A program made the position numbers and the translations under genes. DNA of 64,000 nt from an uncultured bacterium (GTDB lineage Bacteria; Verrucomicrobiota; Kiritimatiellia; RFP12; UBA1067), in NCBI GenBank assembly GCA_942493055.1, contig OW818680.1:4544174-4608173 (forward strand), written 5' to 3'. Positions 1 to 64,000 of the stretch are shown one piece after another. The first letter of the stretch is position 1. Every line of letters starts with the position of its first letter. The notes beneath the pieces are model-generated. The model was not told where the DNA came from. It saw only the letters and a program-made list of their open reading frames with translations, and did no database searches.

Positions 1-207
1 GTGAGCCCCAACCAGCACCTGCTTGTCGCAGCCAACGATGCAAAGGAGCCCGCAGATATCGCGCTGCCCTACACCCTCGGCACGTGGGGGCAGACCGCGC
101 CGGTGGAGGTGGCGCTGGTCAAGGGAAAGAATGTGCTGAAATTTACGCGAAATGAACCCGCGCGCGGTCTGACGATTAAGCAGTTCACACTGAAGCCGAC
201 GAAATAA
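1..207 (+). CDS. 3' end of a secreted protein (5' end outside window). Its C-terminal beta-rich domain is paralogous to the C-terminus of the 3244..5340 product.
   Basis: Open frame from window edge to stop at 207. Tail 'VALVKGKNVLKFTRNEPARGLTIKQFTLKPTK' aligns with 'VKLVQGKNTLSFSKPTRSIAIKEITLTPVK' at the end of ORF 3244..5340. Confidence 0.45.
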   Translation: MSPNQHLLVAANDAKEPADIALPYTLGTWGQTAPVEVALVKGKNVLKFTRNEPARGLTIKQFTLKPTK

Positions 208-230
208 CCGGAAATACAAGGAATACTGCA

Positions 231-3218
231 ATGATGGAATACTGGAATCATGGAAGGCTTGCTACAGCGGTCATCTCCGCGCTCTTGCTGGCGCCGTTGT
301 GCCTGAGGGCGCAGGATGAGAACGATGATCCGGCTGTTGACGAAAAGCCCGCTGCTGTTCAAGCCGCACTTTCTATCGAGTTAGGCGCGCCGTTTCGCGA
401 CCATGCGATCTTGCAGCGCGGGATGCCCGTCCCTGTCTGGGGCTGGAGCAAGCCCGGCACGAAGATCACGGTGGAGTTTGCTGGACAGCGTGAGACCGCC
501 GAGGCCGGCAAGGACGGCAAGTGGATGCTCGCGCTCAAGCCCCTTAAGGCCAGCGCCGAGCCGGCGGATATGCTGATCAGCGACAGCGAGGGCAAGAAGG
601 TCATCCTCAAGAACATACTTGTCGGCGAAGTCTGGATGGCCTCAGGTCAGTCCAACATGCAATGGATGGCCGGCAAGAGCGATGTCGCCAAAATCATTGC
701 CGGGCTCCCGACAAACGGCAAGCAGCCGCTCATCCGTGAGTTTCAGGTCACCAGCGTTTATTCGTCGCTGCATCCGATCGAGAAAGCGCTCGGTTCGTGG
801 AAGCAGGGCGAGTTTGCAACACATAGCGCTGTGGCCTTCGCCTTTGCCCACAAGCTCTACGAGGAGTTGCAGATCCCTATAGGCATCCTGAACTGCTCCT
901 TCAGCCAGACCAGCATTGAAGCGTGGACGCCGCGCTGCGGGTTCGCAGATGGCAAGGATGACTACACCAAGAGTGTCTATCAGAAGATTCTGGAGAGCGA
1001 CCCCACGACACCCGAGCACAAGACCGCGTGGAGCGCATACTATCAGGCACAGGAGGAGTCCCTAAAGGCCAATGCTGAACGGGTCAAGAAGGGGCAGGGG
1101 GCGCTGCCCGTCAAAATCGCGACGCCCGGCAATGTGAACGACAACCGCGACCCCTCCTGGATGTTCAACGGCCGCCTTAACCCGGTGATCCCGTACGCGC
1201 TCCGCGGCTGCATCTGGAATCAAGGCTATGCCAACATCAATGGCGGCCTCACCTACTACGACAATCTGCACAGCTTGATCCGCGGCTGGCGGGCCTGCTG
1301 GAACCGTCCGGACCTGCCTGTCTACTTCCATCAGTTCTACTGCCCGAATGGCGTTTCAGACGCGTTCAATATCGAGGCGATGTCCGAGATGCGTCTCGGC
1401 GCCTGGCTGGCCCGCGACATTCCAAACACAGGCATGGCCAGTCAGATCGATGTCACTGGCGCCATCCACTATTACAACAAAGCGGTCCCGGGTCAACGCC
1501 TCGCGCTGCATGCTTTGAAGAACCAGTACGGCAAAGCGGTTGTTGCCGATGGCCCGATGTTCAAGTCCTACACCGTGCAGGGCAATCAGGTGGTGGTGGA
1601 GTTTGACTTTGCCCAGGACGGACTGGTGGTCGCTGAAACGGGCGCCAACGCGCTGGGGAAGGACAAGGGCACGACAGGTTTCTCGAACCCGAAGATCATG
1701 GAGAACAGCGAGGAGAAGGTGACGCTCTTCTATCTTGCGGATGAAAACCGAGTCTGGTATCGGGCCTCCATGAAGATTGACAACGACAAGGTGATCGTCA
1801 CCTCGCCGAAGGTGAAGTCCCCACGCGGCGTTGCCTACGCCACCGGCGGTGTCGGGTTTGTGCCGAACCTCTACAATCGTGCCCTCTTGCCGATGACACC
1901 GTTCATTTACTATGAACACAAACTGGTGACGAGTAAAACGTGGCCGGATGCGCTTGTCAAGGTTGATGGTGTGACACCCGACCTCTCAAAGGCGGGGTTG
2001 CTCGAGGAATACCGTAAGATGCCGCTGCTCAGCTCTCAGTTTGTCCGAAATGCAGTTCTTCAAGCCGATATGCCTGTGACGATCTGGGGCTCCGCGCTGC
2101 ATGATTGGGGTTACGAAGCCAAGGGCACGGCCATGATCCAGTTCAGCTTCGCGGGGGTTGAAAAGACGATCCCTGTCACGCCGGGTATGCGCGAGTGGCA
2201 GGTCACGCTGCCGCCGATGAAGGCCAGCGCTGAACCCAAGACGCTGAAGGTCGCCTTTTCCATCAATGGCGAGCTGGCGCACGAACGCGTCTGCACGAAT
2301 GTCGTGATCGGCGATGTCTGGTATGTGGCGGCGCCGGCCATGGCGCCGCTGGCGGACGTACCGGCAACGGGCAGCGGCGTGGTGCGGGTGATGAAGCGGC
2401 AGTCCAAGCGCTCGACTCATCGCATGCCCTCCCGCTACAGTGTCTCGGTCTCCATGACGCCCGACAACAAGTTTGCCTCCCGCTGGGAGGATGCGCAGGG
2501 CGGCCTGGCAGCGATGCTGGGCAGACGCCTTGCGGAAAAGAGCGGCAGGCCCGTGGGGATCATCTTCATGCAGGGTGCCACGGGCAAGGATGACGTGGAT
2601 CAGGAGTTGAAGAGCTGGATCAGTGCAGATGCGCTCAACCAGGCCCCCGGCCTCCTGGAAGACTACAAGAGCGTCATCGCGATGTACCCGGGGAATCCCT
2701 ACTACGATGCCAATGTAAGGCGCTACGTGGCAGACTGGAAAAAATACTGGGGCGAGTATATCCCTGAGATGATTGCAACCAAGAAGGTTCCGGATGGAAA
2801 AGCCTGGGGGACCTATCCGAGCCTGGCCAACAACGCCACGCCTTCCGAGGCATCCCAGGGTTACAATGTCATGGTCTGTTCCTTTACGCCGGCGTGTTTA
2901 AAGGGTATACTTTTTATCAGCAGTCCGAAGATGATGGAAGCTGATCAGGGCGCGAACTACGGAAGCGAGTTGTCGGTACTGGCCAATGACTGGAAGAAAA
3001 AATTCGGCAGTCCGGAGGCGCACTTCTTCTACACGATCCCGAGCAAGGCGCTTGCGCCGAAGGTGACGAAGCCAGAGCAGATCACGGGCAAGAGCGCTGG
3101 ATATGAGATGGGTCACGCCTGGACGACGACCAAACGCGGCGACAAGGCGGGCGAGGCAGTTGTGAACAAGCAATGCCTGGAGCTGGTCGATTTCATCATC
3201 AATGAGGCGTATAAGTAA
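231..3218 (+). CDS. Large secreted SASA-family (sialate-O-acetylesterase-like, SGNH) carbohydrate esterase, multidomain
   Basis: 995-aa ORF. N-terminal signal peptide (RLATAVISALLLAPLCLRAQ). 'GEVWMASGQSNMQWMAG' matches the GQSNM motif of the SASA/DUF303 esterase family. Start codon lies inside a GGAAT-repeat arm (MMEYWN). Confidence 0.6.
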   Translation: MMEYWNHGRLATAVISALLLAPLCLRAQDENDDPAVDEKPAAVQAALSIELGAPFRDHAILQRGMPVPVWGWSKPGTKITVEFAGQRETAEAGKDGKWMLALKPLKASAEPADMLISDSEGKKVILKNILVGEVWMASGQSNMQWMAGKSDVAKIIAGLPTNGKQPLIREFQVTSVYSSLHPIEKALGSWKQGEFATHSAVAFAFAHKLYEELQIPIGILNCSFSQTSIEAWTPRCGFADGKDDYTKSVYQKILESDPTTPEHKTAWSAYYQAQEESLKANAERVKKGQGALPVKIATPGNVNDNRDPSWMFNGRLNPVIPYALRGCIWNQGYANINGGLTYYDNLHSLIRGWRACWNRPDLPVYFHQFYCPNGVSDAFNIEAMSEMRLGAWLARDIPNTGMASQIDVTGAIHYYNKAVPGQRLALHALKNQYGKAVVADGPMFKSYTVQGNQVVVEFDFAQDGLVVAETGANALGKDKGTTGFSNPKIMENSEEKVTLFYLADENRVWYRASMKIDNDKVIVTSPKVKSPRGVAYATGGVGFVPNLYNRALLPMTPFIYYEHKLVTSKTWPDALVKVDGVTPDLSKAGLLEEYRKMPLLSSQFVRNAVLQADMPVTIWGSALHDWGYEAKGTAMIQFSFAGVEKTIPVTPGMREWQVTLPPMKASAEPKTLKVAFSINGELAHERVCTNVVIGDVWYVAAPAMAPLADVPATGSGVVRVMKRQSKRSTHRMPSRYSVSVSMTPDNKFASRWEDAQGGLAAMLGRRLAEKSGRPVGIIFMQGATGKDDVDQELKSWISADALNQAPGLLEDYKSVIAMYPGNPYYDANVRRYVADWKKYWGEYIPEMIATKKVPDGKAWGTYPSLANNATPSEASQGYNVMVCSFTPACLKGILFISSPKMMEADQGANYGSELSVLANDWKKKFGSPEAHFFYTIPSKALAPKVTKPEQITGKSAGYEMGHAWTTTKRGDKAGEAVVNKQCLELVDFIINEAYK

Positions 3219-3243
3219 TTTAGACATGAAAGGATGAGTTAGA

Positions 3244-5340
3244 ATGACGAAAAGAACACAGCATCTGGCCTGCGGCATCTCGCTCGGGTTTTGTATCGCA
3301 CTGGGAGTCGGCAGCAGCATGGCCGCCTCGAAACCCGCGCCAGTGGAGACCCTGACACCGGAGGGTGAAAAACTCCTGGCCCGCTACACCGAACAGGTGA
3401 CGGCTTTAAAGGCGGAGATCACGAAAGCGGTGCCCGCCGTGGGAGAGCAAAAGAAGGCAGCTTTCCAAGCGGCCCGCGACGCAGTCGCAAAGGCGACCAA
3501 GGAGGCCGCGACAACGCAGGCGAACCTGAACAAGGTGAACAGCGGAAAAGGTCTTGTGGAGCACGCGAAGGGCAAGTGGATCGGCGGCGCTGAGAAGGGC
3601 ATCGCACAGGCTGAGGCGGCGTTGAAGAAGGCGACCACCGAAGCTGAACGCGAAGCTGCGAAGAAGGATCTGGCCAAGTGGCAGGCGAACAAGGAGGACG
3701 GGCTCAAGGCGCTCAAGGAGCGTCAGGCGGCCTGGGACAAGGCCAAGGAGGAGGAGCCGAAGCTGACCCAGCTGAACAAGACAGCCCAGGACGCGCTGAC
3801 GCAGGCGCGCAACGCCGAACTGGCTGCGGTGAAGGCGCTTCTCGCCGATGTGACGCCCTTCCTGTCGAGTGAGAAGCTCGATGCGAAGCTCCTCCCGTGC
3901 ATCGTGCTGACCGAAGCGACGCCCAACGGGCTCGCAGCCTTCGCCCAGAAGGGCAAGGAAGAGGAAACCTTGGTTGAGAAACTGCTGGCCGACACGGCGG
4001 TGATGAAGGCGATGCTCGAAGCCGGTGGCGCGAAGGCTGGCAAGTATGGTCAGGCGATGCAGATCTATGCCGACATCCAGAAGGCGAGTCCGCGCGCCAA
4101 GGCAGGCCATTTCCAACGGCTGGCGCTGGCCACGAGTCTGGAGCATGCTGTGCCGCTTGGACAGCGCAATGCCGCGGCCAAGACCCATGCACCGGCCTTC
4201 GTAGACCCTGTGAAGCGCCACCTGCATTATGAGAAGGCTTGCCTTGATGGCGAATTGGATCAGGCCTTCAGCAACCTGACGGTGTGGGAGTATCGGATGG
4301 TCGTCGATAGCGATGCGCCGGATCATGTCTTGACCTGGGGACGGGAGATGCTGCGGAATTATCGGCCGGACCATATTTTGAATCCTGACTATGGCTGGCG
4401 CTACTCGGGCTTGGTCCGGTCGGATGTCGCCTACAAGCACTCGCAGGACTACACGGACACCGATACGCTGGAGTTTTTCCAGAACGTGCTCAAGAATGGC
4501 GGCATCTGCGGACGGCGCGCCTTTATCGGCGGTTTCATCCTTCGCGCTTTCGGCATCCCGATCGTCCGCCGTCCGCAGCCCGCCCATGCCGCGCTGGCGC
4601 ACTGGTCGCCCTCGGGCTGGGTCGTCAACCTGGGAGGAGGCTGGGGGGTCGGCACCGTAGATGGACGCCCGGATATGGATTTCTTGCAGGAGACACAGGT
4701 GCGCAAGTTTGCCCAGGAGCAGCTCAAGGCCTTACGTGCGAAATGGCTTGGCACCGTGCTGGGCGAGCAGAAGTACAACAGCCAGAAGGCGGGTCAGGGC
4801 GGCACGTGGAACACCCTGGCGTATTTTCAGGAGAAGGTGATTATTGCCGAGTCGAAGCCTGTGGCCCTGGCCGCGCTGGGGACGGAGCTGGGCGAGGCCA
4901 ATGAATCCGCGGAGAGCCGGGCCAAGGCTGTTGCGCAGGCGATTGTCACGGACGCCGACAAAAAGATCGTCACGGGTCCGAATGGCGTGATGACGATCCC
5001 GGCTGCTGCCTGCACGGGCGCGCAACTCATGAAGAGCTTCCTGGGCGGACAGCAGATGATCTGCGCCGGCAACGCGACCTTTTCGTGCGCGGTTGATCTG
5101 CCGAAGGCGGGCACGTATGCGGTTGCAGTCCGCGTGGTGACTGTGCATGGCGAGGCGGAGCTGACGCTCACGCCCAATGCGCAGCAAGCCGTCACGCTGC
5201 CTGTCCCGTTCACGCTTGGCGCCTGGCAGGCAACTAAGCCGGTGGATGTCAAACTCGTGCAGGGCAAGAACACGCTGAGCTTCTCGAAGCCGACGCGGAG
5301 TATCGCCATCAAGGAGATCACCCTCACCCCGGTGAAATAA
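3244..5340 (+). CDS. Secreted coiled-coil protein with transglutaminase-like cysteine-protease core and C-terminal beta domain
   Basis: Signal peptide, then Ala/Lys/Glu-rich coiled coil. 'GGICGRRAFIGGFILRAFGIPIVRRPQPAH' matches the transglutaminase-like core motif G-x-C...A...LRA.GIP.R. C-terminus paralogous to the 1..207 fragment. Confidence 0.5.
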   Translation: MTKRTQHLACGISLGFCIALGVGSSMAASKPAPVETLTPEGEKLLARYTEQVTALKAEITKAVPAVGEQKKAAFQAARDAVAKATKEAATTQANLNKVNSGKGLVEHAKGKWIGGAEKGIAQAEAALKKATTEAEREAAKKDLAKWQANKEDGLKALKERQAAWDKAKEEEPKLTQLNKTAQDALTQARNAELAAVKALLADVTPFLSSEKLDAKLLPCIVLTEATPNGLAAFAQKGKEEETLVEKLLADTAVMKAMLEAGGAKAGKYGQAMQIYADIQKASPRAKAGHFQRLALATSLEHAVPLGQRNAAAKTHAPAFVDPVKRHLHYEKACLDGELDQAFSNLTVWEYRMVVDSDAPDHVLTWGREMLRNYRPDHILNPDYGWRYSGLVRSDVAYKHSQDYTDTDTLEFFQNVLKNGGICGRRAFIGGFILRAFGIPIVRRPQPAHAALAHWSPSGWVVNLGGGWGVGTVDGRPDMDFLQETQVRKFAQEQLKALRAKWLGTVLGEQKYNSQKAGQGGTWNTLAYFQEKVIIAESKPVALAALGTELGEANESAESRAKAVAQAIVTDADKKIVTGPNGVMTIPAAACTGAQLMKSFLGGQQMICAGNATFSCAVDLPKAGTYAVAVRVVTVHGEAELTLTPNAQQAVTLPVPFTLGAWQATKPVDVKLVQGKNTLSFSKPTRSIAIKEITLTPVK

Positions 5341-5390
5341 ACAAGTCCGCTGCCAGCCATGCGGGAACAAATGAGATAGTAACTGGAAAA

Positions 5391-5597
5391 GGAATAATGG
5401 AATGTTGGAATCTTGGAATACTGGAAGCAGACACCCCTCGGGAGAGACGGCGGATCGCCGTCCAGGCGGTCGATCCGACCGCCCTCCCCAAACGGGAGCG
5501 GCGCAGGCCTCTGCGCCAGTCGCACAGCGTGCGACCCTCCCAGAGCCGGTATCCCGTCTTCCCCCATCATTCCATCGTTCCACTATTCCAACATTCC
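5391..5597. repeat. GGAAT-armed inverted-repeat element (copy A). About 35-nt arms built from GGAAT/ATTCC pentamers flank a GC-rich core.
   Basis: Left arm ggaataatggaatgttggaatcttggaatactggaag; right arm cttcccccatcattccatcgttccactattccaacattcc. Core shares blocks with copies at 14076 and 18009. Partial single arm at 216-258. Confidence 0.6.
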
Positions 5598-5666
5598 AGT
5601 GAAGTTATAGACACGATGCCTGTTTGTGCAGCAAATGAATTAAAACCAAAAAGAAGGAGAGACAAC

Positions 5667-6734
5667 ATGAAGAACATCATCAGTAGTATCGCAGTGATCG
5701 GAATGGCGGCGCTCGTGAGCGCGGCGCCAGAGGAAAAGCAGCCCGCGTCTGCGGGCAAGGAAGCGGACATGACAAAGCCTGTCAAGGTCTTCGTCCTGAT
5801 GGGGCAGTCCAACATGGTCGGCATGGGAAATGTCACGGGCACCAAGGGCGAGACCCTGGAAACCGCCGTCAAGACCGAGAAGCTCTACCCGTATCTCGTC
5901 GATGCCGCCGGCAACTGGGCTGAACGGAGTGATGTCCGGAACGTCCAGGTCATGGTCGGCAAGGGCGGCGGCATGAACGTCCTGCACAATGAGCCGCTGA
6001 AGGTCGGCAAGGGAAAGATCGGCGTGGAGTACGGGTTCGGCCATTTGATTGGGGATTTCATCAACGAACCGGTCATGATTCTCAAGAGCTGCATCGGCAA
6101 CCGCGCCCTGGGCTGGGACCTCCTGCCTCCGGGAAGCAAGAGTTTCGAGTTCACGAGCAAAGACAAGACAGGCAAGGAGACCACACATGTTTATGCCGGC
6201 TACAAAGAGACGCCCGATCGCTGGGAAAAGGGCACAAAGGCAGAGCCGACAAAATACGGTTGGTACGCCGGCAAGCAGTATGACGACGACGTGGCCAATG
6301 CGAAGACGGTGCTCTCCGAACTTGACAAATATTATCCGGGCGCCAAGGGCTATGAAGTGGCCGGCTTCCTCTGGTGGCAGGGCGAGCGGGATTGCGGAAG
6401 CGAAGCGCTCTCCAAGCGGTACGAGGAGAATCTCGTCAATGTGATCAAGGCGCTGCGCAAGGATTTCAACGCTCCGAACGCGAAGTTCGTCATCGCCACG
6501 CTGGGAGAAGCCACGAAGGGCGGCGGCGGCAACACCGAGATCGTCATGGATGCCATGATGGCCGTGGACGGCAAGAGCGGCAAGTATCCCGAGTTCAAGG
6601 GCAACGTCGCCACCGTCTATACCCATGACATGGCTCGCGGCGGAAGCGGCAATGGCCACTACAACGGGAATGCCAAGGTCTACATGGACGTCGGCGAAGC
6701 CATGGGCAAGGCCATGATCGAGCTGATGAAGTAA
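5667..6734 (+). CDS. SASA-family (GQSNM) SGNH carbohydrate esterase, secreted
   Basis: Start chosen at ATG 5667 (MKNIISSIAVIGMAALVSA signal peptide, RBS aaggagag upstream) rather than the ORF-track start at 5397, which lies inside the repeat. 'KVFVLMGQSNMVGMG' and C-terminal 'GNGHYNGNAKVY' are typical of the SASA fold. Confidence 0.65.
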   Translation: MKNIISSIAVIGMAALVSAAPEEKQPASAGKEADMTKPVKVFVLMGQSNMVGMGNVTGTKGETLETAVKTEKLYPYLVDAAGNWAERSDVRNVQVMVGKGGGMNVLHNEPLKVGKGKIGVEYGFGHLIGDFINEPVMILKSCIGNRALGWDLLPPGSKSFEFTSKDKTGKETTHVYAGYKETPDRWEKGTKAEPTKYGWYAGKQYDDDVANAKTVLSELDKYYPGAKGYEVAGFLWWQGERDCGSEALSKRYEENLVNVIKALRKDFNAPNAKFVIATLGEATKGGGGNTEIVMDAMMAVDGKSGKYPEFKGNVATVYTHDMARGGSGNGHYNGNAKVYMDVGEAMGKAMIELMK

Positions 6735-6797
6735 GCCAGGAGAAGTTCTAAAGTTCGCGAGTTCTAAAGTTCGAAAATGAAACTTGAAACTCGAAAC

Positions 6798-6840
6798 GTT
6801 GAGCGTTGAGCGTTTTAACTTTTAACGCTGAACGCTCAAC
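6798..6840 (+). terminator. Long perfect hairpin after the esterase gene (terminator-like, no clear U-tract)
   Basis: gttgagcgttgagcgttttaac / ttttaacgctgaacgctcaac inverted repeat. Preceded by short repeats gttctaaagttc x2 and gaaacttgaaactcgaaac. Confidence 0.4.
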
Positions 6841-6870
6841 TCTTAACGCTCAAAGTTACAGGTAAACACC

Positions 6871-9285
6871 ATGAAGAGATTACTGATCCTCGCGCTGGGA
6901 CTGACGTGTTCAGGCGCAACCCTGCATGCGGCCACAATCCCGCTGAACCTGCCCAGGCCTGACGGCCAGCCGGGCAATCCGAAGAAGCCAGTCAAGGTCT
7001 ACATCCTGGCAGGGCAGTCCAACATGGTGGGCATGGGCGACATCAGCGGCGCGAAAGCCCGCTATCCGACCGTCTACCTCTCGGCTGATCCCGCGCTGAT
7101 CCCGGGCGTCATACCGGTCGGCACCATCGATAACGGGAAGGCCGTGGACTTTGTACCAGTGGCCCGCCATGGACTCTTCGAGGCCAAGGCCTCCCTCTAT
7201 GATGATCCGGCCAAGCCGCCGCTCAAGACGATCCCTGTGGCCTTGGGGACGGTCACGGAAAAGCTTCCTGCCACGGAGGGGACGCAGAGTGTCGGGGTCA
7301 CCGCGCTGCTGGAGGTGCCTGAAACAGGGCTCTATACCGTACACGCGGGCTTTGAGGCGAGCACCCATGCGGTTGTCACCTTGGACAACAAGGAGGTCTA
7401 CCGCAAGGAGCTCAACGGCCAGCCAGCCTTCACGAAGATCGCTCTCGAAACAGGCAAGCGCTACCCGCTGGCCATCCGCTACTTCAAGAGCGGCTCAGCG
7501 GCGTTCTGGCTTCAGCAGGTGGACATCGAGGGCCGCGGCGATCTTGAGCTGTTGACGAAGAAGGAGAAGAAGTTCCAGTACCTGCTGGACGACACGGGCA
7601 AATGGAGTGTACGCAATGACGTTTACTTCCAGGAGGCGCGCCTGACACCCGAGGGGAAGGGTGCGCCAATGAGCGCCGAGTCTAACAAGCGTTGCCTGCC
7701 GAAGTGCAACTCGATCGGCCCCGAGGTGGGCTTCGGGTATGTGATGGGCGATTTCCACGATGAACAGGTGCTGCTGATCAAGACAGCCCAGGGCAATCGC
7801 TCCTTGGGCTTCGACTTCCGTCCGCCCTTGAGCGGACGCACGGATGCGCCGGGCGCCGAAAAGTACGAGGGGTATGAATATCGCGCCATGGTCGAAGGCG
7901 TGCGCAAGACGCTCGCCACGATTGACAAGGTCGTGCCCGGCTACCAAGGCCAGGGTTACGAGATGGCCGGCTTCTGCTGGTTCCAGGGCCACAAGGACAG
8001 TGGCGCGGCGAAAGAGGAGTACGAGAAACATCTCGTAAACTTGATTAATGATTTACGCAAGGAATTCAAAGCGCCGAAGATGCCTGCAGTCGTGGCCACG
8101 GTCGGCTTCCATGGCTACAGGATCGTGGAAGGCCCATGGAAGGGCATCTGGGAGGCGCAGATGGCGGTCGGCGATCCCAAGCAGCATCCGGAGTTCGCCG
8201 GTACGGTGGCCTCTGTGGACACCCGCGACTTCTGGCGCGAGATCGAAGAGTCACCAAGAAACCAGGACTACCACTACAACCGCAATCCTGAGACCTACCT
8301 GCTGGTGGGCGAGGCGATGGGGCGCGCAATGGTGCGTCTGCTCGGCGGCGAAGCTGAGGCGATTCCGAAGACCGACCGCGAAGCCCGCACAGCCGTGCGC
8401 GCGGCTGCTGAGGCAGCAGAGGCTGCAAAGCCGGCACCCACAGCCGAGCAGAAGGCAGCTTCGCTGATCGCCCTTAAGCCGATCATTCTAGACGGTGCGC
8501 TGGTCACTTACGTGAGCAACCCTCGGAATCTGGAGTCGTTGCAACTGGCGCTCAAGGGGACAAAGCCCGCAAAGATGCCGACGCATCTGGAGGATACGCT
8601 CGACGAGGTGGCGGACTATTATCGCACGATCGGCGTTCAGGAGTACGATTGGAAGCCGTTTGGCGGAGCGATGAAAGAGGCCTCTTGGGAGTACTATGGC
8701 TTCGACCTGGCAGGAACGCAGGCCAAAACCAACGGGATCAAGGACCTGAAGCAGCTAGCCCCTGCCGGCATGGAGAACTGGTCCGCGCCGGACTTCGATT
8801 CAAAGAAGGCGGGCTGGAAGAGCGGCGTGGCGCCGTTCGGCGTTGAGAAAGACGCGAACGTCTATCCTGAGTGGTATGGCCCCAGCAAGCGCACGCCTCC
8901 GAAAACAGTGTGCGAGAATGACGTGCTGCTGCTGCGCCAGAGTTTCGAGCTGCCACCGCTTAAGGAGGGCTGCCGCTACCGCATCCGGGTCTACGGCAGT
9001 GTCCATTCCAATTCGGGAGAAGGGTACGCGATCTACGTCAACGGCGAGCTGCTGGCGGAGTCCAAAGCTGGCGTCACGGCCTGGCGAAGAGAGGGCGCTA
9101 AGCCCAGGGGCGGCCATGTCAGTCCTGAATTCAGAGGTGAATTCAAAGGTGGCAAGGTGACGATCGCCGTAGCCAACTTCCCGATGAACAACAGGCGGGA
9201 AGATGGTTTCATCCCTGCCCGTGCGCCGCTGAGCGTCTGGATGGAAGAGATGAAAGTCCCGCCGCTCGGGGACCGGAAGCAGTAG
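6871..9285 (+). CDS. SASA-family carbohydrate esterase with inserted PA14-like beta domain and extra C-terminal domain
   Basis: Signal peptide MKRLLILALGLTCSGATLHA. 'KVYILAGQSNMVGMGD'. Inserted region 'YTVHAGFEASTHAVVTLDNKEVYRKELNGQPAFTKIALETGKRYPLAIRYFKSG' is PA14-like. 804 aa. Confidence 0.55.
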   Translation: MKRLLILALGLTCSGATLHAATIPLNLPRPDGQPGNPKKPVKVYILAGQSNMVGMGDISGAKARYPTVYLSADPALIPGVIPVGTIDNGKAVDFVPVARHGLFEAKASLYDDPAKPPLKTIPVALGTVTEKLPATEGTQSVGVTALLEVPETGLYTVHAGFEASTHAVVTLDNKEVYRKELNGQPAFTKIALETGKRYPLAIRYFKSGSAAFWLQQVDIEGRGDLELLTKKEKKFQYLLDDTGKWSVRNDVYFQEARLTPEGKGAPMSAESNKRCLPKCNSIGPEVGFGYVMGDFHDEQVLLIKTAQGNRSLGFDFRPPLSGRTDAPGAEKYEGYEYRAMVEGVRKTLATIDKVVPGYQGQGYEMAGFCWFQGHKDSGAAKEEYEKHLVNLINDLRKEFKAPKMPAVVATVGFHGYRIVEGPWKGIWEAQMAVGDPKQHPEFAGTVASVDTRDFWREIEESPRNQDYHYNRNPETYLLVGEAMGRAMVRLLGGEAEAIPKTDREARTAVRAAAEAAEAAKPAPTAEQKAASLIALKPIILDGALVTYVSNPRNLESLQLALKGTKPAKMPTHLEDTLDEVADYYRTIGVQEYDWKPFGGAMKEASWEYYGFDLAGTQAKTNGIKDLKQLAPAGMENWSAPDFDSKKAGWKSGVAPFGVEKDANVYPEWYGPSKRTPPKTVCENDVLLLRQSFELPPLKEGCRYRIRVYGSVHSNSGEGYAIYVNGELLAESKAGVTAWRREGAKPRGGHVSPEFRGEFKGGKVTIAVANFPMNNRREDGFIPARAPLSVWMEEMKVPPLGDRKQ

Positions 9286-9396
9286 GCAGTTAACAGTAGC
9301 AGTAAGCAGTGGGCAGTGGTTCAGGCAGATCTGACAGATCCGTCCGATCAGTCTGATCTGTCCCGTTGCATCACTGCCAAGCAGGAGAGCACGACG

Positions 9397-10581
9397 ATGA
9401 AGAAGAGCACACACATCCTCACAGCGTTTAGCGTTCTTACTGCAGCGTTGGCTGTTCTGGCTGCAGAGGAGAAGCCCGCTGCAAAGCCGGCGTCAGCCAT
9501 TGAGCCTGGCGCACCCGTCTCCGCACCAGAGATCAAAGCCTACTGCCTTGATTTCAACTGGGCGGCGACAGGCCGTAAGCGCAAGCCCTTTGCAACGCCG
9601 GGGAATTGGGCCAGCGCTGATCCCGCCAAGCACGTGGCCTGGTACAAGGCGATGGGCGCGAATGTCATCCAGACCTTCTGCATCTCCTGCAACGGTTACG
9701 CCTGGTACAAGAACGGTTTCGTTCCAGAGCAGCCGAAACTCAAGTACGACTTTCTGCCCGAGGTGGTGAAGCTCGGCCACAAGGAGGGCATGCTGGTCTT
9801 CGGCTACTTCTGTATCGCCTCCAATCCAAAATGGGGAACCGACCATCCCGACCTCAGCTACGGCACGCCCACCACCTATCACATCCCGTACACGGACGAG
9901 TATCTGGCCTACCTCTCGTCCTCGATCAGTGATGCGGTCAAGAAGACCGGCATTGACGGCTTCATGATCGACTGGGTCTGGATGCCGAATCGCGCCTCCA
10001 CCACAAACCAATGGCTGGCGTGCGAGAAGAAGCTCTACACGCAGCTCATGAGCGAGCCATTCCCAGGCGAAGACAAATTGACAAAGGAGCAGGATCTCGC
10101 CTACAGCCGCAAGGCCATTGACCGCTGCTGGAAGGCCATCCGCAAAGCTGCCAAGGAGGCCAATCCCAACTGCATCATCTGGCTGACGAGCAACAACACA
10201 ACCCATCCGCATGTCGTGAATTCAGACATGTACAAGGAGTCTGACTGGCTGATGAACGAGTCCGGTGACAAGAAGCGCGTCGATGCTGTCAGGAGCATGG
10301 TGGGGCCGCACACGCGCCTCATCACCTGTCTGGCACGCTGGAATGGGCAGGACGCCACCCAGGTTGTGCCTGAGGCGCTCCAGGCGGGCATCGGGCTCTA
10401 CGGCTTCACCGTGCCGCGCACAGGCGATGGCCTTGTGCCGCTCGACCCAATCCTGTCGCGTCCGGTGAGCGAGTTAAAGGGCGACGACCGCAACATCGCC
10501 GTGCTGGCGCGCGCGTATCATGGCGCTTCGATTGAATCTGTCCGGAATGACAAGGGCGAGTATGTCGAGCCCGTGAAATAG
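9397..10581 (+). CDS. Secreted TIM-barrel glycoside-hydrolase-like protein (family not determined)
   Basis: Start at ATG 9397 (MKKSTHILTAFSVLTAALAVLA signal; RBS gcaggagag). 'GANVIQTFCISCNGYAWY', 'MLVFGYFCIASNP' and 'GIDGFMIDWVWMP' resemble beta/alpha-barrel hydrolase strands. Function is inference. Confidence 0.35.
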   Translation: MKKSTHILTAFSVLTAALAVLAAEEKPAAKPASAIEPGAPVSAPEIKAYCLDFNWAATGRKRKPFATPGNWASADPAKHVAWYKAMGANVIQTFCISCNGYAWYKNGFVPEQPKLKYDFLPEVVKLGHKEGMLVFGYFCIASNPKWGTDHPDLSYGTPTTYHIPYTDEYLAYLSSSISDAVKKTGIDGFMIDWVWMPNRASTTNQWLACEKKLYTQLMSEPFPGEDKLTKEQDLAYSRKAIDRCWKAIRKAAKEANPNCIIWLTSNNTTHPHVVNSDMYKESDWLMNESGDKKRVDAVRSMVGPHTRLITCLARWNGQDATQVVPEALQAGIGLYGFTVPRTGDGLVPLDPILSRPVSELKGDDRNIAVLARAYHGASIESVRNDKGEYVEPVK

Positions 10582-10603
10582 GGAGCGCGGGCAGGGAGGA
10601 TTC

Positions 10604-13600
10604 GTGAGCATGAATGAGGGGATAAATTTCAGAAATGTGCGGGGCCTTGCGCTGGCCCTCTGCATGCTCTGGAGTGGCTCGACCGTTCACGCCGCAACCA
10701 CACTGCCAGGCGGCATGCAAGCGCCCACCCTCTGGCTGGATGCGGCGCAACTCACAGGCCTGACCAACGGCGCCACAGTGACTGCGTGGACTGACCTGTC
10801 GGGCAACAACAACCACGCCACCCTGGATCAGGGAACACCCACGTACCAGGTACGCGTGATCAACGGCAAGCCCGTGGTGCGCTTCCCTGCTGCTCAAGCC
10901 TCCTTCAATTTTTCGCGCATCGAAAATATACGGACTGTCTTCTGGGTGGTCAAAGAGGGCGTGAGCCCATCAGATCTGTCCTTTCTTCTGGGGGACACCG
11001 ACTCGTACGATTTTCATCGAGGGGATAACGGCAACCTGTGGAGCGCACAGAACACACATGCGTCTGTCCTGAAGGGAACAACACGGCTGATGGGCGCGCA
11101 GGTGAATGGCACAGCAACCGCGCTGCCAGAGGGGGAGTTCCAGTTGATCACGCTGGTCACAGCCGACACGGTGCAGGCGAATACGATCTCCGCGGATCGC
11201 AGTCACGGGCGCACATGGGTAGGGGACATCGCCGAGGTCTTAATCTACTCGCATGCGTTGACAACGGAAGAGCAAAACAGCGTCGGACAATACCTCGCGA
11301 CCAAGTATGGCTTGGTGACACATTATACGCCGGCGACGATTCTTAGCTTCGGGACCAACGTGGTTGGTAGCCGTGCTGTCATCGGCTTGCCAGTGGGTGG
11401 CAAGGCCGCCATCGAATGGACCGTGCCCTTCGAGACAGTCCTGACGAGCCTCGCACCAGTCTTCTTGCTCTCTTCCGGGACGTGCACTCGAAAAAGCGGC
11501 TGTGTCCCCAGTCCGAACTTCACTGCCGGGCCAATGCCCTATACCGTCATGGCTGGCGGCATCACCAATGTCTATGTTGTGACAGTCACTAAAGCACCGC
11601 CGAGCACGGCCTGTGACGTGACGTCATTCAATGCTAACTTCGTAGGAAGCCGTTCCTCCATCTTCGCCATGAGCGACACTGCGGGCAAGGTGGTCGTGAA
11701 TGTTCCCGTGGGCACGACAGAGGGGCAATTGGCGGGCCTCACGCCCACACTCACGCTTTCTCGTTTGGCCACCTGCACGCTCCCCAGTCCAGCCTTAAAA
11801 TTCGACGCGCCGATGCATTACATCGCCAGGGCGCAGGATGGCAGGAGTGCCAAGGACTATGCAGTGACCGTGACGACCAACGGGTCAGCCTGCCGCCTGT
11901 TCGTCGTGAAAACAACGACCAATGGCTTGACGGCTGCCGACTACGACTACTTGAGTCTGATTCCCGTGTCAAAACACGTCAACAACGGGGTGCCCGCTCT
12001 CTTCACCGTCGCTTCTACGAATGACTTCGCCACCAATGTCTATCTGCAGGACTATCTGCGCCGATACCACCCGACGCTGATCAATACCATCAATTTCACT
12101 GCAACGATCCCGAATGTCGCGAGTAGCCCAATCACGTCGCGTGGAAGCGTTGAACTGTCTGTCTATATGGCCACAAACAACTGGGCGTCTTCTAAAGATG
12201 TGGTGCTCGTAAGCGACGCGATCAACAGCAAGAACTATCCGAATGTGCTGCAGGCCTCGGCCTTGGCCTCCGCCCTGGATGCGCCCCTGATCTATTATAA
12301 TTCCAATGCAACAAAGCAAGCGCTGATTCAAAAGGCCGTCGCCACACTGGGTGCAAGAGAGGTGATCTATGTCAATGCCGAAAGGACCAAGCCCGCCTTG
12401 ACCACGCTCGTGCTGTCGAACCCGGAGACGATTGTGAAGTATCTGGCCGGAAAAAATATCAAGGTGGATTATTTCGCCGCGACGAATCCGAAGGATCTGA
12501 AGCTGCTCTCTGGCTCCAAGCTCTCCCTGGTCGCTCCCTTTATTGCCGCGAGACGGAACGGGATCGTTGTTCCAATCACCTCCTATGCGCCCAACACAAA
12601 AGAGCTTTTCCACTACACAGGGTATGAGCCTATCAGCAACGAGCTTCGGCAGCTGTATCAAGCCCTTGGCAGATACCCTGATTATCTGGCGTTGGTGGGG
12701 AACACGGCCAGCATTCCTTTCAGTTACAGTGCACCCAATGAAGTAGCAGGCTCTCTCGAGAACGCACCGACTGATTTGGACTATGCGGAAGCTGATGAGG
12801 ACCGATTTCCTGACATCGCCATCGGACGGATCATGGCCTACAACATCTTTGACGCCACGTTGTATGCCTGCAGGATTTCAACCTACGAGGAGCTGTTTGA
12901 CGGAGTCTGGGAAAGGGACCTTTTAGGCAGGGGCAAGGACCCCATGTTCAGTAATTATGGTTTTGAGTTCAAGGAGTTTTTGTACAGGGACGTGACGCGG
13001 AACAAACCTTTCGACGCCGCCATTTATTTGCATGGTGAGCACTCGGCCCAGTCACTCCTTGGCGGGTCTTTTGATACGGGTTCGCGTCATGTGCTCGCTC
13101 CCATGGTCATCCACTCGACCGGCTGTGCCGCGGCCGCCATTGATTTTGAAACAGTCAATGATGGCGTCCAGCCTCCTGTGATGGGCGCCGGCGAGTTGAT
13201 TGTGGTCAACACCTTAGTCAGACTGGGTGCTGTGGCTTTTCTTGGAAGTCCCCGGCTCTGTTGCGGCAATGAGGCGGCTATGAGAGGGGAGTTCCAAGCT
13301 GCGATGCTCAAGGGGGAGCCTCTCGGACGTTGCTACTTGAAGGGCGTGACAGCGAACTCGTTGAATCCGGACGATGCCTGGCGTATGGACCTTCGACGGA
13401 ACTGGATCTTGCTGGGCGACCCCGCGTTCAAGCTCAATATTCCGGCGGCTCCAAGAGTCGCGCCCCCGAGCTGCGTGGTGACACATGAGACTCCCACCAC
13501 GGATATTCTGACCGTGAACGCCGCGGCTTTTTCAGACTTCTTCAAGTGGCAAATTCTCCCCGAGCATGTCCAGGAATGGGGCATCACCATCCCGCTTTAT

Positions 13601-13897
13601 ATGGTGAACATGCCAGGGCTCTATTTCTGGGATTGGGGCGGGCAGGAGGGGCCCAACAGGCTCGCGTATATGGTACGGCATACAACGACGCGGCGGGTCG
13701 CGCGTGTGGAGCAGATGGGTTCCTGTCCGGCCAATCTCGGCATGGACACCGAGTGGGGAAGCGGCTGGGCTGTGAATGCCCACCAAGATTCAACGACGGA
13801 TGTCTTGTGGCATCTTCGCTTGATTGACTTTGACTGGAAAGCCGGAGCCGTGGTCAATCAGGTCACCAACATCAGCTTCAGGATTACCTACTTCTAG
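10604..13897 (+). CDS. Giant secreted protein: N-terminal LamG/concanavalin-like lectin domain + peptidase C25 (gingipain-like) cysteine protease domain
   Basis: Signal peptide. LamG-like 'LWLDAAQLTGLTNGATVTAWTDLSGNNNHAT...VGDIAEVLIYSHALTTEEQNSVGQYLATKYGL'. C25 hallmarks 'YLALVGNTASIPF', 'FPDIAIGRI', catalytic-His context 'LHGEHS', catalytic-Cys context 'MVIHSTGCAAAAID', 'WILLGDPAFKL'. Confidence 0.6.
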   Translation: MSMNEGINFRNVRGLALALCMLWSGSTVHAATTLPGGMQAPTLWLDAAQLTGLTNGATVTAWTDLSGNNNHATLDQGTPTYQVRVINGKPVVRFPAAQASFNFSRIENIRTVFWVVKEGVSPSDLSFLLGDTDSYDFHRGDNGNLWSAQNTHASVLKGTTRLMGAQVNGTATALPEGEFQLITLVTADTVQANTISADRSHGRTWVGDIAEVLIYSHALTTEEQNSVGQYLATKYGLVTHYTPATILSFGTNVVGSRAVIGLPVGGKAAIEWTVPFETVLTSLAPVFLLSSGTCTRKSGCVPSPNFTAGPMPYTVMAGGITNVYVVTVTKAPPSTACDVTSFNANFVGSRSSIFAMSDTAGKVVVNVPVGTTEGQLAGLTPTLTLSRLATCTLPSPALKFDAPMHYIARAQDGRSAKDYAVTVTTNGSACRLFVVKTTTNGLTAADYDYLSLIPVSKHVNNGVPALFTVASTNDFATNVYLQDYLRRYHPTLINTINFTATIPNVASSPITSRGSVELSVYMATNNWASSKDVVLVSDAINSKNYPNVLQASALASALDAPLIYYNSNATKQALIQKAVATLGAREVIYVNAERTKPALTTLVLSNPETIVKYLAGKNIKVDYFAATNPKDLKLLSGSKLSLVAPFIAARRNGIVVPITSYAPNTKELFHYTGYEPISNELRQLYQALGRYPDYLALVGNTASIPFSYSAPNEVAGSLENAPTDLDYAEADEDRFPDIAIGRIMAYNIFDATLYACRISTYEELFDGVWERDLLGRGKDPMFSNYGFEFKEFLYRDVTRNKPFDAAIYLHGEHSAQSLLGGSFDTGSRHVLAPMVIHSTGCAAAAIDFETVNDGVQPPVMGAGELIVVNTLVRLGAVAFLGSPRLCCGNEAAMRGEFQAAMLKGEPLGRCYLKGVTANSLNPDDAWRMDLRRNWILLGDPAFKLNIPAAPRVAPPSCVVTHETPTTDILTVNAAAFSDFFKWQILPEHVQEWGITIPLYMVNMPGLYFWDWGGQEGPNRLAYMVRHTTTRRVARVEQMGSCPANLGMDTEWGSGWAVNAHQDSTTDVLWHLRLIDFDWKAGAVVNQVTNISFRITYF

Positions 13898-14075
13898 TTT
13901 TGTCCACGAAACACACTAAAATAGATTAGATGGCGAGAACTTTTTGGAGTGCGGTGACAAGCAGAGACGGAAGGCGAGCGCGGCACCGCTTTATTTTGCC
14001 TTCAACTTTTTTTTGACAGGATTAAAAGGATTTTGAGGATTTGAATGCAAAACAGCAGTCCTGTAAATTCAAAAG

Positions 14076-14269
14076 GGAATGCTGGAATAGTGGAAGGATG
14101 TTCCTGGAGGGACGTGCTCTGTCACGACCGCCGCTGGAATCGGCCACGACAGAGCGTGGCCCTCCATTGAGTTGGGAGGGGCACGCGCCTGCGTGCCTGT
14201 GGCGCAGAGGCCTGCGCCGCTCCCAAGAGAGGGCTTCTTCCAATATTCCACCAATCCATTATTCCTTCC
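14076..14269. repeat. GGAAT-armed inverted-repeat element (copy B)
   Basis: Arms gggaatgctggaatagtggaaggatg / cttcttccaatattccaccaatccattattccttcc. Core ggagggacgtgctctgtcacgacc...cacgacagagcgtggccctcc is shared with copy C. Confidence 0.55.
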
Positions 14270-14392
14270 CCCATTCTTTGTCACCTCTTTTGTCACCTAT
14301 CAGAAGTGTTGCTTTTTAAAACCACACCTGCGATACTACTACAGTCAATTAAAAAAATTCGATCACTGACCACCTGAGGGGGAAATAGCGCT

Positions 14393-15487
14393 ATGAAGAG
14401 CACGAAAACATTTGGGGCCATCTGCCTGTTAGCCGGATGGGTGATTGCTGCCTCCGGAGCAGGGGCTGCCGAACTCAAGAAGCCGCTCAAGGTCTATATC
14501 CTGGCCGGGCAGTCCAACATGGAGGGCCACGCCGCTGTCCGCACATTCGATCATATCGGCATGGACCCGGCGACGGCGCCCATGCTCAAGGAGATGCGCA
14601 ATGCAGACGGGACAACGCGCGTGTGCGACAAGGTATGGATCTCCTACTTGACCGGGGGCAAAGAGGGCAACATTGTGAGGCAGGGGCAGTTGACCGCTGA
14701 GTTCGGCTCTCAGGGGAAAGAGCCCAAGATCGGCCCTGAGTTCACCTTCGGCATCTATCTGCAGAAGCAGCTCAACGAACCGATCCTGTTGATCAAGACC
14801 GCCTGGGGCGGGAAGAGTTTGTACGGGGACTTCCTTCCGCCCAGCGGCGCAAAGAAGAGCGGCAAGGAGACAGGCGAATACTATCGATTGATGGTCGAGC
14901 ATGTAAAGAGCGTGCTCAAGGACATCAAGAAGGTTTATCCGGGCTATGATCCCGACCAGAAATACGAGCTCGCGGGCTTTGTCTGGTTCCAGGGCTGGAA
15001 TGACATGGTGAACGGGGGCGTCTACCCGAATCGCGAAAAGCCCGGCGGTTATGATCTCTACAGCGAGCTGCTCGCAGCGCTCATCCGCGATGTGCGCAAG
15101 GACCTTGATGCCCCGAAGATGCATGTCGTGATCGGCGTGATGGGCGTCGGAGGACCCACAGCTCTGTATAGCTCTCCACGATACAAAGGCGTGCATCAGC
15201 ATTTCCGTGACGCCATGGCCGCGCCTGCATCCCTGCCGGAGTTCAAGGGGAATGTCACGGCGGTCTTGACAGAGAAGTATTGGGACAGCGAATTGGCCGG
15301 CATTGACGAGCGGATGGGGAGCAAGGCCGATAAGGAGAAAGTCACCGAGCGCGAGCTCGAAATACTGAAGAAGGGCAAATCCAATCAGGGCTATCACTAC
15401 CTGGGATCCTCCAAGATCCTCGGACAGATCGGCAAGGCCTTTGCCGAAGCCATGGCTGAAGCAACACAAAAAGAGGATAAAAAATGA
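14393..15487 (+). CDS. SASA-family (GQSNM) SGNH carbohydrate esterase, secreted
   Basis: Signal peptide MKSTKTFGAICLLAGWVIAASGAGA. 'KVYILAGQSNMEGHA'. 'QGYHYLGSSK' near C-terminus. Stop overlaps next start (ATGA at 15484-15487), so translationally coupled. Confidence 0.65.
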   Translation: MKSTKTFGAICLLAGWVIAASGAGAAELKKPLKVYILAGQSNMEGHAAVRTFDHIGMDPATAPMLKEMRNADGTTRVCDKVWISYLTGGKEGNIVRQGQLTAEFGSQGKEPKIGPEFTFGIYLQKQLNEPILLIKTAWGGKSLYGDFLPPSGAKKSGKETGEYYRLMVEHVKSVLKDIKKVYPGYDPDQKYELAGFVWFQGWNDMVNGGVYPNREKPGGYDLYSELLAALIRDVRKDLDAPKMHVVIGVMGVGGPTALYSSPRYKGVHQHFRDAMAAPASLPEFKGNVTAVLTEKYWDSELAGIDERMGSKADKEKVTERELEILKKGKSNQGYHYLGSSKILGQIGKAFAEAMAEATQKEDKK

Positions 15488-17919
15488 AGCGCGTTAAATG
15501 GAATTCGAATTTGAGTGTCCTGTTCAGTGGCCTTATGCTCTGTGGCACGGTCCTGAGTGCGAGCGCCGCAGGCAAGGGCAAACAGGAGAAACAGCCGCCG
15601 CCAGATTTCACAAAGGGCGGACAGAAGGATGAGAGTCATGACTGGAACCTCGGGCCGACTGGCGCGCGCGGCTGGCTCTATGGCTGGGCTGGCAACACGG
15701 CAGAAGCGCGGCAGATCCTGGTGACCGCTGTTGACAATGGTTCGCCTGCCGACGGGATTTTAAAAAGCGGCGATGTCATTTTGGGCGTTGGAGAGAAGGG
15801 CTTCTCCGATGACGCCCGCATCCAGTTTGCCAATGCCATCACAGCTGCTGAGCAGGAAAAAAACAGTGGCAAGCTGCGGCTGATCCGTTGGCGTGATGGC
15901 AAGGCTGAGCAGGTCGAGCTGAAGCTGACGGTCATGGGCGCTTACAGCGATAGTGCTCCGTATGACTGTGCGAAATCGAAGAAGATTTTCGACCTCGGTT
16001 GCCAAGCCATCGCGAAAAAAGGGTTGGGCGCTGTCTCGATCCCGAACGACCTCAATGCACTCGCCCTTCTGGCCTCTGGCAAGCAGGAGTACAGGCCGAT
16101 GCTTGCTGAGTACGCCAAGAAGGCTGCGGTCTACGAGACCGACAGCATGGCCACGTGGTTCTACGGGTACGCCAATATTTTTCTGGCTGAGTATGTCATC
16201 GCCACGGGCGACACGTCTGTGCTCGAGGGCGTCAAGCGTCTGGCACTCGAGGCGGCCAAGGGCCAAGGGGCGATGGGACTCTGGGGACACAAGTTCGCCC
16301 GCCCGGACGGCAACCTCAACGGCTACGGCGCAATGAACCAGCCCGGGCTCAGCCTCTCCGTCTCCATGGCGCTGGCCCGTCAGGCTGGCGTGAAAGATCC
16401 TGAACTCAACCGCGCGATTGACAAGTCTGCAAACTTCCTGCGCTGGTTCGTCAACAAGGGCGCCATCCCTTACGGCGACCATCAGCCCTGGCCCGGCCAC
16501 GAGGACAACGGAAAGTGTTCCAGTGCAGCGGTCTTCTTTGATCTCGTGGGCGATGCCAAGGCAACGGCCTTCTACGCCAAGATGTCCACAGCCGCTTACG
16601 CTGAACGCGAGCGCGGACACACTGGCAACTTCTTCAACCTGTTATGGGCAATGCCCGGCGTCTCCCGCAGCGGTCCTCTGGGCACAGCCGCTTACATGAA
16701 AGAGCAATCCTGGTTCTATGACCTGGCCCGGAAGTGGGATGGAAGTTTTGGTTATCAGGGGTCGCCAGTCGGAGAGGAAGAGCATGGCAAGTATACGAGT
16801 TGGGACTCCACAGGCGCCTATCTGCTGGCCTATGCATTGCCGCTGAAGAGCCTCTATCTGACAGGCAAGCGTCTGTGTGTGGCACCTGCCTTGACCGCCA
16901 AAGAGACAGCCGAGGTCATTGCTGCGGGACGCGACTACAACCACGCCCTGGCCCGGGAGGGTTACGTCGGGCGCACGCCAGACCAGTTGCTGGCCGGCCT
17001 CTCGAACTGGTCGCCTGCGGTGCGCAAGCGTTCAGCCCAGGGCTTGACTCGGTGTGAGGGCGACTTTGTGCCCGCGCTGCTCAAACTGCTGGCCAGTGCA
17101 ACCCCGGAGGCCCGTTACGGGGCGTGTGAGGCGCTTGGCTTTCTCGGTCCGAAGGCCGATGCCGCTGCCCCCCAGTTACGCGCGCTGCTCAAGGACGCTG
17201 ATCCGTGGCTGCAGAGCCTGGCCTGCGTGGCACTGGCGGAGCTGGGCCCTGAAGCCCGCAAAGCCAGCGTAGATGATCTCTTGCGCATGACTGTGACGCC
17301 GAACCCGGCGGACCCGAGGCGCACGGCCCAGCGCGCGGCTTGCGTAGCGTTGTTCCAGCCCTTCCCTGGCAGTCGCATCCCGCGCACCAGCATCTTGGCC
17401 GACTCCCTGGTCGGTGTCGACACAGCGTTGCTCTATCCGGCCATGCTGTCGGTGTTGGAGAATGAGGACAGCGTTGCCCGCGGCTCCCTCAGCCGTATCT
17501 ACGGCAAGCTGCCGGAGCGCGACATCGCCATACTCCTGCCCTCCATCATCAAGGCGACGCAGAAGCTGGCGCCCAGCAACGAGATGTTCGCCGACGGCAT
17601 CCGCCTCGCAGGGCTCGACCTGCTCTCCAAGTACCACATCACCGAGGGCATGCAGTTGTGCTTGGAGGTCCTCGAGCCTGACCGTTGGGGCGCTGGACGC
17701 CGTTTTGAACCCTGCCTGAACAGCCTGAAGCGGTACGGCGGAAACGCGCGCCATCTGGTGCCTGCGCTTCAGAAGATGCGCGACGCCCTCGGCAAACCCA
17801 AGAAGAAGGGCGAAGAAGATCCCAACGCACTTGCACTCGACAAAGCCATCGCCGCCATCCAAGCCGACACCAATCCGCCGAAACTGCAAACCGCCGCCGA
17901 GTTCATGAAGAAAAAGTAA
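15484..17919 (+). CDS. Secreted protein with PDZ-like domain, alpha/alpha-toroid-like middle and C-terminal HEAT repeats
   Basis: Signal peptide. PDZ-like 'ILVTAVDNGSPADGILKSGDVILGVGEKGF'. HEAT-like 'ARYGACEALGFLGPKADAAAPQLRALLKDADPWLQSLACVALAELGPEA'. 4-nt overlap with upstream esterase suggests an operon. Confidence 0.4.
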   Translation: MKRVKWNSNLSVLFSGLMLCGTVLSASAAGKGKQEKQPPPDFTKGGQKDESHDWNLGPTGARGWLYGWAGNTAEARQILVTAVDNGSPADGILKSGDVILGVGEKGFSDDARIQFANAITAAEQEKNSGKLRLIRWRDGKAEQVELKLTVMGAYSDSAPYDCAKSKKIFDLGCQAIAKKGLGAVSIPNDLNALALLASGKQEYRPMLAEYAKKAAVYETDSMATWFYGYANIFLAEYVIATGDTSVLEGVKRLALEAAKGQGAMGLWGHKFARPDGNLNGYGAMNQPGLSLSVSMALARQAGVKDPELNRAIDKSANFLRWFVNKGAIPYGDHQPWPGHEDNGKCSSAAVFFDLVGDAKATAFYAKMSTAAYAERERGHTGNFFNLLWAMPGVSRSGPLGTAAYMKEQSWFYDLARKWDGSFGYQGSPVGEEEHGKYTSWDSTGAYLLAYALPLKSLYLTGKRLCVAPALTAKETAEVIAAGRDYNHALAREGYVGRTPDQLLAGLSNWSPAVRKRSAQGLTRCEGDFVPALLKLLASATPEARYGACEALGFLGPKADAAAPQLRALLKDADPWLQSLACVALAELGPEARKASVDDLLRMTVTPNPADPRRTAQRAACVALFQPFPGSRIPRTSILADSLVGVDTALLYPAMLSVLENEDSVARGSLSRIYGKLPERDIAILLPSIIKATQKLAPSNEMFADGIRLAGLDLLSKYHITEGMQLCLEVLEPDRWGAGRRFEPCLNSLKRYGGNARHLVPALQKMRDALGKPKKKGEEDPNALALDKAIAAIQADTNPPKLQTAAEFMKKK

Positions 17920-18008
17920 GCCCGCCGCTCGGGGCGGCGCAGTAGCAGTGGGCAGTAGCAGTAGGCAGTGAAGTGCCCCGGGAATAAACCAAGGGGTAAC
18001 TTTGAAGA

Positions 18009-18155
18009 GGAATAATGGAATGTCAGAATACTGAGCAGATACCCTTTGGAGGGACGCGCTCTGTCGCGTCCGGCCACGACAAAGCGTGGCCCTCCAGAGC
18101 CGATATTTCCCATCATTTCAACATTCCCATATTCCAACATTCCATTGAAGTTACA
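18009..18155. repeat. GGAAT-armed inverted-repeat element (copy C)
   Basis: Arms ggaataatggaatgtcagaatactgagcag / tttcccatcatttcaacattcccatattccaacattccattg. Core ggagggacgcgctctgtcgcgtccggccacgacaaagcgtggccctcc. Confidence 0.55.
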
Positions 18156-18169
18156 GGCAAGTTGGGAAT

Positions 18170-18375
18170 GAGAGGCAAGCATTCGAATGCCACGAACCCC
18201 ACTGCGCTCGGCGAGACGCCCACGCTCCTTTCTCACAGCCAGGCAAAGGAGAACGGACTTTCCTGTCCGTTGCTCCACGGGTTGGAAAACCCGTGCCCCT
18301 TTGACAAGGACGCGCGCGTCCGCCACTGGGAGCATAGGCATCTTGCCTGTGCACACAACGAAGACATCAAGAAAC
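18170..18375. repeat. Composite mosaic intergenic repeat (family D, copy 1)
   Basis: Blocks 'aaggagaacggactttcctgtccgttgctccacgggttggaaaacccgtgcccc' and 'gggagcataggcatcttgcctgtgcac' recur, partly reverse-complemented, at 54766-55140 and 59050-59400. Confidence 0.45.
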
Positions 18376-18378
18376 TGA

Positions 18379-19431
18379 TTAATCTTTTTTAAACTTGAGT
18401 GGCACGGACAGCACAGAATTGCTGGTGCCTGTTGGAACGTTTGCTGAAGAGACTCCTATTATCTTTGAGGCTTCAGATGGGGAATGCTGTAAGGCGGCGA
18501 CGGGTGTAGTCGCTCTATTGGCCATGCATGACTGACAGACAGGCGCGTCTTTGCCTCGAGACAAAATCACATGTCCAACCGATAAGCCTCCAGAGACGCA
18601 GGCTACAATGAAAAAGATAATCATGTACCAATAAGCGGTCTGTTTATCAGTGTCCGTGGTGGATTTATATTTTTTAGCCTCTAAAATTTTCCATTCAGCA
18701 TCAAATAGTTGGGCAGGCAAGTGTTTCTCAAGCGCCGCTACGACTTTCGATTTTGCTCGGCTTAATGTGCCATACGAAATGATCGTTCGTCGCCAGTTGA
18801 AGCTGAGCGCTAAGCCCAGCAGTGCCAGAAGCGTTGCTACGGCTGTCGCATTTACAATTCCCGTCTTGTCGATGGACGAGATAGCGACTCCGGTACCCGC
18901 CAATAAAGCAGCTATGGCTGTCACATAAAGGGTGTTGACCTGCTGCCGTCTTGAAATGAGCGATTCCCAGCTTTTGACCATAACGTCATATTGCTTCCAT
19001 ATCATGTCGAGATCCTGCGTCTGGTCTTTTGAAAACAGAGCGCGTTCCAAAAGCATTTCAGCAATTCGGCCGGCAAGCTCTGAAGATTCCCATCCGATGG
19101 GCGAGAGTTTTGCATCCAGACATGCCGGGGGTTCCTTATAATCACGAGCCATACGTGCAACGAGGATGGGTTTGCCCAATCTGCAAGACTCAAGGATCTC
19201 CCAGTTGACCGGTGCACTACAATGTGTTTCTGGACCCACAAGACAGACCACAGCATCACAGGTTGCCAAGACTTTTGTCGCCTCTTCCTTCCAGTTTTCA
19301 GATGACGGAACTTGCTTTGACCCATCTATGAAAGGCATATTCGGTAGAAGGTCTCGTAGTTCAGCCAGTAAAGCATTGACGCGCTTCTGATCAGCATTCC
19401 GATTACTAAAGAAAATATTAAACTCTTGCAT
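18379..19431 (-). CDS. TIR-like (DUF1863/MTH538-type) domain protein with two C-terminal transmembrane helices
   Basis: N-terminus 'FNIFFSNRNADQKRVNALLAELRDLL...ATCDAVVCLVGPETHCSAPVNWEILESCRLGKPILVARM' fits the TIR-like/nucleoside-2-deoxyribosyltransferase-like fold. C-terminal hydrophobic helices LYVTAIAALLAGTGVAISSI and YWYMIIFFIVACVSGGLSVGHVIL. Low-GC gene flanked by repeats. Confidence 0.4.
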   Translation of the reverse strand: MQEFNIFFSNRNADQKRVNALLAELRDLLPNMPFIDGSKQVPSSENWKEEATKVLATCDAVVCLVGPETHCSAPVNWEILESCRLGKPILVARMARDYKEPPACLDAKLSPIGWESSELAGRIAEMLLERALFSKDQTQDLDMIWKQYDVMVKSWESLISRRQQVNTLYVTAIAALLAGTGVAISSIDKTGIVNATAVATLLALLGLALSFNWRRTIISYGTLSRAKSKVVAALEKHLPAQLFDAEWKILEAKKYKSTTDTDKQTAYWYMIIFFIVACVSGGLSVGHVILSRGKDAPVCQSCMANRATTPVAALQHSPSEASKIIGVSSANVPTGTSNSVLSVPLKFKKD

Positions 19432-19773
19432 TTTCCCCTTTAAGTACGCAGTACATCAATTGCAAAACTAAGCTTTGATTTAATTGCTTAACCACCTGAT
19501 TGGAGAATATTACAAAGTCTTAGATAAAAAGGCAATGCGGAAAAAATGATAAAACAATCCGAAGACGACGCCCAGAGATAATTGGGAAGGTGTCGGAATA
19601 AACTAACTAAGTTCACTGTAAAACTTAATTAGGGGGGCTATACCTTAAAATACTTTACTTTCAGCTTGATTTCTGGCTCTAAAAGCGCAAGAATTCATCT
19701 AATTCGTTTAGTGGCTGTCAGTAAACGCCAACTGATCTATAGTAGACGTTCGGGAAAAAGGAGAGGATATATA

Positions 19774-21288
19774 ATGAGTGACTTGAAGTTTTCCTGCCCA
19801 CACTGCAATCAACATCTGGAGTTGCCGGAGGACATGTGCGGCACCGTCGTTGACTGTCCGTCATGCGGAAATCGAATCCAGACGCCTACGTTCGCTCAGT
19901 TACGGGAAGGAGGGCCGGCTTCAACCTACACGATCATCGGAGTCGATGGCAGCCGATACGGTCCCGTCACAGCAGACCAGTTGCGACAGTGGATCAGAGA
20001 AGGGCGTGTTAACGCGGCGACACGTGTTCAAGTCGAAGGTAATTCCGACTGGAAAGCACTGGGGGAAATTGCCGAGTTCGCTGCTCTGTCATCCGTCAAG
20101 GCTCCGCCTCCGTATATTGGCAGCGTGACCGCTGGAACGGGAGCTGATGTGGCGAGTGATCAGCGGCCTCTGCCCAAGCCCATGCGCTATTCCCCACCAG
20201 AAAGCTCTGCGCTTCAGGGAAATCTTAATGGAGCCGAAACTGGGCTATCAGCCCACGGGATCTCACGCACCCCCATGTTTCTATTCACCTACATGGCACT
20301 GACGAAGAGCAAGGAGAAAAAAACAGGTTCAGTGACGGCCCCCAACCGCGTTGAAGCCATTCGAGCGCTCGAAAAGCACGGTTTGTTGCCCATTAGAATA
20401 TCGGAGCCAGAGGCCGTGCCCATTCCGGTCGTAGCACCGGCGGCCACCCCAAATATGGGCGCATCCCCTGCTGGCGGGCATTCGGGGTCAGTAGAGACGG
20501 GCGAACGGTTTTGCCCAGTTGCCGTGGTGCCTCCATTGCGTGAGCCGCTTATGATTACGCTCGCTGAGAGCGTCCCCGCAGATGCACCCGGCGAACGATT
20601 CGAAGTGGTGCGCCAGAACGGGGAAACCGTGACGATCGCATCGGCGGAGCGCCTGCGCGAATACATTCTGAAGAGCTATTTCGCAAGAAATACGCAAGTG
20701 CGCAAAGTTCTGGTGGACGAGGCCGGCACGCGTACAGAATCCGCCTGGACAGCCCTGGAGCAGCTCGGCGACTGCAGACCATCCATTGATGTTTTGTATC
20801 GTCCAATTTGGCATCGAACAATGAAGTGGCTCTGGTATGGCGTGATCGGCGGCGTCATCCTGAAGGCGTTGGATACGGCGGTTTTCATGTTTGAGGCTAA
20901 TGAGTCTGTAGGCGTTCTCTGGGTTGCCATGATCCTTGGGCTCGGCTTGTCGGTCAAATGGCATTGGGTCAAGTGGGTAGCCTTTATTATAATCGGAGGA
21001 GTCCTCAAGGAAGGGAAGCTCAATGTGGGGGTCCTGCTCCCTATGTTTGGAGGCGCCTTATTCACGACCGTACTGATTGGCGCGCTCTTCGGGGCGCTTG
21101 TGGGCATGATCATCGGAACGATTATAGGCTATTGCAGGGCATCCTCGGGACCGAGGGCCCCAGACGCTCTCCCAGAGGGGAACAAGCCCCTGACTCTAGG
21201 CTTGTATGCGCCCATTGGCGGACTTGTTGTCCTCATTCCGATCTATATCTGGCTGATCAATAAAATTGCTAACGCTTATGGGAATTAA
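19774..21288 (+). CDS. Membrane protein: N-terminal zinc ribbon + DUF4339 (GYF-like) domain + GspF-N-terminal-like segment + C-terminal TM helices
   Basis: Start ATG 19774 (RBS aaaaaggagagg). 'CPHCNQHLELPEDMCGTVVDCPSCGNRIQTP' zinc ribbon. 'YTIIGVDGSRYGPVTADQLRQWIREGRVNAATRVQVEGNSDWKALGEIAEF' matches DUF4339/GYF_2. 'FTYMALTKSKEKKTGSVTAPNRVEAIRALEKHGLLPIRI' resembles the T2SS-F N-terminal motif. Hydrophobic C-terminus. Confidence 0.5.
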   Translation: MSDLKFSCPHCNQHLELPEDMCGTVVDCPSCGNRIQTPTFAQLREGGPASTYTIIGVDGSRYGPVTADQLRQWIREGRVNAATRVQVEGNSDWKALGEIAEFAALSSVKAPPPYIGSVTAGTGADVASDQRPLPKPMRYSPPESSALQGNLNGAETGLSAHGISRTPMFLFTYMALTKSKEKKTGSVTAPNRVEAIRALEKHGLLPIRISEPEAVPIPVVAPAATPNMGASPAGGHSGSVETGERFCPVAVVPPLREPLMITLAESVPADAPGERFEVVRQNGETVTIASAERLREYILKSYFARNTQVRKVLVDEAGTRTESAWTALEQLGDCRPSIDVLYRPIWHRTMKWLWYGVIGGVILKALDTAVFMFEANESVGVLWVAMILGLGLSVKWHWVKWVAFIIIGGVLKEGKLNVGVLLPMFGGALFTTVLIGALFGALVGMIIGTIIGYCRASSGPRAPDALPEGNKPLTLGLYAPIGGLVVLIPIYIWLINKIANAYGN

Positions 21289-21314
21289 TGAGCACACATT
21301 AAAGTTCCGTTGAG

Positions 21315-22535
21315 ATGATAAACATGAATGACTTGATTTTTGACTGCCCTCACTGCACCAAACATTTTGAGTTGCCGGAAGACCTGCGCAGGACTGCTGT
21401 TTACTGCCCATCATGCGGCAGGCAGATGCAGATGCCTCAGCTCTTGCCGATACGGGAAGGAGAACCGGGCACAAGCTACACGCTGATCTGCAATGATGGG
21501 AAGCGATACAGTCCTCTCACGGCAGACCAATTGTTGCAGTTGATTAAAGATGGGCGCGCTGACAAGACGACAGACGTTCAAATCATAGGACATGGCGACT
21601 GGAAGAGACTTGGGGAACTTCCCGAGTTCGCTGTCCCGTTATCCAACAGTGTGCCGATTCCGCCGCCGCCCCCCCTCCCCAGTCTGGCACGGGCACAGCC
21701 ATCCTTCGCAAGTCGGCCAAAAACGCCATCTTCATCTCCTCATCACCTGACGACATTCCCAGTTGCGGTTATCATCTTGTTGCACTTCGTGACCTTTGGC
21801 TTATTCACGTTCATCTGGTTGAACGTGATGCACGGGAAGATGTGCCGCGTCAGAGCCGATGATCCGTCTGCAGGCAGGGCCGTGGGCTTCTGCTTCATCC
21901 CGTTCTTCAACTTCTACTGGATATTTTTTACTTTCCGGAGGCTGTGTTTGCGCATCGACGAGCAGCGAGGAGTGTATGGCTTGCAGCCCAGCAATCTCAG
22001 AGGTTTAGCGACCACGGCTTGCATCTTCCAGGTCATCCCGTACCTCAATATCCTGATCGGCTATACGATCATCACTCCGATCTTCGCAGGGATGATGCAA
22101 TCAAGTGTTAATCAACTGGTCCGCACAAGCGTCAAAACTTTTCCGCGCACTATACTTCAGTCCTTCGCTGGCCCGGAGCGTGGAATCTCCGGAGTGGTGA
22201 TTGCCGCAATCATCTGCGCCTGTCTCATCCCTGTCACAGGTCTGTTGTCTGCCATAGCGTTTCCCTCTTTTATGAAGGCCCAAGAGGTCAGTCAGCGCCG
22301 GGCCTGCATCTACAATATGCGGCAATTAGAAGGGTGCAAGGAGCAAGCAGCATTGGTGGGCAGCATCGGCGGAAACGGCAAAAACATCACGGAGCAAGAT
22401 GTGTCGCCGTATCTGAAGAACGGTTTTTCGGGTCTGATCTGCCCCAAAGGCGGCTTCTACACAATCAACCCACTCGAAAAAGAACCTATGTGTTCAGAGC
22501 ATGGGTCGCTCTCCGAGGCGATGGAGAGAAGATAA
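21315..22535 (+). CDS. Paralog: zinc ribbon + DUF4339 + Pro-rich linker + TM + pseudopilin-like (T2SS GspG-like) C-terminal domain
   Basis: Alternative start ATG 21324 (MNDLIFDCPHC...). 'YTLICNDGKRYSPLTADQLLQLIKDGRADKTTDVQIIGHGDWKRLGELPEF'. After the TM helix, 'AIAFPSFMKAQEVSQRRACIYNMRQLEGCKEQAAL' and 'CPKGGFYTINPLEKEPMCSEHG' resemble verrucomicrobial pseudopilin bodies. Confidence 0.5.
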   Translation: MINMNDLIFDCPHCTKHFELPEDLRRTAVYCPSCGRQMQMPQLLPIREGEPGTSYTLICNDGKRYSPLTADQLLQLIKDGRADKTTDVQIIGHGDWKRLGELPEFAVPLSNSVPIPPPPPLPSLARAQPSFASRPKTPSSSPHHLTTFPVAVIILLHFVTFGLFTFIWLNVMHGKMCRVRADDPSAGRAVGFCFIPFFNFYWIFFTFRRLCLRIDEQRGVYGLQPSNLRGLATTACIFQVIPYLNILIGYTIITPIFAGMMQSSVNQLVRTSVKTFPRTILQSFAGPERGISGVVIAAIICACLIPVTGLLSAIAFPSFMKAQEVSQRRACIYNMRQLEGCKEQAALVGSIGGNGKNITEQDVSPYLKNGFSGLICPKGGFYTINPLEKEPMCSEHGSLSEAMERR

Positions 22536-22603
22536 ACTGGCCAACACAGATTACGTAACTGCGTTTAGACGCAACAACTGTCCAGCAAAGTAAGGGAGTC
22601 AAA

Positions 22604-23170
22604 ATGTCAGTATTTTTATACAAGGCGCGTGATCAAGCAGGGTCTCTCGTAACAGACATGATCGAAGCAGGTGATCGGGTGCAGGCAATACGGAAACTTG
22701 AAAGCATGAAGTTGCTGCCTATCAAGCTGACGGAAAGCCAGCCTCAACGTGCTAGACGTATGCCAGTTCGCGGCATAGCCATTGCGTCTATATCAGTGAT
22801 TGTGCTGGTGGCTGCGGTGTTTGGCACCTGGTACTTTGTGCCTTGGGGTACGCTCTTGCCTCAGCGCGTGTGGGTTGAAGCCAAGGATCAGGCTATCTGG
22901 ATTGGAAACGGGGAACTCTCGGCCAAGTACAAATGGGATGGCGATCAGGGCTTATGTGGACCAGCGGGTACTGGAATGCAATACTTGGCAAATAAAAAGG
23001 TGTTGATCACCGGAAATCCTTGGTTTGGTTATGGTAATCTCAAGATTGAAGGTTCAGCAGTAGCCAGTGAAGAGGGTATTACATTACAGCCCGGCAGCAA
23101 GCTGATGCCGCAACAGAGGACGCGTCAAGAGAAGCCCGCGCCGCGTAAAAAAGAGAAGCGAAAGACTTGA
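22604..23170 (+). CDS. Small bitopic membrane protein with GspF-N-terminal-like cytoplasmic motif
   Basis: 'MSVFLYKARDQAGSLVTDMIEAGDRVQAIRKLESMKLLPIKL' fits the F-x-Y-x-A-x-D-x-x-G...A...L...GL.P motif. TM helix GIAIASISVIVLVAAVFGTWYFVPW. C-terminal region ends Lys/Arg-rich. Confidence 0.4.
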   Translation: MSVFLYKARDQAGSLVTDMIEAGDRVQAIRKLESMKLLPIKLTESQPQRARRMPVRGIAIASISVIVLVAAVFGTWYFVPWGTLLPQRVWVEAKDQAIWIGNGELSAKYKWDGDQGLCGPAGTGMQYLANKKVLITGNPWFGYGNLKIEGSAVASEEGITLQPGSKLMPQQRTRQEKPAPRKKEKRKT

Positions 23171-23255
23171 TTCTCGCAAGCCAAATATGCCACAATGACC
23201 ACGACATTTGTAATGTAGCCCCCGAATAGTGGGGCATGCCTATTATAGGAGTGGA

Positions 23256-26200
23256 ATGGAAAATCTATCGTGGAATAAGACTGCAGATCATCCCAAGGAG
23301 GGTGGACGTGTGGAACTTGAGCCTGGTACGCGGTTGGGACGTTATGAGATTTTGCGACTGCTCGGACGCGGTGGCATGGGCCAGGTTTACCTGGCTCGGC
23401 ATGAGTTGCAAAAGACGCTGCACGCATTAAAGATCCTGCCGTCGGAGTTCTCGGGCCGCGCGGGCTTCGTGGAGCGCTTCCGTACGGAACTGCAGACCAT
23501 GGCGAGGTTGCAGCATTCAAACATCGTCCATGTCCAGTACTCAGACGTCGAGGCCGGGCTCTACTATCTGGTGATGGACTTCATCGCGGCCGACGGCACG
23601 GAGGAGCCGTACGACCTGGAGGAGGCGCTGGCAGTCGAGAAGCGGCTGGAGCCTGAGACGGTGAGGCGGCTGATGCTCCGGCTCTGCGATGGGCTCTCCT
23701 TCGCCCACGGCCAGGGCGTGGTCCACCGCGACCTGAAGCCCGCGAACGTCCTGCTGACCTCCAAAGACCTTTCTGCTGCTGACGTGAAGATCTGCGACTT
23801 CGGCCTGGCGCGGGTGGTCGGCGAGGAGCAGGTGCGCACGATGGTGGCGCAGAGCATGCAGCGTTCGATGTCCATGGGCGACCAGGACACCTTCACCGAG
23901 AAGAAGCGCTCCGAGCGCAGCAGCACCGGCTCCGTGATGGGCACCTACGGCTACATGAGCCCCGAGCAGGAGGAGGGCAAGCCCGCGGACGAACGCAGCG
24001 ACCTCTACTCGCTGGGCGTGATGATGTACCGCATGATCACCGGCCAGCGGCTGCGGGGCCGCGCCAAGGCGCCGTCGGCAGTCGTGCAAGGGCTGGACAA
24101 GGCATGGGACGCGATCATCGACAAGTGCCTGGAGAACGACCCTGCGGCACGCTGGCAGACTGCGGTTGCTCTGAAGGCGGCATTGGACGCTGGCGGGAGG
24201 GTCACGCAGGGCAGTTCTAAAGTTCTAAAGTTCGGGAGTTCTAAAGTTAAGGGGAACAAGGCGTGGCTTTGGCTGGCTGGCGCTGCGGTCATCGCCGTTG
24301 TCTCAATTTTGTCCGTCAGGGCAATTCATTCCAGCAACGCGAAACGCGCCGAGGCGGCCCGTGCGGCTGCGGCATCCGCCGCGCTCGACGCGGCGCAGCG
24401 CGAGAAGGTTGCCGGGCTCGAGGCTGCGGTGGAAGCGGCGCTGGCGGCGGGCGATTTAAAGACGGCCGATTCCAAGATCGCGGAGCTGGGGCAGGCCGGG
24501 GGCGCAACCGCGCTGCGCAAGCGTTACGAGTCCAAGGCCGGCGAGAGCGATACGAACAAGCGGAGCGCGGTGGCTTCAATGGCGCGCGAGGAGGCGATGA
24601 AACTGGACGCGGGACAGGGCTTCGGGGAGAAGCTCAAGGCGCTGGAGACGGCCTGGCGCGAAGCCGAGGCGGCGCGGCAGAGCCAGGGCTGGACTCAGGC
24701 AGTGACCGGCTATGACGCGGTCATTGCGTCGTCCAAGACGCTGAAAGATGCGGAGGTCTCACGCGAAGGCGCGAAGACGCGAAGAGGTGAAGCTGAGAAG
24801 GCCAAGTCTGACGCTGAGCAGTCCCAGTCCGCGACCGACGCAGCGGATCTTTATGCGGCTGGAGGGCGAGGCTGTGTCCGAGCCGCAGGAGCCTTTGAGA
24901 AAGGCGACTTCGATGTGGCATCGAAGGACTGGCAGGAAGCGGCGCAATCTTATGCCTCGGCGCAGAAGCGGGCACTGGCGGCCCAGGATTGCCGCAAGGT
25001 GAAAGAGTCGTTCGAAGAGGCGCTGGCGCGTGACCGCGCGCTGCTGGAGAAGTACGGAGGGTCAAAATGGGCCGAGGTGAAGCTTCAGCAGAAGGCCGGC
25101 GAAGCGTCTTCGTCTGACCCTGCGGAGGGTAGTCGCGCCTACGGATTGGCGTTGGCGGCACTGCCGGGGGCGGTGGCCGAGGCCGGGAAGGCTCAGCAGG
25201 CGGATGCCGAGTATGTGGCTGCGCAGAAAAAAGCGGCGGACGATAAAAAGGCGAAAGAGCAGGCCGAAGCCGAGCGTCTAGCGGAGGAGCAAAAAGCGAT
25301 TGCCGCGAAGGCGCAACGACAAAAAGACTTTGATGGAGAGATGGTTTCCGGCAAGTCGGCGTGGGATAAGGCTGACTACTCAACCGCCTACAAAGCCTAT
25401 AAGAAGGCATTAGTATTGTGCCCGGGTGATTCAGCCGCGCAAACGAATTATTGCCAGGTGGATGCGATGCTGTCGCGCCTGAACCCTTATCGTACCGCAA
25501 AGAAAGGATGCTGGGTCAAGCGGGCCTATACTACAAAAATGAAAATGTCTTTTCCTCTTGGATCAAATTCAACGACAACACAGGAGGAAATACAATTCTT
25601 GGATGTCGGGGAAGATGTAGTTGTGACGCGCAACACCCTTAAGTCCTCATCGTCAATGACGATTGCTGGAGGATATGCCAGCGAGACTGTTACGGAACAT
25701 ACTCAGAATATCAACGAAGCATTCGGTGAAGCGAAAAGTACTCCGATCAGACAAATCACAAATGGCAAAGATAGCACCGCATCAATTAAATCGACGATGG
25801 AAAAGCTTAAGACATTTGATGAAAAGAGGGAGTTTTTGGGTTGCGAGACGATCAGGATTGGAGCACAAGAATATACAACGAAGTGCCTTCTTAAATCGGA
25901 AAAGAGAGACTTTGGATCAGGGATGCAGACGGCTATGGAGACAAAATATTGGATTTCCGAGGATACAATAGCCCCAACATTAAAACATACGATCCGCGTT
26001 AAAGTATATAACAATTCTAACACATCTTTATTGTCTGAGTCGTTTTCAACGGTATCCCTTGTTTCATTATCGCAGGAAGATGTGACAGTCAATGGGCGGG
26101 TTTTGAAGTGCAGAAAAGAGGTTAGGGTGACAGAAAACCAGAAAGATGGAACAACGGGGACATTTACTTCCTGGGAGTGTTTAGACTACCCCTGGATCGG

Positions 26201-26288
26201 CATGGTCAAAAAGGAGTCTGTGATTAAAGGGAAGAACTTTACCTCAACTGCATCGGATATTTTAGAGTCGTTTGGGCTTGGGTCGTGA
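23256..26288 (+). CDS. Hanks-type Ser/Thr protein kinase - TM - long Ala/Glu coiled coil - unknown ~270-aa C-terminal domain
   Basis: ORF-track start GTG 23229; ATG 23256 preferred (RBS aggagtgg). Kinase motifs 'LGRGGMGQVYLARH', 'ALKIL', 'HRDLKPANVLL', 'DFGLAR', 'GTYGYMSPEQ'. TM 'AWLWLAGAAVIAVVSILSV'. N-terminal ~650 aa nearly identical to the next gene. Confidence 0.8.
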   Translation: MENLSWNKTADHPKEGGRVELEPGTRLGRYEILRLLGRGGMGQVYLARHELQKTLHALKILPSEFSGRAGFVERFRTELQTMARLQHSNIVHVQYSDVEAGLYYLVMDFIAADGTEEPYDLEEALAVEKRLEPETVRRLMLRLCDGLSFAHGQGVVHRDLKPANVLLTSKDLSAADVKICDFGLARVVGEEQVRTMVAQSMQRSMSMGDQDTFTEKKRSERSSTGSVMGTYGYMSPEQEEGKPADERSDLYSLGVMMYRMITGQRLRGRAKAPSAVVQGLDKAWDAIIDKCLENDPAARWQTAVALKAALDAGGRVTQGSSKVLKFGSSKVKGNKAWLWLAGAAVIAVVSILSVRAIHSSNAKRAEAARAAAASAALDAAQREKVAGLEAAVEAALAAGDLKTADSKIAELGQAGGATALRKRYESKAGESDTNKRSAVASMAREEAMKLDAGQGFGEKLKALETAWREAEAARQSQGWTQAVTGYDAVIASSKTLKDAEVSREGAKTRRGEAEKAKSDAEQSQSATDAADLYAAGGRGCVRAAGAFEKGDFDVASKDWQEAAQSYASAQKRALAAQDCRKVKESFEEALARDRALLEKYGGSKWAEVKLQQKAGEASSSDPAEGSRAYGLALAALPGAVAEAGKAQQADAEYVAAQKKAADDKKAKEQAEAERLAEEQKAIAAKAQRQKDFDGEMVSGKSAWDKADYSTAYKAYKKALVLCPGDSAAQTNYCQVDAMLSRLNPYRTAKKGCWVKRAYTTKMKMSFPLGSNSTTTQEEIQFLDVGEDVVVTRNTLKSSSSMTIAGGYASETVTEHTQNINEAFGEAKSTPIRQITNGKDSTASIKSTMEKLKTFDEKREFLGCETIRIGAQEYTTKCLLKSEKRDFGSGMQTAMETKYWISEDTIAPTLKHTIRVKVYNNSNTSLLSESFSTVSLVSLSQEDVTVNGRVLKCRKEVRVTENQKDGTTGTFTSWECLDYPWIGMVKKESVIKGKNFTSTASDILESFGLGS

Positions 26289-26346
26289 TGTTCCTGACTG
26301 GCCAAACGCAAGCAGATGTCAAAATAGCGAGAGGATCGAGTAATCG

Positions 26347-29300
26347 ATGAGTGACGGGCAACAGACGATGAATAATGATGTGACGCGGGCCGTGCCGGGC
26401 GGCGCGGGCCGGGCGGAGCTTGAGCCTGGCACACGGCTGGGACGTTATGAGGTTCTGCGCCTCTTAGGTCGCGGGGGCATGGGCCAGGTCTATCTGGCGC
26501 GACATGAGCTGCAGAAGACGCTGCATGCGCTGAAGATCCTGCCGTCCGAGTTCTCGGGCCGCGCCGGCTTCGTGGAACGCTTCCGCACGGAGCTGCAGAC
26601 AATGGCCCGCTTGCAGCATCCGAACATCGTCCATGTCCAGTACTCCGACGTCGAGGCCGGGCTCTATTACCTCGTGATGGATTTCGTGGCGGCGGACGGC
26701 ACCGAGGAGCCATACGACCTGGAGGAGGCACTGGCAATCGAGAAGCGGCTGGAGCCGGAGATCGTGAGGCGGCTGATGCTCCGGCTCTGCGACGGACTCT
26801 CCTTCGCCCACGGCAAGGGCGTGGTCCACCGCGACCTCAAGCCCGCGAATATCCTGCTGACGTCAAAGGATCTGTCGGCTGCGGACGTGAAGATCTGCGA
26901 CTTCGGGCTGGCGCGGGTGGTCGGCGAGGAGCAGGTGCGCACGATGGTGGCGCAGAGCATGCAGCGGTCCATGTCCATAGGCGACCAGGACACCTTCACC
27001 GAGAAGAAGCGTTCCGAACGTAGCAGCACGGGCTCTGTGATGGGCACGTACGGCTACATGAGCCCCGAGCAGGAGGAGGGCAAACCCGCGGACGAACGCA
27101 GCGACCTCTACGCGCTGGGCGTGATGATGTACCGGATGATCACAGGACAGCGGCTGCGGGGGATGGCCAAACCCGCCTCGCAGGTGGTGCCCGGGCTTGA
27201 TCCGGCATGGGACGCGATCATCGGCAAGTGCCTGGAGAACGACCCTGCGGCACGCTGGCAGACAGCGGCGGAGTTGAAAGCCTCCCTAGCGGGAGGGAGA
27301 GTGGCAGTCGGTAGTAGCAGTCGGCAGTGGAACCAGGCCGCGCTGTGGCTGGTGGGTGCGGCGGTTGCGGTCGCGTTGGGGTATGGGGCGTACAGGATGT
27401 ATGCGACCTATAGGGTAGAGATGGAGAGGGATAGGGCCGCCAGTGAGCAGACTGCGAAACTCGATGCGGCGCAGCGGGAGAAGGTTGCCGGGCTTGAAGC
27501 GGCGGCAGAAGCAGCGCTGGCCGCAGGGGATCTGGAGAAAGCGGGCACCAAGATCACGGAGCTGGGGCAACTCGGAGGGACACGCGTCGGCGTGTCCGAG
27601 CTGCGCAAGCGGTACGAGGCCAAGGCCGGCGAGCGCGAAGTGAACAAGCGGTACGCGGCTGCGTCGCTGGCACGGGAAGAGGCGCAGAAGCTGAACCCAG
27701 GCCAGGGCTTCGGGGAGAAGATCAAGGCTTTGGAGACCACGTGGTGCGAAGCTGAGGCTGCGCGTCAGAGCCAGGGCTGGGGCCAGGCGCAGACCGGCTA
27801 CGACGCGGTGCTTGCATCGTGCAAGGCGCTGGGTGAGTTGGATGTCTCGCGCAGAGGCGCAGAGGCGCGGAGGGGTGAAGCGGATAAGGCCAAGTCTGAC
27901 GCTGAGCAGGCCCAGTCCGCGACCGACGCAGCAGATCTTTATGCGGCTGGAGGGCGAGGCTGTGCGCGAGCCGCCGAAACCTTTGAGAAAGGTGAGTTCG
28001 ACGCGGCAGGCAAGGACTGGCAGGAGGCCGTTTCCGCATACACCTCTGCGCGGAAAAATGCAGTAGCAGCGCAGGATTGCCGCAAGGTGAAAGCCTCGTT
28101 CGAATCGGCGCTGGCGCGTGACCGCGCGCTGCTGGAGAAGCACGGCGGGGCAAAATGGGCTGAGGTTCAGAAACAGCAGAAGGCTGCCGAGGTATCGTCG
28201 GCTGACCCTGCCGAGGCTAGCCGAGCCTACGGATTAGCATTGGCAGCCTTGCCGGGAGCAGTGACCGAGGCGAAGGCCGCTGAGCAGGATCGGCTGGCGA
28301 AGGAGAAGGGTGATGCCGAGGCGAAGGCTGCGGAGCAGGATCGGCTGGCGAAGGAGAAGGGTGAAGCCGAGGCGGAGCAGCGGCGGCAGGCCTCAGAGCG
28401 TAAGACACGTGAAGAGAAAGAATCCCGTGATCTGGCCGAGGCGGCCTATACAGCGTGGGCAGCGAAGGCGCAACCGCTGGCAGAGCGTCTCGGGCGAGAC
28501 ATAACTTCGGTTAAAGGGGCTGCCGCGAAGGCGCTGCTAGCCGAGACGGATGCTATACTCATAGGGACGGACAAGCTGGATATTACTTACCTAACGTCCG
28601 CTAGCGTGTCTGGGTTGAAGGCACTCCAGACCAAGTTGCAAAGTCTGAAGGTCGGGATCAAGATCGGGTTCGAACCTGGAGACACGGAAACGGTTGATTT
28701 AGGTTCCGGCGTAAAAATCGAGCTGGCCTGGTGCCCAGCAGGTAGCTTTATGATGGGGAGCCCCTCCACTGAAGCGAACAGGGAGAGCGATGAGTCCCAG
28801 CACCGCGTGACGCTGACGAAAAGCTTCTGGCTTGGGCGCACGGAGGTAACGCAGGCGCAGTGGGAGGCGATCATGGGGAGCAACCCGAGCAAGTTTAAAG
28901 GATCAGATTTACCCGTTGAGACAGTGAGCTGGGACGACTGTCTGGCGTTTATCAGAAAGTTGAATGGAAAACTTGAAACTGGAAATTTGAATTTCCGCCT
29001 GCCCACAGAGGCGGAGTGGGAGTACGCTTGCCGGGCTGGGAGCACGGGTCCATATGCGGGAACGCTGGAGGAGATGGGCTGGTATTTTTCCAACAGCGGA
29101 AACACGATCCACGCAGTCGGACGCAAGTGCGCGAACGCCTGGGGACTGTACGATATGCACGGAAACGTCTGGGAGTGGTGCCAAGACTGGTATGCTGAGT
29201 ATCCTGCGGGTTCCGTGACAGATCCTGAGGGGCCTGCTTCAGGTGCTGGCCGTGTCCGCCGCAGCGGCGGGTGGAACATGAGCAAGGGGAACTGTCGATC

Positions 29301-30369
29301 CGCGGATCGGAACAGGCCTGGCCCGGGCATCCAAATCATCTACGTCGGCTTCCGCCTTGCGAGGAACGCATCGATAGACGAGCCTTCTACTGCTGATGCC
29401 AAGACCGAACAGCAGATGCAACACGAAAACCGGGAAGATGGCAAGGAACCTGTTGATGGGCAAGCATGGGTCTCGCCCTCTTCGGGCATGGAATTCGTCT
29501 GGATACCTGCCCTGAAGATCTGGGTGGGCAAGTACGAGGTGACAAACGGCGAGTATCGGAAGAAGGAGGCTGCGCACGACAGCAAGGATTACAAGGGGAA
29601 CAGCTTGAACGGCGACCGCCAGCCGGTGGTGCAGGTGAATTTCGACGATGCGAAGGCGTATGCCGCGTGGCTTACGGAAAAAGACAGAGAAAAGCTAGGA
29701 GGAAAGCGTTATCGGGTGATCTCGGAGATGGAGTGGCAGACTGTGGCGCAGTGCGGTGACAACAGGGAGTACCCATGGGGAAACGCGCTGCAGCCGAAGT
29801 ACGGAAACTATTATAAAACAGACGCTTATGATGACGGGTTTGTGGTTACGTGTCCCGTGGAACAGAGCGGCAAGAACGACTGGGGCCTTTACGGGATCGG
29901 AGGCAACGTGTGGGAGAGCTGCGCGATGGACGTCTCCGGCTCGTCGTTCGGGGCTTGGCGCGGCGCGTCGTGGGGCTACGACTATCCCGACGTTTTGCGG
30001 TGCGCGGCTCGCGACGGCGGCGGCGGATCGGGCCGCAGCTACTTCTACGGCTTCCGCCTTGTCTTGTCAGGTAACCAGCGAAGTGATGTTGATGAAATAT
30101 CCTCATGTGTTAGCCTGATCAGGAATGCACTCTACAAAGCTTGGAAGCAACCGAAACAAAGTGAAGCGGGTTCACGTCCGGCCAAACTTTATATTCGCCT
30201 TGATGCTTCAGGCAGATTCGTCAATTATCGTATTACTCAATCGTCAGGCAGCACTATCTTTGACACGAGCGTACTGAAGGCCGCAGCCAATTGCCCGCCA
30301 GTTCGTGATGTAACAGCAGGTTTTCTTAAAAAGCATGACGAACTTACAATCGAGTTCAGACTCGAATAG
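26347..30369 (+). CDS. Hanks-type Ser/Thr kinase - TM - coiled coil - two FGE-sulfatase (SUMF1/DUF323-like) domains - TonB_C-like C-terminal domain
   Basis: Same kinase motifs as the previous gene. FGE-like blocks 'VSWDDCLAFIRKLN', 'RLPTEAEWEYACRAGSTGPY', 'GLYDMHGNVWEWCQDWY', then a second copy 'GLYGIGGNVWESC'. C-terminus 'LYIRLDASGRFVNYRITQSSGSTIFDTSVLKAAANCPP' is TonB C-terminal-like. Internal 36-bp tandem repeat at about 28270-28370. Confidence 0.8.
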   Translation: MSDGQQTMNNDVTRAVPGGAGRAELEPGTRLGRYEVLRLLGRGGMGQVYLARHELQKTLHALKILPSEFSGRAGFVERFRTELQTMARLQHPNIVHVQYSDVEAGLYYLVMDFVAADGTEEPYDLEEALAIEKRLEPEIVRRLMLRLCDGLSFAHGKGVVHRDLKPANILLTSKDLSAADVKICDFGLARVVGEEQVRTMVAQSMQRSMSIGDQDTFTEKKRSERSSTGSVMGTYGYMSPEQEEGKPADERSDLYALGVMMYRMITGQRLRGMAKPASQVVPGLDPAWDAIIGKCLENDPAARWQTAAELKASLAGGRVAVGSSSRQWNQAALWLVGAAVAVALGYGAYRMYATYRVEMERDRAASEQTAKLDAAQREKVAGLEAAAEAALAAGDLEKAGTKITELGQLGGTRVGVSELRKRYEAKAGEREVNKRYAAASLAREEAQKLNPGQGFGEKIKALETTWCEAEAARQSQGWGQAQTGYDAVLASCKALGELDVSRRGAEARRGEADKAKSDAEQAQSATDAADLYAAGGRGCARAAETFEKGEFDAAGKDWQEAVSAYTSARKNAVAAQDCRKVKASFESALARDRALLEKHGGAKWAEVQKQQKAAEVSSADPAEASRAYGLALAALPGAVTEAKAAEQDRLAKEKGDAEAKAAEQDRLAKEKGEAEAEQRRQASERKTREEKESRDLAEAAYTAWAAKAQPLAERLGRDITSVKGAAAKALLAETDAILIGTDKLDITYLTSASVSGLKALQTKLQSLKVGIKIGFEPGDTETVDLGSGVKIELAWCPAGSFMMGSPSTEANRESDESQHRVTLTKSFWLGRTEVTQAQWEAIMGSNPSKFKGSDLPVETVSWDDCLAFIRKLNGKLETGNLNFRLPTEAEWEYACRAGSTGPYAGTLEEMGWYFSNSGNTIHAVGRKCANAWGLYDMHGNVWEWCQDWYAEYPAGSVTDPEGPASGAGRVRRSGGWNMSKGNCRSADRNRPGPGIQIIYVGFRLARNASIDEPSTADAKTEQQMQHENREDGKEPVDGQAWVSPSSGMEFVWIPALKIWVGKYEVTNGEYRKKEAAHDSKDYKGNSLNGDRQPVVQVNFDDAKAYAAWLTEKDREKLGGKRYRVISEMEWQTVAQCGDNREYPWGNALQPKYGNYYKTDAYDDGFVVTCPVEQSGKNDWGLYGIGGNVWESCAMDVSGSSFGAWRGASWGYDYPDVLRCAARDGGGGSGRSYFYGFRLVLSGNQRSDVDEISSCVSLIRNALYKAWKQPKQSEAGSRPAKLYIRLDASGRFVNYRITQSSGSTIFDTSVLKAAANCPPVRDVTAGFLKKHDELTIEFRLE

Positions 30370-30586
30370 GTAGAGCGCGTCCCTCCCTTGAGCGCGGTAA
30401 ATCCATCTTCCAGCGTGATTGCTGGGATACGCAGTTGCGGGTGGCGAGAGTTGCCATGAAAAACGGGAATATGTTCGCAACAATCCCGTGCGACGGGGGT
30501 TGGTTGCGTGACCGGACGCGCAACCCTCCTATGCTTTGCTCCGGAGGCCAAGCGCGCATCCTTCCGAATCAGTGCCGGAAAATGCG

Positions 30587-30602
30587 CAGACAGGAATGTC
30601 TG
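30587..30602. promoter_or_regulatory. Perfect-arm palindrome CAGACAggaaTGTCTG (putative operator) about 90 bp upstream of the promoter
   Basis: Arms CAGACA/TGTCTG are exact reverse complements. Same 26-nt block 'cagacaggaatgtctg[c/t]gccaccttg' at about 46453 and about 55029. Confidence 0.4.
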
Positions 30603-30669
30603 CGCCACCTTGCGCGTCCATCCGAAATATCGAATAATGAATGATAAAATAAAATATTTAAAAATAGCA

Positions 30670-30700
30670 GTTGACAACAAACATAAACAAACGTTAAGAT
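30670..30700 (+). promoter_or_regulatory. Sigma70-like promoter: TTGACA - 17 bp - TTAAGA(T), AT-rich UP region
   Basis: ttgacaacaaacataaacaaacgttaagat, then ggcgtttta. RBS agaggag before ATG 30731. Near-identical module at about 46526. Confidence 0.5.
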
Positions 30701-30730
30701 GGTGGCGTTTTAAAGAAGAGGAGTATACTT

Positions 30731-31072
30731 ATGGCAACTGATAAAGAGTTTTTGAGTTTGGAGGAGGTCGCAGATGAGATGGGGGTGACTTATCAGCTCA
30801 TTTATCGTCTCGTGCGCTCGGGTGAGTTGCCCGCCGCTCGGATCGGCAAGCTCTATCGCGTGTCGCGCTCGGATCTGGGTGAGTATCTGCAGCAGAGTAA
30901 AAAGGGTTCGTTCGAGGGCGGAACGTGCATGGCCTGCGGGACCTTCTATCGGAGTAAGGGGACGCTTCAACAGGCGTGCACGGTCTGCGGCGCTCCGGTC
31001 TGTTTTGATTGCTGGGTGCGTCAAGGTGTGCGGGAGTGCGCAGCGCACAAGAACGAAGCTGAAAAGAAATAA
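30731..31072 (+). CDS. Excisionase/MerR-family HTH DNA-binding protein with C-terminal Cys4 zinc ribbon
   Basis: 'LSLEEVADEMGVTYQLIYRLVRSGELPAARIGKLYRVSRSDLGEYL' is an Xis-type HTH. 'CMACGTFYRS...CTVCGAPVCFDCW...CAAH' is a zinc ribbon. Confidence 0.6.
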   Translation: MATDKEFLSLEEVADEMGVTYQLIYRLVRSGELPAARIGKLYRVSRSDLGEYLQQSKKGSFEGGTCMACGTFYRSKGTLQQACTVCGAPVCFDCWVRQGVRECAAHKNEAEKK

Positions 31073-31165
31073 TTCACCCCTTTTTTCATGAATTAACGTT
31101 GACTCTGTTGGTGGCAATTCGTAAACTCTCAACAAAGATGGGTTTTAAAGAAAGCGAGGAACAAG

Positions 31166-32836
31166 ATGGGCATATTCAGTGATACGTGTGACGCATTGAT
31201 TGATCCGAATACAGGCAAGGCTTTAACAGCCGCTGCACTGGAACAGGGAAAGCTGGATCCCAAGTGGCCCAGATGCAATAACTCGGTACGCAAGGGTGCC
31301 CGCTTCTGCAACAAGTGCGGCTCTCCCGCGCCGGGCGGCTGGTGGAAGTGCCCCTCGTGTAATAAATGGATTGGCAATGACGCGCAGTTCTGCTCGCATT
31401 GCAATACGCCCTTGTATCCTGAAGACCGCAGTGCCATCGCGGGCGGGGTGTGGCGCAAGGATCCCGGACTGCTGGCCCAGCGCTTTGAAATCGGGGACAT
31501 CAAACGTCTGCTCAAAGATGATTTGCAGATTCAAGAGGGGACCGTCGCAGTCGTGATCGACGGCGGACATCTCCACGGGATACTCGAGAGCGGCCGTCAC
31601 AACCCTGATAGCCTGATGCGCCGGATCAACTGGTTCGGCAATCCGCCGCCGCGCTCGACCGTGCTCATGGACGCGGGCGATGTCGCGCTTCCGCTGAAGG
31701 TCGAGGGACTTCGCACGGCAGAGCATCATCCCATTGAATTCTACGGTGAGGTCATCCTGCGCTTTGTCAATGACAAGGCCTCCGCGCTCGCCTTTCTTGA
31801 AAACGCCCTCAAGGATCGCCGCCAATTGACCTATCAGGATATTTCAGCCTCGTTGCAAGGGGTCGTCCGGACGGCGGTGGATGCGCTCTGCGTGACCTCG
31901 AAGCTGGACGACCTGGTGCGTGATCCTGAACGGCGCATGCGTCTACAGGAGACCATGGTCCGGGTGATCGGCGAAGATGTGGGACGCTATGGACTCCAGG
32001 TGGTGCGCGTCTCCTCTGCGGAGTTCACGGGCGAAGCCTACGAGGAGTATGCCGAGCAGCTCGGCGACGTGGATATCAAGCGCCGCCAGCTGGAATATGC
32101 GGCCACGATGCGCGCCATGCTGAACAAAGAGACGATGTCCCAGATCAAGGACCAGAACGAGCTGTTGGAGTATGAAGCGCAGGCAGCCCAGGAGTTTGGC
32201 ATTTCGCAGGCGCATCGCGAGCAGGAACGCACCGTATTACTCCGTGGCTTTAATCACCAGAATGAACTGGACGAACTGCGCCATCAGCATGATGTTGAAA
32301 ACCAGGAGGTGGAGCAGTCCATTGGCGTCAAGGTCAAATGGGATGACTATAATCTTGAGCTTCAGATCAGGAAGGCCAACACGGATGCCGATGTACGGCG
32401 CATTGCTGTTACGCAGGAGATGGAGGAGGCCAGAGATGCCTTGAAGCTGCGGCAGGAGAAGGACCGCGTTGACCAGGAGCGCAAAGCCGCGGATGCCAAG
32501 CGCCGTGCGAACATGTCGTTGCAGGAACGGCTGATGGATGTGGATGATCCGGCGGTGCGGGCTCAGCTCCTGGAACTCATGATCACCGAGCGCAATCAGA
32601 ACATGACGCCCGAGCAGATTCTGGCCGAAGCGGCCCGGCACAGCCCTGCGGCTGCCGCGGCGCTCGCCAGCATGAGCGACAAGAGCAAGGAAAATGCCGA
32701 ACGTGTCTTATCGGAGATGAAGAAACTTTATGCCGATGCGAATGATCGGCAGGACAAGAATCTTAAAACCATGCTTGAACCAGCGGTCGAGGCGGCAAAA
32801 CGGCCCGGAGGGCCTCCGCAGACGATCATACGTTAA
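31166..32836 (+). CDS. Double zinc-ribbon + SPFH/Band-7 (flotillin-like) domain + long coiled coil
   Basis: 'RCNNSVRKGARFCNKCGSP...WKCPSCNKWIGNDAQFCSHCNTP'. SPFH-like 'VLMDAGDVALPLKVEGLRTAEHHPIEFYGEVILRFVNDKASALAFLEN...VVRTAVDALCVTSKLDDLVRDPERRMRLQETMVRVIGEDVGRYGLQVVRVSSAEF'. Glu/Arg/Gln-rich coiled coil follows. Confidence 0.55.
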   Translation: MGIFSDTCDALIDPNTGKALTAAALEQGKLDPKWPRCNNSVRKGARFCNKCGSPAPGGWWKCPSCNKWIGNDAQFCSHCNTPLYPEDRSAIAGGVWRKDPGLLAQRFEIGDIKRLLKDDLQIQEGTVAVVIDGGHLHGILESGRHNPDSLMRRINWFGNPPPRSTVLMDAGDVALPLKVEGLRTAEHHPIEFYGEVILRFVNDKASALAFLENALKDRRQLTYQDISASLQGVVRTAVDALCVTSKLDDLVRDPERRMRLQETMVRVIGEDVGRYGLQVVRVSSAEFTGEAYEEYAEQLGDVDIKRRQLEYAATMRAMLNKETMSQIKDQNELLEYEAQAAQEFGISQAHREQERTVLLRGFNHQNELDELRHQHDVENQEVEQSIGVKVKWDDYNLELQIRKANTDADVRRIAVTQEMEEARDALKLRQEKDRVDQERKAADAKRRANMSLQERLMDVDDPAVRAQLLELMITERNQNMTPEQILAEAARHSPAAAAALASMSDKSKENAERVLSEMKKLYADANDRQDKNLKTMLEPAVEAAKRPGGPPQTIIR

Positions 32837-32854
32837 AACAGAGGACTAAAAATA

Positions 32855-34348
32855 ATGGCGCGTATCACGTGCAAGGAGTGTGGCAAACGGACTGCTGAGG
32901 GGCCGTTCTGCGATGAGTGCGGCGCTGCGCAGGACGGCTCCGTCAACCCATTAGCCCAGAAGCCGGAACCGGCTCCCTTCCGGGACGACTTGCCGACTCA
33001 AGATAAAAAAATTGTGATTGAGCTGCCCAGCCAGGAGAGGCCGCAGCCGGCGACGCAGGCTGCGACTTCTTCGCAGAGTGAACCCTTCTCCTCTACCTTT
33101 GACGACTGTCCCTGGTTGTGGGTGGAGCGCGACCGGATGATCTCCTGTCTGGAGAATGCGAATGGCGTTTTGCGGTTCAAGCTCTCCGCCCATGCGGAGG
33201 GCATGGAGGATGTGCGTGTGAACCTGCGCTTCCAGAGGGGAAGCGCTGCGGCGATCCCCTGGATGAAGCCAAAATTCGGCCAAACCAAAGAGCTGAAGCT
33301 GAATATTCCTCCGATGCCGCCAGGGGCGCATCCAGTGGAACTGCATCTTCAGCTTCGCAAAGATCACCAGAATCTGAAATTCGAGACCACGATCGAACTC
33401 TACGTCTATCCCACGGACAGTTCGGCCGGAAAAATCGCTGAGAGTATTGTCTTTAACATCACGAACGACATCAAGACAGGGCATGCCTCGGATGTGCATC
33501 TGTCACAGGATGCGGCGAGTGCGTTTAAGCAGTTCACGAAAAATGGACATCCGCACGCCTTGACAGATCTCTTGAATCTGATGAACACGGAACTGCGCGC
33601 CTATCGCCGAGAGGAACTCTATGAGGCTGGTTGCGAAAGTGCACCCGCGTCTCCGACGCCCCCTCCGCAGGAGGCGCTCTGCAAACGCCTCTCCCTTTCT
33701 GTGGGAGGACAGATGCTGCATCTGATTGCTGAGCGCCGGGCGACGCTGGGCAAGAACCGGGACAATCACGTGGTGACGCGCCGCTTCAATCCGCAAGGTG
33801 TTGCGGATGTGCAACTCTGCGAACGGATCAGCAAGTTTCACTGCACTGTGGAGCTGGAGGGTATGGCGTGTGTGCTTCAAGATGGCGTACGGGATGAGTA
33901 CGGCCGTCCCAAGCCTTCGACCTGGGGCATCTCCTGGCAGGGAAAAGCGATACAGGGGTCCCTGCGGCTTCCCCTGGAGACCCTGCCAGCGCGCGGGCAA
34001 CTGGGTTTGGTCAACAACGTAGGCCACTCGGATTTCGAGTTGACCGTCTGTCCACATCCCTTTGATTTTACCCAGTGTTCCACCTGCAGCCAGCAAGCCC
34101 GTCAAGCCTGCTCGAATGGACGCATCCCGGCGCTGCTGCTGCGCAGGACCGATCAGGTGCAGGAGCACTATCTGCTGGCGTGGTCCTGCTTTGATTTAGG
34201 GTGCGTGTTTCCTGAGTGCGCGGGCATGGTGGTCTGCTATGAACAGGGCGCCTTTTCCATCCGCTCCTCAGGCACGTTCGGCTGGCTTGTGCCAGGACGG
34301 CACGTCGGCATGATCGAAGTCCGGTCATTTGCTCAGTATGGATTGTAA
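32855..34348 (+). CDS. N-terminal zinc ribbon + FHA (phosphothreonine-binding) domain protein
   Basis: 'CKECGKRTAEGPFCDECGA'. FHA block 'ATLGKNRDNHVVTRRFNPQGVADVQLCERISKFHCTVELEGMACVLQDG...STWGISWQGKAIQG' (G-R...S..H......L.D..S.NG pattern). Confidence 0.6.
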   Translation: MARITCKECGKRTAEGPFCDECGAAQDGSVNPLAQKPEPAPFRDDLPTQDKKIVIELPSQERPQPATQAATSSQSEPFSSTFDDCPWLWVERDRMISCLENANGVLRFKLSAHAEGMEDVRVNLRFQRGSAAAIPWMKPKFGQTKELKLNIPPMPPGAHPVELHLQLRKDHQNLKFETTIELYVYPTDSSAGKIAESIVFNITNDIKTGHASDVHLSQDAASAFKQFTKNGHPHALTDLLNLMNTELRAYRREELYEAGCESAPASPTPPPQEALCKRLSLSVGGQMLHLIAERRATLGKNRDNHVVTRRFNPQGVADVQLCERISKFHCTVELEGMACVLQDGVRDEYGRPKPSTWGISWQGKAIQGSLRLPLETLPARGQLGLVNNVGHSDFELTVCPHPFDFTQCSTCSQQARQACSNGRIPALLLRRTDQVQEHYLLAWSCFDLGCVFPECAGMVVCYEQGAFSIRSSGTFGWLVPGRHVGMIEVRSFAQYGL

Positions 34349-34374
34349 GATGTTCAACAAAGGAGGGGTGTATC

Positions 34375-35004
34375 ATGGCTTTTTTATTTATTAAGACGAA
34401 GAAGGAGAAGGCACGCGAGGTGCGTAAGGATCGCCGCCGCGCGTTCCGTCAGGCTGAGAATTCGATTCAGGATGTGAAGGACCGTGCCAAGCGCATGGAC
34501 AAGGATGCCGATGCCGACTGGCAGAAGGCGCGCGATGCGCTGAAGGAAGGCAAGAAGGCCGCGGCCCAGCGTGCGCTGACGAGCTATCGGGCTGCTCAGG
34601 TGCTGATGACCAAGCTGGAACAGAAACGGTGGGTCTTCGAGCAGTACCTGATGAAGATGGAGGCCGCAGGAACCGATGCCGAATTTGCGAATGCCCTTGC
34701 CTCGGTCAACAAGGTGACCGACATCAATCCTGAGATGGTCGAGGATGTCTTCGACACCGCCGGCGAACTGCTCGGCGAACAGCAGGACGCGGACCGTTTC
34801 TGGTCCTCCCTGTACGACAAGGAGATGGAAGGGGCGACCGGTTCATTGCAGGATCACATCCCCTCCATGGAAGAACTCAGCCAGGCGCTGGAACAGGAAG
34901 TCGCCGCTGAAATTTCAGGGAGCGGTGCCAAGACCGCCTCCGAGATGGAACGCCGCATCGGCTCAGGACAGGACAAGGTGCGCGAGATGCTCGGCGGGAA
35001 GTAA
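34375..35004 (+). CDS. ESCRT-III/Snf7/PspA-superfamily-like coiled-coil protein
   Basis: 209 aa. Basic N-terminus (KTKKEKAREVRKDRRR). 'KKAAAQRALTSYRAAQVLMTKLEQKRWVFEQYLMKMEAAGTDAEFANALASVNKVTDINPEMVEDVFDTAGELLGEQQD' parallels Snf7 'KKRYEKQL...EALENANTNTEVLKNM..AAKAMK...MDIDKVDELMQDIADQQELAEEIS'. Acidic C-terminus. Assignment by motif only. Confidence 0.45.
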   Translation: MAFLFIKTKKEKAREVRKDRRRAFRQAENSIQDVKDRAKRMDKDADADWQKARDALKEGKKAAAQRALTSYRAAQVLMTKLEQKRWVFEQYLMKMEAAGTDAEFANALASVNKVTDINPEMVEDVFDTAGELLGEQQDADRFWSSLYDKEMEGATGSLQDHIPSMEELSQALEQEVAAEISGSGAKTASEMERRIGSGQDKVREMLGGK

Positions 35005-35189
35005 GCGATGTAAGAGCCCATGCGGGAACAAACTGACTTGTGATTTTTTTCTCACAGAGGCACAGAGCTCACAGAGAAATGCTTTTGTCGCGTTTTTAGG
35101 GTGTTGCGTGGAAACCCCAATAGAAATTACACGCGCTCGTCCTTCCCATAACGCGTGCCTCTTTTTTTGTTTTTTGTAAAGGTTCAGTT

Positions 35190-36329
35190 ATGAAGACATT
35201 AGCAGAGATGAAGGCTGAGCATGAACAAGCGTGTGCCGAATTCGTGAAGGTGCATGACTATGCCCGCGCAGCAGTGGAGGCCGCGCGTGCGGCTGAATAC
35301 GGTTATGCGCTTGCCGGGCGTACCTCCGGTTCTGTCGCAGAGGCGCATACGCAAGACGCGGATGGGTGGGTGGCGTTGTCAGGAGAGCTGAAGAAGAGAA
35401 AGTCGGCAGTGGGCAGTGGGCAGTCGGCAGTTGATGGGAGGAGATCTGACGGTGGAGAACAGAAGGCCGATGCAGAAGCGACGGGCGGCGATGAGTGGCT
35501 GGTGGCGGAGAAGCCGGATGTGACCTTTGAGGATATTTGCGGGATGGCGGAGGCCAAGCGCGTGATTCATGAAATGGTGGTCTATCCCATGAGCAGTCCT
35601 GAAAAAGCCCGGGCGTTGGGACTGAATGCCGGTGGCGGCGTCCTTGTCTATGGCCCTCCCGGGACTGGAAAGACCATGCTGGGCAAGGCTGTCGCGGGTG
35701 TGTTGCAGTGTCCCTTCTATTATGCCTCGGGTGCTCAAGTGCGCTCGAAGTGGTACGGAGAGTCTGAGCAGCGGTTGAGCCGCTTGATTAAGACGGCCCA
35801 GGAGCAGCCCATGGCGGTTCTCTTTCTCGATGAGGTCGAAGCGCTCCTGCCCAAGCGGGAGGATGGCACGTCTGGAGCGGATCATCGCCTGGTGACGCAG
35901 TTTCTGGCGGATGTCGGCGGCTTCAGGGAGACTAAAAATATTCTCTTGATCCTCGGTGCGACGAACAAGCCCTGGGAGATCGACGAGGCGGTCTTCCGCT
36001 CAGGCCGCTTCGATGAAAAGATCTATATCGGATCCCCGGACTATGAAGCCCGCTTAGGCATCCTCAAAAAACATATTGGCATTGCCGCATGCGACGAAGC
36101 CGTGAACATGGAGTCCCTTGCTGAATCGTTGGAAGGATTTTCAGGAAGTGATGTGGCCGGAATTGTTCATGCCGCTAAACGGTTGGCTCTGGGGCGCGCC
36201 GTCCTCACGGAGCGCGAGCCTGTGATCATTGCCGATGATTTTGAAAACGCCCGGCAACGGATACCGAGTTCGATCACGTCTGAGATGCTGTCCGAGTTCG
36301 AGGCCTTTAAGAAAAAAAGATTCGGATAA
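35190..36329 (+). CDS. AAA+ ATPase, Vps4/CDC48-like clade, with about 110-aa helical N-domain (possible MIT-like)
   Basis: 'PDVTFEDICGMAEAKRVIHEMVVYP', Walker A 'GVLVYGPPGTGKTMLGKAVAG', 'SKWYGESEQRLSRLIKTAQEQPMAVLFLDEVEALL' (Walker B/DEVE), SRH 'LILGATNKPWEIDEAVFRSGRFDEKIYIGSPD'. GCAGTNG microsatellite encodes the 'SAVGSGQSAVDG' linker. Confidence 0.75.
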   Translation: MKTLAEMKAEHEQACAEFVKVHDYARAAVEAARAAEYGYALAGRTSGSVAEAHTQDADGWVALSGELKKRKSAVGSGQSAVDGRRSDGGEQKADAEATGGDEWLVAEKPDVTFEDICGMAEAKRVIHEMVVYPMSSPEKARALGLNAGGGVLVYGPPGTGKTMLGKAVAGVLQCPFYYASGAQVRSKWYGESEQRLSRLIKTAQEQPMAVLFLDEVEALLPKREDGTSGADHRLVTQFLADVGGFRETKNILLILGATNKPWEIDEAVFRSGRFDEKIYIGSPDYEARLGILKKHIGIAACDEAVNMESLAESLEGFSGSDVAGIVHAAKRLALGRAVLTEREPVIIADDFENARQRIPSSITSEMLSEFEAFKKKRFG

Positions 36330-36335
36330 CACAAC

Positions 36336-38996
36336 ATGGATAAATCAATCGGCAATCAAAAGACGATGAAACCTGCTGGATCAGACGACCGCAGCCTGGG
36401 CAGTGTTCAGACGATGCCATCCGGAGGGGCAAGGTCGAACAACGACAAGAGCCTGGGCAGCGTCAAGACGATGCACCCGGGCAGCCTGCGTCCTGTGGGT
36501 CGGCGCTTTTGTGCCGGGGATGTGATCCTCGGGCGTTACCGCGTGACGGAAGAGCTCGGCCAGGGCGGCATGGGCGTGGTATATCGATGCTTCGATGCGG
36601 TGGCTGGGATCGACGTGGCGCTTAAGGCGTTGCCGCCCGAGGTGGCGCACAACAGCGGTGAGATGGAGGAGGTGCGCGCGAACTTCCGGCTGGTCTCGAA
36701 GCTGCATCATCCGAACATCGCCAATGTCAACACACTTGAACGCGATGTTGTGACAGGCGACTATTACCTGATCATGGAATGCGTAGACGGTTACGATGTG
36801 CGGCAGTGGGTGCGGCGTCGGCGCGAGGATGGACGGCCGCTGACGCTTGATGAGGTGACGATCATCGCATACCGCATCGCTGAGGCGTTGGACTACGCGC
36901 ATGAGCAGGGCGTGATCCACCGGGATATAAAGCCGAGTAATGTGCGCGTCAACTTTGAGGGCGAAGTGAAGGTACTGGACTTCGGCTTGGCGGCGCAGCT
37001 CCACATGAGCCTGAGCCGCGTGAGCCAGGCAACCCATGGCACCAGCGGTACGGGGCCCTACATGGCGCCCGAACAGTGGCGGGGCCAGCGGCAGGGAACA
37101 ACCGCGGACCAATACGCGTTGGCCGCAACGGTCTACGAGTTGCTGGGCGGGACGCCGCCGTTCGAGAACCACGATACGGCGGTGCTGCGCGAAGCGGTGT
37201 TGAAGGATGCTCCCCTGCCATTAAAGGGTGTTCCGTCGCACGTCAACGCGGCGTTATTGAGGGGGTTGGACAAGGTTCCGGAACAACGGTTTGAAAGTTG
37301 CGCCGAGTTTGTAAAGGCGCTCGCGGGCAGCAGGAGGCAGGAGACGGTAGACGGTAGTCAGAAGTCAGAGGTCAGAAGCCGGAAGTGGCCCTGGCTGGTC
37401 GGGCTTGCGTCGTTCGTCACAGTGGCGACAGTGGCATGGATGCAACATTACGGAAGACAGAAGGCAGGTGACGGGAGTCAGACTGGGGAGGCAGGTAACG
37501 TGCCCTCAGCGCGAGTTCCAAGGGGGCAAGCCGGTGCGGCTGCGGCCTCGCCGGAAGCGCCGGTACGCGCCTTCTCTAGCTCATCAACCCCTGCATCGCC
37601 CGCAGCCGATATTGCCACGCCGGTCTCGCCAACGCCATCTGGTCAGCCGTGGACCAACAGCCTCGGCATGGTCTTCGTGCCGGTGCCTGGCACGGCGGTG
37701 AGGTTTTCGATCTGGGATACGCGCGTGCAGGATTTTTCGGTGTTTGTCAATGATCGCGCGAACAATGCTGGCTACGATTACCGGAAAGGGAGTGTGCCAA
37801 ACACATGGATACAGGGAGAGGGGTGGGGGGAGCGCGGATGGGAATACGACTGGAGCAATCCAGGATTTGCGCAGACACCTCTACATCCGGTCGTTTGTAT
37901 GAATTGGGATGACGCCCAGGCCTTCTGCGCATGGCTGACGGCGAAGGAACGGAAGGAGGGAAAACTTTCTAGCCAGCAAAGCTATCGCTTGCCAACGGAT
38001 GCGGAATGGAGTTTTGCGCTGGGTATAGGGGAGTTGGAAAGCAATGGCGCGCCCAAGGATAAGAACAGGAAAGTCAAGGATGTGTATCCATGGGGGACGC
38101 AGTGGCCGCCGCCGCAAGGGGCTGGAAATTATGCTACTGTACTACATGTGGACGACTATGATTATTGTACAGCGCCTGTAGGTAGTTTTGCGGCCAACCG
38201 GTATGGGCTTTACGACATGGGCGGGAACGCCTGGAAATGGTGTGAGGATTTGTACGATCCCGGCCAGACGAAACGCGTGCAACGGGGCGTGGGCTGGGGA
38301 GGGGCGTTTGACGACAATCCTTCCCCTCATCTGCTTTCCTCGGTGCGCTGTGCCTTTGCACCTGATTATCGCAACAATTTTCAGGGCTTTCGTGTGGTGT
38401 TGTCCAATGGTGACGTGTCGGTGCCGCCGGCTTCCTCCCTCCAGTCCAGCACAGGTGTCGGCTTGAATAACGCAGTGTCGTGGGTCATCCCGACGCTTCC
38501 TAAGGCGGATCGTGATGGCTGGGTCACGCTGTTTGACGGCAAGCATTTGTATGGCTGCAACCCGGCCGACCCAAAATTCACCTCGGGTCAGGTCTATTTC
38601 AAAGATGGATATTTATGCGTAAATGACACCGGGTTCAGCTTCGATTGGAAAGGGGAGAATGCCACCATCCGTGCGCGAGTAAAAAAGATAAACGGCATGC
38701 ATGTAGCTTTGCATATTGGGCCGTGTTTCGCTTGGTATGGGAATGGTTTTGGGATCAGCCAGAAAGTGTCCGGCCGCGATCGGGCTCCCATATTGATCTC
38801 TCGCAAGTTGATGTCTAAGACTAAAGGATTTGTTGACCTTGAACTTTCCATGACTGGAAGCCAGCTTGAATTCAGATTCAACGGTACCGTGGTGCTAACA
38901 AAGCAGGCTCTTCCTTTTGAGTACAATGAAAAGTCTGTTCAAGTTTCGACATGGAAAGGCCTAAGCCAATTCGAAAGAATCGAAGTGAAACAGTGA
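36336..38996 (+). CDS. Hanks-type Ser/Thr kinase - TM - FGE-sulfatase-like domain - DUF1080 (concanavalin-like) C-terminal domain
   Basis: N-terminal 'SIGNQKTM' motif (plus SLGSVQTM, SLGSVKTM). 'LGQGGMGVVYRC', 'HRDIKPSNVRV', 'DFGLAA', 'GPYMAPEQ'. TM 'WPWLVGLASFVTVATVAW'. FGE-like 'VCMNWDDAQAFCAWL', 'RLPTDAEWSFA', 'GLYDMGGNAWKWCED'. 'DGWVTLFDGKHLYGC' is DUF1080-like. Confidence 0.8.
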   Translation: MDKSIGNQKTMKPAGSDDRSLGSVQTMPSGGARSNNDKSLGSVKTMHPGSLRPVGRRFCAGDVILGRYRVTEELGQGGMGVVYRCFDAVAGIDVALKALPPEVAHNSGEMEEVRANFRLVSKLHHPNIANVNTLERDVVTGDYYLIMECVDGYDVRQWVRRRREDGRPLTLDEVTIIAYRIAEALDYAHEQGVIHRDIKPSNVRVNFEGEVKVLDFGLAAQLHMSLSRVSQATHGTSGTGPYMAPEQWRGQRQGTTADQYALAATVYELLGGTPPFENHDTAVLREAVLKDAPLPLKGVPSHVNAALLRGLDKVPEQRFESCAEFVKALAGSRRQETVDGSQKSEVRSRKWPWLVGLASFVTVATVAWMQHYGRQKAGDGSQTGEAGNVPSARVPRGQAGAAAASPEAPVRAFSSSSTPASPAADIATPVSPTPSGQPWTNSLGMVFVPVPGTAVRFSIWDTRVQDFSVFVNDRANNAGYDYRKGSVPNTWIQGEGWGERGWEYDWSNPGFAQTPLHPVVCMNWDDAQAFCAWLTAKERKEGKLSSQQSYRLPTDAEWSFALGIGELESNGAPKDKNRKVKDVYPWGTQWPPPQGAGNYATVLHVDDYDYCTAPVGSFAANRYGLYDMGGNAWKWCEDLYDPGQTKRVQRGVGWGGAFDDNPSPHLLSSVRCAFAPDYRNNFQGFRVVLSNGDVSVPPASSLQSSTGVGLNNAVSWVIPTLPKADRDGWVTLFDGKHLYGCNPADPKFTSGQVYFKDGYLCVNDTGFSFDWKGENATIRARVKKINGMHVALHIGPCFAWYGNGFGISQKVSGRDRAPILISRKLMSKTKGFVDLELSMTGSQLEFRFNGTVVLTKQALPFEYNEKSVQVSTWKGLSQFERIEVKQ

Positions 38997-39257
38997 TTGG
39001 GCACAACGCCGTGAAGCGTATCGCTGAAGTGACGAAAGAGGAGTCTGAAGATTTTTATTATGTGTGAGTTACCTTGGACTGTTAGGCAGTTGCTATGAAT
39101 ACTGACATGGAGAGGTGTTTTCGTGTAATTTGCTCGCCCGGAATGCGCAGAATGTGTTGGACAAGCGGGGCAAAAAGGGGTACGATTTTCCACGTTGCTT
39201 TGTTGCTTTTCTTAGTATCCTGTAAGTTTATCAGGTTCCCCATAAATAATATCTACT

Positions 39258-42200
39258 ATGAATACTGACATTGATGAATCGATCGGCAATCAGAAAACCA
39301 TGGGCGGTGTGATTGAGACGGACGAAAGCAGCATAGGGGACAACGCCACCATCGGACGGCAAGGGATCACGCTGGGACATGTTGACCAGTATGAACTCGT
39401 CCGTGAACTCGGTGGTGGCGGCTTCGGTGTGGTCTTCCTCGCACGGGATACGGTCTCAGGGATCGAAGTCGCTGTCAAGGGGTTGCCGCCCATTGTGAAG
39501 AACAATGAGGAGGAACTTGAGCAAATCCGTCGTAATTTCGCCTTGGTCTCAAAGCTGCACCATCCGAATATCGCGGCTGCGTTGGTGCTTCATCGTGCAC
39601 GGGATGTTCATTACGAGCTTGAGCAGGTACGGCAGTCCCTGCGCGTGGTTTCCGGTGATACGCTGATGGTCATGACGTATGCCCCAGGGGTGACGCTCTC
39701 AAAGTGGCGCAAACAGTTTCCTGAAGGTCGTGTGCCTGTAAAGCAGGCTATTGATGTCTGCCAGCAAATTGCGTCAGCCATGGATTATGCCCATGGCGAG
39801 AAGGTCGTGCACCGGGATATTAAGCCGGCAAATGTCATGATTGAAACGCGCCGGAGGATGTCAGAGGCCGGGAAGGTGTCCTATGAAGAACTTCAGATGC
39901 GGCTTGCCGTGAAAGTGCTGGATTTCGGTTTGGCTGCCGAGATTCGTAGCAGCATGAATCGTGTGAGCCAGGCGACTGGCGATACGAGCGGAACGCGGCC
40001 TTACATGGCGCCGGAACAGTGGGCAGGAAAGAAGCAGGATGGGAGAACAGACCAGTATGCACTGGCAGTCCTTTTTTATGAATTGGTGAGCGGCGAGGTT
40101 CCCTTTGCAGGGGCGTTTGAGACGGGTGATCCGGTTGTAATGATGGCGGCTGTCGAACGAAACACTCCCGAGACGTTGCCCATGTTGTCGGCTGCGCAAA
40201 ATGCAGCTCTGGCGCGCGCCTTGTCAAAGAATCCTGCCCAGCGCTATGAGTGCTGTTCCGCCTTCGCGGAGGCGTTGTCAGGGATGCAAGTGAGTGTGGA
40301 GCACTCTGTCAATGCGCTGGGAAAAAATGGAGCGGAAATTATCAAGGCGGTGCAGACGTATAACAAGACGGTTTCCTGGGTGAGTCGTTTGCCGCTGCTA
40401 AGGTATCTCCAGATTGGACGAGAGTTGCTGGTGGACCTGCTTGCGGTCATCCCCCCTGTTTCACGTTTTGCTGATCGGGTTTTGGGAATGCTGGTAGCTC
40501 CGCGAGACACATGGAACTGGATTCGTTCAGAAAAAAAGAGTGCTTGGGAAATCTATCGAGGATACGCGTTGGCGCTTGTCGCGATCTCATTTCTGCCCTC
40601 CGTCTTCAATGCGATCCACTTGAGCAGATATACTTCGGGGTATTGGACGTTGGGGAGCAGATTGTCTTGTGTCCTTTTGAGGTATGTGTTGACGCTGGTC
40701 GGTCTTTTTGTTGTGGCAAAGATAATCGATGGACTGGCAGCAAAATTAGATGCCCAAAAAAAGTGCGCTTTCAAGCTGGTTTTCTTCTCCTTGGTCCCCG
40801 TATTTCTTGCAATGTCGATTGTTGGCTTTGGAGGCTTTGCTTGGTTGTATTGGCTGGCCTGGGTAGATGCGCTTGTTCTGCTCTATTTTGGAATACGCGT
40901 GCTGATGGAATGCCCAAAAGGGAAAGCGTATGCCTATACAGCTGTAACCGTGGCGCTCTTGGTGGGGTTAAATAGTAGTGTGAGCCATATTGTCATGCGC
41001 TCTGAACAGGGACTTCTGAGAGGGGGCTTCTCTTCAATCTGGAATACAACGAAAGTTCGTCCAACGGGCGGTGGCGAGTTTACATCAACCACCCCGCCCT
41101 CGACTCCGCGTGACCCAGATGCCCCACGTACACCCCAAAACCCTCAGTGGATGTTTATGCCAAGCAGGATCTATCCAGGAAGTGCTTTTCCGCCCATGAA
41201 CCTCCCAAAGGATGTTTGGTTGCCTCCTACTGCCCAGTGCATATTCATCCAGCGTGAATTCCCTTCAAATAGCCCGACCAATACGCATGCTATCTTCGGA
41301 TTGAGTTCGCAGTCGGAATTGAGTTCGTTTTGTGAGATGATGAAGACAAATGGCTGGAGAATCATCAGAATGGGAAGCCCAAACGGCCAGCAGTATGGCA
41401 GGATGGGGCCTCCTCACTTCTCCGCGTCATTTGCGAAGCCAAAGCGAATCACGACGCTTATGCAAAAGATGGATTTCAGTTTCGAATTGTTGGTTTACGG
41501 TCCTGAAGACGACGCCGGGGGTCTGGTTAAACCAGCGGACATTGCACTTGCGACCGTCAACGGCGAGCCGACTAAGCCATTCGATCCCGCTGCGGACAGG
41601 ATTGAAAAGATGGATCCGGAAAGGGCGGAAGCCATTCGTCTCATGAAGAAAAAGATAAAGCAGCAGGCCGATGAGGCCGATCAACAACTCGCGGCGGAGG
41701 CCTTAAACAAAAGTAAACTTGAAAAAGAGAAGGAGCTGGAGGCAGAGCGGTTGAAGACTGAAGAAGAGGCTCGGAAAATGGCGGCTGCGGCTGCGGAGGC
41801 GGAGGATCTTCGCCTTGCAGAGGAAGAGCGTCAGAAGGCTGAGGCCCGGCGTCAAGCGGAAGCCGCACGTGCAACTCAGCTCACGAATGGACTGCTTCTG
41901 GCCAAGCAGATGGTCGATCAAGAGGAGTGGGCTGATCTTCTTGTCCAGGCAAATGCACTCCTGGAACTGGATCCTCAAAACGCAACCGCTAAGAAATATA
42001 AAGGGTGGGCGGAGGACTATCTAAATATGCCGATCTTAAAATTGATTGCAATGGTGAACGGTAAAGAGGTCAATGCTCAAGTGAAGATTGATAATGAGGT
42101 AAGGCCTTCGCCTGTAAAGCTAATTATGGAAAGAACACAATACAGTGTTGAATTGTCTTATGAAGAAGGTGATAAAAAATATGAAGCGAAAGAGTTCCTT

Positions 42201-43055
42201 GTCATGAGCCCTGATTGGAAAGGGGTTCGGCCCAAGACAATCACGTTAAGAGAGGTGAAGCCAGTGATTGCTGCCATTCCGGAGACTGTCAGTACCCCTC
42301 AGACGCCAGAGCGCCCTGCTTATCTAGCAGAAGATAAACAAGGGGCGCCTCCTTCGAAATCTGAGCTCCCTGCTCAGCCTGTAGAAGGACAAGAGTGGGT
42401 GTCTCCTTCAACCGGAATGGTTTTTGTATGGGTAAAGGCGCTCAAGATATGGGTTGGCAAATATGAGGTGACGAACGCGGAATATCGGCGTAAAGTGCCG
42501 ACGCATAGCAGTAAAAATAAAACAGGGTCTGATAATCGAGAGTATACCCTGAATGGTGATCGGCAGCCCGTCGTGTTTATACATTTCGGCGAAGCAGTGG
42601 CTTATGCAGAGTGGCTCTCTCAGGCGGATGCGGGTAAACTTCAGCAGTTTCGGTATCGTCTGCCGACGATGACAGAATTCACAGACTGCATGCGATGCGG
42701 TGTTTTTTTAAGCACCTACCCGTGGGGTGAAACTTGGCCGCCTCCTGTTGGGCAGGCTGGCAATTATGATGACGAGAAAGTGATCGACTCCATTTTCATC
42801 GAAAACTATCGTGATGGCAAAGTTGTCACCTGTGGGGTTGAGCAGAGCGGAAAAAATGCTTGGGGTTTGTTTGGCGTAGGAGGAAATGTTTGGGAATGCT
42901 GCAGCACGGATTCATCGCGTTCGGAGTTTGGTGGCTGGCGAGGGGGATCCTGGGCTGATGCCTCCGCTGGGTATATGAAGTGCGACTTCAAAAGCGGTGC
43001 CGCTTCCATGGTGCGTAATGAGGAAAGCGGCTTCCGCCTTGTATTGTCGCGTTAA
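39258..43055 (+). CDS. Hanks-type Ser/Thr kinase - polytopic membrane region - coiled coil - C-terminal FGE-sulfatase-like domain
   Basis: Starts 'MNTDIDESIGNQKTM'. 'LGGGGFGVVFLARD', 'HRDIKPANVMI', 'DFGLAA', 'RPYMAPEQ'. Several hydrophobic helices at about aa 420-560. Glu/Lys/Ala coiled coil. FGE-like 'VFIHFGEAVAYAEWL', 'RLPTMTEF', 'GLFGVGGNVWECC'. Confidence 0.75.
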   Translation: MNTDIDESIGNQKTMGGVIETDESSIGDNATIGRQGITLGHVDQYELVRELGGGGFGVVFLARDTVSGIEVAVKGLPPIVKNNEEELEQIRRNFALVSKLHHPNIAAALVLHRARDVHYELEQVRQSLRVVSGDTLMVMTYAPGVTLSKWRKQFPEGRVPVKQAIDVCQQIASAMDYAHGEKVVHRDIKPANVMIETRRRMSEAGKVSYEELQMRLAVKVLDFGLAAEIRSSMNRVSQATGDTSGTRPYMAPEQWAGKKQDGRTDQYALAVLFYELVSGEVPFAGAFETGDPVVMMAAVERNTPETLPMLSAAQNAALARALSKNPAQRYECCSAFAEALSGMQVSVEHSVNALGKNGAEIIKAVQTYNKTVSWVSRLPLLRYLQIGRELLVDLLAVIPPVSRFADRVLGMLVAPRDTWNWIRSEKKSAWEIYRGYALALVAISFLPSVFNAIHLSRYTSGYWTLGSRLSCVLLRYVLTLVGLFVVAKIIDGLAAKLDAQKKCAFKLVFFSLVPVFLAMSIVGFGGFAWLYWLAWVDALVLLYFGIRVLMECPKGKAYAYTAVTVALLVGLNSSVSHIVMRSEQGLLRGGFSSIWNTTKVRPTGGGEFTSTTPPSTPRDPDAPRTPQNPQWMFMPSRIYPGSAFPPMNLPKDVWLPPTAQCIFIQREFPSNSPTNTHAIFGLSSQSELSSFCEMMKTNGWRIIRMGSPNGQQYGRMGPPHFSASFAKPKRITTLMQKMDFSFELLVYGPEDDAGGLVKPADIALATVNGEPTKPFDPAADRIEKMDPERAEAIRLMKKKIKQQADEADQQLAAEALNKSKLEKEKELEAERLKTEEEARKMAAAAAEAEDLRLAEEERQKAEARRQAEAARATQLTNGLLLAKQMVDQEEWADLLVQANALLELDPQNATAKKYKGWAEDYLNMPILKLIAMVNGKEVNAQVKIDNEVRPSPVKLIMERTQYSVELSYEEGDKKYEAKEFLVMSPDWKGVRPKTITLREVKPVIAAIPETVSTPQTPERPAYLAEDKQGAPPSKSELPAQPVEGQEWVSPSTGMVFVWVKALKIWVGKYEVTNAEYRRKVPTHSSKNKTGSDNREYTLNGDRQPVVFIHFGEAVAYAEWLSQADAGKLQQFRYRLPTMTEFTDCMRCGVFLSTYPWGETWPPPVGQAGNYDDEKVIDSIFIENYRDGKVVTCGVEQSGKNAWGLFGVGGNVWECCSTDSSRSEFGGWRGGSWADASAGYMKCDFKSGAASMVRNEESGFRLVLSR

Positions 43056-43079
43056 GGGTGACCGTGGTAGGTAACGACT

Positions 43080-46000
43080 ATGAATACTGACATTGATGAT
43101 TCAATCGGCAATCAGAAAACCATGAGGCGTGTTTCTCCGACTGAGGAACCCAGCATGGGGGAGAGCGACACAACAGGCGGACAGGGGATCACGCTGGGCC
43201 ATGTGGACCAGTATCAACTCGTCCGTGAATTGGGCGGCGGCGGCTTCGGCGTGGTCTATCTTGCGCGCGATACTGTTTCTGGCATCGATGTCGCTGTCAA
43301 GGGCTTGCCGCCGGTTGTGAAGAACAACGCGGAGGAACTGGATCAAATCCGCCGGAATTTTGCCTTGGTCTCCAAGTTGCACCATCCGAACATCGCGGCC
43401 GCGCTGGTGCTCCATCCTGCACGGGATGTCCATTATGAGCATGAGCAGGTGCGCCAGTCCCTGCGTGTGCTTCCCGATGATACGCTGATGGTCATGACGT
43501 ATGCTCCGGGGGTGACGCTCTCAAAATGGCGCAAGCAGTTTACCGAGGGTCGTGTGCCTGTCAATCTGGCCCTTGATATCTGCCGGCAGATCGCCTCGGC
43601 CTTGGATTATGCGCATGCTGAGAAGGTGGTGCACCGCGATATTAAGCCTGCCAATATTATGGTGGAGACGCGGGAGAAGGGGGCAGGGTTCGGGGTTCAG
43701 GGCTCAGGGGGCGGTGAACTGAGCTTGAAGGTGCTGGACTTTGGGCTGGCGGCGGAGATCCGCTCCAGCATGAACCGGGTCTCGCAGGAGAAGGGCGATA
43801 CGTCAGGCACACGTCCCTATATGGCACCCGAGCAATGGGCGGGCAAGAAGCAGGATGGCAAAACAGACCAGTATGCGCTGGCGGTGCTCTTCTACGAATT
43901 GGTGAGCGGGGAGGTCCCCTTCCTGGGTGCGTTTGAGACGGGGGACCCGATCATCATGATGACCGCAGTGGGACAGCGGGACCCGGATCCGCTCCCCATG
44001 TTGTCAGCGTTGCAAAATATGGCATTGATGCGCGCCCTCTCCAAGAACCCGGCCCAGCGGTATGACTCCTGTCTGGATTTCTGGGAGGCGTTGTCAGGGA
44101 TTCAGTTGAGTGTTGAGCACTCTGTGAAAGCGCTGGGAGAAAACGGGGAGAATATCGTCAAGGCGGTGCAGACGTTTAATAAGGCCGTCTCCTGGGTAGA
44201 ACGCTTGCGCATTCCTCACTATCTGCAGGTCGGAAGGGAGTTCCTGGTGGATCTGCTGAGAGTCGTCCCACCGGTATCACGTTTTGTTGATCGCATCCTG
44301 GGCACTATTATTGAGCCGAAACAGTCATGGATATCTGTGAAGGCGGAGCCGGGCACGATTTGGCAACTCTGCAAGCAATATGTTTTTGTGCTTGTGGCCG
44401 CCTCCTTGATCCCAGCCGTCGTCGATGCGTTTCATTCAAGCCGATATTCCTCTGGCTATTGGACGCTCAGTTCGATGCTGCTGCTCGTCCTAGGGCGGTA
44501 TCTATTGACCCTTGGAGGACTCTATCTCGGCGCACGACTCATCAGTGAACTGGCTCCGAAATTCGGGGCGCCAAAGGTCAGGGAGAACGCCTTTAAACTG
44601 GTTGTTTTCGCGCTCACGCCTGTTTTTTTGAGTTCTATTATTGGTTCCATGATTTATTTTCATCTACCCTATTGGCTGGGCTGGGGCTATGCAGCGTTCC
44701 TGCTCTATTGGGGTGTCAAGGTGTTGATGGACGCTGAGCAAAAAAAGGTATTCGCTTACGCCGCAGTTTCCTTTGCCCTCCTGGTCGCGCTTTACGGGAG
44801 TTTGGGCTATTTCTCCAGGCAGTCTGAACGAAAACTTTCAGTTTGGACATACCAAGCCAGAAGAGCTTGGGATAATAAATCGATTGCCAGTAAAATTCCT
44901 CAAAGACAGCAGGTTGCTCAACGGACCACGCCTCAACACCAGATGACTCAACGGACTCCACCGGTTCCACCAACACCTCTCCCCCCTGTTATTGATGATA
45001 ATCAAGCGGATACCTATTTCGAGTCGAGCGATATCGATCCTGACTCTGCCATTCCGCCCATGAACCTGCCGAGTGATATTTGGCTTCATCCCAAGACGCT
45101 GTGTATGCTTATCCAGCGTGAATTCCCGTCAGGCAGTCCGACCAATACGCTTGTCGTCTTTGGATTGGACTCACAGGCCGAGTTGAATATGTTCTGCGAA
45201 AAGATGAAGGAGAATGGCTGGCGTATCACCAAGATCGGCTATGCGAGCAAGCAGAACCGTGACTTGATCGCGAGTCAGGGAATATCGGCTTCATTTGCCA
45301 AAGCACGTAAGACGGCGACGCTTATACAAAGAAGAGATTATAGTTTTGAACTGGTGGTCTGCGGACCTGAGGACGAGTCCGTCTCTCTTGATAAGCCGCT
45401 TGACCCTGTCCCTAAACCTGTCATGATCGAGCCACCACAGAAGGTTTCGGAGCAGCCTATATCCAACGCGGTCAGTGATGAAGAGCGTCAGCAGAAGGTT
45501 GCAGAAGCCGCGCGCATCCTCATGATGCAACAACAGCAACAGGCGGCAGAGAAGGCCGCCAGCGAGAAGTTGGAAGCGCGACAGCAACAGGAGAATGCCC
45601 TGCGTCTTGCGGAGGAGAAAAGAAAGCAGGAGGCGTTGGACGCTGAAAAGAAACGAATCGAAGATGAGGCAAAAAAGGTAGCGGAAGAGCAGAAGCGCCT
45701 GGATGAAGAAAAGGCGAAGCTGGAAGAGGCCAAGCGCCTCGTTCAGGAGCAGAAGGAGAAGGAGGAACAGGCTGCCCTCGCAAAACAGGAGGAAGCGCTC
45801 CGAATAAAAAACAAACCAATGAACGACCTGAAAAAAAATCCCATGGACAGGACGGAACTCGCAAAATTGAAGCCCTTGATTCAGGCCAGCAATGACCCTG
45901 ATGAGAAATGCAGATGGAGTGTCATTTATTGCCTCGGGATGTTGGCGATGGGGAATACGAAAGAGGGTTATGATTTGCGAATAGGAATCAACCGTGTTTA

Positions 46001-46322
46001 TCCGCGCCAGACCCTTGCCGATTTGTCAGACAGGAGCCTCTCTGACGAATGCAACAAATGTGAGGGCGGACGCTGCAAGCAGGTTTGCTTGAAATGTAAA
46101 GGTGCGGGAAGATGCTCTGCTTGTGAAGGGGCTGGAAGAGGTGCAAAAGTAGGCCTTGACGGACAGCAGCTTCGTTGTCTCATCTGTACGGGCAACGGAA
46201 CCTGCAGAGAGTGCAGCGGGACAGGGTCTCGCTCCGAAGTCTGCAAGGCGTGTGCCGGGAGAGGCTATTCATTTTCCATGACCAAATGTAAAAGTCTCTA
46301 CATGGGGTTATTGGGAGAGTAA
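43080..46322 (+). CDS. Hanks-type Ser/Thr kinase - polytopic membrane region - coiled coil - HEAT-like segment - DnaJ-type CxxCxGxG cysteine-rich zinc finger
   Basis: Starts 'MNTDIDDSIGNQKTM'. Paralog of 39258..43055 over the first ~600 aa. C-terminus 'CNKCEGGRCKQVCLKCKGAGRCSACEGAGRG...CLICTGNGTCRECSGTGSRSEVCKACAGRGY' has four CxxCxGxG repeats. Confidence 0.75.
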   Translation: MNTDIDDSIGNQKTMRRVSPTEEPSMGESDTTGGQGITLGHVDQYQLVRELGGGGFGVVYLARDTVSGIDVAVKGLPPVVKNNAEELDQIRRNFALVSKLHHPNIAAALVLHPARDVHYEHEQVRQSLRVLPDDTLMVMTYAPGVTLSKWRKQFTEGRVPVNLALDICRQIASALDYAHAEKVVHRDIKPANIMVETREKGAGFGVQGSGGGELSLKVLDFGLAAEIRSSMNRVSQEKGDTSGTRPYMAPEQWAGKKQDGKTDQYALAVLFYELVSGEVPFLGAFETGDPIIMMTAVGQRDPDPLPMLSALQNMALMRALSKNPAQRYDSCLDFWEALSGIQLSVEHSVKALGENGENIVKAVQTFNKAVSWVERLRIPHYLQVGREFLVDLLRVVPPVSRFVDRILGTIIEPKQSWISVKAEPGTIWQLCKQYVFVLVAASLIPAVVDAFHSSRYSSGYWTLSSMLLLVLGRYLLTLGGLYLGARLISELAPKFGAPKVRENAFKLVVFALTPVFLSSIIGSMIYFHLPYWLGWGYAAFLLYWGVKVLMDAEQKKVFAYAAVSFALLVALYGSLGYFSRQSERKLSVWTYQARRAWDNKSIASKIPQRQQVAQRTTPQHQMTQRTPPVPPTPLPPVIDDNQADTYFESSDIDPDSAIPPMNLPSDIWLHPKTLCMLIQREFPSGSPTNTLVVFGLDSQAELNMFCEKMKENGWRITKIGYASKQNRDLIASQGISASFAKARKTATLIQRRDYSFELVVCGPEDESVSLDKPLDPVPKPVMIEPPQKVSEQPISNAVSDEERQQKVAEAARILMMQQQQQAAEKAASEKLEARQQQENALRLAEEKRKQEALDAEKKRIEDEAKKVAEEQKRLDEEKAKLEEAKRLVQEQKEKEEQAALAKQEEALRIKNKPMNDLKKNPMDRTELAKLKPLIQASNDPDEKCRWSVIYCLGMLAMGNTKEGYDLRIGINRVYPRQTLADLSDRSLSDECNKCEGGRCKQVCLKCKGAGRCSACEGAGRGAKVGLDGQQLRCLICTGNGTCRECSGTGSRSEVCKACAGRGYSFSMTKCKSLYMGLLGE

Positions 46323-46337
46323 AACATTGGTATGACC

Positions 46338-46356
46338 GGACGCGCAACGCGCGTCC
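46338..46356 (+). terminator. GC-rich perfect hairpin immediately after kinase gene (terminator-like)
   Basis: ggacgcgc-aac-gcgcgtcc, 8-bp perfect stem. No strong U-tract. Confidence 0.35.
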
Positions 46357-46371
46357 CTCCGAGGAGAGGCA

Positions 46372-46440
46372 GGGAGTCGATGGGAGTCGAGGAAATCGAT
46401 AGAGTCGACAGAATCGAATCAGTCGATTCCATCGATTCGG
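46372..46440. promoter_or_regulatory. Iteron-like array: about 7 (A/G)(G)TCGA(T) cores at about 9-10 bp periodicity upstream of the duplicated operator/promoter
   Basis: gagtcgatgggagtcgaggaaatcgatagagtcgacagaatcgaatcagtcgattccatcgattcggg. Many cores are the palindrome ATCGAT/GTCGAC. Confidence 0.35.
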
Positions 46441-46452
46441 GCGAATTGATCG

Positions 46453-46468
46453 CAGACAGGAATGTCTG
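46453..46468. promoter_or_regulatory. Second copy of CAGACAggaaTGTCTG palindrome (putative operator)
   Basis: Identical to about 30587. Followed by gtgccaccttg. Confidence 0.4.
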
Positions 46469-46525
46469 TGCCACCTTGAATAACAAACAATAAATAAAAT
46501 AAAATAGAAATAAGTAAAAATACTA

Positions 46526-46554
46526 GTTGACAACAAACATAAACAAATAGTAAT
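46526..46554 (+). promoter_or_regulatory. Sigma70-like promoter TTGACA - 17 bp - TAATAT, duplicate of the promoter at about 30670
   Basis: ttgacaacaaacataaacaaatagtaatat, then ggcgtttta. Upstream AT-rich aataaaataaaata is shared with the first copy. Confidence 0.5.
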
Positions 46555-46641
46555 ATAGCGGCGTTTTAGGAGATTGTGAATTTGATGGAAGAGGAAAGAG
46601 GATTGAGTTATCATGATGCACATTAAAGTGAGTACTGCTTC

Positions 46642-47562
46642 ATGAATGAGTCAGAAAAAAAATGTTGCGTGTGCGGGCAGGCGTTGCCGAATCGCTGGGC
46701 GATCGGCGGGCGCTGTACGGAGAAGGGATGCGAGGCTCTGTTTTGCAGACTTCATGCGAGCCAGGGCAATGGACAGTGTCGGGCGCATGGCTGGAAGGAG
46801 AAAGCGATGAATACAATTATGGGAAGCCGGAAGTCGGAAATGAAAAGCCAGGATCGTGCGGCGGAGCGCGCGGAGGAACTGAGGCTCGTCCGGCAGGCTA
46901 CGGCTGACCTGGCCAAGAAGGCCATGGCAGGAACCCTCTTCCTGGCACAAAAGATTGGCGCGGGCGCAAAGACGATCTGGGCGAAGCTGCATGTGGACCG
47001 CTCCCCGGAGGCGATGCTGAGTTCCCTGCATGGCAGCCTGGATGAGAATACAGTGCGCCGTGAGAAGGCGGCAACAGAGATGGAAGCCCTTCATATCCAA
47101 ATCGCAGCCAAGAAGAAGCTCTATCAAGCCGCTGCGCCTGTGCGTCAACGGATGCTGAAGACGGAGCTGCAGACCCTGATGACGCATTACAAGAGTCTTG
47201 AGCGCGAGTTCATGCTGCTGTCGGAGAACGAGAAGACGATTCTGACCATCAAGGGGCGGTTTATGGAGTTGATTGCGCATGGTCTGCGCGGCAAGGTGGA
47301 TGAAGATCTGATTGACCGGCTGGCCAGCGATGTCGAGGACAAGACCGATGACGCGGAATCCATCCAGGATGCCATGGGCGACCTTGAAAAGGCGGGACGT
47401 CGGAAGGATCGCGAAGGGGGCGATTTCGACTCCGAGCTGGCGGGCTTTGGCGATATCGAATTGCCCGCCTCCGCAGAGGAGACAAAAGAGGGCACAGCAA
47501 GCGAGCCGCCCCTTTCAAGCACACCCCGTATTACGGGCAAGGAAGAGCCGCTGGCGGAGTAA
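46642..47562 (+). CDS. N-terminal zinc ribbon + long coiled coil protein (weak ESCRT-III/PspA-like resemblance), acidic C-terminus
   Basis: 'CCVCGQALPNRWAIGGRCTEKGCEALFCRLHASQGNGQCRAHGW'. Helical heptad-rich body. 'ILTIKGRFMELIAHGLRGKVDEDLIDRLASDVEDKTDDAESIQDAMGDL' loosely parallels the Snf7 C-terminal helices. Driven by a copy of the 30670 promoter. Confidence 0.45.
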   Translation: MNESEKKCCVCGQALPNRWAIGGRCTEKGCEALFCRLHASQGNGQCRAHGWKEKAMNTIMGSRKSEMKSQDRAAERAEELRLVRQATADLAKKAMAGTLFLAQKIGAGAKTIWAKLHVDRSPEAMLSSLHGSLDENTVRREKAATEMEALHIQIAAKKKLYQAAAPVRQRMLKTELQTLMTHYKSLEREFMLLSENEKTILTIKGRFMELIAHGLRGKVDEDLIDRLASDVEDKTDDAESIQDAMGDLEKAGRRKDREGGDFDSELAGFGDIELPASAEETKEGTASEPPLSSTPRITGKEEPLAE

Positions 47563-47616
47563 TGAAGATAAATTTCCACTGCACAAATGCGGTGGCACAA
47601 ACAAAGGAGCAACAAC

Positions 47617-48780
47617 ATGAAGAGATTCACACAGTACACAGCGGCGCTGATGGTGGCGATCGGCGTGGTGCGTTCCGTTGGCGCAGGCGAGCGCGAACTG
47701 TCCTACGCGATTGAAGACACCTCCTTCCAGTCGGTCATGCAACTGACCTCGGATGTGCAGGGCAAGGCTAAAAATATCGCCTTTGTCAAGCTGACCTACC
47801 CCAACAGCCCGGCGCCAGTGCCGAACTGGCGCAATTTGGTCTCTGTGTTTGAGACCAGCCTGATCAAGGACAAGCCCCAGGGGCTCTCCTTTGTGACGCA
47901 TGCGGACAAGACAGAGGACTGGACCGAGATTGACAAGGTCTTTGATGCGGTCACCGATTTCGGCGACTATGATCCGAAGACACTGCCGAAGACCGGCATC
48001 TTCAAAGTGTGCGACGCCTTCCTGGTCGGACAGCTTATCGATGCCCGCGAGAAGGATGGAGAAAGCTCTGTGCGCGTGGCCTTGAGACTCATCAAGGTGG
48101 AAACCTCTGAAGTCCTGTGGGCTGCGACGGTCGAAGGTGTGTATGAAGCACCGCTCGCAGAGCCCGAGGTGACGATGGATATGCGCAAGGCCTTGGTGCT
48201 CGCGGCGGAAGATGCCGTTAAAGCATTAGATGCAAAAGCCGCTGGTTATCAGGCGCTGCTGATGCCCTTCAAAGGCGAGTTTGGCAAGACCACGCGGGAT
48301 GTTTTTCTTAGTGCCCTCAGCAAAGCGGACAAGAAGGTGACCGTCCTGGCGTTGCCGGAAGAGGGCGATGACCGCCGCATGGCCCGCTTCCTGCGTAACC
48401 GGGTCGAGAACGGCAAGGGGATCAACAGCTCCGTGCTCCAATGGATCGTCAAGAAGTCGAACAGCGGGAGCGAAGCGGGCAAATGGGCGATCCTGGACGG
48501 CAAGGTCGCGACGCAGGTGGATGCCTATAAAGGGAAGCCAGTCCGCTGGGAGGCTGTCCTGGATGCGCAACTCAAGGACATCAACAACAATTTCGCTGTG
48601 GTTTCCTCTGTCAGCGGCACAGGTGTGCGCAAGTCGACCGTGGACGGGGAGAATCTCACCTGGTGGGATAAGGTTGTCCTAGAGTTGCAGGGAGGCATGA
48701 ATCTGTCCCGTGTCGCACTCCTCGTGGGAATTCTCATCTTGTGCGTGTTTGTCTATAAATTTATGATCCGTGTTCGTTAA
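47617..48780 (+). CDS. Secreted protein with C-terminal membrane anchor; two LpoB/CsgG-like alpha/beta modules
   Basis: Start ATG 47617 (RBS aaaggagc). Signal peptide MKRFTQYTAALMVAIGVVRSVGA. C-terminal helix 'VALLVGILILCVFVYKFMI'. 'GIFKVCDAFLVGQLIDAREKDGESSVRVALRLIKVETSEVLWAATVEGVY' is a motif-level match. Confidence 0.4.
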   Translation: MKRFTQYTAALMVAIGVVRSVGAGERELSYAIEDTSFQSVMQLTSDVQGKAKNIAFVKLTYPNSPAPVPNWRNLVSVFETSLIKDKPQGLSFVTHADKTEDWTEIDKVFDAVTDFGDYDPKTLPKTGIFKVCDAFLVGQLIDAREKDGESSVRVALRLIKVETSEVLWAATVEGVYEAPLAEPEVTMDMRKALVLAAEDAVKALDAKAAGYQALLMPFKGEFGKTTRDVFLSALSKADKKVTVLALPEEGDDRRMARFLRNRVENGKGINSSVLQWIVKKSNSGSEAGKWAILDGKVATQVDAYKGKPVRWEAVLDAQLKDINNNFAVVSSVSGTGVRKSTVDGENLTWWDKVVLELQGGMNLSRVALLVGILILCVFVYKFMIRVR

Positions 48781-48793
48781 CAGGAGATTATCT

Positions 48794-49681
48794 ATGAAAA
48801 AAAATATCACCTTCCTTTCAATCACAGCCGGGCTTTTGGTGTTGACAGCGTGCAGAACCGTTGACACGAAAGCCTCGGGTTATCAGACCGTCACAGCCCA
48901 GGGTCAGCCCGTCGTGACCAGCCCCGGCACGATTCAGACGCAGCAGCCAGGGCTTGTGAAAGCTGTTGGAGCACGTCCGGACGCCGTGAATCTGCGTCCC
49001 CAGGAGACGCAGATGGCCACGGCCTCCTCCGTGCTTGAGCAGATACGCGTGCTGGTACGTCCAAGCGCCTCTGGCGAGTCGGCCGCGCAGACCGCCACCT
49101 ACCTGCGCAACGGCGTGCAGGGTGCCCTCGCAAAGGCCGGCTACAGGGTGGTTTATGCAGGCCCAGCTGAAATCATCGCCGACCTGACGGTGAACAGCGC
49201 GCCGCTGAATGCCCGCGGGACACGGGTGGTCTACAAGGGCGATGTGGATGTGGCGGTCACGCGTACGCCGGAGTATAATGCCATTGTAGGGCAGCACGTG
49301 AAGGATGTCATCGCGCGAAACCGTTTTGATGTGACAGGCGCGCCAGGGCGAGGGGAGGGCGATGCGCTCAAGAGTGTTGCGGACAAGATGAGCGCCGAGG
49401 TCTCGCCTTGGCTGGCGGATGCCTGCATCAAGGTTGGCGGCAAGATGGAGATTTGCATCGTGACGATCGCCAATGCCTGGTTCCTTTCGCCGCACTCCGA
49501 ATACCCGACACAGTTTGTCCGGCGTGTCCGTGAGCTGGGCGGCGTGTATGACTGCACGATTTTGGCGACAGACAACGTCAACAAGACCATACAAGCGCGC
49601 ATTGTTTACGACAAGGATCGCTTCCCGGACGGGTTGATCAACCGACTCTACACGATTAAAGAGCTGAACATTCACAGGTAA
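48794..49681 (+). CDS. Lipoprotein (lipobox LTAC), LpoB-like module
   Basis: MKKNITFLSITAGLLVLTAC. 'YLRNGVQGALAKAGYRVVYAGPAEIIADLTVNSAPLNARGTRVVYKGDVDVAVT'. Confidence 0.4.
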   Translation: MKKNITFLSITAGLLVLTACRTVDTKASGYQTVTAQGQPVVTSPGTIQTQQPGLVKAVGARPDAVNLRPQETQMATASSVLEQIRVLVRPSASGESAAQTATYLRNGVQGALAKAGYRVVYAGPAEIIADLTVNSAPLNARGTRVVYKGDVDVAVTRTPEYNAIVGQHVKDVIARNRFDVTGAPGRGEGDALKSVADKMSAEVSPWLADACIKVGGKMEICIVTIANAWFLSPHSEYPTQFVRRVRELGGVYDCTILATDNVNKTIQARIVYDKDRFPDGLINRLYTIKELNIHR

Positions 49682-49686
49682 CAAAC

Positions 49687-50328
49687 ATGAAACAGATCTT
49701 TAGTCTTGGATTGTCAATGGGTCTTGCGTGTGCGGCCTTCGCCGGCACGGACATGCGCTCCGGGCACCCTGCTGGGCTCCCGCCGCCCTTGCCGCCGGAC
49801 GTGGTGCCTGTTGAGACCTCCGGCTCCTCCTCTGCCCTCACGCCAAAGCCTGATGACGAGCCCGTGACGCCCCTGGCAATCACCCTTCTCGGCTTCAGCG
49901 TTCCCTATACAACGGGCTGGGACATCTATGGGCTACGTCTCAACACGTGCATTCCAGGATGGAGTGTCGGACATGACGATATCTTCGGCCTCGATGTCGG
50001 GTTGAGCGGAGAGTTGTCAGGCGATGCTGCGGGAATCAGCTGCAACGTATTTGACAACATCTGTGATGATTTTGGAGGCATACAGATCGGGGGGCTTTAC
50101 AATCGGATTCGTGGCGATACACCTGCGGCGATTCAGCTTACATTTATCCACAACCGGGTGAACGCGATGAATGGCATACAGCTTGGTGGCCTTTGGAATG
50201 TGGCCACCCGTTTGTATGGGTTGCAAATTGGACTTGTCAATTATGCGGAAAGCGGCGCAGGGCTCCAGATCGGAATATGGAACCAATGCGGCACGATTGC
50301 TTCACCCATTCTGGGCGTGGTCTTTTAA
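49687..50328 (+). CDS. Secreted Gly-rich repeat protein (GLQIG/GIQLGG repeats), beta-rich outer-membrane-like
   Basis: Signal peptide. Repeats 'GIQIGGLYN', 'GIQLGGLWN', 'GLQIGLVNY', 'GLQIGIWNQ'. Confidence 0.35.
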   Translation: MKQIFSLGLSMGLACAAFAGTDMRSGHPAGLPPPLPPDVVPVETSGSSSALTPKPDDEPVTPLAITLLGFSVPYTTGWDIYGLRLNTCIPGWSVGHDDIFGLDVGLSGELSGDAAGISCNVFDNICDDFGGIQIGGLYNRIRGDTPAAIQLTFIHNRVNAMNGIQLGGLWNVATRLYGLQIGLVNYAESGAGLQIGIWNQCGTIASPILGVVF

Positions 50329-50374
50329 TAGCAAGCCCGTCATTTCAATGAAATTATCGAAAGGGATGTTTTAA

Positions 50375-50560
50375 ATGAACCGCAAAGAGCAATTACAAAA
50401 CGAACATCAGGGACGTGTGGATCGGATGCGCATCGATTCTCCGCTGCCCAGACGCGTCATGCCGCAGCAGCGGTGGAGTATGCGAGGGATGATATTGATT
50501 CTTCTTGGCGCACTCGTACTGACAGGCGTAGCTGTGTGGGCTTTATTTGGAGGAATTTAA
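50375..50560 (+). CDS. Small (61-aa) protein with C-terminal TM helix; stop immediately precedes the lipoprotein ATG
   Basis: 'MRGMILILLGALVLTGVAVWALFGGI'. taa-gc-ATG junction with 50563. Its 3' part is inside the 537-bp direct repeat. Confidence 0.3.
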   Translation: MNRKEQLQNEHQGRVDRMRIDSPLPRRVMPQQRWSMRGMILILLGALVLTGVAVWALFGGI

Positions 50561-50984
50561 GCATGAGAATCAATTTTACCTCACTTATTCAACGGCGCTC
50601 GGCTCGGAGATGCCTCTGGTTTTGGGGACTCCTATCGCTTGCACTGATTCTTTCACTGGGTTCGTGCGCGTCACACCATTTCGTGCGAACAGATAAGGGG
50701 TGGGTGGTCGTCAACAAACGCTTTGTCGGCATTTTGGGAACGTGCGCGGATGTCAGGGGCTGGAAATGGGCGGATGTTGTGGCTCACCCCGATCTTTCAC
50801 AGGCCTTGATCCAGGCCGGGTATAGCGACGTATTGCCCAAAGAGCCTACGCTGCTGGATAAGACGATTGAGAAAACAAAACAGGTGGCCGAGGAGGTGAT
50901 TTCCAAAGGCACCAATGCGTGGCAATCGCTTAAGACGAAAATGTCAAAGACAAATAGTGTACAGACGGCTACCACGCCTTAGCT
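50448..50984. repeat. Direct repeat copy 1 (about 537 bp, more than 99% identical to 55343..55879)
   Basis: Identity begins at gacgcgtcatgccgcagcagcggtgg and ends at ggctaccacgccttagc. One visible mismatch (agtgtacag vs agtatacag). Confidence 0.7.
50563..50982 (+). CDS. Small lipoprotein (lipobox LGSC)
   Basis: MRINFTSLIQRRSARRCLWFWGLLSLALILSLGSCAS. 139 aa. Duplicated at about 55451..55870. Confidence 0.45.
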   Translation: MRINFTSLIQRRSARRCLWFWGLLSLALILSLGSCASHHFVRTDKGWVVVNKRFVGILGTCADVRGWKWADVVAHPDLSQALIQAGYSDVLPKEPTLLDKTIEKTKQVAEEVISKGTNAWQSLKTKMSKTNSVQTATTP

Positions 50985-51046
50985 CTTAACATGATGCTAG
51001 TTTTTTGATTAGGCTGAAAAACAGACTGTCGCTAAAGGAAAAGAAA

Positions 51047-52522
51047 ATGAAAAAAACTGTGCCTGCTGGAAAAACAGTGATTTTGTCCAAACGGGAACAA
51101 GTTTACAGATGGATTCCATTATGCATATGCAGATTTCTGCTTAGTTTTGGTTTCATCGTCATTCTCGCACCTCAAGCACAAGCACAGTCTGCGAGTATTG
51201 GAGGGGATTTACGGAACACAACGGTGGAAATCGGAGACAGCATGAAGGAGGGCGACGTTGTACTAAATCTGATGAAGGATCAAGAAAAGACGAAAGCCAG
51301 TGGAGGAGTGACTGTTAAAAGAAAAGAGCAGGTTTCATTTGACGAAACAGGCTCCCTGATTACAAAAACAGCTGGCTTCTGGAAAGGACTGGAGGCGCAG
51401 ACGTATACTGTAACCTGTTACAACAATGAAGGTGCAGGAATTGCCAAATTGGAACTCCAAGGCGAAGTGAGATGGGATAGCGAACGTAATGTGATCAAAG
51501 GGAAAGAGAATTTTCTGCGAATTAATACCCGTAGTGCGCCCAACAAGTGGATTAAAATTGAAGTGACAGATCTCGTGGACGGCAGGTTGATAATTGTTAC
51601 CGAAAAAGGGAAGTCGTACATTGTCGACATGTTATCCAACTCGTTTATGGCAAGGATAGAGGAGAAAGAGACAACCGTTCAGGCCACATCTTTATCTTTA
51701 ACAATGAGCATACTTATCGTGTTCGCAGTACTTGTAGTGCTATGTATTGCCTTTGTCGTCTATCGCAGGCAACGGCTGCGTGTTCCAGCAACCTTGCAGG
51801 ACAACAAGGAGAAAACAGCGTGCTTTAGCTACACTGCCTTGACAAAAACTGGAGAACGGGTCTCAAGCAAAATTGAGGCTATCGATACGATGAGTGCTAT
51901 GAGTGCGCTCAAATTGCTGGGGTTGACACCAACATCAATTACAACTTCGGGCTGGAGTACGGGACGCGCTCCCATCAATGTGGAATCACCAGAGTTGCTT
52001 TGTCCGAAATGCAATAAGGTGGTAAAAGTTGATGCAAGAGAGCAGGGGAAGGACATAGCATGTCCTTCATGTAATGAAAATGTTCAAGTATCTCTGGAGA
52101 TCTGTAGTTTTGGGGGTAAGCCAGAGATTATATCATTTCTAGTTATAGGGATTCTATCACTCGCGACGTTCGTTGTATCTCTTACTGAATCGTCGCCAAC
52201 TATACTCGCATTTGTAACGGGTGCGATCTCATGTATATTTGCTCTTCCCTTCGGCCTTATAGTTATAGCAGGAATACTGTCCGAGGTGTTGCAGGTCTTT
52301 ACGCCAGGTGGAGGGAGAGCCATACCGCTTTTCGTGTGGAATGGTGGTATTGATGGCCTGTCACCTGCAGAGTTTCGTGAGTTTAGGTCAAGCCCCACCG
52401 TGTATCGTTTTGCAAAGGTCTACTTATGGCTGGTGGTCAACTCACTTATTGGAGTAGTCGTAACGCTGGTTGCCTTCGCCTGCCTCTATGCGTTTATGGA
52501 ATTTATTCGGCAATCACGCTGA
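51047..52522 (+). CDS. Membrane protein: signal/TM - beta domain - TM - GspF-N-terminal-like motif - zinc ribbon - polytopic C-terminus
   Basis: Start ATG 51047. 'CFSYTALTKTGERVSSKIEAIDTMSAMSALKLLGLTPTSI'. 'CPKCNKVVKVDAREQGKDIACPSCNENVQV'. Multiple hydrophobic helices after aa 380. Low-GC gene. Confidence 0.4.
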   Translation: MKKTVPAGKTVILSKREQVYRWIPLCICRFLLSFGFIVILAPQAQAQSASIGGDLRNTTVEIGDSMKEGDVVLNLMKDQEKTKASGGVTVKRKEQVSFDETGSLITKTAGFWKGLEAQTYTVTCYNNEGAGIAKLELQGEVRWDSERNVIKGKENFLRINTRSAPNKWIKIEVTDLVDGRLIIVTEKGKSYIVDMLSNSFMARIEEKETTVQATSLSLTMSILIVFAVLVVLCIAFVVYRRQRLRVPATLQDNKEKTACFSYTALTKTGERVSSKIEAIDTMSAMSALKLLGLTPTSITTSGWSTGRAPINVESPELLCPKCNKVVKVDAREQGKDIACPSCNENVQVSLEICSFGGKPEIISFLVIGILSLATFVVSLTESSPTILAFVTGAISCIFALPFGLIVIAGILSEVLQVFTPGGGRAIPLFVWNGGIDGLSPAEFREFRSSPTVYRFAKVYLWLVVNSLIGVVVTLVAFACLYAFMEFIRQSR

Positions 52523-52764
52523 TAATTATGGCTTGGAAATGAGGTGTAAAACAATGCGTTTTAATTATTAAGCCAAATCAGAATCGGGTGTACCTGAATC
52601 TGGTGTAATGATATTAAAAGCATCATTCGAAGAACATGTCACATTTCCTCTTGCTTCTGAAATGCCAAACAGCAATAATAGTTGCAACTTGTTTCAATTG
52701 CTATCAAAAGAAAACGAATTTTCACTAGACGTTGGCTACGAAAAAAAACACCAGAATAGGAGAT

Positions 52765-53841
52765 ATGGCCATGCAGAAGAGATATTCCATGATCAGGACG
52801 AGTGGCGGCAATTTAAGCGTAGCCGCCATTATTACCTTTGTGCTTATGCTAATGCAAGGTTGCACCACGGTGAAGGATCATAAGTTCATCTATGTGGGCA
52901 TGAACACGGAGAACCTGACTCAGGAGGTCACAGTTGAAAGCAATCCAAAGGCAAAGCTCTATTTAGGGGGTAAGTACCTCGGCGAAACGCCGATGATCGT
53001 ACCGTTGTCTTATGAACAGACGAAGATAAACCTTGAGCACCGCGAGAGACAGATAGGGTTCGGTTCGGAAAAAATACTCTCTTGTGATCGTCACACGGAG
53101 ACGTTTCTCACTCCGAAAACATATGTTCTGGATCTTAGGGCCAAGGGCTATTCTGAAAGACAGTTCACAGTTGAAGTGCCAAGCGAAACAAAACAAGTCA
53201 CTGTATCACTCGACTCTGAAAAAGCAGTCATATCACCCATAGAGTGTTCGATTTTAATTGAAGCGCGCCAAGAACATTTCAAGGCCATAGAAGCTGTTTT
53301 AGTTCAGTATGTTGTTCCGGATACCAAGGTTCTGACGGATGGTGAGCGCCGGACAGTGGCGAATACTACGCTACATTCTCAACTCTACACGCTGACGCTC
53401 CATAGCCCGTTTGCGTTTGTGAATCTAACACAGGAACTGCAATCTCTGGCAGATACACGAGACTTCACTTTTATGACAAGCGGAGCAAAAGTACAAGCGA
53501 TCTACAAGGCCAATGAACTCAGGACGGGTATTGAGATGGTCGTCCATGGGAAAGGACGTCCAGGAGCCCAGCAATACCTGATTCGCAACGGAAAAGTAAT
53601 GCAGCTAAGTCCTGACGGTTATGGTAACTGGCAGCAGAAATTCTTCCTAACGGAAGGGGAGAAAGTTGTTCAGCATCTATCACTATTCAAGAGCGATGCA
53701 GCAGTTTTTTCAGTATTTAACGAAATAAATATATATAAACCATCAGCACCCGTTGTATTGACGCGAGCGGAGTTTCTAATGAAGGCCGGCCTAACGGAGC
53801 AAGAACTTGACAGCCTGATTGAGATGGCGAAGGGCAACTAG
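52765..53841 (+). CDS. Lipoprotein with PEGA-like beta domain
   Basis: Start ATG 52765 (RBS ataggagat). 'ITFVLMLMQGCTT' lipobox. 'VTVESNPKAKLYLGGKYLGETPMIVPL' is PEGA-like. Confidence 0.35.
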   Translation: MAMQKRYSMIRTSGGNLSVAAIITFVLMLMQGCTTVKDHKFIYVGMNTENLTQEVTVESNPKAKLYLGGKYLGETPMIVPLSYEQTKINLEHRERQIGFGSEKILSCDRHTETFLTPKTYVLDLRAKGYSERQFTVEVPSETKQVTVSLDSEKAVISPIECSILIEARQEHFKAIEAVLVQYVVPDTKVLTDGERRTVANTTLHSQLYTLTLHSPFAFVNLTQELQSLADTRDFTFMTSGAKVQAIYKANELRTGIEMVVHGKGRPGAQQYLIRNGKVMQLSPDGYGNWQQKFFLTEGEKVVQHLSLFKSDAAVFSVFNEINIYKPSAPVVLTRAEFLMKAGLTEQELDSLIEMAKGN

Positions 53842-53870
53842 TCAGCGAGAGGACGACAGTCGGCAAGAAA

Positions 53871-54656
53871 ATGAACTTTACATATACGGCCAGAGATAAG
53901 ACAGGAACCATTGTGTCAGGAGTTGTTCAGGCTATTGACAGGGTGGGGGCTCTACGTGAAATCAATAGTTTGGGGCATATTCCATTATCGCTCACGCAGC
54001 CCCATGAACGTCAAATTTCAACACGTATATTGAATGGCTATACGAGCGGAAGCCTGCTTAGTCGGCGGTGTTTAATTGGGCTGATCATGGTGGCTATCAC
54101 GCTAACCGTTGTAGCCCTTGTATTTCTTGTTTCCACCTTTTTTTGCGCGAATACAAAAGGGACTTATACAGGAACCATAAGAGGGCGTCTCTGGGTGAAT
54201 GTCATAGACGGCAATCAGAGAGGTGTTCTCGTCACTGTCAAAGGGACAAGCTGCTTTTTGAATGTGCCCCTTGTTGATGCGATAAGGCAAAATGTCATTA
54301 CTGTAACTCCTGTCCGTACAAAAGAGAAATGGGAATCCCACGGTAGCACTTTTAATTACGAATATCTTGAAATTTCCAGCGGTGGCTACACGGTTGAAGA
54401 AACCATTAATGGCAAGCTTCTAAAGTTGTTAGCTGAACCCAAGGATATCGAAAACGCAACCCTTGTGTTGAGCGCCGACCGGACCGCTATACAAGAAATA
54501 GTGCTAAGCAATAAGTCCATACAACGAGCACCGACAAGTGCAGAACCTACATTCCCTAAGAAAATGGCCAGTGAGCCCCCTTTTAATAAAGTCTCGAATA
54601 ATTTAAGCAAAGATCATACACCCGAATCTCAAAAAATTCGGACCGAGTCGTGGTAG
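53871..54656 (+). CDS. Bitopic membrane protein with N-terminal GspF-N-terminal-like motif
   Basis: 'MNFTYTARDKTGTIVSGVVQAIDRVGALREINSLGHIPLSL'. TM 'LIGLIMVAITLTVVALVFLVSTFF'. Extracellular beta-rich domain follows. Confidence 0.4.
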   Translation: MNFTYTARDKTGTIVSGVVQAIDRVGALREINSLGHIPLSLTQPHERQISTRILNGYTSGSLLSRRCLIGLIMVAITLTVVALVFLVSTFFCANTKGTYTGTIRGRLWVNVIDGNQRGVLVTVKGTSCFLNVPLVDAIRQNVITVTPVRTKEKWESHGSTFNYEYLEISSGGYTVEETINGKLLKLLAEPKDIENATLVLSADRTAIQEIVLSNKSIQRAPTSAEPTFPKKMASEPPFNKVSNNLSKDHTPESQKIRTESW

Positions 54657-54765
54657 TGTGGTGTTATTCAAGACAATGAATAAGATACGATGCCACTCGT
54701 TTAGTAAAGGGCGACAAAGGGACAGACAAGGCTTACGGAGAGAAGTTCGTTAGTGCATGAGTGTG

Positions 54766-55140
54766 TTAGTGTATTAGTGATACTTGAAACTGGGCTTGCA
54801 AGGAACTGGGGGAACAGGCATCCTGCCTGTTGGGTGAGTGCACAGGCAGGATGCCTATGCTCCCAGTGACGTTCACCTTCTTGTCGCTCCCGAATACGCT
54901 TATCTTAGCGCCATTCTTGTCTATCCCCTTATCACCGTTCTCCTTTGCTTTGCCTTCAGAAAAGGAGCGTGGGCGTCCCGCCCGCACGGAGCCGGGACGG
55001 CTCCGCCACCTTGGCCCGCAATCAGCCGCAGACAGGAATGTCTGCGCCACCTTGGGGAGACAGGGGGACAGACAAGAATGGCTTTCGCGGAACATCCACC
55101 TTCGCGATGCCTACGGCGGACAGGTCGAACGCACTGAGTG
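54766..55140. repeat. Composite mosaic repeat (family D, copy 2) including a third copy of the CAGACAggaaTGTCTG palindrome
   Basis: gaaacttgaaactgg...cctgcctgttgggtg, gtgcacaggcaggatgcctatgctccc (reverse complement of the 18170-18375 block), ttctcctttgc...gcgtgggcgtcccgcc, cagacaggaatgtctgcgccaccttggggagacaggggg. Confidence 0.45.
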
Positions 55141-55142
55141 CG

Positions 55143-55345
55143 AGATGGTTATTTTTGAGCGTCGTTACTCTGCGGGGCGGTGTCTGCCTTAGGGATGATA
55201 TGGTTTGGATTGGCTTTGACCGTTGCGATCTCGCGGTTGACTTTCAAAGCATCGTCAATTTTTCCGCTTTTCGTATATTCGTCCTGAAGGGCTTTCAATC
55301 CGCTCAAATAAGACTGGGCGAGCTTTGACAGTTGCTCGGACGCGT
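55143..55345 (-). pseudogene. Truncated duplicate (about 200 bp, about 97% identity) of the 3' end of gene 57648..58883
   Basis: Matches 57640-57845 including 8 bp past that gene's stop. Fused directly to direct-repeat copy 2. Confidence 0.6.
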
Positions 55346-55879
55346 CATGCCGCAGCAGCGGTGGAGTATGCGAGGGATGATATTGATTCTTCTTGGCGCA
55401 CTCGTACTGACAGGCGTAGCTGTGTGGGCTTTATTTGGAGGAATTTAAGCATGAGAATCAATTTTACCTCACTTATTCAACGGCGCTCGGCTCGGAGATG
55501 CCTCTGGTTTTGGGGACTCCTATCGCTTGCACTGATTCTTTCACTGGGTTCGTGCGCGTCACACCATTTCGTGCGAACAGATAAGGGGTGGGTGGTCGTC
55601 AACAAACGCTTTGTCGGCATTTTGGGAACGTGCGCGGATGTCAGGGGCTGGAAATGGGCGGATGTTGTGGCTCACCCCGATCTTTCACAGGCCTTGATCC
55701 AGGCCGGGTATAGCGACGTATTGCCCAAAGAGCCTACGCTGCTGGATAAGACGATTGAGAAAACAAAACAGGTGGCCGAGGAGGTGATTTCCAAAGGCAC
55801 CAATGCGTGGCAATCGCTTAAGACGAAAATGTCAAAGACAAATAGTATACAGACGGCTACCACGCCTTAGCCCGCATAG
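55343..55879. repeat. Direct repeat copy 2 (537 bp). Carries duplicate lipoprotein CDS about 55451..55870 (+) and a 5'-truncated copy of the small TM ORF.
   Basis: See copy 1. The lipoprotein copy differs by one codon position (V to I near the C-terminus). Confidence 0.7.
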
Positions 55880-55921
55880 AGGATCGTGTGAAATTTAGCT
55901 GCGTAAGCTTTTTCGCCGTTG

Positions 55922-57403
55922 TCACGGTTGGCCGTGCATGAATGCCTTTAGTTCGCGACGGGCCCAGAGTCGTTCCCTTTGAGATACCCAGAAGAGCGCA
56001 AGGGATATGGCAAGAACACCTGTAGCCACAAGAAAAACGGTTCCATTGTCACGATGTTCATGCCATTTATTCACCAAAAGAATGAATAACATAACGCCCA
56101 TACCGCAAAAGACGGCTGAAAAAAGATAAAAGAACCACATGCCTGGTCGCTGGAGATCATAGCTGAAAGAACCTCGCCTTTTCAAGAAAGCTATGAATGA
56201 AGCGCGAACGTTTCCATTGACCTTTCGACAGGCTTTGAAAAACATTTTGTAATTCGGTTTTTCCATGATCTTGACCAATACGTAATCTGCAAACTCTTTC
56301 GACATCATGGCCTTTTCAACAAATCGCCGCAGTCCTAAATTAGACATAGTAACAGGGTAACTAAGAACTTCAAAGACTTCGTCTGCTGTTGGAAAACTAA
56401 TAATTCCGCGGATCGCCTCGGCTAGCTGGTGAATGTCAGGTAGGTCGCACCTTGAAACGATATGCATTCCTGCAAGTGCAGGGTGAACATTTTGCTCCCC
56501 TGCTAGCATGGTGATTGCAAGCGTATTTCCCTCATCAATTGCAATCGGTGTGATTCCAATGTCGCTCATATTGGGCATCAGATGATTATTGGACTGTTTT
56601 GTTTCGCTTGCCGTGTAAAGCGCTTCTACGACCGCGTCGGGAAGAGACAAACCACCACCGGTACATTCAGCCAAAGGTGTTGGGCCTAATCCCATGATGA
56701 AAACACTTCGCTCTCCAACAGCAATGATTCCTGCTTCTGCCTTATATCTGGCATTGAGCGCGACAACTGCCTGCGTTATTGCGCCAACAATAAGGCCTCC
56801 AATAAGTCCACCGTGAAGCCCTCCAATGCCAGCAGCCCTGCTGCTGGTGTCCTGCCTATCCACCACAGCCCAGAAACAAAGACCAGCAACCGTTAATTGC
56901 TCGTTCGGAATGTACATTTGTGCGATTCGCAGGAGCCTGTTCTGCTTCCCATCGGCAATAACGTGCGCAGAAGGGGCTCGTCCAAGTCCCGCGCGCATGG
57001 TTCGTAGCTCTTCTGAGAGAAGAGACACAAATTGTTTTCTTGAAGTCTGTCGCCTCAGCTTTTTCTGGATCATTGCATTTATGCCATACACAATTGCAAG
57101 AGCTGGGCCTGGGAGGATGTAGAAAAGGATAAGCCCAAGAACGATACCTATCTGCACGAGGCCTGAGCTTCCAAAAATCGACTTAGTGAGTGTGGTAAGG
57201 TAGTACGCAATTGCAACTAAAAGGCAAAATGCAATACCTCCCGAAATAAACATGATCACTGGAGGATTGTCATTTCCAATTTTTAAAAAAGTTGATAGCA
57301 ATGCGACACCTTGAAGGATCGTTGCTATTATTACAAGGCGTTTGCAAAGCCGACACTTCCGATTAATATCATCTGCTTCATGGATAATTGCAGGGGTAGC
57401 CAT
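55922..57403 (-). CDS. Polytopic membrane protein of unknown function (low-GC)
   Basis: 493-aa ORF. N-terminal and C-terminal hydrophobic helices. Central Gly-rich 'AAGIGGLHGGLIGGLIVGAITQAVVAL'. Confidence 0.35.
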   Translation of the reverse strand: MATPAIIHEADDINRKCRLCKRLVIIATILQGVALLSTFLKIGNDNPPVIMFISGGIAFCLLVAIAYYLTTLTKSIFGSSGLVQIGIVLGLILFYILPGPALAIVYGINAMIQKKLRRQTSRKQFVSLLSEELRTMRAGLGRAPSAHVIADGKQNRLLRIAQMYIPNEQLTVAGLCFWAVVDRQDTSSRAAGIGGLHGGLIGGLIVGAITQAVVALNARYKAEAGIIAVGERSVFIMGLGPTPLAECTGGGLSLPDAVVEALYTASETKQSNNHLMPNMSDIGITPIAIDEGNTLAITMLAGEQNVHPALAGMHIVSRCDLPDIHQLAEAIRGIISFPTADEVFEVLSYPVTMSNLGLRRFVEKAMMSKEFADYVLVKIMEKPNYKMFFKACRKVNGNVRASFIAFLKRRGSFSYDLQRPGMWFFYLFSAVFCGMGVMLFILLVNKWHEHRDNGTVFLVATGVLAISLALFWVSQRERLWARRELKAFMHGQP

Positions 57404-57647
57404 TCGAATGTCCTCCTTATTATGAGCATTTTACCTATGCTTATGACTAAGAACGCTATCTCATGTTTGCATAATCAAATATAACCTTGAGAATATTTAT
57501 AAATTATGAGCGTTATTATTATAGAAAGCAAGAAGAATGTTATTTGCATTATTGCGGCGACGGCGCTCCGTTATTAGTCACCCAAAGGAAATACCATGGA
57601 ATAGTTCCACAATTATGTTGAAAGGATATTAGCGTATTGCGAGATGG

Positions 57648-58883
57648 TTATTTTTGAGCGTCGTTACTCTGCGGGGCGGTGTCAGTCTTAGGGATGATAT
57701 GGTTTGGATTGGCTTTGACCGTTGTGATTTCGCGGTTGACTTTCAAAGCATCGTCAATTTTTCCGCTTTTCGTATATTCGTCCTGAAGGGCTTTCAATCC
57801 GCTCACATAAGACTGGGCGAGCTTTGACAGTTGATCGGAGAGTTGTTTCTGCATGGCCTGTTTTTTTGTCTGGAACAGGGTTTGCATTTTTTTGACTTCA
57901 GCATTGCTGGCTAAGGCCGTATCAGGGATGGACTTGCTCTCCGCAAAACGATCTTTCTCGGTCTTCACGTCAACAACCAACTTCAGATCGGCAGCTTGTT
58001 TGGCGCGCTCTTCAATGGCTGATAGGGCTGAAATATAGCTGATGCAGAGCTGGTTGACCTCTTTACGGTATTGCTCAATCATCTTCGTTGTGTGCTGTTC
58101 AAGTTCTTTTCGGATCGGATGATCAAGCGGCGGCGCGTTGTCCAGGGGGGTGTCAGCAGCAGGTGCAACAGCAGCAGGAGCAGGAGCAGTAGCAGCCGTA
58201 GCAGGGGCTACCGGCTCTGGTTTCGTTTCACTGCCTGGGACATCAATCAAATTGAGCGAGAACTGGGCCTCATGCAGTGTAGCCTTCTGGGCAAGCGGGA
58301 TTTTCATTGGGCTCCGCACCAGGTCAGGGCTGATGTTAAAGCTTGTAAAATAGGTGACGGATTCACCCGCAGTCGTGGAAAGCGAACTTCCCGAACACCG
58401 CACATCGACAAGTCGGAACTTCCCCATGGCGGTGTCACGCGGAAAGTCGAACTCGAAAAAGCATCCTCCGCTGGCAAGTGCGCCTGTCGCATTGCTGGCA
58501 CCGGAATATGCGCTGTTTCGTCCCTTATAGCAGATCGTACAATACGGAGCCCGATAATCGGGACTCTTATAGGCATGGACACGCGTGCTGATGATCATCT
58601 GGTACTTCTTGTTGTTGATCGGATTGGTTTCAAATATTAATGTGGCCTGCTGGTGCTTGGCTGACGCAATCTGGCCGACGATCCGGTCTCGCTTGTTGCC
58701 GGTCAGCCCAACGTCTTGATCAGGGGTGCCCCAGCGCATAATGGTGATGTTAATGTCCGCATCTCTGTCTTTAACGAGTTTATTCTGGTAATAGGCCGAT
58801 GCTGCGGCACTGTGCGAAACAAATAGGCACAGGAGCAGTGCGGCGGGTTTATTCAAACGTGAATTGATCAAGCTCATGGTCAC
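57648..58883 (-). CDS. Secreted protein with C-terminal coiled coil, unknown function
   Basis: Signal peptide MTMSLINSRLNKPAALLLCLFVSHSAAASA. Pro/Ala linker. Coiled-coil C-terminus. Its 3' end is duplicated at 55143-55345. Confidence 0.4.
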   Translation of the reverse strand: MTMSLINSRLNKPAALLLCLFVSHSAAASAYYQNKLVKDRDADINITIMRWGTPDQDVGLTGNKRDRIVGQIASAKHQQATLIFETNPINNKKYQMIISTRVHAYKSPDYRAPYCTICYKGRNSAYSGASNATGALASGGCFFEFDFPRDTAMGKFRLVDVRCSGSSLSTTAGESVTYFTSFNISPDLVRSPMKIPLAQKATLHEAQFSLNLIDVPGSETKPEPVAPATAATAPAPAAVAPAADTPLDNAPPLDHPIRKELEQHTTKMIEQYRKEVNQLCISYISALSAIEERAKQAADLKLVVDVKTEKDRFAESKSIPDTALASNAEVKKMQTLFQTKKQAMQKQLSDQLSKLAQSYVSGLKALQDEYTKSGKIDDALKVNREITTVKANPNHIIPKTDTAPQSNDAQK

Positions 58884-59049
58884 CTCTCGTTGCCCTGTAC
58901 TCTTTCAGGAGAGACGCCTCAGCAGGGCTAAAGAGACGTCAGTTCCAAATGCTTTAAAAACAGGTGCTGTGAAGCACCCCATGAAGCATCAGCCTCACGT
59001 GGTTTGGCCGTATTTTACGCCTTCCACTTTGGGATTAAAAGAATAAACG

Positions 59050-59400
59050 GGTTGAGAGGAGATTTTTTTCAAGTTCTGCGTTAGTGAAACTTGAAACTGG
59101 AGGAACACGCTTCCTGCCTGTTGGGTGCAGAACATCGAACATCCAACATTGAACATCCAACATTGAACGTCCAACATCCAACATAAAGGGGCACGGGTTT
59201 TCCAACCCGTGGTTCAACGGACAGGAAAGTCCGTTCTCCTTTGCTGTGCCATCAGAAAGGGGCGTGGGCGTGGGCGGCGGGCAAGCGGCTGCGCCACCTT
59301 GGGGAGACGGGGGGGGGGGGGGGATTTCGGGGAACATCCAACATCCAACATTGAACAATGAACATCGAACGCAGAAAACAAAAACCCCTTGCAGGACAAG
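59050..59400. repeat. Composite mosaic repeat (family D, copy 3) with internal tandem 'gaacatccaacatt'-type repeats and a G13 homopolymer
   Basis: gaaacttgaaactgg...cctgcctgttgggtg. (gaacatcgaacatccaacattgaacatccaacattgaacgtccaacatccaaca). ggggcacgggttttccaacccgtgg...caggaaagtccgttctcctttgc...gccaccttggggagacgg + G13, then another aacatccaacattgaacaatgaacatcgaac block. Confidence 0.45.
59383..59400 (-). terminator. Rho-independent terminator hairpin downstream (minus strand) of the tRNA 3' end
   Basis: Minus-strand reading: aaccccttgtcctgcaaggggtt followed by tttgtttt. Confidence 0.45.
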
Positions 59401-59401
59401 G

Positions 59402-59455
59402 GGTTGAAAATATGGAGCGGGCGATGGGAATCGAACCCACGGAGGAAAAAGCCTG
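59402..59455 (-). other. tRNA 3'-half fragment (T-arm + acceptor 3' strand + CCA) = putative att site of an integrated element
   Basis: Reverse complement reads ...ggagacaggctttttcctcc GTGGG TTCGATT CCCAT CGCCCGC T CCA. No matching 5' acceptor strand or D-arm upstream, so it is not an intact tRNA. Confidence 0.5.
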
Positions 59456-59575
59456 TCTCCGATTGTATTACATAGTGTTTTTGCTAATGATTATTTAATA
59501 TAGTACTTTACAAACCAAGGTAAGTTGTTGTAACTTTTGTTGTAACTCAACGACGCAAAAGAAAGTAGGTTTACA

Positions 59576-60706
59576 ATGGCATCTCTTCGTAAAATGGCTA
59601 GGTCTCCTTATTGGATCGCTTGTTATCGAGACAGGGAGGGGAAGCAAAAAAACAAATCCACAGAACTACTTTGTACACAGGCCAACAGGCAGAAAGCTCA
59701 AAAGATAGCCGATGCTTTCGAAGGCGCTTATAAAACGAATAACTGCAAGGATAACCTGCGGGAGAAGTTTAATTCGATTGCGCGAGAAATTGACCCTGAT
59801 TCACGTATTTACACTGTTGGGGAATACTTTAAGAACTGGACCGTCGTTTACGGCGGGGAATTGTCTCCTCGTACATTGGTTAGTTATATTCACCAGATGA
59901 AACAGTTTGAGCAGTACTATGGTGCTGACAAAACCATGTTCAGTGTAAAGCAAGTGCACGCGCTTGGCTTTCGCTGTACGATTGCCGAGAAAGCCAGCAA
60001 TGTAACGGCCAACCATGCCGTAAAAATTATGCGCGCAATTTTCGGACGTGCCATGAATGAGGGCGTTATCGTCGGAAATCCCTTCGTAGTGAAAGAGCTA
60101 CAAGATGACAGTGTATCGAAACAGGCATTCACGAGGGAACAGTATAAGCGGCTGATGGAAGTTGCAGACCCCGAATGGCAGTCATTAATGAGGTTTGCCA
60201 TATTCACAGGCCAGCGTCTGGGCGACCTTGTAGACCTCACGTGGGCAAATATTGATTTTACAAATAAAGAGGTTCTGTTCACGACTCAAAAAACGGGCCG
60301 CTTGATGGCACTCCCAGCGAGTGATGAGCTATGGGCACACATTGAAACCTTGCCACGGGGGTTGCCTATAACTCCTCTACACCCTAGGGCGTACGAGTTA
60401 AAGCGTCGCGCGAATGTCGGTTCAGTCTCAAAGGACTTCACGCGCCTGATGGTCAAAGCAGGCATTTGCAAAGAAAAGCCAAACAACAAGAAGCGCGAAA
60501 CCGTTGGGGACGTATCGCGTGAGGTGAACCCGTTGACTTTTCACTCGTGGCGTCATGCGCTAGCTTCATGGTTGCGTAATGCAGGAGTCAGTGAGTCGCT
60601 AGCAATGGAAATCATCGGGCATGATTCGGTCTCTGTGGATCGTGCTTATGTCCACACAGAACCTGATAGAATACGGCAGGCCTTGAACAAAATCAAGCTG
60701 TCCTGA
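59576..60706 (+). CDS. int: Tyrosine recombinase / phage-type integrase
   Basis: 'FTGQRLGDLVDLTWANID' (Arg I), 'HSWRHALASWL' (H-x-x-R), 'VDRAYVHTE' (catalytic Tyr). N-terminal SAM-like DNA-binding region. Confidence 0.8.
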   Translation: MASLRKMARSPYWIACYRDREGKQKNKSTELLCTQANRQKAQKIADAFEGAYKTNNCKDNLREKFNSIAREIDPDSRIYTVGEYFKNWTVVYGGELSPRTLVSYIHQMKQFEQYYGADKTMFSVKQVHALGFRCTIAEKASNVTANHAVKIMRAIFGRAMNEGVIVGNPFVVKELQDDSVSKQAFTREQYKRLMEVADPEWQSLMRFAIFTGQRLGDLVDLTWANIDFTNKEVLFTTQKTGRLMALPASDELWAHIETLPRGLPITPLHPRAYELKRRANVGSVSKDFTRLMVKAGICKEKPNNKKRETVGDVSREVNPLTFHSWRHALASWLRNAGVSESLAMEIIGHDSVSVDRAYVHTEPDRIRQALNKIKLS

Positions 60707-60763
60707 AATTAACTATATATAGTTAATCAGATCGCTTGGATCAGAAAAGGGGGGGGAGGCAGA

Positions 60764-61030
60764 TTAAACTGCCTCCTCCTTTACTTCTACGTGAGAAGCT
60801 ATGTACTTCCGCAGGCTGGGGATATAAATCAGCCGCTTCCCCGTTTTGAGTGATCCAGGTTCTTTGATTGCCGCCGACTTAACAAGCCCCTTTCTGATCA
60901 ACCCATATAATTCACTTCTGAAAAACCCTTCCAGAGTTTTCCCCGTAGGTGGAATCCTGCTCCACTCCGCAGAACTCAAACACTCCTTACTCGCTCCTTC
61001 TTCATTTAATGCTCTCATACTCGCCATCAC
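60764..61030 (-). CDS. AlpA/excisionase-like small HTH regulator
   Basis: 'IPPTGKTLEGFFRSELYGLIRKGLVKSAAIKEPGSLKTGKRLIYIPSLRKYI' resembles the AlpA/Xis HTH (..S.lY.li..G.fP......g.....W). Adjacent to and divergent from the integrase. Confidence 0.4.
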   Translation of the reverse strand: MMASMRALNEEGASKECLSSAEWSRIPPTGKTLEGFFRSELYGLIRKGLVKSAAIKEPGSLKTGKRLIYIPSLRKYIASHVEVKEEAV

Positions 61031-62141
61031 TTCACCCTCCCTTTCTGTTGTTTTATGTTTTCCTGTTGTGCCAGTGATATTTAAAGATCATTGGCTTTTT
61101 CAATTTCAGATACTAACAGATAAATTTTTGAAAGTCCAGCTTTTACAAACAAAACAAAAATTCCTGTCAAGTTCAATCTTTGAAATCGAATTTATATTTA
61201 TGTAGCGGCCCAAGAGAACCTATTCGAGAGTTGTTCTGGCTGAGTTGCAAGAAGGAACAGAGGAGGATTTGGAAAGTGGTGTCCGAAGGGCTTAGATGGT
61301 GAAATGTCGAAAAACATTAGCGTTTTTAGAAAATATTTCAGTGTATCGATATGTATTCTCTTGACAAAAAAAATATTATCCCATACAATACGTCACATGA
61401 AAGCAAAACAAGGTATTTTAGTAGTTTACTAAATAAAATGGTGTTAGTCAAGGGGCAAGAGCCTGCTTTTTAACATTTTTCATTCTATATTTAGTATAAC
61501 TGCCGCCAATTTCGCTTCCTGCAGTCATATAGAACTGTTTTATATGGTTGACAGGAAAAAGGAAAAACAAGAGCAAAGAAAGGCAGAGAAGAATGAAAGA
61601 TACAATAAAGATGATCCGTGAGCAGGTTCAAGGTCAAGAGATAAAGGTGCGCGGGATAACGGTGAGCAAAATTCGCCGCAAGCAGAAGAACAAAAATTTT
61701 GCTCCGTTTCTATGTAAGCGGGTCATGGGAACTTCAACCACATGGTTCCTCTGTTATAATGTAGGCTTAAAAAATTCTCATGTAATGGTCACGTTGATCA
61801 CGGACACTGAGATAGCCTCCTAGGTTCAGCAAGTACCCGAGACCGTTTTTACGGCAGCAGGGAAGGGTGTTTTTTTAGAACACCTGAATTCAAAAGATGA
61901 AAACTCTTGACAAAGAGAAAAAATGTGATACCATGTGTGCCGTGAATGAAAAAAAGAAACAAGTTTATAACAATTAGTTTACTACAAGTTTGAGTATGAT
62001 GCAAGGTTCAATTTCTGGAATCAGCATTTTCTTAATAGTAGTAACCGAAAGACAATTTGCCCACCGCTCTTATACGGAACTGTTTTTCGTAGGGGTGGGG
62101 GTGAAAAACAAGGTGGAAACACCAGAAAGTAGGAAAACAAG

Positions 62142-62399
62142 ATGAATAATAATCAGGACACAAGCAAAGAAACCGTCGAAGTTAAAGCTAATTGCTTAGA
62201 TCACGGTAAAAATGGCAGTTCATGCGGTTGTGGCTCCCCGATTGAGAGCACTATACGGAAAAGTACGACGTGGTGGGAGATGGATTTAGATAGCCCCGTA
62301 ATGGAATCAGGCGTTAACTCTCCATCGACTTGTCTTATCGAAGAAGAGGTAATAGAGCATTCCGATGGGGGTAAGATGACTGTGTATCGAGTTCTATAA
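62142..62399 (+). CDS. Small Cys-containing protein (85 aa), paralog of the next ORF
   Basis: 'VKANCLDHGKNGSSCGCGSPIESTIRKSTTWWEMDLDSP' shares C.DH..N...CGCG.PI....W..D with 62539..62934. Confidence 0.3.
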   Translation: MNNNQDTSKETVEVKANCLDHGKNGSSCGCGSPIESTIRKSTTWWEMDLDSPVMESGVNSPSTCLIEEEVIEHSDGGKMTVYRVL

Positions 62400-62538
62400 A
62401 AGCCTTTCTCAAAAGGTCATTAGAAAGAAACTCAACAGATGAATTCGGTTACTTCATGAAGACGTCCATGAGGTGTTCGGATCATATAAAGGTTTATGTG
62501 AAACTGGAGGAACAAAACACAAAAAAGAGGTACAAAAA

Positions 62539-62934
62539 ATGAATGATGATAAGCAGGGAACAAAACAAGAGACAATCAAGGTTAAAGCGGTATCCGAGTT
62601 TCACAAGGGACTATCGGTCTGCTTTCAATTACACGAAGGGGTAAATATCGTAAAACTGCCTGATGATCGGGAGGATTACTGCCTGGATCACGATATCAAT
62701 AGTGATACATGCGGGTGTGGCTATCCGATTTCGCGCACTAAATGGGTATGTCCGACTGGCTGGGAGGTGGACGAGTCTTGCCTCGAAATTATCCCCGACG
62801 AAACAGATCCTTGTGATTTGTTTGGTTGTGAACTGGACGATCTGGATGAGTACGACGACGAGTATAAGCGGCATTATGAAGGTTACTCGACAGGGATGCT
62901 GCAGATCGTCCTAACCCGTACAGACGATGAATGA
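62539..62934 (+). CDS. Small Cys-containing acidic protein (about 131 aa), paralog of the previous ORF
   Basis: Start ATG 62539 (RBS aaaagaggt) within ORF-track 62473..62934. 'YCLDHDINSDTCGCGYPISRTKWVCPTGWEVDESC'. Acidic tail. Confidence 0.3.
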   Translation: MNDDKQGTKQETIKVKAVSEFHKGLSVCFQLHEGVNIVKLPDDREDYCLDHDINSDTCGCGYPISRTKWVCPTGWEVDESCLEIIPDETDPCDLFGCELDDLDEYDDEYKRHYEGYSTGMLQIVLTRTDDE

Positions 62935-63622
62935 TGGTCACAGGAAAAGACTGGATTAGAGATGATAGCTGATCGGTAAAGTTAAGGGTCGTGCCCCTCA
63001 AGATAAAGTACGCCCCTGACTTCGATCCATAAATTTCGGATACTTCATGAGAAGTCCGTGAACTGTTCGTGTATCCCACAGGAAGATAGCCTGAGGGATA
63101 AGAGCAGATACACATTGGGGCAATTTATATAACTTGTTCGTTGTGGCGATACTTACTCGCCAAACATTTTTCGATAAATGCCCTTACGTTTGGATTTAAG
63201 AATTTCTCAGAATGAGATGCCTTGTGCATCTATTTTGATGAAGAAACAACAAAACAAAGAAAAGGGGAAAAGCACTATGCATATAGCGCATTCACACAGT
63301 GACCACACGTCACTGATCAATAACAATGAGGGATCGACACTTGTCGCCATCCCGTCCACAGGAAGGCCTTCCAGGAGCCGCCAGTTGGATATGTTTGTAT
63401 TCAACACAGAAACCCACACCTACGGGGGCCATCCCGCCAGCGAGCGTCCAGACGCTGCCAGAGTTAATAATGTCAGCATCATGTCTACTCACTCAAAGGA
63501 TGAGAATACCGCTATCTCATTGGGTACGGGAAAATCGGAGAGCGCTTCTTTATCTATACATAGGTCATCTCCATTGAAAAACCCCTATCAGATAAATTTA
63601 ACAATAAAGGAGGTACTGTAAA

Positions 63623-64000
63623 ATGAATAACAATAAGAGGATATACATTAAAGGGTCAGATAACTATGAGGCCATATTTGAAAGTAAACAGGTACAATCA
63701 TATCTTACATCTCCAGATATCCCAAAGGTCAAATATGAGTCAGGTATAAAGATCCATTCCAAGAGGAGTGCGCAAGCACTATATCTCAATGCTATTAACC
63801 TTATGGGAGATCACTTTGAGACCTGTGTATTCATGACCATAACCTTACCTTCCCCTATATCAGTTCATAATGAGGATGGGTATAAGGAGGCATCTAAGAT
63901 GTTAAGCTCATGGGTAGGCAACAAGAGAGGCCTTGCATATGTCTTTGGGGAAAACAGGAAATGGTGTAGGGTTGTTAGTATTAACTCTAAGAATGTTATC
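63623..64000 (+). CDS. 5' part of an ORF running off the window (no stop in 126 codons); unknown, possibly island cargo
   Basis: RBS aaaggaggt 8 nt before ATG. 'MNNNKRIYIKGSDNYEAIFESKQVQSYL...'. AT-rich. Confidence 0.25.
   Translation, partial: MNNNKRIYIKGSDNYEAIFESKQVQSYLTSPDIPKVKYESGIKIHSKRSAQALYLNAINLMGDHFETCVFMTITLPSPISVHNEDGYKEASKMLSSWVGNKRGLAYVFGENRKWCRVVSINSKNVI

Follow-up and report, generated by a model that had tools for sequence, protein, structure and literature searches.

Within the 64-kb stretch of DNA analyzed here (the window), two operons with different first genes, A1 at 30731 and B1 at 46642, begin behind the same succession of a short palindrome, an AT-rich tract and a promoter. 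The initial annotation regarded this arrangement as one cis-regulatory cassette, duplicated verbatim, in which the HTH protein encoded at 30731 would use the palindrome as its operator. The question raised by the locus is whether palindrome and promoter form one regulatory unit or are separate elements, and what their recurrence means for the two operons. All the palindrome and promoter strings concerned were found where they had been reported. The duplication is verbatim only in part: the strings are shared, but the palindromes differ by one C/T exchange, locus A has 13 extra nucleotides between palindrome tail and AT tract as compared to locus B, and the AT tracts can be aligned only with indels.

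Over 80 nt, the promoter blocks of A (30633-30712) and B (46489-46568) show 76% identity, and a 23-mer, AGTTGACAACAAACATAAACAAA, is the same in both. Two exact copies of the 21-mer TTGACAACAAACATAAACAAA are present in the window (0.00 expected), and GGCGTTTTA comes after the -10 hexamer at both loci. Promoter A comprises an AT-rich, UP-element-like tract (30633..30670, + strand) and a core (30671..30700, + strand) consisting of TTGACA (30671-30676), the 18-nt spacer AACAAACATA|AACAAACGT, and TAAGAT (30695-30700). The spacer is a 10-bp tandem direct repeat (AACAAAC) whose first base is the last A of the -35 hexamer, the core thus reading TTGAC-AACAAACATA-AACAAACGTT-AAGAT. The discriminator/start region of A (30701..30730, + strand) contains the GC-rich GGTGGCGTTTTA, a transcription start predicted at about 30707, and the Shine-Dalgarno sequence GAGGAG (30718-30723). 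Promoter B has the same layout, with an AT-rich UP-like tract (46489..46526, + strand) and a core (46527..46556, + strand) of TTGACA, the 18-nt spacer ACAAACATAAACAAATAG, and TAATAT (46551-46556). Its leader (46557..46641, + strand) includes AGCGGCGTTTTA, a start predicted at about 46563, an SD-like GGAG (46569-46572) and a 13-codon uORF (MEEERGLSYHDAH plus stop, 46585-46626), about 80 nt separating the predicted start from gene 46642; the uORF is present in the B leader of the window and of its closest relative, L183. At each promoter, the -35 and -10 hexamers agree with the consensus in 10 of 12 positions. The spacers, previously given as 17 bp, measure 18 nt at both window promoters and 17-18 nt in relatives. 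The general anatomy is an UP-like tract, TTGACA, a 17/18-nt spacer, TAAGAT/TAATAT/TAAAAT, the discriminator GGCGGCG, TTTTA and the SD-like GGAG, which serves the HTH gene in A and is followed in B by variable leaders of 80–330 nt. From these elements we infer a sigma-70-type promoter/leader module (AT tract, TTGACA-17/18-TAAGAT/TAATAT, GGCGGCGTTTTA, SD) with predicted activity and transcription start; judged by its sequence, the promoter is an ordinary one of the sigma-70 type with an unusually conserved spacer. An ECF-type reading (AAC...CGT) was ruled out, the spacing being only 14 nt.

Conservation of the promoter was assessed in relatives whose A1 proteins, among at least 387 homologues, share 96, 83, 82 and 77% identity with that of the window; their A loci were fetched, as were the B loci from these genomes (L183-L192). 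The same promoter block stands in front of both operons in each of the five genomes (relatives' A1 identity 77–96%). The alignment of the ten promoters contains 28 invariant columns, all located between about -43 and about +9: a TA upstream of the -35 hexamer, TTGACAA, A.A, TAAACAAA, TAA.AT and G.C...T, the latter falling into the discriminator/start region. None of the 10 promoters departs from the spacer octamer TAAACAAA, and the DNA further upstream of the invariant block is unalignable. In the intergenic region between A1 and A2, which served as control in the same genomes, only SD and start codon are conserved, and a promoter-like site at 31099 in this region is kept only in L183. A position weight matrix built from the ten sites retrieved the A and B sites, and nothing else scoring above 15 bits, from the window and about 130 kb of related loci, with 0 hits in shuffled sequences; a metagenome scan for the 18-mer promoter core yielded 62 matches, all with unrelated flanks. 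Lineage variants of the first repeat are common to A and B in three lineages. The distance between A and B promoters within genomes is 7.8 differences, versus 9.4 and 6.6 between genomes; as the overall distances within genomes do not differ from those between genomes, they lend no support to concerted evolution of the two promoters or to their co-evolution with a factor.

What lies downstream of the two promoters differs in coding content, as had been claimed: the first genes code for unrelated proteins (E=0.14). A1 (30731..31072, + strand) encodes a 113-aa HTH_17 protein (excisionase/MerR-like winged HTH) with eight invariant Cys/His residues, and is followed in operon A by genes for a DZR-SPFH protein, a Zn/FHA-like protein, a Snf7-family protein, an AAA ATPase and kinases. 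B1 (46642..47562, + strand) encodes a 306-aa protein with a conserved Cys-rich N-terminus, and heads an operon of at least four proteins without assigned function. The operons are separated by kinase genes in the window. In the distant relative L193, orthologues of B1-B3 and A1-A5, identified by BLASTP, form one gene string, the B1 orthologue of the distant string sharing 37% identity (E=2e-61). In relatives with 62–66% A1 identity, a single string likewise comprises HTH_17, DZR-SPFH and Zn/FHA proteins, orthologues of B3, B2 and B1, a Snf7-family protein, a caspase and an AAA ATPase. Since A and B form a single string in distant relatives, they are regarded as two halves of one system, and the twin promoter fits an operon split. 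An ancestral gene string has probably been split in this lineage, each half carrying a copy of the same promoter-plus-leader, which would keep the halves co-expressed; operons A and B are probably switched on together. The "small regulon" proposed earlier is supported and even strengthened, with two promoters serving one system, on the evidence of the gene strings in distant relatives. The promoters of the distant relatives L193 and L194 keep TTGACA-17-TAAACT/TAAAAT and lack the conserved spacer sequence. Upstream of the -35 hexamer of L194, TAAACAAATATAAACAAAAA is present, a weak hint at most.

In operon A, the gene for a Snf7-family protein is accompanied by genes for an SPFH protein and for a classical AAA ATPase with a single domain. 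The Pfam match of the Snf7-family protein itself is weak; many of its at least 700 homologues carry PF03357, and its only PDB matches are to yeast Snf7. The NCBIfam model CdvC aligns with nearly the full length of the ATPase, at a score far below cut-off, and the best solved relatives are D2 domains of CDC48/p97. A designation as "Vps4-like" was rejected on these grounds in favor of classical AAA ATPase. Vps4-like ATPases appear to be absent from bacteria, according to a 2025 review (PMC7619361). As far as can be predicted from its genes, the locus represents an uncharacterized bacterial system of Snf7-family protein, classical AAA ATPase, SPFH, FHA and Ser/Thr kinase proteins in a PVC lineage, probably Kiritimatiellota, with a caspase in some relatives.

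Whether the twin promoter needs a dedicated regulator can be discussed by comparison with rrnB P1, an example of UP-element promoters with a GC-rich discriminator. An AT-rich tract at about -40 to -60, a consensus -35 hexamer and a GC-rich stretch between -10 and start are common to both; the twin promoters differ in having a spacer of 17-18 nt with conserved sequence, and in driving genes outside the translation apparatus. A serious rival explanation, with a substantial minority chance of being correct, is that A and B are a pair of strong housekeeping promoters of the growth-rate or stringent type, without any dedicated regulator, the spacer being kept for DNA shape. The visible AT tract, TTGACA and GGCGGCG discriminator fit such promoters, as do the lack of a co-evolution signal and the distant relatives that possess the same HTH domain but not the spacer motif. 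However, invariance of the octamer in every aligned promoter is unusual for a spacer, and promoter A is in every case followed first by the gene for a DNA-binding protein.

The conserved spacer and discriminator may be bound by a shared regulator. The best candidate, to be named with some hesitation, is A1, which is the first gene behind promoter A in all relatives examined. Its assignment as an HTH protein was confirmed, with a Cys-rich tail following the HTH_17 domain: profile searches gave 52.7 bits for PF12728 (cut-off 27) and 54.1 for TIGR01764 (cut-off 28.8), the match covering the N-terminal 55 residues. Among homologues, the HTH region is near-invariant and the eight Cys/His are invariant. 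The AlphaFold2 model (pLDDT 83) adopts a MerR-like winged-helix fold, for which Foldseek retrieved Xis, RdfS, RacA and BldC as top matches (probability 1.00, TMt 0.6–0.8, with weak E-values of 2.5e-3 or worse); the best PDB match by sequence is Pukovnik Xis. The model superposes on Pukovnik Xis (4J2N), RdfS (8DGL), BldC (6AMA) and RacA (5I44) with a target-normalized TM of about 0.7–0.8. Unlike the Xis/BldC-type proteins, A1 has an extra C-terminal module, whose eight invariant Cys/His would be enough for two zinc sites and which could act as a sensor. Xis, RdfS and BldC recognize direct repeats, on which they line up head to tail. Because of this habit and the similarity in fold, the spacer repeat is a likelier target than the palindrome if A1 autoregulates; on the strength of the model, the 10-bp-phased repeat would be a better candidate than any palindrome. 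Bound head to tail between -35 and -10, A1 would coordinate both halves of the system. The specific proposal that the AACAAAC direct repeat, possibly with the discriminator, is the operator of A1 and coordinates the halves of the split operon, with DNA binding predicted from the model, is rather doubtful; it is weakened by L193 and L194, in which the conserved spacer is absent despite an invariant HTH domain.

The palindrome upstream of these promoters is, by its sequence features, a REP of the GT(A/G)G-tagged superfamily, made up of a GC-rich stem of 8-9 bp that encloses a GGAA loop, and of an unpaired GGTGG tag (...GCCACC when read on the + strand). In the 64-kb window, its 16-mer CAGACAGGAATGTCTG starts exactly at 30587, 46453 and 55029, the last of these being a third copy which the initial annotation had correctly listed. 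Matches with up to three mismatches number six, versus 0.58 expected from shuffles, and the tail GCCACCTTG occurs five times (0.8 expected); the full palindrome, CAGACAGGAATGTCTG+[C/T]GCCACCTTG, has exactly three copies, C/T being the sole variable base. Copy A (30584..30612, + strand; -17.7 kcal/mol) forms a 9-bp stem of GCGCAGACA and TGTCTGCGC around the GGAA loop and ends in the tail CCACCTTG, the GGTGG tag lying on the - strand. Copy B (46451..46478, + strand) has an 8-bp stem with one G.T pair (CGCAGACA/TGTCTGTG), the GGAA loop and the CCACCTTG tail. It constitutes the end of a repeat-rich trailer behind the kinase gene 43080-46322; the preceding trailer module (46333..46450, + strand), a GGACGCGCaacGCGCGTCC-CTCC hairpin with short GAGTCGA/AATCGA repeats behind it, is homologous to trailers of L183 which occur both with and without REP. 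Copy C (55027..55054, + strand) lies within a cluster of other hairpin repeats, 3' of the end of the B gene block. A REP with a different stem, CGGAGCCG gga CGGCTCCG, is located at 54987..55013 (+ strand); because it has exactly the same tail, CCACCTTG is considered the tag of the family.

Such elements are part of a wider population of hairpins in the window. Short GC-rich perfect hairpins number 21 in 8.1 kb of intergenic DNA and 21 in 55.9 kb of coding DNA, corresponding to an about 7-fold enrichment between genes. Many of the intergenic hairpins have GGA/GGAA/TCC loops and CTCC, GCTCCCA or CCACC tails, and clusters are present. The hairpin energies of the REP range from -11.8 to -17.7 kcal/mol. 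Each of the three exact copies comes after a block of co-directional genes (block ends at 30369, 46322 and 54656), and palindromes A and B are located 48–58 nt upstream of the -35 hexamer of the twin promoter. As hairpins A and B lack a T-run, they are not canonical intrinsic terminators. A search of the whole window against Rfam at gathering thresholds gave no match, and a literature search for the palindrome sequence retrieved no matching paper. Carriage by phages is not supported, as none of the viral contigs searched contains the palindrome.

A scan of one genome per species with CAGACAGGAATGTCTGYGCCACC as query retrieved at least 120 stretches with 146 exact copies of the 23-mer from 36 assemblies, which is the kind of result that the initial annotation itself had named as indicating a generic repeat. 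Among the matches listed, about eight phyla are represented (Planctomycetota, Verrucomicrobiota, Lentisphaerae, Acidobacteriota, Ignavibacteria/Kapaibacteria, Chloroflexota, Zixibacteria and "Zipacnadia"), several assemblies contribute ten or more stretches each, and two of the records bear no MAG label. The flanks of the 146 copies are unrelated. Also among the matches listed, 14 inverted tail-out doublets have start-to-start distances of 38 or about 55 nt, and in L082 the palindrome forms a tandem array with a 29-nt period; the larger repeat units that contain the hairpin differ from genome to genome. According to a crude ORF caller, 98 of the 146 copies among the matches listed lie outside ORFs, and single copies are flanked by convergent ORFs in 24 cases, by tandem ORFs in 35 (21+14) and by divergent ORFs in 7. 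The 148 ORFs beside copies match 124 Pfam families, no family being found in more than three ORFs; HTH_17 and Y1 transposase are not among the 25 families listed for these neighbors. In non-seed variants, the loop-proximal stem pair shows 14 compensated changes from A-T to G-C versus 5 one-sided ones, the outer stem pairs co-vary, and CAC(C) or TAC(C) invariably comes after the stem. A stem-loop, a terminal tag, dispersed copies with unrelated flanks, intergenic and convergent siting, dimers, clusters and compensatory variants, all of them hallmarks of REPs, are therefore present.

GTAG-tagged REPs, of which 24 families were published by Di Nocera, De Gregorio and Rocco in 2013 (PMC3733652), are described in that paper as a GT(A/G)G tag followed by a GC-rich palindrome with stems of 6–9 bp and short loops. 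The same paper reports G.T pairs, complementary stem variants, single elements, clusters and "HH" dimers with the tags outside; location between unidirectional or convergent ORFs; and a range extending over the PVC superphylum, Cyanobacteria and Chloroflexi, some families being common to distant organisms. The tag of the GTAG-20 elements of Opitutus terrae is mostly GTGG, as stated there. The palindrome resembles this superfamily in stem size, loop, tag, G.T pairs, stem variants, dimers, clusters and siting; it differs in that an exact 23-mer spans about eight phyla and is incorporated into varied larger repeat units. The string of the stem, CAGACA-GGAA-TGTCTG, does not occur in the supplements of that paper.

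The inverted doublets, in which two palindromes lie a short, constant distance apart (38 or about 55 nt from start to start), are consistent with REPIN-like units, on which Bertels and Rainey reportedly worked in 2011. REPIN/RAYT and REPtron systems are treated in Nunvar 2010 (PMC2817692) and Ton-Hoang 2012 (PMC3333891). Different from REPIN/RAYT systems, no RAYT gene (Y1/HUH transposase) is present in the window, and none is among the 25 families listed beside the sampled copies. A further comparison concerns the REP/BIME elements of E. coli, which act as mRNA 3'-end stabilizers or as transcription attenuators. Their roles are summarized in the abstract of PMC3733652. Common to E. coli REP/BIME and the elements of the window is a stable hairpin without U-tract that comes behind the final gene of a co-directional block. 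In contrast to the E. coli elements, those of the window are missing from the same sites of close relatives, and their role is a matter of prediction. We infer a role at the RNA level: the REP here would most likely be either an mRNA 3'-terminal hairpin of the upstream unit, stabilizing the message or aiding termination, or else selfish DNA.

A related possibility, somewhat on the unlikely side, is that the REP hairpin insulates the operons, stopping or trimming read-through from the kinase genes and so making each downstream operon depend on its own promoter. This would account for the REP ending the trailer at the edge of the UP tract in both loci. The position of 3/3 exact copies after co-directional gene blocks suits an insulator, the G.T pair of copy B is compatible with + strand RNA only, and REPs are generally located after 3' ends (PMC3733652). 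Against it stand the missing T-run, the relatives which have the same promoters without REP, and L183, in which trailer and REP precede a gene that lacks the twin promoter. Most simply, the REP is read as part of the upstream unit's 3' trailer, the twin promoters merely starting where units of this kind stop.

This assignment of the REP to the upstream unit can be compared with the orthologous loci. Upstream of A or B, the palindrome is absent in all related genomes examined (L183-L192), including the relative with the 96%-identical HTH protein; likewise, the promoter core is absent from all of the at least 120 palindrome-bearing stretches. L183 possesses one copy of the palindrome, which ends a composite trailer (the GGACGCGCaacGCGCGTCC-CTCC hairpin, the GAGTCGA/AATCGA short repeats and the REP, in this order) after a kinase gene; the AAA gene behind it has no twin promoter. 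The same trailer precedes promoter B of the window with the REP, and promoter A of L183 without it. The AT tracts are locus-specific orthologues, that of window A corresponding to the A tract of L183 and that of window B to the B tract, and the "cassette" was therefore not copied as a unit; whole-cassette gene conversion is ruled out by the same observation. Very probably, then, the "cassette" consists of two unrelated, independent elements side by side, a REP and a promoter, this degree of confidence applying to the joint best explanation of a REP plus a shared promoter/leader module on a split gene string. Of the earlier notion that the two loci share one cis-regulatory cassette, the promoter module, conserved at both operons in five genomes, is retained, and the palindrome has to be removed.

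It could be argued that the promoter block, too, is a mere relic of segmental duplication or recombination, with no shared regulatory meaning, considering how many paralogous kinase genes and repeated trailers the region contains, and that the gene order is A...B in the window and B...A in L183, with upstream trailers swapped. This is a highly improbable explanation: the block has been kept at both operons in five genomes while the neighboring intergenic DNA has become unalignable, the invariant columns fall on functional elements of the promoter, and each operon represents a part of one ancestral gene string. The view that the HTH protein at 30731 has its operator in the palindrome, and would thereby regulate both itself and 46642 from one duplicated cassette, can draw on the similar distance of both palindromes from the -35 hexamers and on the HTH gene immediately downstream, but is largely refuted and has next to no likelihood left, because the palindrome is a dispersed cross-phylum repeat which is not conserved at the orthologous promoters, never accompanies the promoter core elsewhere, is not restricted to a coherent set of genes (HTH_17 being absent from the families listed for its unrelated neighbors), is rare between divergent genes, and is joined to the promoter by AT tracts which are not mutual copies, and because the fold class of A1 includes binders of direct repeats.

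The REP and the promoter are both of known kinds, and current understanding is not overturned. Short perfect palindromes beside promoters in genomes of the PVC type are usually REPs, and should be compared with other genomes before they are called operators. The occurrence of one exact REP across about eight phyla, reused within different larger repeats, adds a data point on the spread of REP families. The twin promoter illustrates how a promoter may be duplicated when an operon splits, events of this sort being familiar. It is a phylogenetically footprinted cis-element which links two operons of a conserved Snf7/AAA/SPFH/kinase locus, and provides a defined candidate DNA target for a small HTH_17-zinc protein.

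The operon behind promoter A (window 30731-36329) is conserved, and is also found in the corresponding loci of close and distant relatives (L183-L194). Its genes run in the order HTH_17-Zn protein, DZR plus SPFH/Band_7 protein, Zn-ribbon protein (with an FHA match seen in relatives), Snf7-family protein of 209 aa, AAA ATPase and Ser/Thr kinases, the last of which carry fused FGE-sulfatase domains. The ATPase is a classical, single-domain AAA protein, which aligns to the CdvC model over nearly its full length with a score under the model's cut-off; its nearest solved relatives are the D2 domains of CDC48/p97. Vps4-like ATPases are apparently missing from bacteria, according to a 2025 review (PMC7619361).

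The leader of the B operon contains a 13-codon uORF (MEEERGLSYHDAH and stop; window 46585-46626), 12 nt past an SD-like GGAG. It is kept in the close relative L183 as MEEQRGLRYHDAH and stop, with one synonymous change among the differences, and is not conserved in relatives more distant than L183. The B leader of the related genome G3 contains (CAGAAGA)n heptamer repeats (L192, 4690-4790). The first B gene, B1, is given a start at an internal Met, and so a length of 251 aa, both in the source annotation and by several gene callers. Since the 55 codons 5' of this Met (window 46642-46806), which include a Cys-rich CCxCG motif, are conserved in all relatives, the real B1 is probably the 306-aa form.

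Five Ser/Thr kinase paralogues form two tandem arrays (window 23229-30369 and 36336-46322); the majority are FGE-sulfatase-fused, and Yip1 and TonB_C domains occur in one each. In these two arrays, the repeat-rich trailers bearing REP, a short GT(A/G)G-tagged hairpin repeat, are confined to the 3' side of each array's last kinase. Whereas the window and the related genomes G3-G5 show the order A...B, the order in L183 is B...A, and the trailer 5' of the L183 promoter A is homologous to that 5' of promoter B in the window. The flipped order, together with trailer homology across non-matching promoters, suggests that the twin promoters, or their trailers, recombined with one another.

Among the matches listed, the exact REP 23-mer is common to about 8 phyla. 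The same hairpin sits in differing, genome-specific larger repeat units with flanks conserved over tens of nt, as exemplified by the CAWBOY assembly (L022, L028, L031, L032, L072, L075), Kapaibacterium (L017, L078, L085) and Planctomycetaceae (L004, L005, L029, L040). No copies were found among the viral contigs searched, and no REP-linked transposase was seen in the window or among the families listed for ORFs beside sampled copies.

The window has two recent duplications (50445-50744 = 55333-55632, 99% identity; 55139-55340 = 57638-57839, 97%). The ORFs concerned are small (169 and 181 aa), match no Pfam family and adjoin the hairpin cluster which contains the third REP copy. Short tandem repeats (GGAATACTG-type, AGTTCTAAAGTTC, GAACATCCAACAT) abound in intergenic DNA (window 220-266, 5391-5429, 6744-6870, 24213-24258, 59116-59371), which also has a G run of about 15 near 59310. 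At about 59405-59440 the minus strand reads as the 3' end of a tRNA, a fragment only, since ARAGORN found no intact tRNA. Next come a phage-type integrase (59576-60706) and a fall in GC to about 0.40; the region of about 59405-64000 looks like the border of an integrated mobile element.

Distant relatives whose A1 protein is 62-66% identical have the A and B genes united in one gene string (L193, 10001-19066; L194, 10001-15361), which in L193 also includes a Peptidase_C14 (caspase) gene. This union, with the caspase, suggests a stress- or conflict-type system.
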